NCBI GenBank assembly: GCA_002269645.1
Contig: NIVC01005042.1
Location: 1 to 27,966 of the forward strand
DNA from: Macrostomum lignano
Taxonomy: Eukaryota
Direction of reading: 5' to 3'
DNA length: 27,966 bases
Part shown: piece by piece, positions 1 through 27,966 of the stretch
How the letters are laid out: every line of letters starts with the position of its first letter
Position numbering within the stretch: position 1 is the stretch's first letter
The notes under the pieces: model-generated
Told to the model about the DNA's origin: nothing
Database searches by the model: none
The model's input: the letters and a program-made list of their open reading frames with translations, nothing else
Position numbers and translations under genes: made by a program

Positions 1-1510
1 TCGAACAGCGAGACGGATTTGTAGTTGCCGGGCTCCGTGTCGAAGGCGTTCAGGTCGTATCTGGAGCCCGCTGCCGAGGCGCCCTCACCGACGCCACCGT
101 CGCGGCAGGTCGTCAATGTCGGTGGACACGAAGCGCGCCGACCGGAGCCAGAGATCTGGGAATAAACCTGCAGGGCGCTGTGGTCGTCCAGCAGCTCCCG
201 CAGCTCGGTACATGCTGCGCGAGGAGTCCTTGCTGAGGTGCTGCAGGCGCTGCGGGCCCGGTAGTCGCTCGGGCTGTTGCTGCCGCCGGAGCGCAGCGAG
301 CCGGACTGGCCCGGCCTGGCCGCCGGGTCGAACACCGGCCGGCGGAAATATTCATTGCGGGCCCTCTGGAGCCGCTCCTGGTCCAGCTGCAGTGAGGACT
401 GATGGTTGCCGCGGCTGCGGCCGGGCGGCCCCGGGTGGCACCGCCGTCTCCTGCAGCAGGAGCGGTAGGGCCGCTCTGCAACTCCTCCGGGCTCGCCTTG
501 CTGGCTGGTTGGCGAGCTGGGATCGCTGGTGTCGGAGATGTAGGCGCTCTCCACCATCTGGCCGCCCAGGAGTGTGGTGTCGCCGCTCTGCGGACTTACG
601 GCCTGCCGCTCCGGCGACATCGGCGCCTCGTTGAGGACGATTGGCGACCGCGGCGGAACTGCGGCTGGCAGCGGCGCCTCCATCTGGCGCTGCCTGGCAA
701 GCTGGCGTGCCTTCAGCGCGTCCAGCTGCCGCTTGAGATCCAGGAAGCGCTCCTGGTCGGAGCGAATCCGACCCAGCCTGTCCGTTGCCTCCACCGACTC
801 GTCCGTCTTCAGCTGCTCCATGAGCTGCACCTCCGACTGTACAGCTTGGTGCCCTCCGGCAGTAATCGTCCGCGATTTCCTGGCGCCGCTCCGTGTTGTA
901 GCGGCTCTGGATGACGGACCGGGTGGCGGCCTCGAAGTCCGCGTAGTCAGCCTTGTCGCCTTTGGCTGGCGACGGCAGCTCCTGGGTGACGGTCTCCTGC
1001 GTGGTGTCCTGCCGGCCCAGCCGCAGCAGGGAGAACACGTTCTCTGAGTTGTCCCGGCTGTCAAGTCGCCGAGGCGAGCTCACGACCCGCTTCTTGTCCG
1101 GTCGGCCGGGTCGGTACCCGGGTCGGGAGACTCCCGCCGCTGCAGCTCGCTGTCGCTGCTGACGGTGATCTGCAGGCGGCTGGGCTCCAGCACGGGGCTC
1201 GGGCGCACAGTGCAGGAGGTGGAGATGAATATCCGGTACTCCTCGGCTCCTTGGCGGGCTCTGCCGCGGGCCAGAGCCGCGCCCGCGATGCTGGCGGCCC
1301 GGGCGGTGGCCCGCGCGATGGCGGTGGTCGGGTTGGCGCCGCTGGCCTCCGTGGTGACGAAGGCCTCCGAGCCGCTGCTGCCGGACCCGTCGGCGTCCTC
1401 GGGGCCGTCCGCCGCCTCGCCGTCGGCGCCACCGAGCTGGCTGAGCTGCTCGCCCTTCGCGTTGGTGATGCGGGCTCTGGAGGACGCCACGGCCTGCACC
1501 GCGCCGCGGC
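1..1510 (-). CDS. Gene 1 exon D (partial, frameshifted; ends ...RYDLNAFDTEPGNYKSVSLF at the window edge)
   Basis: Acceptor CTGACTCCAG (AG at 1512-1511). Codon bias follows ORF 1080..1499, then the 352..1083 frame to about 855, then the original frame, which is open to position 1. Confidence 0.65.
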
Positions 1511-4500
1511 CTGGAGTCAGTTTTGCGGGATTTAACTGTGCTTATGCCTGCAGCCTCATTTATTTACCTTGGAAACCTGAAAGCCTGACAGATTCTACTA
1601 TTTTGCGAGATCAGCTCACCACCCTCTGAGCTGCGCGATACAGCCAGGTGGAAAATTCCACACTTCAAGTCAGAGAGCCGGCAAACTTAGCGAATTGGCT
1701 ACATTTTGATTCCTGTCCGGCATGAAACCTGCGCCTCACAGGCCGCCTGCGCCCACCCAAGTCGAGGCTTCGAAGTTTTTTTGCGTCGTTAAGCAGCGCC
1801 ATTTCCCCAAAAATGTCTCCGGAGAAAAACTGCATGAAAATAATCGATTTGCCACTCACCGCTGCGCCATTGGTCCAGCGGCCCGCTCGGGGCGAACTGG
1901 TACGACCCGGCGCTGACCTTCTCCAGCGCCAGAGGCTCCTCGACTGCTGGCGGCGCGTCCGCCTCCGCATTCGCTTCCGCCTTCATCTCTGCGGCTGATG
2001 CCGCTGCTTCAGCTTCCGCCAGCGGCTCCGCACAGCTGCTGTTGTTCTTTGCGGCTGGTCTGTCTGGCCACCTCCGACTCCGCCGACTTCGCTGACTCCG
2101 CCGACTCCGCCGACTCCGCCGACTCCGCCGACTCCGCCGATTCCGCCAACTCCGCCGACTTTGAGGACTCGCTGGAGTCCGACTCGGCGGCTCGCTTGAC
2201 CGGCCTGACTGCTCTGCGTCCAGGCGCGGCACTTTCGCCTCCGGCGGCTCGTTCAGGGCTTTGCGCTTCCTGACCACCTCGGCGTCGTCCTCCGGTGTCG
2301 GCTGCGGCAGCGGCTCCGCGCTGGCCCCTCCGTCCACCGAATCGGCGACTTCAACGTCTGGCGCTGCCGTCTCGCCCGGCTGCTCATCGTCCCCAGCCGA
2401 GGACTCTGCATCGGTGGACCGGTCGTCGTCTCCAGCCGTGCTGGAGGTCGCCGTCGAGCTGCTCGATTCGTCCTCGTCTTCGCTGGTTGAATACTCGATG
2501 TCCTCCGCCGCTTCCGGCAGAAACCTTCGCTGAGCAGCCCGCGGCATGGGCGTCGGGGTCTGAAGTGGAGCGGGGATTTACGGCTTGGAAATCACAGACT
2601 GGAGATCACAGACTGGAGATCACAGACTGCAGGTCACAGACAAGATGGAGGTCACAGACTGGAGGTCACAGTACATGGCTTACCGCATTGATACCTTGCA
2701 TTTCTATGCTGAAGACAATGGTTTTGTTGAGTCCTGCTGCTAACTGAAGAAAACGCTGTTTAAGCAGAGTCTGCTAAGATACTTGTTGCCGCAAACCCAA
2801 AGCCGGAACTGAGCCCAAGAAATGCCAAATTCTGTGCAAGCGCAGTCGCGGCAGGCAATGAAGCGAAGACAAATGGAAAAAAACCTGGCAAAGCTCGCCG
2901 CCGCGCTCACAAGGCCGAGCATCAAATGTTTTGCCTTTTTGTTGAGCAGCTCTCTGGGGTTGTGGGCAGGGCTCAGACTGAGGCAGACAGAGATAAGGAG
3001 GCCATTTGCGCGGCTAATTTAGGCAGTGCTGGCTGAGCCCCTCCTGCCCGTATCTCGGCTTGCAAGAGAGCAGAGAGCAGAGCGGAGTACACGCTAAGAG
3101 ACTCAAGCTCTCTTGGCGCATTGAGTCACCGGGCGAGATACCCAAGGCTGGCCAATGCGGGCGGTCTGGGCTATGGAATGAGAAACACGAAGCGGCAAAG
3201 GCGCCAAAGAAGAGAGCGAGACAGACGCAGAGCCATCGGCAAACAGGGCGGGGAATTGCCTCACAATTGCAACTTTAAGAGCTGCTCACCTTTGCTGTCG
3301 AGTCGCCCGACATCGCGGCAGCCGCAGCCGCCGCAGCCGCCACCACGTCTTCCATCGGCTCGTCTGCAGGAGGAGCGGGCGGGTGGAGAGATTTCTTTAT
3401 TGAATTCTGCGGCTCAGAAACCGTTTAGAAAGCCAAAACTGCTTAGGAAGACTGGCAGAAGTTCTCACGACCAGGCGGGGTCGCCGTGTTTATGGCAGAG
3501 CCGCGAGCGGAATTTCGCCTACGATTCGTGCCGCGTCCAACTTGCCCGAATTCCAACTAAATGGGAGGTGCTTGGCAGGCCGGCGGGGCAGATCTGGTAC
3601 CCGCCACCTGCCCAGCCAGCCGCCAAACAGGTGCACAGTCCGCAATGCCCCCCTGGTCTCTGCGCAGCTCCCTCCCTCCCTCCTGATAAGCGAAAGCGCC
3701 GCGCCCTTCTGACCGCCCCCCCTTTGGAGTCGGGCTTGCAAATTAGGGAGGGGCTGCCCGCACTGCCGGATTGGCTTTCACTGCACGGCTGCACCTCTGG
3801 CTCTGTGCCTCTGGCTCTCTTTGCACTGGCTGCGGTGAGTGAGTGAGGGAGTGAGTGAGTGAGTGAGTGAGTGAGTGAGTGAGTGAGTGAGTGAGTGAGT
3901 GAGTGAGTGAGTGAGTGAGTGAGTGAGTGAGTGAGTGAGTGAGTGAGTGAGTGAGTGAGTGAGTGAGTGAGTGAGTGAGTGAGTGAGTGAGTGAGTGAGT
4001 GAGTGAGTGAGTGAGTGAGTGAGTGAGTGAGTGAGTGAGTGAGTGAGTGAGTGAGTGAGTGAGTGAGTGAGTGAGTGAGTGAGTGAGTGAGTGAGTGAGT
4101 GAGTGAGTGAGTGAGTGAGTGAGTGAGTGAGTGAGTGAGTGAGTGAGTGAGTGAGTGAGTGAGTGAGTGAGTGAGTGAGTGAGTGAGTGAGTGAGTGAGT
4201 GAGTGAGTGAGTGAGTGAGTGAGTGAGTGAGTGAGTGAGTGAGTGAGTGAGTGAGTGAGTGAGTGAGTGAGTGAGTGAGTGAGTGAGTGAGTGAGTGAGG
4301 GAAGCCACTGCAGGCACCTGCTCTCTCCTGCTCACCCGGCATAGAAGCGCACAAGCGGGCGATTTGTCAGCCTGACTTACAAAGGCGGCTCCCACACCCA
4401 GTGATTCGGCGCTCCCCAGCCAGGCCGCAGCCCCGGGCCAAACCAGCCCTCCCGCCCTCCCGCCCTCCCCGTCTTAATGGCGACCCCGAAATCACCGATA

Positions 4501-7500
4501 AATCGATTATCTGTGCCGGCCTCGCGCAGCCAGGCGCGGCTCACAGCGCACCAGTTGAATTTCTCTGCTCTGCGCTCCGCCGAGATCCCGAGCGTCTCCG
4601 AGAACTCTGATCCCATGCGCGCAATGCTTCTGCCCCTGCTCAGCTCCCAGTGACTCCCCTCCGAGCCTTGTTAGGTCAGCGCTGATGGCCTGAAGAAAGT
4701 TCTTCTGCTCGGGCTGCCGATCTCCGCCACTGCCCCATCAAATTAAAGCATTTGAGGATGCGCCGAAGGCCTGACTGATCCCCTGACACTCGCAGTAATT
4801 GCATTTGTCCACAGCCCGCGGCTCCACGTCTCCCTGATCAGCCGCTTAGCCATCGAGTCCTCATTTGGGAAATCTCCCAGCTTTGTCAGAGGGGTCGAGA
4901 TTTGAAAGACCGCGAGATCATTCATTCGCCAGTGCTCAGATTAGCTATAAGAATGCCGGAACTCACACTGGTCCATCGCAGCGCCCCCCTCCCAGTGCTC
5001 AGATTAGCTATAAGAATGCCGGAACTCACACTGGTCCATCGCAGCGCCCCCCTCCCCAGTGCTCAGATTAGCTATAAGAATGCCGGAACTCACACTGGTC
5101 CATCGCAGCGCCCCCCTCCCCAGTGCTCAGATTAGCTATAAGAATGCCGGAACTCACACTGGTCCATCGCAGCGCCCCCCTCCCCAGTGCTCAGATTAGC
5201 TATAAGAATGCCGGAACTCACACTGGTCCATCGCAGCGCCCCCCTCCCCAGTGCTCAGATTAGCTATAAGAATGCCGGAACTCACACTGGTCCATCGCAG
5301 CGCCCCCCTCCCCAGTGCTCAGATTAGCTATAAGAATGCCGGAACTCACACTGGTCCATCGCAGCGCCCCCCTCCCCAGTGCTCAGATTAGCTATAAGAA
5401 TGCCGGAACTCACACTGGTCCATCTCAGCGGCCCCCCTCCCCAGTGCTCAGATTAGCTATAAGAATGCCGGAACTCACACTGGTCCATCTCAGCGGCCCC
5501 CTCCCCAGTGCTCAGATTAGCTATAGGAATGCCGGAACTCACACTGGTCCATCGCAGCGCCCCCCCCCCCCCAGTGCTCAGATTAGCTATAAGAATGCCG
5601 GAACTCACACTGGTCCATCGCAGCGGCCCCAGCGGCTCCGCCCGCAGCTCAATGACCAGGCGCTTGCGGCACGCAGAGCACCGCTTCACCATCACCCGAA
5701 CCAGCGCGCCTTGGGACATGCTGTGCTCAACAATTCTTGGCTGCAGCTGCAGCCTGCTTGTAGTCCAGTTTCTAATATAACAATTCCTTAGCAACTCGGT
5801 GGCAGAGTCTGAGACCGGAACGCCCCATTATTTGTAATGCTACGTGAGCTGGCGGAGTGCCATAGACATGGGTAGCCGGCTGTTCTTTTGTACTCTATTT
5901 TAGCAGCAGCCGGATGCAGCTGGAGGGGCCCCATCAATAATTAACAAAGCTGGGCTGGCATGAAGGGGGAGACCGCACTGTCCCAGCGGAGATGACGGAG
6001 ATGGAGCAATAGAAGCCGCAGCATCCCTCTGAGCCGGGCATTGGAGGGGAAGGGTTAAGTCTCTCCAAAGTAGGCAAAGTCCCGTTGATTCCCGACAGCT
6101 TAAGGCGGCGGCAAGGCTTGCGGAGTGTTTCACCCGGGCCAGGATTTCAACTGCCAAGTAGCCAGCAGTGGCTCAAGGGCCTGAAGGACTGCTGCATCCA
6201 TTATCAACTGCATTGACTGCTTTCACTACACTAATTAAGTCGGTTTCTCACGGGTCTTGTGCGCAATATGCGGCTACTCGAAAGCAAAAGTGTGCCCCTC
6301 CCCCAATGCCAAATTTCCAGGCAAAACGACCCACCGTGTGGCACTCATTATGCGAGCTCAAGCGGTGTCTACCGGGGGAAGCGGAGCACGAGAAACTTTT
6401 GTATTTATAATTTTACCAACTGGCGCTGGCCTCAGCCGCTTCTAATAGCCGTTTAATAGGCCCTCGGCCCTCGATAAAGAGCAGCGTGCCCGGCCCGCCC
6501 AGGCCACTCACCGAACCGCGTCACTTCAGTCTCCTCGTCGGCTTCGTCAAGCTCCTCCTCAGTCTCAATGAGCTGGCTGCCCCGCAGGCTGTTGTCGCCG
6601 CTGCCACCGCGGCCCTCCGTCACTGTGGCGAACGACTCGCAGCTCTCCCTGGCCGTGTAGAAGGTGGACGCCGAGTCGCTCTGCAGGCCGCCGCTCTGCA
6701 GCTCCTCGGCACTGCGCGCCGCTCTCAGGCGGCTCTCCTGGTCAGCAGCGGCTGCAGTGGCAGCTGCCGTGGCTGAGCTGAAGTCCGGGTTGCTCTTGCG
6801 AATCTCCTGCATCTCGATGTCCCGCTGGATGGCGGAGCCGCGCAGCGCCACCTCCTCCTCCTCTGTCTCCATTGGGCTGGCGTACTTCTCCTCGATCTTT
6901 GCAGCCGGCAGCCACGCGTCCTCGTCGTCCTCCTCCTCATCCTCATCTTCCGAGCTGCTGATCTCATCGGAGCTCTCCTCCAGGATGGGAAACAGACAGC
7001 GGCTGCTGCCGATCATCTGGCTGCTGGCCCTGAGAATGTCGTGGATGCTCTGGTACTCGAAGCTCGGCTGGTCGTACGAGGCGTCCTTCTCGTACGTGTT
7101 GATGATGAAGTCCGAGATGTCGCTCTCTTCGTCCTCGCTGGACTCGGCCGGCGACCCCGGCGGCGCGTCCGTCTCCTCCGACGCCGCCGCAGTTCCAGCC
7201 GTCGATGCCGGTTCCACCGGCTTTGGCAGCGGCGGCAGCGGGGGCGGACGCGACGGCAGCTGCTGTGGCTGGCCGCTCCGAGCTTTGATCTTCAGCAGGA
7301 TGTCGCGCGTCTTGTCGCTGAACTCCGGGTAGTAGGCGGCGTCCTGCTGCGTTGCGTTGGCGTCGCCGCCGCCGCTGCAGAATGTTGAAGTCCCCCAGAG
7401 ACCGCCGCCGCCGTAGACTCCGGTGTCGTGCGAGTCGAGCGGCTCCAGCGAGTCCCGGTCCATGGCAACGGCCCGCGAGCCGGTGGGGTCGCTCTGGGTC

Positions 7501-8156
7501 CGGTCCTCCGGGTGCGGCCGGTGCCTCAGCGCAATCTGCAGCCCGTCCTCGTGGTATTCCTCGGTGAAGTTAGCGGCCAGATCGTCCGCCCCCGACATGG
7601 CCAAGCTGTTGCTGGTGATGGAGATGCCCGCGCCGGCTCTCTGCAGCTTCTCCAGGTGCAGATCGTCCGTGGAGCCCCTGCCGGAGTGGTGCTGCTGCGG
7701 GGAGTCGCCCTCCGTGTCCAGAATTCTGGCCAGCGCTGTGAAGTCCGACTTCACGGAGGTCATGAGGTCCTCGATGCTCGAGGCTCCATCCGGTGGCTGC
7801 CGCGGCTGCGACCACAGCGGCGGCTGCGCAGCGGCGCTTCGGGTTCCGGCGCGACTCTTTAATGGCGAGTAGAAGGCCCCGTCTGCGGCCTCGCCGTCCA
7901 GACTGTCCGAGTCCGACAGGCTCTCATCGCGGAACTCGCGACACTCGTCTTGACTGGGCGACTCGAGAGACATCGGCTGCGGATACTGCTGCTGCTGCTG
8001 AAGCTGCTCGCCGGGCAGCTGGAGGTTCGAGTTGATGCTCAGCATGTCCCGCTTGACCTCGCTGAGCGCAGTTTCCAGGGAGCTGTAGCGCTCGTCCCGC
8101 AGCTGCGCCATTCTGTCCAGGTCAGCACCGTCAGCTGGCGGGACCTCCGCCGACAT
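1..8156 (-). CDS. Multi-exon gene for a large acidic Ser/Glu/Ala-rich, probably disordered protein of unknown function; 3' end lies outside the window
   Basis: Manual splice model join(8156..6512, 3363..3290, 2559..1860, 1510..<1). All introns are GT-AG (donors GTGAGT, GTGAGC, GTGAGT) with matching phases 1, 0, 1. GC3-rich codons. A TGA at 1080-1082 needs a frameshift to bypass. No recognisable domain. Confidence 0.7.
1860..2559 (-). CDS. Gene 1 exon C (TPTPMPRAAQ...PLDQWRS-G)
   Basis: Acceptor CCACTTCAG (AG at 2561-2560); ORF 1789..2547 frame; donor AGCG|GTGAGT at 1859. Confidence 0.75.
2073..2160. repeat. 9-bp tandem repeat (GCCGACTCC)n, about 10 copies, inside exon C
   Basis: Directly visible; reads as SAE or SRR repeats on the minus strand depending on frame. 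Confidence 0.9.
2586..2671. repeat. 14-bp tandem repeat TGGAGATCACAGAC, about 6 degenerate copies, just upstream of the exon C acceptor
   Basis: Directly visible. Confidence 0.85.
3290..3363 (-). CDS. Gene 1 exon B, 74 nt (D-EPMEDVVAAAAAAAAAMSGDSTAK)
   Basis: Acceptor CTCCTCCTGCAG (AG at 3365-3364) and donor AAG|GTGAGC at 3289. Phase 1 in and phase 0 out exactly bridges exons A and C. Too short for the ORF track. Confidence 0.75.
3835..4299. repeat. (GTGA)n / (TCAC)n tetranucleotide microsatellite, about 115 units
   Basis: Near-perfect 465-bp run, with one GAGG interruption near the start. Confidence 0.99.
4929..5630. repeat. ~64-bp minisatellite, 11 copies (CCAGTGCTCAGATTAGCTATAAGAATGCCGGAACTCACACTGGTCCATCGCAGCGCCCCCCTCC)
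   Basis: The AGTGCTC motif recurs at 4931, 4994, 5058, 5122, 5186, 5250, 5314, 5378, 5443, 5507 and 5573. Length variation lies mainly in the poly-C tract. Confidence 0.98.
6512..8156 (-). CDS. Gene 1 exon A (MSAEVPPADG...EETEVTRF-G)
   Basis: 567-aa ORF 6453..8156 with strong GC3 bias; donor TTCG|GTGAGT at 6511. A possible acceptor (CGCAG) about 36 nt upstream of the ATG means an upstream exon cannot be excluded. Confidence 0.8.
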
Positions 8157-8799
8157 CGAAGGCTCGGGGTTGCCGGCTGGCCGCCCGCGCCGCTGCGTTG
8201 GCGATTGCGAATTGAAAACCGGCAGAGTGGAAAGCGAACTTCCGACCTCGCCCTGCAGCAGCGTCTGTGATGGGCAAATCGGGGGTCAAATCCGGTGAAG
8301 CAGCCCTTGGTGCCTGTTTGGGGCAGGTAAAAGCAGCAATGGGGAGCTCGCGCCCTAAAATCGCACTGCAATGCCGGCGGCTTTCCTGAGCAGAGCAGAG
8401 CTCTCTGCAGCCTGGCTGTACGGGCGGGGTTGCCTTTTAAAAGAGCTGACGCAGCCGCGTGTACGAGAGTGGGGGTGGGGGGGGTCGGCAATAAAGCGCC
8501 GGGGTGGCTGCCTCTGCCGCGCCTACGTAGCTATTTGCGCTGGCGTCTTTGCGCCCGAGCCGGGCGGGCCAAAGTGCGTCTCCGTGCGTGCGAGACCGGC
8601 CTTTTTCTTCTCTTCAGAGCCGTCTGCGCCTCTCCGCCTCTCCGCCGTGTCTCCCCAGCCGGTGAGACAATGCGAAGGCTGTTGGCTTGCTGTGCTAAAA
8701 ATGAATTCGCTTTGAACGGCGCACGCTGGTGACTCACGCACGGCCAGTGTGACCTGAACAGACCAAAGGTGTTTTGCACGTTGGCTAATTAGTATTCTA

Positions 8800-9750
8800 T
8801 TGACCCATCTCACCTGCGGAAGCGAGACGGAGAAGGACAGCCGAAATTTCCAAAAACGGCGATTCACAATGTACGCTTCGGAGCGGAGCCTCCCGCGAGC
8901 CGCGAGCTGCGCCAAGAGATCTCGCGCGCGGTTCCAGTGAAAATCTACGTGAGCTTCACTTTGAGCAGCGCTTTGGAACAGGCGGCACGGGCGGCCTTCT
9001 CACCGGCCGCTGGGACGATGAGAGGCCATTTTTAGCAACTGGGCAAAACTGGGGAGGCTGCGCTCAGAAATCCTCATAGGGCCAAGAAAGGAGGCGAGAA
9101 TAGCACTGGGAAAGGCTTTGAGCAGCGGTGAGTCACCGCATTGTCCGTCGGGCCTCTCCGCCCGCCCGATTGCTGAGCAGGCCGTGTGAGCACAGCATGT
9201 GCGGCTGCCTCTGCACTGAGTCTCCCTGCCCCCAGACCCGCCTCTCCCTTCCCCGTGCCAGCGACAGACGAGCGGTTCGCCCTCCGCCTTCCTCACCCGC
9301 CTGCCAACCTCTTCTTCCTCTGCGCACGCCCGCCAGCCTTTCCTTTCCTCGGCTCAGCGGAGAGCGGAGCGGGCAGCCCCGGCAGCGACGGGCAGGCCTG
9401 CAGTATAAGAGCGACCGCTTGCCAAACTTAGCAGCCGCTATCTGCGGTGCAGCTCACAGCTTGTTATTGTATTTTACGATATCCTTTTCACCCGCTGTCG
9501 CGAATAAGTACGCGGCCAACCAGCCCGTGCTGCTCAAGATATTCCAAGTGTTTTACGGATAGACTGGAGTTTCTCTGCAGGGGAGATTCATGGCATATAG
9601 CATTGTTGAGCTGGATTAGCAAAGGCACTGAGCACCAGGGGCGGCATGAATCTTACAATTTCACGGGCAGTGATTTATAAACTGGCTGAGTTACCGCCCG
9701 TAGATCAAAGCGAGTGCGGATCACAATTTCGAGTTTGCCGAGAAGCTTAC
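8800..9750 (+). pseudogene. Possible decayed LRR-like coding remnant
   Basis: Fragments in shifting frames (LRSEILIGPRKEARIALGKALSSG, VLRIDWSFSAGE, AGLAKALSTRGGMNLTIS) loosely recall RNI-type LRRs; donor-like GCG|GTGAGT at 9128. Many stops; weak. Confidence 0.2.
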
Positions 9751-10189
9751 AATGATAATAATTTGAGAACGCGTATATTTTGTTGCGGTGTGCATGCGCC
9801 ACGCTTACTACTAGCTATTCATACTTGTGAAGAATAATTAAAAAGAATAATCAGTTCGTAAAAATCCTAGCGCAATGCAGGTCTGTGGTAGTTTGAAGCC
9901 ATACTGGCCGCAAATTAATCCCACATCAGCTCAGAATCACTAAGCAGGTGCAGAGCAGTCAATAACTCTTTAAACTCGTCAAGGACGTCTCAAGTACGTA
10001 GAAGGACTGCAAAAAATGAGCAGAGATTTTTTATCTGTTTTGTGTCTTTTAAACTCTCTCCTGACAGTTGCTTTCTGCGTAGGGAAAGCCTTCAAAATGT
10101 TTTCTAAGAAATTGATGTGCCCCAGCCTGCTTTGTTCGTCCTGGGCACTCGTACGGCACGCATTTACAGTCAGGTGAATCCGGGCTCCA

Positions 10190-10238
10190 TCAAGTTGCTG
10201 GTGTCGCCAAAAAGTCTTCCTGAAAACGCAGCTGGTCC
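10190..10238 (-). CDS. cGLR gene probable terminal exon 8 (DQLRFQEDFLATPAT*)
   Basis: Acceptor TTGCTCACCCATATTGAATTCCAG at 10239, phase 2 compatible; TGA at 10192-10190. Other acceptors are possible. Confidence 0.5.
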
Positions 10239-13200
10239 CTGGAATTCAATATGGGTGAGCAAACATGAGGGTGCTGGTCGGTGGCAAGAGACTGCGCATA
10301 TCCGCCATCATATTTTCATTTCCTTGCGTTCAAATATTTATGAAATTGGTTTTAAGTCCAAGGCAAAATGCACTGATTTGCACATTCAGGACTCAGCTCA
10401 GAAACAGTTCCGCCATACAGTCAGTCTGCTCACATTCAGGACTCAGCTCAGAAACAGTTCCACCACACAGTCAGCCTGCTCACATTCAGGACTCAGCTCA
10501 GAAACAGTTCCACCATACAGTCAGTCTGCTCACATTCAGGACTCAGCTCAGAAACAGTTCCACCATACAGTCAGTCTGCTCACATTCAGGACTCAGCTCA
10601 GAAACAGTTCCACCACACAGTCAGCCTGCTCACATTCAGGACTCAGCTCAGAAACAGTTCCACCATACAGTCAGTCTGCTCACATTCAGGACTCAGCTCA
10701 GAAACAGTTCCACCACACAGTCAGCCTGCTCACATTCAGGACTCAGCTCAGAAACAGTTCCACCATACAGTCAGTCTGCTCACATTCAGGACTCAGCTCA
10801 GAAACAGTTCCACCACACAGTCAGCCTGCTCACATTCAGGACTCAGCTCAGAAACAGTTCCACCATACAGTCAGTCTGCTCACATTCACGAATCCGATCT
10901 GTTTACAGCGGTGACTCACAGATTTTCCATTCCCGCCGTTTCCAGGATGCCGTGAATGTCGATAGCAAGGACCAGAGCTTCCAGTGAGGCTTGTCGACAC
11001 TGATCCATCATCGTAGGCTGGTGAGATGGATATTTGGGTTGAAGTGTTAGAAACACATCCATGAAAGTCAGAGATATGAGTAAACGTTGGAATTTTGACA
11101 CAGTGAGAAAATCCGATTGAAAATTTCACCTCATTCAGAATGAAGTCAACAACGATATGGTTGAGCTCGCAGCTGGTGATCATGTCCTTGTTGGCGTGAA
11201 TGGCTCTGACAAGGATGTCGGTGTCGCTGCAGAAATTGAGCAGTAAGAGGAGCTCCTGCGGATCCGCCTCCCCGGCCACGGCGTCCTCAAACAGCTCGGC
11301 CGCCGTTGGCGTCTCCCCCGGAAACAGCTCCAGCCTGAGGCCCTTCAGCAAAGCATCAAAGTTGCAGTAGAACAGAGACTTGTAGCTGCCGGAGCCGCAC
11401 GGGAAAGCTCGCCGGATGGACGGCGGGAGAAACCGAAACTTCGGCCACTCCGCGGCTTCAAAGCAGAACTTCCAGGCGAAATCGCAGCGGCTGACCTGCT
11501 GCCACACGAACTCCTTGGCTTCGGCTGCTGACTTCACGCGCTCGAGCCATCGGACGTGTCGGACAGGTCTGCCTTCAGCCAGCTGTGCTGCCGTCAGCGG
11601 CTCGCCCGCTTTCAGCCGAGCCAAGGCGGTCAGACCGGCTCTGGCAGTTCCAGCCCAGTCGGTCCGCAGCCGGCGGATGTCCAGCATCAGCTGCTCCATC
11701 GTATCGCCCGCAGCCAATGAATCCTCGGGCTCCGCACCCAAGCGATGAAGAAGATTCTGGACTAGGTCGTAGATCGCATGGTATTCAGGACTCGGTCCTT
11801 CCAAGTCGGCGGTTGTGCGTCGGGACAGGGGAACCAGCAGGAAGGGGTGAAAGATGACTGCGCCTACAAAGTTGCGGCTCTGGATAAGTAAAACCATGCG
11901 ATTATTTTACCCTTACACTGAGAATTTTACCTTTCTCACTCGGAGTGAGCTTCTGGCAATACTTCGCCAAGTGAATGGGCAGTTCGTCGAGGACGTCACT
12001 GACAGCACGAGCAATATCCCGCCTGTTGTGACGCCCTTTGCGCAGGTAAACAGCGGCGTCGCGCAAGAAGAAATGCGTCATGCAGGTAGTCGGGCCGCTC
12101 CTGCTGTCTTCTAGATACCGAATCAGCATCCTGAGCGACTTCTGCACCAACTGAACCAGACAGGCCGGCTGCCAGTCCTGTACGGGCGTCTCGTCGAGCA
12201 TGTAGAACAGCAGGTTTTTCGCGTGGTAGGTTTTCAGACCGCTGACTCGTTTTGAGATGACGCGCTTGATCAGGTATTTGAGCAGGATGAACAGCTGACC
12301 CTGCACGCTGGTGAGGCTTTGCATGAGCGCCCGCTCCAGCATGTTTGTGCTCACCCGCATCCTGTCGCCCTCCAAGCCAGGCGGCGAAGCTGCCACCGCG
12401 TGACATTGAGTCGCGTCCCGGATGGCTCTGAGCTGCTTCATCACGCTGGTGCTGATATTCGTGCGGTAGTTCAGCTCAAGCAGCTGTATTGGCGGGTAGT
12501 TGCAGCAGGGCAGCGCGTTCACGTTGTCGAACGCAGGTCGCAGCATGGAACCACGGTGGGGTCTTGTCGGGCAGCTCACTGGCATTTTAAGAAACAATTT
12601 TCAAAACATTTTGGCGTATAAATTCTGTGATAATACTTTTTTTACGTCACCAAAGTCTCAAATTCTCTCACCGTCGCAGCTGTACTTGATGTGACCGTCC
12701 TCATAATCAACGGGCTGGCACCTGTTCTCGCAGTTTCTGCAGCTCGCCACTGAGCCGTCACCAATGTGAAGCTGCTTCGTGTTCGCTATGATGGTGACGT
12801 CAATGTCCGAGTCGGGGTCAGTCCGGCCGCAGAGTCGCGTCAGGCAGTTCCCCCAGCCATCGGCGAAGCTACCAACGACGGAGACGCCCGGGCCCAGTCT
12901 CCGAATGGCGATGTCCTCCATCACAGCGGCGGTGCCGGCCTGCAGCACCGAGTTCGCCGAGCAGAATCCGGCGTCAAGCATGGCCAGATGGACATCAGCG
13001 CTGGCTAGATCTGGCGGTTGGAGACTGCAGGTTGGTGGACAGCGGCTTTTCTATTATTTCTAGCCAACCTGCATTTGCAAAATGAAATAAATTCAAGAGA
13101 ACTCGAGAAGCTCACAACTTAGCGACCGACATCAGTATTGAGAAATCTGGAAAGAACGGCACCAAAGCCGCGCCGCAATGCCCGAAAAGACGCGCACTGT

Positions 13201-16163
13201 AGTGATAGCGCTTCGCAAAGTGCAGCACAAAGTCGATGTGGCCTCGGTAGAAGCAGAATTCCAAGCAGCGCACGAGCTCCCTCAGCTCGATGACGGACAG
13301 CTGTAGCGTTCGGCTGCTGCGATCGGAGCTCTGCACCTTCTGCCGGGCCCTGAAAAACGCCTCAACGACGTTCGCGTGTCCATTCTGAGCGGCCAATCCG
13401 ACCAATAGGGAGCCCTCATCGGACAGAAGACAGTCGTCGGCCCCAGCCTGTAGAAGGCTTTCAACGACGTCAGTGTGCCCCGAAACTGCTGCATCATAGA
13501 GTGGCGTGTGCCCGTTGGGCTGAACAAAGTCTACATCTGCCGATTGCGCAATGAGCAGCTGGACTATGTCAGCGTGCCCAAACAGTGCGGCAACAGAAAT
13601 TGGAGTCGTGCCGCTGGCCTCGTCGGGCAGATCGACCTGTTTGGTGTTGATGTTGCTGAGAGGCCTCAGAAATTTCTTTTAGGGTAAAAAAATACGTGAG
13701 TTTCATACCGCGGCCCCGGCACGGATGAGACTGAGCACAATAGCGGTGTGTCCGTTCTGAACCGCCGCCCACAGCGGCGAGCCGGGACTGCCCGGGTGCT
13801 CACAATCCACGTCGGCGAACGCGGCCAGAAGTTGGGTGACCAGCTTGTCGTGTCCGTTGTTCGATGCGATCCAAAGGGGCGTTGCACCGTCGCTCCACCT
13901 GAAAATGTTAGAATTCCTGACTGGATTTGAGAGACTGCTCAAGGTTTTAGGCCATCGTATATTCGAGTATATCAATCAGGTTACTGTAAGTTTTTTTCAT
14001 GCTAATTGTAGAAAAACCCAGTACGTACCTGTGAACATTAACCATGGCTGCAGCATTGATCAGCTTCAGAGCAATATCTGCGTGCCCATTCTGGGCTGCC
14101 GCGTGCATCGGCGTGGCACCCGTACGCGTTCGGTGATTGGAGTCGGCCGATGCTTGAATCAGAGCACCAGCAATGTCTGCGTGGCCGCACTCGGACGCTA
14201 TGCTCAGTGCAGACGAGCCGCTTTTCTTAGACAACTCAACATTTATCCCAGCGGTAGCGAGAAACTTCTCAACGATCGCCCGATGGCCCATCTGAGAGGC
14301 GATCCACATGGGAGCGATGCCGTCGCTGCGTTGAAGATTCACGTCCGCACCGGCTTTAATCAGAGAATCGACGATATCCGACTGGCCGCTCTCAGCAGCC
14401 TTCCACAGCACCGTGCAGCCGCTTCGGTCTTGCGCATCCACTTCGGCAGAGGCTTGAAGCAGCTTTTCTACAGCTCTGGCTTGCCCTTTGCCAGCGGCGA
14501 TTCGCAGAGGCGACATGCCAGCCTTGTTCTCGTAATCAGAAGCAGCTCCCGCTTGAAGCAGCAGCTCAACAACCTGGTCATAGCCACGCTGGCAAGCCGT
14601 CCATATTGGAGTGTATCCGTGCTTCTCTTCGTGGTCAACATTAGCCGAGGCTTGTATGAGAGATTTTGCCACAGAGTAGTGTCCGTACTCAGCTGCGATG
14701 TACAATGGAGAAGCGCCGTGGCTCGTGGGAATGTCAACGTCTCTTGTTGCCTTCAGCAGCTGGTCCACAGCGGCAGAGTGGCCGTACTGTGCGGCAACGT
14801 ACAGTGGCGTCGAATCAGACATTCCGCGGATGTCTGGCTCCGCGACGCCAACCTCAATCAGTTTGGCAATCAGATTAGCGAAGCCTTTCTGAGCAGCAAT
14901 CCAAAGCGGAGACGTGCCAGAATGTCTCTTCAAGTCCGGATTGGAACCAGCCGCAAGCAGCTGGTCAACCATGGCAGCAGCACCCGCGCTTGTAGCAACG
15001 TACAGCGGAGACTTGCCTTCTACTGGTTCAACAATGTTAACATCTGCCCATGCTTTAATTAAAAGCCGAGTCGCTTGAACGCTTCCGACTTCAACAGATG
15101 TGTACAGAGGTGTCTGCCCGGCACTTGTTGCCATGTCCACATTGGCGCAAGCTTGAACCAGCTTATTGACTGTCGCAATGTCCTTCCTTTTTACTGCCCA
15201 GTGCAGAGGCGATTTCCCATCCAGCGTTGATGGCGCATCGAGCCAGGCGCCCGCTGCAATCAGCTGGTCGATCGTCTTCGATCCCGGAAGCCGAATTGAA
15301 ACTTCGAGCGGCGTGACGCCGTGCACCGTTCTCGTGTCAAGCTCGGCACCAGCTCGGATCAAGAGATTCGCTATTTTAACGCAATTGTTTTGCACTGCCA
15401 TGTACACCGGGGTGACGCCATTGTGACCGGCGGTGTTGACATCGGCACCTGCGTGCATTAGTTGGCGGACGACGCAAACTTTGTCGTACTCCGAGGCGAT
15501 GAGCAGGGCGGTGATGCCATCCTGCTTGCGGCGCGTGTTGACATCGCCTCCTGCGCTAATCAGCATGCTGGTGATTTCAGAAGAACCATGACGGGCAGCG
15601 AAATGCAGCGCACAGCCGCCTTGAACTTTATCGCGAATATTCACGTCGGGGCAGCCGAAATGAATGAGCCTGCTCACAATTTCCGGGCTGTCTCCTATGA
15701 CAGCAACATGCAGCGGTGACCAGCCGTCGCGTCTGATATGATCCAGCTTTGGCAAACCATTTTTAATCAGCAGAGCGGCACAGTCTAAATGCTTGAATTG
15801 AATTGCCGCATGCAGTGGTGTGGAGCCTCTGGCTGTTGCCAAGGTTACGTCAGCCGATGCAGCAATTAGTGCGGCCAGTATTTCCGATTTCCCAGCTTGA
15901 GCGGCTATGAAAGCTGCGGTGGCTCCATCTGGCTGCACCTGTATGTCAACGTCAGCGCAGGCGCGGATGAGCAACCGAACAGTCTCGGCTGCCCCACCCT
16001 CAGCCGCGTGGTGCAGAGCTGCCCATCCGGCAGAGTCGGTCTCATTGGAATCGGCACCGAGGCGGAGAGACTGCGCCATTTTCTGCAAGTCCCCAGCGAT
16101 AGTCGCTTTCAGCAACTCGCCAGGCAAAGGAAATTCTACGCTGTCAGCTGCGCCTTCCGCCAT
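10190..16163 (-). CDS. Ankyrin-repeat / cGAS-like (Mab-21 family, cGLR) nucleotidyltransferase fusion protein, about 1588 aa, 8 exons
   Basis: Model join(16163..14029, 13898..13709, 13675..13116, 13024..12672, 12578..11931, 11863..11130, 11017..10920, 10238..10190) = 4767 nt. All introns are GT-AG, phases are consistent and there is no internal stop. About 26 ankyrin repeats, then the GSFADGWG...DSDID motif and Mab-21 C-lobe motifs (RVSTNMLERALM, LLKYLIK, GLKTYHAKNLLF, W, HFF). An in-frame acceptor at 16194 allows an extra upstream exon. Confidence 0.85.
10381..10888. repeat. 50-bp minisatellite, 10 copies plus a partial one, in the last intron of the cGLR gene
   Basis: CACATTCAGG recurs at 10381, 10431, ... 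10831, exactly every 50 bp. Confidence 0.98.
10920..11017 (-). CDS. cGLR gene exon 7 (PTMMDQCRQASLEALVLAIDIHGILETAGMEN-L)
   Basis: Acceptor CTCACCAG at 11018; donor ATCT|GTGAGT at 10919; phases fit. Confidence 0.75.
11130..11863 (-). CDS. cGLR gene exon 6: unassigned C-terminal helical region
   Basis: Acceptor CTTTGTAG at 11864 (phase 1, SEK-G-AVIFHPFLL); ORF 10848..11897 frame; donor GAG|GTGAAA at 11129. Confidence 0.85.
11931..12578 (-). CDS. cGLR gene exon 5: third catalytic strand and Mab-21 C-terminal helical lobe
   Basis: Acceptor AATGCCAG at 12579; AFDNVNALPCC, CHAV, RVSTNMLERALMQSL, LLKYLIK, GLKTYHAKNLLFYMLDE, THFF; donor AAAG|GTAAAA at 11930. Confidence 0.92.
12672..13024 (-). CDS. 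cGLR gene exon 4: NTase N-lobe with GS and DxD motifs
   Basis: VSVVGSFADGWGNCLTRLCGRTDPDSDIDVT; donor GACG|GTGAGA at 12671. The 5' boundary is uncertain. Confidence 0.9.
13116..13675 (-). CDS. cGLR gene exon 3: 3 ankyrin repeats plus helical linker
   Basis: SGTTPISVAALFGH, NGHTPLYDAAVSGH, LVGLAAQNGH in one open frame; donor AAGTT|GTGAGC at 13115. Both boundaries have alternatives. Confidence 0.75.
13709..13898 (-). CDS. cGLR gene exon 2: 2 ankyrin repeats
   Basis: Acceptor ATTTTCAG at 13899; WSDGATPLWIASNNGH...PLWAAVQNGH; donor GCG|GTATGA at 13708. Confidence 0.9.
14029..16163 (-). CDS. cGLR gene exon 1: about 21 ankyrin repeats
   Basis: 766-aa ORF with repeated G-x-T/S-P-L-x-x-A...G-H...V..LL..GADVN units at about 33-aa spacing; ATG at 16163; donor CACAG|GTACGT at 14028. 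Confidence 0.95.
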
Positions 16164-17942
16164 TTTCAATAGACGCCTGTTTTCCTTCGTCAGCTGAATT
16201 TGCCGCTTGCTCCAAACTTTATGAGCGCTAACGAGCAGTAAGTGCAAGCTTGCCTGGCATTGTCATAAGCTCGTATAGCATTTTAGGCCTTGACATAAAT
16301 ACGCACTGGGTCGGTCGCATACTGCAGCGTACAGCAAGCTGTACTAAATTTGCGTACATCATTTTTCATAGGCCAGTGTACACTCAAGCGGGAAGACTTG
16401 GCTCTCATCTACGCATTTGCTAGTGCGCATAGATCTCACTGAACCTGTTTTAACAAGGTACTAAAACTATATAAAGCAAATTTTCTCGAAGCATATATTT
16501 TTCTATATTTTCTATGGCAAGGGAAGGAAAAATCAGAAATTAGGACAACGGTTAAAGCCCGTCTAGGAGCAGGGTAGAAAAAACCTGACGAACAGAGATT
16601 TAGGGAGGATGCACAGTATCGTATATATAGTGTACTCAGAGGACAAGCAGCAGTTTTTCAATGTCTGCGACTAATTTCTCTGTTTGGCTTGTTATTTATA
16701 CAGTTTACTCTGAGTGCGCAAAATTTATTTTATTCTTATAACATTTACCGACCGGATGCCGCCCGGTACATGTAATGGTATATCATGATAGGCTGTCCTG
16801 CAGAGTCTCAGTTTGAAAGTTATTCGATTTCAAGACGTAAATCAGCAAAATAGGTCAGGGGCTTCTCAGAATAAGAATTAGCACCGGCAACAGTACATGC
16901 ATGACAGCTGAGAGGCCGCGGGTACAGCTAGGCGATATGAGAATGAAAATTGTCGTTGAGCATAGTAGGCGCTGAAATTTTTTTCGTTAAACAATACTTT
17001 TCTTCGACATCCGTCTGTGCTGTAGATCGCAGTAGCCACAGCTATGGATTTGAGGTGGCCTTGAAGTTTCAGCTGGTCCTTTGGCTCGGCGCTCACCTCT
17101 AGCTCTATTTGATGTCAGGCCGCGCGTTTCATTATCTAAAAGCCGGTTTGAGAAGTCAAGTCAGGTTAACCTCAGGTTATTGATGCAGTCCACTCGGGCC
17201 CGATGTCAGTCCGACGTTCCCAGCTCTCACTATGACTACTGATGCAGCTAGTGTTCGTTCTCTGTTGGGAGGCCGTTGCTTCGCCCCTGTTTCTTTGCCA
17301 ACCGTGGGTTCTCGTGGTGTTCCTCTCCGGCTCCGGGCTAAGTACTAAAGCCAATCTTGCATAATCACACGTTTGCATACATTTATTATCGCTTCGTTCA
17401 TCAGTTATTGGATTGGATGGCTCGATTATGCGTGTGAACGAGTCTTAAGCCGTTAAAAATCTAAACAAACTTATGCATGCTAATAGAAGCAGTAAGCGGC
17501 TAAAATAAATTTATGGACTTTCGAGTCCTGAGAAAATGACTTTTGGTTCGAAGAATTGTATTTCCTTTTGAATGAAGGTTCACTCTTGTGCGTCAGCGTG
17601 CATTGGCGTGTGTACTATTGTACTATACAATAATGCCTTCAGCCTAACTAGCACGATGATGACGACGTGATTTGCCAAGTTATCCGTGCATGAGTCATAG
17701 CTTGATTAGGATACAAATGACTAATGAGTCACGACAAATCGGCTTTGTTTTCTTTGTTTCTACTACAGTCTACAATGTCAGCGTTTCACTTTTCTTAACA
17801 GCCAAATATTGGCGATTTATTGGCAATTCTGAGTCAAGGTTAAAAAGGGAAAGAAAGCGTTTTTTATTTAGAAATCCCTTTTGACTTTTAGTCTAATTGG
17901 AATTGTATCATTATCTATATAAGCCCAAAAACTCATTTCTCG

Positions 17943-20677
17943 GCTGACTATGTACTAGCTAGGTTAGGCATGGCATAGGTTAAACTTACTACATACACAT
18001 AGTAATTTAATTACTAATTCAGATATATGAGCCAACACTAATACTAATAGATAAGGCAGTGCTTATCAATGAGTCGTTGTCATTGACATTAGCTAAGCTT
18101 AGTTTACTGATATCTTATGCTAACTAAAGCCTAGGCTATATACATAGGCCTTTGGCTAAATTTTTGGCCTCTCTTAGCCCTGTCTAGGGCCTAAGTTGTT
18201 CTCCCTTGCCTTTGGCCTTGGATTCACCAATTCCTAGGCTTTGGCAATATGCCTAGGGATTCGTTATTCATTTAGTTCATTAGGCTTACATTTAATATTT
18301 AATAATATGGGTGCCTAGAGCTAGACAGTGTAGACTTACTGTTTGTATTTATATATTAAATGCCTATTGCCTATTTTATTTAAAGACAACACTACCAATA
18401 TTGGAATAGACTTGATTTTTATATGATTAGATAATTAGATCTAACTTTCAATGGTAATAATACTAGGGCCTAACACTTATAGTAATAGCTAGGCTAGCTA
18501 TCTTATTTCAGTTTATATTTTTAAATATTATATAAAATAAATTATAATCAGGGGTGGCAGAGCTGGTGGAACTAGGTTTTTTGTGCAAATGGCAATGGGT
18601 GCGAATAGCATCCTGGTCTTGAAAATCGCACCCTGAAATTTGACTTAGGGTGTGAAAAGTGCACCCAAGTTATGGACAAAAAACCCAGGCCTAGGAAGTA
18701 TAATAAATATAGGTGCTGCTAGGTGACTAGCCATAGTTATATTTATAGTAATTTGACTCTGGTATAGTTAAAGAACTTAGCTAAATTGATTTGAAAGTGG
18801 CCTTATATATAAAAGTTATTTATTCTTATCATTCCTAATCTTCCTTTGAGTCTCTATATTGTTTTAGTGTACCTAGCTATACTCCTTAGTCCTTAGTATA
18901 TTATACTAAAATTCCTTAGACTAAAAAGCTATATATAGCTTTTAGATATGCCATGCAATAGCTAAGCTATTAGTTGGGTTGCACATATGGCCTGAATAGG
19001 GTAAATATAATTGCTATGGCTATAGGCCAAGCTAATATCACCCTACAGATAATTAATATGCCTCCTAGTGTTCCATGCACTTTAGTAGTCTAAAAGAAGA
19101 AAGCAATGCATGCAAATAAAATAAGAAAGATTAGAAAAAATGATCTTCTATAGCCAACCATTGGTTGGTTTGTTTGAGACTTGTCAATAAAAACAAAAGA
19201 CAACAATTAATAATTGATTATGAAATATTATTATAGTTATTATTAATATTAAAAATGATTTTTATATCATTTTTGATATTCAATGAATTGAGAAAAATAG
19301 GAAAAACAACCTAAAAGGAAATCATTCCTTACAAGTTTATAAAAATAAAATAGTTTTTACTAATTTTATTTTTAATTTAAACTTAGCAAGATATAAACTG
19401 CTAATCCTGCTAATCCAAATAATATAATTTTGCATAGATTTATAGTGGCAACTCTCTTCTTCACTATCTTCTTTATAGAAGTCAAGAAGTTAACAAAATT
19501 CCGAAATCATAGCTGACAAATGGGTAATTGGCTACAGTGAATATTGCAAAATGATTGCAGTAAATGATTGCTAAGACCCACAAGCCTATAAATGTTGAGT
19601 TATGAATCTCAGCTTAATTGTGCCTTGTTTTTCAAAGGGTATAAATCATACTCCTGAGCAACACAAATGTATATTCATGAGTTTTAGTGTAGCCAAAGGA
19701 GGGAACAAAAAGTAGTAAAGCTAAAACCCAGTTTGAAATATTCTGTTGCTTTAAAAGTTATATGCTTCTCTAAGTTTTTCCATAGATATCTCTGTCATAG
19801 TAGCCTAACCAAGAAGTTTGAGTGCATTCAATCAAAAGGACTTTTGCTACTTTTTGCTAGCTTATTGGCTTACTATAAGTCTATAGTTGAGCTCTTGCTG
19901 CATTTTAGTTTAAAATATTTATAACTTTTGTTTCCATTATCTGTTTTTATTGATGTCAAAGAGTAATACAAGCTATAAAAAAGAGAGTTGCTGCTATAAA
20001 TCTGTGTAACAATGTTATTTGTATCATCAGAATAAGATATAATGAAAAGTAACACTACTTTTGGGATAGCCCTTGTCCCTTTATAGAATATTTTAATATT
20101 AAGAATTAATTTCAGTGTTTCTTCCATAAATAATGTTTGATAGAGTTTTAATGAATAAGAATTCCTATTTCAGTTTGACTTATTAACATTATTATAGCTA
20201 GATTCTAATCAAATAGCTAGAATTTAATTTTGTCTCATTTTTGTTTCATTTAATACAAGTTCCAAATAATAGTTTGGACTTTTTGAACTATTTAATAATA
20301 GTTCCAAATTCTGACAGAAAGTATCCACATTAACACTGAAGCAATTTGTGCACAGATTTGACAAGTGTGTTTTAGTCTGTCTAAGCTTAGCTCTTGTGCA
20401 GTGTAGACTAGTGTAGTTTATCTATTGAAGACCAAAATTAGCATTGACAAATAGGTGCTGTCAAGCTGAAATAGCCATATCCTTAACACTGAAAAAGCCA
20501 ACCCCAATTGAAGGCTTTGGGTTTCATTAAACTGCTTGTGTTTTGCTGCAACAATAAAACTAGGCCAATTGCTTTTGGCATTTGGTATGCCCAGCTGCCC
20601 ACTGTTTACAAGCTGGTCATTGCTAAAATTAAGGCTCTGTTGCATTTTTGCACCTCCTGTAAGCCTGCTGGAATTAG
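17943..20677. other. AT-rich, nearly CpG-free, TpA-rich block
   Basis: About five CpG found by eye (18075, 18262, 18602, 18627, 19502) in about 2.7 kb. CTAG, CCTAGG, TAGCTA and TATA are abundant. Flanking sequence contains frequent CpG. Confidence 0.85.
18572..18693. mobile_element. Small MITE-like relic with imperfect 16-bp terminal inverted repeats
   Basis: CTAGGTTTTTTGTGCA (18572-18587) versus the reverse complement of 18673-18688, CTGGGTTTTTTGTCCA, match at 14/16. Internal GGGTGC/GCACCC motifs occur in both orientations. No clear target-site duplication. Confidence 0.4.
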
Positions 20678-20760
20678 CGCTGTTTCGTTTAGTGTCAGCC
20701 CCTCTCCACCTGGCTGCTGTGTATGTTATTGGAGTTTCCAATCAGCAGTTTGCCATCTTG
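19400..20760 (-). pseudogene. Decayed coding-like sequence within the CpG-free block
   Basis: Residual ORFs 19873..20127 and 20418..20741, plus a stop-riddled continuation ending ...DFYKEDSEEESCHY. Family not identified. Confidence 0.25.
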
Positions 20761-21169
20761 GCCCCGGTGCTATTAATAATGTGCACGCCACCATCTCACT
20801 AGCTCCCAGTTGAATTCTGTTTATATCAGCAGCCGCCCCCGGCTCCGTGCGCCCTCTGCCTGGCACAAATTAAACCCGATCGATAACCCCCCGCCCCCCC
20901 CTAATTTAGTTGATTTGCGCGCCACAGCAGTCCGCTCTGATTTTATCCGCCGGCCGTGGCAGTGGAATAATTTCATATTATTTAGCTGGTTGCCCCTCCC
21001 CCCCGGGGCGCTGGCTCGTGCTAGCAATTAGTCTTGTACTCAGTTTATTCCCTCTCGCTCTGCGCCGCGGGTTGGGGTGGGCGCCGCGGAGGTTGGGGTG
21101 GCTGTGCTGAGTGTACATCCTATTCTCGCCAGCCGCCCGGTCCCACTGCGCCGTTCTGTTTAGTGCGTG

Positions 21170-21176
21170 TATAAAA
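21170..21176 (+). promoter_or_regulatory. TATA box upstream of profilin
   Basis: TATAAAA in a GC-rich context about 160 bp upstream of the profilin ATG. Confidence 0.5.
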
Positions 21177-21328
21177 CAGGCGCCAGGCTTTAAAATCGGC
21201 CTTTCTTTGCCTTTTCTCTCTGAGCCGGAAACATTTAACAATTTTATTACCACCGAGCTGCCTGCCGCCTTTTTTACTCTCTGCTGCAACTTTCCGCCTT
21301 TCTGTTTCATTCGCCAGCTGCCATCGCC

Positions 21329-21739
21329 ATGTCTTGGGACTCCTGGGTGTCGAACCTCCTTCAGTATCCCGGCGTCAACTTCGGCGCCATCTGCGGCAAC
21401 GACGGCAGCGTGTGGGCCAAGTCCGAGAACTTCGTCGCCTCGCCCGAGGAGCTGCAGGCCCTGGCCGCCGGGATCGGCAAGAACAACGCCGGCGAGTTCC
21501 AGTCCTTCAAGCTGAACGGCGAGAAGTTCATGACTATCCGGCTGTTGAACCGCGAGCTGGACGCCAAGAAGCTGCAGTCCAGCGTGACGGTGATGGGCTG
21601 CACCCAGTGCTTCGTGATCGGCGGCTACATTGCCTCGTCCGAGGGCTCCGGCGAGCCCAATATGGGTACCGGCGGCGGTCAGAAGGTGAACGTGGCCGTG
21701 TCCAAGCTGAAGGACAGCCTCGTGGCCAGCGGCTACTGA
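21329..21739 (+). CDS. PFN: Profilin (intronless, 136 aa)
   Basis: Profilin hallmarks: MSWDSWV N-terminus, GAICGNDGSVWAKS, LNGEKFMTIR, C-terminal helix VSKLKDSLVASGY. Strong GC3 bias; GCCATG start context. Confidence 0.97.
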   Translation: MSWDSWVSNLLQYPGVNFGAICGNDGSVWAKSENFVASPEELQALAAGIGKNNAGEFQSFKLNGEKFMTIRLLNRELDAKKLQSSVTVMGCTQCFVIGGYIASSEGSGEPNMGTGGGQKVNVAVSKLKDSLVASGY

Positions 21740-22023
21740 AGCCGCGGGTGCTGCCGGACTCCTGTTAGACCCGAAGCTATCTAATCATTGCTCCCGCCGT
21801 TCTCCCCATTCCCTCAGCTGCCCTTCCCCAATTCCGCAGTTACTCCCGCAAATTTGTGTCGCTTCCATCGCTGAAGTCTTCGTTCATTTTGTTTTACTCT
21901 AAAAAAATTTTTTGCTGGCGCCCCACGGCTACCGCGAGTTTTCTTGCTTTCCTGTGCAACGTTTGACGCGCCAGTTCTCTCCGCTCCTTCCATGTTGTGT
22001 CCTCTTTCTTTGAGAGCAAGCAG

Positions 22024-22029
22024 AATAAA
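22024..22029 (+). terminator. Candidate polyadenylation signal for profilin
   Basis: First AATAAA after the stop, about 285 nt downstream; further copies near 22252-22340. Confidence 0.4.
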
Positions 22030-23695
22030 CAGCTTCAGTTTGGCAATCAGACAGCAGCGACAGGCAATATACGGCATTAGTCTGATGATGTGTTTTTCTC
22101 TTTGCTATCACCTTATTTTGTAGCCTGAATTCACCGTCTGCTGGCTTGTTTTGCTAGCAGAACCCGCCCCGGCCCGTGTTGGTCAGCTGAGCGCTGCCGA
22201 GCCGCTTTACTAGTAGTGTTAATATTAATTATTGTTACTCAACTATCAAGCAATAAATACCATCGCTAAATAAAGGCTTCAGTGCAAAAAATGCAAAAAA
22301 ACACATTTTTGTTCTACAGTCTCCCGCTTTTGCAATAAAAAGTGAATTTCCGGTGTGGAGCGTCCTGGTGTCTTGCCGTGTCTCAATTTTGCTAACGGGC
22401 ACCAGCGGGTATTGCAAACTCAGAGTAAGTTCGAGAACTTCTTTGTAGCTGGCGCATTTCGATGATGCATGAGAAATTCAGCTTCTTTAGCGGCTGCCAA
22501 GGGAAAGACGAAGTTCGTTGTTTTCTCTTCTCTAAGTTCGAGTCTTGAAATTATTTTTGCCCGCCAAGTTTATGGCTGCAGCATGAGTTGCTCGGGCTGC
22601 TTGCTTGTGCTCAATGTAGTTTAGAGTTGGGGGGGAAGGAGGCAAGTCTGAGTCAACTTCATTCTGCAGTGTCCATTATTAAACAGTCTTGTTAATTAAC
22701 CAGGATAACACCAGCATGCAAGTAAATAACCTCTGGGTGAGAGACAAAATCCGGGCGGCTTGTTGGCACTCTATGGTCCAAATAGACGGGCGACTCGGGG
22801 ACGATCTTTTTTGATGAGGATGGACACTTGTAGAGCACAGCAGGGCGCCGTTGGAGAACAGAAACAGCTACAGCACGGGATCCATACAACAGGATAAGCA
22901 ATGCAAAGTACGATTTAATTGTACTGTGCCAATTTCGCGTTTGATAAAGTTGAAGCCCTGTGAATCCATCCGAATTCTTTGTGTCCAGTCCGTGCTTGCC
23001 TGTATTATAGCACTGCAGACAGTTTTCACCTCTCCTGTCAGCTGGCTGCCTCAGCCACGCACAGCAAGTCAGTCAGCAACCCCTGAGAACGAGTGCATTT
23101 CGTCATATCTGCAAACAACTGCATCTGCATTTGCAGTGCAGCCACGCATGCAGACTGCTATAGCCGCAGCATTTTCTTGGATCTTATCGGATAAACACGT
23201 TGCACGTCATAAATTTCTGATGATGTTGCGTACATGCATAGCTACCTGCAGTTAACTGGGGGGCCTGACATGATCTGCGCGTATCCGCAGACTGCTTGGA
23301 TCTCTGCATGTACCCCAGCTACTGCCACTCAGCAGTAAGCAACTCAAGCCAGACAACACATTTCTATGCTGGATTTGCCACCCGCTTCAGAATGAAGTCT
23401 GGCGCGCGTTCGTCTGCTGCATTGGTCCCGGGGGAGCCTTGCCGAAAAATTTCATTTATTCTCTGTCTACCAACTGGTTTGCAGAATTTTGCTATTGCGC
23501 AGATCTACATAGTTGATAGGAACCAACTATACTTTCATTCTCAAGCCCTTGCCTACATGTAATTTTATCTGCCTGTGGTTCGATCTTTAGAAACGTAATT
23601 AACCCCATGTTGAGCTGTGCTTTACTCGTACTCTTGGCTAAACGGAGCTTAGCACCCAGCTCTACGAATATTCAAATACATGTATACGATTCTCC

Positions 23696-24286
23696 CTGAG
23701 CACTTTGGAGTGAATGGAGCTGAGCACTCGATCTGGGTGAATGGAGCTGAGCACTCTGGGGTGAATGGAGCTTAGCACTCTGGGGTGAATGGAGCTTAGC
23801 ACTCTGGGGTGAATGGAGCTTAGCACTCTCGGGTGAATGGAGCTGCATGAGCACTCTAGGGAGAATAGAGCTGAGCACTCTGGGGTGAATGGAGCTTAGC
23901 ACTCTCGGGTGAATGGAGCTTAGCACTCTCGGGTGAATGGAGCTGAGCACTCTAGGGAGAATAGAGCTGAGCACTCTGGGGTGAATAGAGCTGAGCACTG
24001 AATTGAGCTGACCACTCTGGGGTGAATAGAGCTGACCACTCTGGGGTGAATAGAGCTGACCACTCTGGGGTGAATTGAGCTGAGCAATCTGGGGTGAATT
24101 GAGCTAAGCAATCTGGGGTGAATTGAGCTGACCACTCTGGGGTGAATTGAGCTGACCACTCTGGGGTAAATAGAGCTGAGCACTCGGGTGAATAGAGCTG
24201 AGCACTCTGGGTGAATGGAGCTGAGCACTCTGGGGTGAATGGAGCTGAGCACTCTGGGGTAAATAGAGCTGAGCACTCGGGGTGAA
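23696..24286. repeat. 24-bp minisatellite (GAGCACTCTGGGGTGAATGGAGCT consensus), about 24 copies, intergenic
   Basis: Directly visible; produces spurious 8-aa repeat ORFs (VLSSIHPR, SAQLHSPQ). Confidence 0.97.
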
Positions 24287-24759
24287 GATTCTCTTATTTT
24301 GGTACTTTACCTGCCCATTTCCCCCATGCAGTTCAAGAAAGTAAAACACTCGACAGTCGCTAGTGAGTTGCCATGCAACTGGTCGACTGGTCGACTGGTT
24401 CAGTGGCAATACACACTGCTACTACACGTAGAGACAGAGCGAGTTATGCATGCGGCGGTTTGTTTCTAGGAATTCAGCTCACATTTAAGTTCGCATTACA
24501 ACTGCCCTAAAAATTCATTAATTTGCTCAATCCATTCAGAGCACTGTACATGCAAAGCGAGTGCATTATGCAGGCCTCTCTGTCCCCTTCTCTCTTTCCC
24601 TGTATGCACACCGCTGATTGCCCAGCCCGTGTTCAGCATTGTTCTATTTATAGAAAGAAGCATTGCACTGCCAGCTCAGTCCCTCCACGCTGGCAGCCAA
24701 ACCGGGCATTTATTGTGCCACCCTTGCATTTGGCATAACCAGTTTGCACCTGAGCCGAG

Positions 24760-26458
24760 ATGAAGCCGGCAACTCCTGCAGTGCACCAGCAGTCCGGTCT
24801 GCGCCTCCGCTCCTCGGTGAACCTCTGGCTGGTGGCGTTGCGCCTTGCTTGCCTGGCCGGCCTTCTGGCCACCTCTGTGTGCCTCAACTGGTGGACACCT
24901 GTGCTGGCCGGGGCGCTGGCCCTCAGCTATCGATGGTCCGCCACCCGCCTCACTGCCGTGGACCCGAAGATGAGCCAGCGAACCTTCAGAAGAAGCGTCG
25001 CTGGAAGAATCCGCTGCGCGGGAAGCCGACCTCCGGGTCCTTGACCGACCTGCCCGAGCCGCGGCTGCTGGAGCTCCAAACGGCCGCCCTCAGCGACGCG
25101 CTTGCTGACGGCGCTGATGACACTGACACCGTTGACGACTGCCAAGCGCTGCGTGCCTTTGAGCCCGTCCGGCGGGGCACCGCGTGCGCGTTCGCCCGGC
25201 GCGCGCGGCTCTGGGGCGGCCCGGCCTGGCGGCCTCGCCTGCCGCTGGCCGCCAACGCAGCCGCCTGTGCGCCCCGGCTGCGCCTCTTCTGCCGCGTCTG
25301 CGCCGAGCTCGGGCTCGACGGCTTCGTCATCCGCCTGGTCGGCGAGCACCTGTGCGGTGACTTTCGACGCTTCAGCGCTGCCGTGTACGGCACGCTGAGC
25401 ACCCTGGCCGCCTGCAACACCGGCGGCGGCGGGGACTGCATGGCCGAGCCGCACCGCCTGCACCAGACGGGTTGGGTGTTCCGCTTCCACGGACAGACCT
25501 TCTTTGTCACCACCTTCGCACCCTTCTACGGCCCGGAGGACAGCAGATTCGCTTTTGGCGCATCTGATGGGTGAGTTGCTTCCCCGTTGCCCTGGCTGAT
25601 CCCCTTGTGCCCTGGCTCCTCTGGTGCCCTGGCTGATCCCCTTGTGCCCTGGCTACCCTTGTGCCCTGGCTCCTCTGGTGCCCTGGCTGATCCCCTTGTG
25701 CCCTGGCTACCCTTGTGCCCTGGCTCCTCTGGTGCCCTGGCTGATCCCCTTGTGCCCTGGCTACCCTTGTGCCCTGGCTCCTCTGGTGCCCTGGCTGATC
25801 CCCTTGTGCCCTGGCTACCCTTGTGCCCTGGCTCCTCTGGTGCCCTGGCTCCCCCAGTGCCCTGGCTCCCCCGGTGCCCTGGCTCCCCGGTGCCCTGGCT
25901 CCCCCGGTGCCCTGGCTCCCCCGGTGCCCTGGCTCCCACTGTGCCCTGGCTCCCCCTGTGCCCTGACTCCCCCGGTGCCCTGGCTCCTACTGTGCCCTGG
26001 CTCCCCTGTGCCCTGGCTCCCCGGTGCCCTGGCTCCCACTGTGCCCTGGCTCCCCTGGTTATTCTAACAGCTCTGATACCAAAATGACGTTCCATTCTCC
26101 GCACAGGTGATACTCATGTACAATCCCCCTTCAACTGAACTCGCGCAGGTTCCTTCTGCTGCAGCCCGAGCTGTCCTTCGCCCAGCACGACCTGCCGCCG
26201 GACACGCCGCATACAAACTGGGGCGGCGCCGAAGAGGGCGACGGTCATCAGACGGTTCGCGACCGGATTCGCTGCGCCTTCAGGGACGCGGGCCAGGCCT
26301 ACCGGATCCGGGATACGACCGTGTACCCTATGATAGAGGACATCGTCATGCCGCCGAAGTCTATGGGATCAGCCGACCTACCCGAAGGCAGCAGGTGGTG
26401 GGAGGTCGGCCTGGCAGCTGAAAACGAGGGCGAGAAATCGACAGACGACTTACAGTGA
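24760..26458 (+). CDS. YqcI/YcgG-family protein (heme-dependent guanidine N-oxygenase-like) with probable N-terminal membrane anchor; 2 exons, about 373 aa, one frameshift near 24960
   Basis: join(24760..25570, 26149..26458); donor GG|GTGAGT at 25571, acceptor CGCGCAG at 26148, phase 2. Motifs GTACAFA, GWVFRFHGQTFFVTTFAPFYGPEDSRFAFG, LLQPELSF and VRDRIRCAF match the YqcI/YcgG pattern as I know it. A hydrophobic N-terminus lies in the +1 frame (ORF 24760..25044). Confidence 0.8.
25589..26058. repeat. Intronic composite repeat: GTGCCCTGGCT core with short variable linkers; 54-bp higher-order unit at the 5' end
   Basis: More than 20 core copies; the GTGCCCTGGCTGATC unit recurs at 54-bp spacing (25624, 25678, 25732, 25786). 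Confidence 0.95.
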
Positions 26459-27966
26459 AGGCGACCCACAATCTGCATTTGGTGTTTTGGGAAACACATG
26501 ATAGAGGCAAATTTTACTGGCTGCTGCATGTAAATAAATGTGCGTGCGCCTTCATTGGAAGCCTTGTACAGTTTAAATATTTCACTTGAAACCATATGCA
26601 ATTTTGGCCGTCATTCACCAGACTCTTCTTCGACCATATGCCATAATTCTGCTATTCATTGAAAAGTGTTCAAAGTGTCGACTTTTATGTACACATAAAA
26701 TCTGTCATTGAAAGCTGAAATACACTGCACCACGTGCATAAATGTATCTACACCAGAAATTTTTTAAACGTTACATGTTACAATTATGTACATGCATGTA
26801 ATAATAGGACTAAAATGTGATACATATAGGTAAAATTGCTATGTACATTTCGATCGAGGCACATACGCTCGTATTGAGCATTCACATTGTTTACTTGTAG
26901 TTAGGACAAAAATTGATATAAAACTTCGCGTATAGTAGCGTTTTATACAAGTCATTTGTTCTTTAAGTTTGTCCTGGCAATAAATTTGCCGCTAGCTGCA
27001 TGTATAATCAAGTATCAATCAGTCATCAATCAATCAGCTGGTAGCAAAAATCGAAATGGATCAAATGGCTGTGAATCCAGTTCTGCTTTGGGTCGTCTAA
27101 ACCAGCCTTAATTGATTTGTTTTGTTTAATGACTAAATTCAAGGCCTGGGGCACTTGGGGAATCTATAAGCGTACACGATCGACACTCGATTCAGCCATA
27201 TAACTATGTACAAATTTCATGTGCATAAGTCCCAGTTAACACGAAGTTTCACTATAATTTTTAAATTTTCCTTTAGGTAAAATTGAGCCTCATATACCTG
27301 AAACATCGCAGTAGAAAATAGAATTACAAGTCATTCTTCACGTAATTCAGGCCTCGAGGAAACGATAATGATATGATATGATATTATACATGTTATGCGT
27401 CAATAACACTCAGATATATAGTGTGGGGTGTTATTGTAACAAAAGGTGCCCAGCTCCCAAAGAAGCTACAAAAAGCAGCAAGTCGACCAGAAAAGGGAGT
27501 CGCTCACGCGGGAGAGCGACAAGACTCCAAGTCAAACGCAAAAAGCAACAAAGTAACATGTACAGGAAAATAAAAGCGTAAGACGAAGTAAAACAAGCCT
27601 CAGGCCCAGAAGACGGCAACCAAATGCGACAAACTCGTAAAAGTAGAAGTCACAATACGAGCGTAGAAGTAGAAGTAGAGTGTTATTTTTGAGAATCTGT
27701 AATAGTGCAATGACGACTATGACGGTGTGAAGTGAATTGCGTTGTTTTAATTTTACATGCTTCATGTAATATTTCAAGTTGTAGAAATGTTTCGTCTCGC
27801 CCCCCGCCGGCCGGCGACGTATCTGTTTCCCATAGATATTCGTATTGATATTCAATTTCTAACAAATGCAACAAAATAAACCTACTTGTACAGCTCGGAT
27901 TTGCTTGAAAATTTACAGAAAAATTATTACACAACAAACAAACACCTCTGTGAAACTTCAAGTCCA

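What the first reader, a model, noticed from the sequence alone, without database searches (positions are those of the whole stretch)
10190..16163. About 26 ankyrin repeats fused to a cGAS-like (Mab-21/cGLR) nucleotidyltransferase: candidate invertebrate innate-immune sensor-cyclase
Seen: the ORF track shows separate ankyrin and Mab-21 fragments, but canonical splice sites join them into one 4767-nt stop-free frame with every phase matching. Known: cGAS and animal cGLRs are pattern-recognition enzymes that make cyclic dinucleotides for STING-type receptors and are usually triggered by nucleic acid; ankyrin arrays are protein-binding scaffolds. Domain-fused Mab-21 proteins exist in invertebrates, so the fusion class may not be new. 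Inference: an array of about 900 aa could let this enzyme sense proteins (pathogen effectors, or modified self as in guard/decoy systems) or hold it autoinhibited. That would be a poorly characterised route to second-messenger signalling.
Basis: partly seen in the sequence, partly recalled or inferred. Interest (0 to 1): 0.88.

Follow-up and report, generated by a model that had tools for sequence, protein, structure and literature searches.

The report
Ankyrin-fused cGAS-like enzyme gene, flatworm
This is a real, intact flatworm (Macrostomum lignano) gene that joins about 25 ankyrin repeats to a cGAS-like nucleotide-signalling enzyme, but the gene is already in GenBank, its class was catalogued in 2023, and what it senses and makes is still unknown.

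Summary
Eight minus-strand exons (16163-10190), joined by seven GT-AG introns, give a 4728-nt stop-free CDS (not 4767). Its 1575-aa translation is identical to GenBank PAA46126.1 (BOX15_Mlig020632g1, Macrostomum lignano). The window is that assembly's whole 27,966-bp contig.

The protein has three parts:
- An N-terminal cap plus 25 ankyrin repeats (aa 13-880).
- A divergent Mab-21/cGAS-type nucleotidyltransferase (aa ~956-1285). Its active-site residues G1000-S1001, D1022, D1024 and D1084 are conserved across the family.
- A conserved C-terminal domain of about 245 aa with no fold match in PDB or BFVD.

A model of a 42%-identical paralogue hits cGAS, MAB21L1 and Sp-cGLR1. Profile-profile comparison with Pfam-Mab-21-bearing mollusc and annelid proteins gives 99.8% probability.

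The single-gene reading is supported indirectly. The GenBank annotation is RNA-seq-guided and aware of trans-splicing. A second genomic copy has dN/dS 0.26. Independent gene models share the same ankyrin-to-enzyme junction.

The class is not new. Li et al. 2023 describe ankyrin-fused cGLRs, list M. lignano examples, and screened five M. lignano relatives, none flagged active. At least 73 clusters of this family exist, about 45 with ankyrin repeats. Product, ligand and receptor remain untested.

Verdict: new member of a known kind, moderate-low interest.

The parts
10190..16163 (-). Whole CDS of BOX15_Mlig020632g1 (PAA46126.1). It has 8 exons: 16163-14029, 13898-13709, 13636-13116, 13024-12672, 12578-11931, 11863-11130, 11017-10920 and 10238-10190. 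The stop codon TGA is at 10192-10190.
   Evidence: The spliced translation is identical to P0162/PAA46126.1. All introns are GT-AG.
13322..16127 (-). Ankyrin array, aa 13-880: an N-terminal cap plus 25 repeats with a ~33-aa period. It is interrupted by introns 1 (14028-13899) and 2 (13708-13637). Acidic, pI 5.6.
   Evidence: Pfam Ank_2 E 1e-149 and Ank E 9.5e-119. Repeat register. pI.
13006..13321 (-). Non-repeat linker, aa 881-955. It contains intron 3 (13115-13025, 91 nt, donor GTGAGC, acceptor CTGCAG, phase 2). Splicing this intron removes the in-frame TGA at 13114-13112 and joins the ankyrin part to the enzyme.
   Evidence: The same junction peptide LMSVAK|FLQPPDLA is found in P0024, P0163, P0164 and P0165.
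11856..13005 (-). Mab-21/cGAS-type nucleotidyltransferase, aa 956-1285, with introns 4 (12671-12579) and 5 (11930-11864). pI 8.7.
   Evidence: hhalign against Pfam-Mab-21-bearing proteins gives prob 99.8%, E 1.4e-29 over 301 columns. Foldseek of the paralogue model hits cGAS, MAB21L1 and Sp-cGLR1. Intron 4 has the same position and phase as in the paralogue gene P0005.
12868..12873 (-). Codons for G1000-S1001, the GS of the NTase motif, within VVGSFADGWGN.
   Evidence: G in 19/21 and S in 21/21 family sequences. Aligns with the GS of the mollusc/annelid Mab-21 set.
12799..12807 (-). Codons for D1022-I-D1024, the two metal-binding aspartates, within DSDIDV.
   Evidence: Both are D in 21/21 sequences. 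Aligns with SDxD of the mollusc/annelid set.
12526..12528 (-). Codon for D1084, the third catalytic acid, within RPAFDNVNALPCC.
   Evidence: D in 19/21 and E in 1/21 sequences. Aligns with the conserved D of 'D.V.A.RC.SWP'.
12001..12291 (-). Mab-21_C (PF20266) HhH/H2TH-like helical lobe, aa 1163-1259.
   Evidence: Pfam E 5e-7 to 2e-6, 28.4-30.2 bits against a cutoff of 24.1.
11130..11861 (-). Family-specific C-terminal domain, aa 1284-1527 (exon 6). Conserved motifs are FHPF, DxAWKFCF, NFDAL and QEL..L.(Y/F)C. Acidic, pI about 5. The fold is unknown.
   Evidence: AlphaFold model pLDDT 82.9, pTM 0.85. No match in PDB (best E 1.6) or BFVD (best E 1.6). Conserved in paralogues.
10381..10888 (.). 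50-bp tandem repeat of 10.2 copies inside the last intron (intron 7, 10919-10239). It creates the long spurious plus-strand ORFs at 10117-10987.
   Evidence: TRF; ORF list; intron bounds.

Best explanation
Shown: the locus is one protein-coding gene of Macrostomum lignano. Its 1575-aa cytosolic product has three modules. (i) A solenoid of 25 ankyrin repeats plus a cap. (ii) A divergent but catalytically intact cGAS/Mab-21-type nucleotidyltransferase of the cGLR kind, with G1000-S1001, D1022, D1024 and D1084. (iii) A conserved C-terminal domain of about 245 aa with an unknown fold.

Inferred: it works as a ligand-gated second-messenger synthase. At rest the enzyme is inactive. The ankyrin solenoid is the part that varies between paralogues, so it probably acts as the recognition or regulatory scaffold. 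It would bind a protein, either a pathogen protein or an altered self protein, or an intramolecular segment. Engagement or release would then allow the NTase lobe to close on two NTPs and make a cyclic di- or oligonucleotide using the DxD...D metal site. A downstream receptor, not yet identified in this animal, would read that product.

The gene belongs to a large lineage-specific expansion in M. lignano: at least 73 clusters at 50% identity, about 45 of them with ankyrins. This is the pattern expected of a diversifying pattern-recognition family.

The confidence of 0.55 is for the whole statement. The shown part alone (a single ANK-cGLR-type fusion gene with an intact active site) is about 0.9. 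The inferred immune second-messenger role is about 0.5.
For: One gene:
- The spliced translation equals PAA46126.1.
- That annotation is RNA-seq-guided, and genes are cut at experimentally mapped spliced-leader and poly(A) sites (PMC5730564).
- The same junction appears in the second genomic copy and in three independent UniProt models.
- The paralogue gene P0005 also has an intron in the linker, and it shares intron 4 in position and phase.
- No in-frame ATG lies between the upstream stop (13053) and M963, while homology to the first NTase helix extends upstream of M963.

Functional gene: both copies are intact, with dN/dS 0.26.

cGLR-type enzyme:
- Foldseek's top 50 hits are all cGAS, MAB21L1 or Sp-cGLR1, prob 1.0, target TM 0.5-0.58.
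- hhalign gives prob 99.8%, with the GS, SDxD and D motifs aligned.
- The catalytic residues are nearly invariant in the family.
- Distant hits carry Pfam Mab-21 plus Mab-21_C.

Sensor-family pattern:
- 377 hits, 73 at E<1e-30. Every hit above E 1e-19 that I looked up by name is M. lignano.
- Ankyrin number varies from 0 to 25 between paralogues.
- There are tandem gene pairs.
- One relative is fused to a caspase domain.

Literature: Li et al. treat this family as predicted cGLRs and note ANK fusions as putative ligand-interaction modules.
Against: - No activity, product, ligand or expression data exist for this protein.
- Five M. lignano relatives were put through the nucleic-acid-stimulated in-vitro screen, and none is flagged among the 15 active enzymes.
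- The fold match rests on a 42%-identical paralogue, because the spliced window protein could not be submitted.
- Pfam's NTase model PF03281 does not hit the protein directly, and a PDB sequence-profile search finds no cGAS.
- I did not see the RNA reads myself.
- The stop-88 nt-AG layout at intron 3 also fits a trans-spliced operon junction. Such junctions have a mode of about 100 bp in this species.
- STING is reported lost in flatworms, although that rests on Schistosoma only (PMC4117786). Its presence in M. lignano was not tested.
- The role given to the ankyrins is pure inference.
Confidence: 0.55

Rival explanations
1. Two genes in a spliced-leader operon. An ankyrin-only protein ends at the TGA at 13114-13112. 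A separate Mab-21 mRNA is trans-spliced at the AG at 13026-13025 and starts at ATG 12981 (M963).
For: - 30% of M. lignano genes are trans-spliced and 15% lie in operons, with a modal intergenic distance of about 100 bp (PMC8629364).
- Here the distance from stop to acceptor is 88 nt.
- Several stand-alone paralogues begin at the equivalent Met (P0007, P0011, P0013, P0018).
Against: - A strong cis donor (GTGAGC) sits at the stop codon, and cis-splicing keeps the frame.
- The transcript-based, trans-splice-aware annotation keeps one gene, 'g1'.
- The same junction is present in 4 other models.
- Starting at M963 would truncate the conserved first helix of the NTase domain.
- The spliced leader's own ATG would be out of frame at this acceptor (SL sequence, frame; inference).
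- There is no AATAAA in the 88 nt.
Confidence: 0.07
2. The fusion is real, but the enzyme is not an immune cyclic-dinucleotide synthase. It could make a linear or other nucleotide product, nucleotidylate another substrate, or have a developmental or housekeeping role like MAB21L1/2. In that case the ankyrins would simply localise it.
For: - The relatives are not flagged active in the cGLR screen.
- NTase pI in the family is mostly near neutral (median 6.3), unlike nucleic-acid-sensing cGLRs as described by Li et al..
- MAB21L1 is among the fold hits.
- Flatworms are reported to lack STING.
- Long ankyrin arrays are classic anchoring scaffolds, and ankyrin-1/2 are the top ANK hits.
Against: - The full GS/DxD/D site is conserved under purifying selection, whereas Li et al. 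state that Mab21L1/2/3 lack a predicted functional active site.
- A massive lineage-specific expansion with variable N-terminal repeats is atypical for housekeeping enzymes.
- A caspase-fused relative exists.
Confidence: 0.25
3. A decaying duplicate. The window copy would be a non-functional haplotig or paralogue of Mlig007069.g1.
For: - The window is a short contig collinear at 92-98% identity with a 1.55-Mb scaffold.
- The assembly is known to be redundant.
Against: - Both copies keep all 8 exons without gaps or stops.
- There are 24 aa differences in 1575, and dN/dS is 0.26.
Confidence: 0.03

Closest known systems
Ankyrin-fused cGLRs catalogued by Li et al. 2023 (PMC9980059). Examples are M. 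lignano PAA86972.1, PAA45980.1, PAA68676.1, PAA58690.1 and PAA67649.1, and the ANK-cGLRs of the coral Stylophora pistillata.
   Same: - N-terminal ankyrin repeats are followed by a cGLR-type NTase on one polypeptide.
- The M. lignano examples share the family signature GS(F/Y)(A/S)(D/E)(G/A)WGN...DSDIDV and the FHPF-type C-terminal extension.
   Different: - This protein and its twin have the longest ankyrin array seen in the family: 25 repeats against 2-17 elsewhere.
- It was not found in the parts of the paper's tables that are held.
- No member of the class has a known ligand or product.
Vertebrate cGAS (e.g. PDB 6CT9, 4K97)
   Same: - Bilobed NTase fold. It is the best structural match of the family model.
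- The GS plus three-acid catalytic site.
   Different: - Only 11-13% identity, and not detectable by sequence-profile search of the PDB.
- There is no evidence for a cGAS-type H(X5)CC(X6)C zinc thumb. The conserved H1060, C1091-C1092 and C1125-H1126 have a different spacing.
- It carries an 880-aa ankyrin array and an extra C-terminal domain.
- The activator is unknown.
Mollusc/annelid Mab-21 proteins, often TPR-fused (e.g. Mercenaria XP_053382747.1, Sinanodonta KAL3855470.1, Lamellibrachia KAI0227343.1)
   Same: - They are the nearest relatives outside Macrostomum by profile (E 1e-13 to 1e-8).
- hhalign gives prob 99.8% over the whole NTase, with the motifs aligned.
- They too follow the repeat-domain-plus-cGLR logic.
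   Different: - Their repeats are TPR and lie C-terminal, not ANK and N-terminal.
- They are recognised directly by Pfam PF03281, which the flatworm family is not.
- They lack the flatworm C-terminal domain.
MAB21L1 (PDB 5EOM/5EOG)
   Same: The same fold; it is among the top hits. The Mab-21_C lobe is shared.
   Different: According to Li et al., Mab21L1/2/3 lack a predicted functional active site. Here the site is intact.
Ankyrin-R/B 24-repeat membrane-binding domain (PDB 4RLV, 7TW3)
   Same: A comparably long uninterrupted ANK solenoid. These are the best ANK matches in the PDB.
   Different: There is no spectrin-binding or death domain. Here the solenoid is attached to an enzyme.

Membership tests
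cGAS-like receptor (cGLR) / Mab-21 nucleotidyltransferase superfamily | Bilobed cGAS/Mab-21 fold: an NTase core lobe plus a helical lobe. | tested here: met
   The AlphaFold model of paralogue P0002 (42% identical over this region; pLDDT 76.6, pTM 0.77) gives Foldseek top-50 hits that are all cGAS, MAB21L1 or Sp-cGLR1 (E about 1e-5, prob 1.0, TMt 0.5-0.58).
cGAS-like receptor (cGLR) / Mab-21 nucleotidyltransferase superfamily | Sequence homology of both lobes to Mab-21 domains. | tested here: met
   - Mab-21_C PF20266 is hit directly above its cutoff (28.4-30.2 against 24.1 bits).
- PF03281 (the NTase lobe) is NOT hit directly.
- However, the family profile finds proteins that carry PF03281 plus PF20266.
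- hhalign to those proteins gives prob 99.8%, E 1.4e-29, over 301 columns from helix 1 to the C-lobe.
cGAS-like receptor (cGLR) / Mab-21 nucleotidyltransferase superfamily | Intact active site: GS, then (D/E)h(D/E)h, then a third acidic residue. This separates predicted enzymes from Mab21L1-like proteins. | tested here: met
   G1000-S1001, D1022-I-D1024 and D1084 are present. They are conserved in 19-21 of 21 family sequences and align with the same motifs in the outgroup profile.
cGAS-like receptor (cGLR) / Mab-21 nucleotidyltransferase superfamily | Ligand-dependent synthesis of a cyclic di- or oligonucleotide. | not testable with these tools
   This needs biochemistry. Five M. lignano relatives in the screen of Li et al. 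are not flagged active.
cGAS-like receptor (cGLR) / Mab-21 nucleotidyltransferase superfamily | A cognate receptor (STING or other) in the same genome. | not tested
   Only 28 kb of the genome was in hand, and it encodes no such receptor. The literature says STING was lost in flatworms, but that rests on Schistosoma only.
Ankyrin-repeat proteins | Tandem ~33-aa repeats with the TPLH...G...V..LL..GA..N signature. | tested here: met
   Pfam Ank_2 E 1e-149 and Ank E 9.5e-119. There are 25 repeats in register plus a cap. The PDB profile hits are ankyrin-1/2, NOMPC and DARPins.
ANK-fused cGLR architecture (Li et al. 2023, Fig. 1C / Table S2) | ANK repeats and the cGLR domain on one polypeptide. | tested here: met
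   - The in-frame GT-AG splice gives exactly PAA46126.1.
- The annotation is RNA-seq-based and aware of trans-splicing.
- The junction is shared by 4 other models.
- I did not view direct reads.
Spliced-leader operon (dicistronic unit) | A trans-splice acceptor used about 100 nt after the upstream gene's stop and poly(A) site. | tested here: inconclusive
   The geometry fits (88 nt). However, the TBONE-cut annotation shows one gene, and no AATAAA is present. Read-level data are not available here.

The most novel reading that the evidence does not exclude
The ankyrin-cGLR family of Macrostomum lignano, of which this is the longest-armed member, is a flatworm-specific repertoire of protein-sensing pattern-recognition enzymes. 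In this reading the variable ankyrin solenoid recognises pathogen or damaged-self proteins rather than nucleic acids. The orphan-fold C-terminal domain is a new regulatory or oligomerisation module. The nucleotide signal is read by a receptor other than canonical STING, in a phylum textbook accounts describe as having lost cGAS-STING signalling.
Probability: 0.2. Interest if true: 0.7.

Novelty: new member of a known kind. Interest (0 to 1): 0.35.

Why it matters
Most characterised cGLRs are stand-alone enzymes triggered by double-stranded nucleic acid. What the repeat-fused minority senses is an open question that Li et al. raise themselves. M. lignano is a tractable laboratory flatworm with transgenesis and an annotated genome, and it carries dozens of ankyrin-fused copies. 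This makes it a practical place to ask three things: whether a cGLR can be gated by a protein-binding scaffold, what the conserved extra C-terminal domain does, and what reads the signal in a phylum said to lack STING.

For this scan, the main value is calibration.

Tried and rejected
- (1) The first homologue search returned only 35-50%-identical M. lignano proteins. I provisionally took the window for another Macrostomum species. The exhaustive representative search and cluster look-up showed the window is M. lignano itself and the protein is PAA46126.1.
- (2) I first ended the CDS at the TGA at 10918-10916 (4683 nt, 1560 aa). The deposited protein and its twin use one more intron, across the tandem repeat, to stop at 10190 (4728 nt).
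I used paralogue P0002 for the enzyme and window exon 6 for the C-terminal domain.
- (4) A PDB sequence-profile search was swamped by ankyrins when full-length rows were included. With trimmed rows it found no cGAS, so sequence alone is too divergent.
- (5) The C-terminal domain has no Pfam hit and no fold match in PDB or BFVD.
- (6) I looked for a paralogue with ANK and NTase in one continuous exon, which would prove fusion without RNA. None was found in the loci fetched; all have an intron in the linker.
- (7) For the stand-alone paralogue P0016, the annotated upstream gene is a C-type lectin, not an ankyrin gene. It therefore gives no support for a general ANK/Mab-21 operon arrangement.
- (8) The gene identifiers Mlig020632 and Mlig007069 occur in no paper of the library. 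No paper characterises an ANK-cGLR.
- (9) Rfam found nothing in the window.
- (10) I ran no further search on STING. A word-indexed search with a vertebrate query would probably miss a flatworm orthologue, and a negative result would be uninformative.


Full report
**What is in the sequence**

The minus strand between 16163 and 10190 carries a run of long ORFs. Pfam labels them as ankyrin repeats (13947-16247 and 13703-13975) and as Mab-21_C (11902-12597). Reading the minus strand, I joined them through GT-AG introns and checked each phase by script.

The final model has eight exons:
- 16163-14029
- 13898-13709
- 13636-13116
- 13024-12672
- 12578-11931
- 11863-11130
- 11017-10920
- 10238-10190

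The introns are 130, 72, 91, 93, 67, 112 and 681 nt long. The CDS is 4728 nt with a single terminal stop and encodes 1575 aa.

The length given (4767 nt) is 39 nt too long, and no combination I tried reproduced it. The last intron holds a 50-bp tandem repeat of 10 copies (10381-10888). This repeat explains the long spurious plus-strand ORFs there.

**Identity of the window and of the gene**

A first homologue search with the enzyme half returned only Macrostomum lignano proteins at 35-50% identity. An exhaustive profile search of 1.84 billion representatives then returned P0024. It is 1575 aa long and 98.5% identical to my model, and it shares every splice junction.

Its cluster contains PAA46126.1 (BOX15_Mlig020632g1; UniProt A0A267DAF2, 'Mab-21-like HhH/H2TH-like domain-containing protein'). 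That protein sits on a contig of exactly 27,966 bp, the length of the window. The eight-exon translation is identical to PAA46126.1. The window is therefore a whole small contig of the M. lignano Mlig_3_7 assembly (GCA_002269645.1).

The window is collinear at 92-98% nucleotide identity with part of the 1.55-Mb scaffold NIVC01000020.1. That scaffold carries the twin gene PAA93879.1, with a profilin gene upstream in the same arrangement. This fits the known redundancy of the assembly, which has 180 Mb in blocks at least 95% identical (PMC5730564). The two copies keep all exons ungapped and differ at 24 residues. Their dN/dS is 0.26, so the gene is under purifying selection and is not a decaying duplicate.

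**Anatomy of the protein**

- **Ankyrin array.** Residues 13-880 are an N-terminal cap plus 25 ankyrin repeats in a ~33-aa register. Pfam Ank_2 scores E 1e-149. 'About 26 repeats, about 900 aa' is therefore right. The array is acidic (pI 5.6).
- **Linker.** A 75-aa non-repeat linker follows.
- **Enzyme.** The enzyme spans aa ~956-1285, with pI 8.7.
- **C-terminal domain.** The last ~290 aa match nothing in Pfam. They are conserved in the paralogues through the motifs FHPF, DSAWKFCF, NFDAL and QEL..L.YC.

**Is the enzyme cGAS-like?**

Direct evidence is thin. Only Mab-21_C passes Pfam's threshold (28-30 bits against 24.1). PF03281 does not hit. A family profile finds no cGAS among PDB sequences. 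Three independent lines close the gap.

1. **Fold.** The model has pLDDT 76.6 and pTM 0.77. Its 50 best Foldseek matches are all cGAS, MAB21L1 or the coral cGLR Sp-cGLR1 (prob 1.0, E about 1e-5, target-normalised TM 0.5-0.58).
2. **Transitive sequence link.** The family profile reaches annelid and bivalve proteins at E 1e-13 to 1e-8. Those proteins carry Pfam Mab-21 plus Mab-21_C, often with TPR repeats. hhalign between the two alignments gives 99.8% probability, E 1.4e-29, over 301 columns from the first helix to the C-lobe.
3. **Active site.** The catalytic signature is intact and aligned in that comparison. G1000-S1001 are conserved in 19/21 and 21/21 family sequences. D1022 and D1024 are conserved in 21/21. 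D1084 is D in 19/21 plus one E.

According to Li et al., this active site is what separates predicted cGLR enzymes from Mab21L1/2/3.

**The C-terminal domain**

Window exon 6 (aa 1284-1527), modelled with its paralogues, folds confidently (pLDDT 82.9, pTM 0.85). It has no match in the PDB (best E 1.6, TM below 0.3) or in BFVD. In the exhaustive search it appears alone only in two short fragments. It therefore looks like a module specific to this family. This is the least-explained part of the protein.

**One gene or two?**

Exon 3 runs into a TGA (13114-13112) unless the donor GTGAGC at 13115 is used. The acceptor lies 88 nt further on, and the next Met (12981) coincides with the first residue of several stand-alone paralogues.

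M. lignano trans-splices 30% of its genes and has 15% in operons, with a modal spacing of about 100 bp (PMC8629364). A dicistron is therefore a serious rival.

Evidence against the dicistron:
- Cis-splicing keeps the frame, and the 91-nt intron is a typical size.
- There is no in-frame ATG between the upstream stop at 13053 and M963. Homology to the first, confidently modelled NTase helix extends upstream of M963.
- The GenBank annotation comes from a genome-guided RNA-seq assembly. Its transcripts were cut at experimentally mapped spliced-leader and poly(A) sites (PMC5730564), and it keeps a single gene, 'g1'.
- The identical junction peptide occurs in the twin gene and in three independent UniProt models from the earlier assembly.
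- The paralogue gene P0005 also has an intron in the linker. It shares the next intron (after GHI+5 residues, phase 1) with the window gene.

I did not see read-level data, so I leave about 7% for the operon reading.

**The family**

The profile search gives 377 hits at E below 1e-3 and 73 clusters (at 50% identity) at E below 1e-30. Every hit above E 1e-19 that I looked up by name is M. lignano.

I built an ankyrin HMM from the window's own repeats. It finds two or more repeats in about 45 of those 73 clusters. The window protein and its twin have the longest array, 25 repeats against 2-17 elsewhere.

Genes occur in tandem; there are two ANK-Mab-21 genes within 14 kb in L001. Other fusions exist:
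- PAA93319.1 has the order ANK, Mab-21, ANK, caspase.
- One UniProt model combines WSC, ANK, Mab-21 and RING. Gene-model merging cannot be excluded for that one.

NTase pI in the family is mostly near neutral (median 6.3). The window protein, at 8.7, lies at the basic end.

**What is already known**

Li et al. 2023 (PMC9980059) report the following:
- 87% of about 3,000 predicted cGLRs are stand-alone, and some are fused to TPR or ankyrin modules.
- Coral cGLRs fused to ANK and death domains are shown.
- Nematodes and most platyhelminths have only Mab21-like proteins.
- Table S2 lists M. lignano proteins with Ank_2 domains: PAA67649.1, PAA58690.1, PAA68676.1, PAA86972.1, PAA45980.1 and PAA68216.1.
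- Table S3 shows that five M. lignano members of this same family were cloned for the 140-enzyme screen with poly I:C and dsDNA (rows 89-93; row 91 matches P0012). None is flagged among the 15 active enzymes.
- The authors note that many cGLRs appear inactive, probably for lack of the right ligand.

PAA46126.1 and PAA93879.1 were not found in the held files, which are partly truncated. I found no paper that characterises an ANK-cGLR and none that mentions this gene. Wu et al. [quoted passage not shown]

**Most likely mechanism**

Shown:
- One cytosolic polypeptide.
- A very long ankyrin solenoid.
- A catalytically intact cGLR-type NTase.
- A conserved orphan C-terminal domain.
- Purifying selection.
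- Membership of a large lineage-specific expansion with variable repeat arms.

Inferred:
- The enzyme is a ligand-gated nucleotide second-messenger synthase.
- The ankyrin array is its recognition or regulatory arm. It either binds a foreign or altered-self protein, or it holds the enzyme off through an intramolecular contact until displaced.
- The signal is read by a receptor still to be identified.

I put about 0.9 on 'single ANK-cGLR-type fusion gene with an intact active site'. I put about 0.5 on 'immune second-messenger synthase'. I give much less to any specific role for the ankyrins.

The main rival, at 0.25, is a real fusion whose enzyme does something other than immune cyclic-dinucleotide signalling.

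**Verdict**

The novelty is limited. The gene is deposited. The architecture is published as a class and is common in this species. Close relatives have already been through a biochemical screen.

This is a new, uncharacterised member of a known kind. The open points are the ligand, the product, the receptor and the C-terminal domain.

Noticed in passing
window 1-27966 versus L004 (NIVC01000020.1, 1264240-1290348): The whole window is a near-duplicate of a segment of a 1.55-Mb scaffold: 92-98% nt identity, collinear, with the same genes. It is probably a haplotig or a copy from the duplicated large chromosome of the DV1 line.
   Followed up: yes
window 10381-10888: A 50-bp tandem repeat of 10.2 copies lies inside the gene's last intron. 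It produces 240-265-aa spurious ORFs on the plus strand. The same intron is 816 nt in the twin locus against 681 nt here, so the copy number probably differs.
   Followed up: partly
window 11130-11861 (-): Exon 6 encodes a confidently folding ~245-aa domain (pLDDT 83) with no Pfam, PDB or BFVD match. It is conserved in the M. lignano family only.
   Followed up: yes
window 21329-21739 (+): A single-exon profilin gene (136 aa, Pfam Profilin E 8.5e-23) lies 5.2 kb upstream of the ANK-cGLR gene and is divergently oriented. The twin locus has the same arrangement.
   Followed up: partly
window 6453-8156 (-), also 1789-2547 (-) and 352-1083 (-): These are long acidic, low-complexity ORFs without Pfam hits. 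They probably belong to the large gene (2303-aa product) annotated downstream of the twin gene in L004 (18152-26109).
   Followed up: partly
window 3835-4299; 4929-5630; 23696-24286; 25578-26059: Repeats are dense here: (GTGA)116, a 64-bp unit x 10.9, a 24-bp unit x 24.8, and a 17/54-bp proline/glycine-like unit. They produce many spurious long ORFs (the LTHS and PGxxG series). GC content swings from 0.29 to 0.71 across the window.
   Followed up: no
window 24663-25574 (+): A 303-aa ORF with no Pfam hit. Its C-terminal stretch (GWVFRFHGQTFFVTTFAPFYGPEDSRF) reminded me of YqcI/YcgG-type proteins. This is from memory only and was not tested.
   Followed up: no
L001 10001-13742 and 17434-23512 (M. 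lignano NIVC01001685.1): Two ANK-Mab-21 genes lie in tandem within 14 kb. This shows local duplication of the fused architecture.
   Followed up: partly
P0082 = PAA93319.1 (M. lignano, 2111 aa); P0069 (UniProt A0A1I8I4L5, 2381 aa): Relatives carry further fusions. P0082 has ANK, Mab-21, ANK and a C-terminal caspase (Peptidase_C14, E 2.8e-27). P0069 has WSC, ANK, Mab-21 and RING. If these models are not merges, they link the family to cell-death and ubiquitin signalling.
   Followed up: no
window aa H1060, C1091-C1092, C1125-H1126 (codons within 12700-12400, minus strand): These His and Cys residues flank the third catalytic Asp. They are nearly invariant in the family and partly conserved in the mollusc/annelid clade (RC.SWP, C..VP.GH). 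They may form a structural metal site that differs from the cGAS zinc thumb.
   Followed up: partly
L002 (M. lignano NIVC01001984.1) about 2012-4032, 10001-13304 and 18491-22360: tblastn finds three Mab-21-family segments in 23 kb. The third is preceded by ankyrin-like sequence. They only partly coincide with the called genes, one of which is annotated as a C-type lectin. The family may be under-annotated.
   Followed up: no
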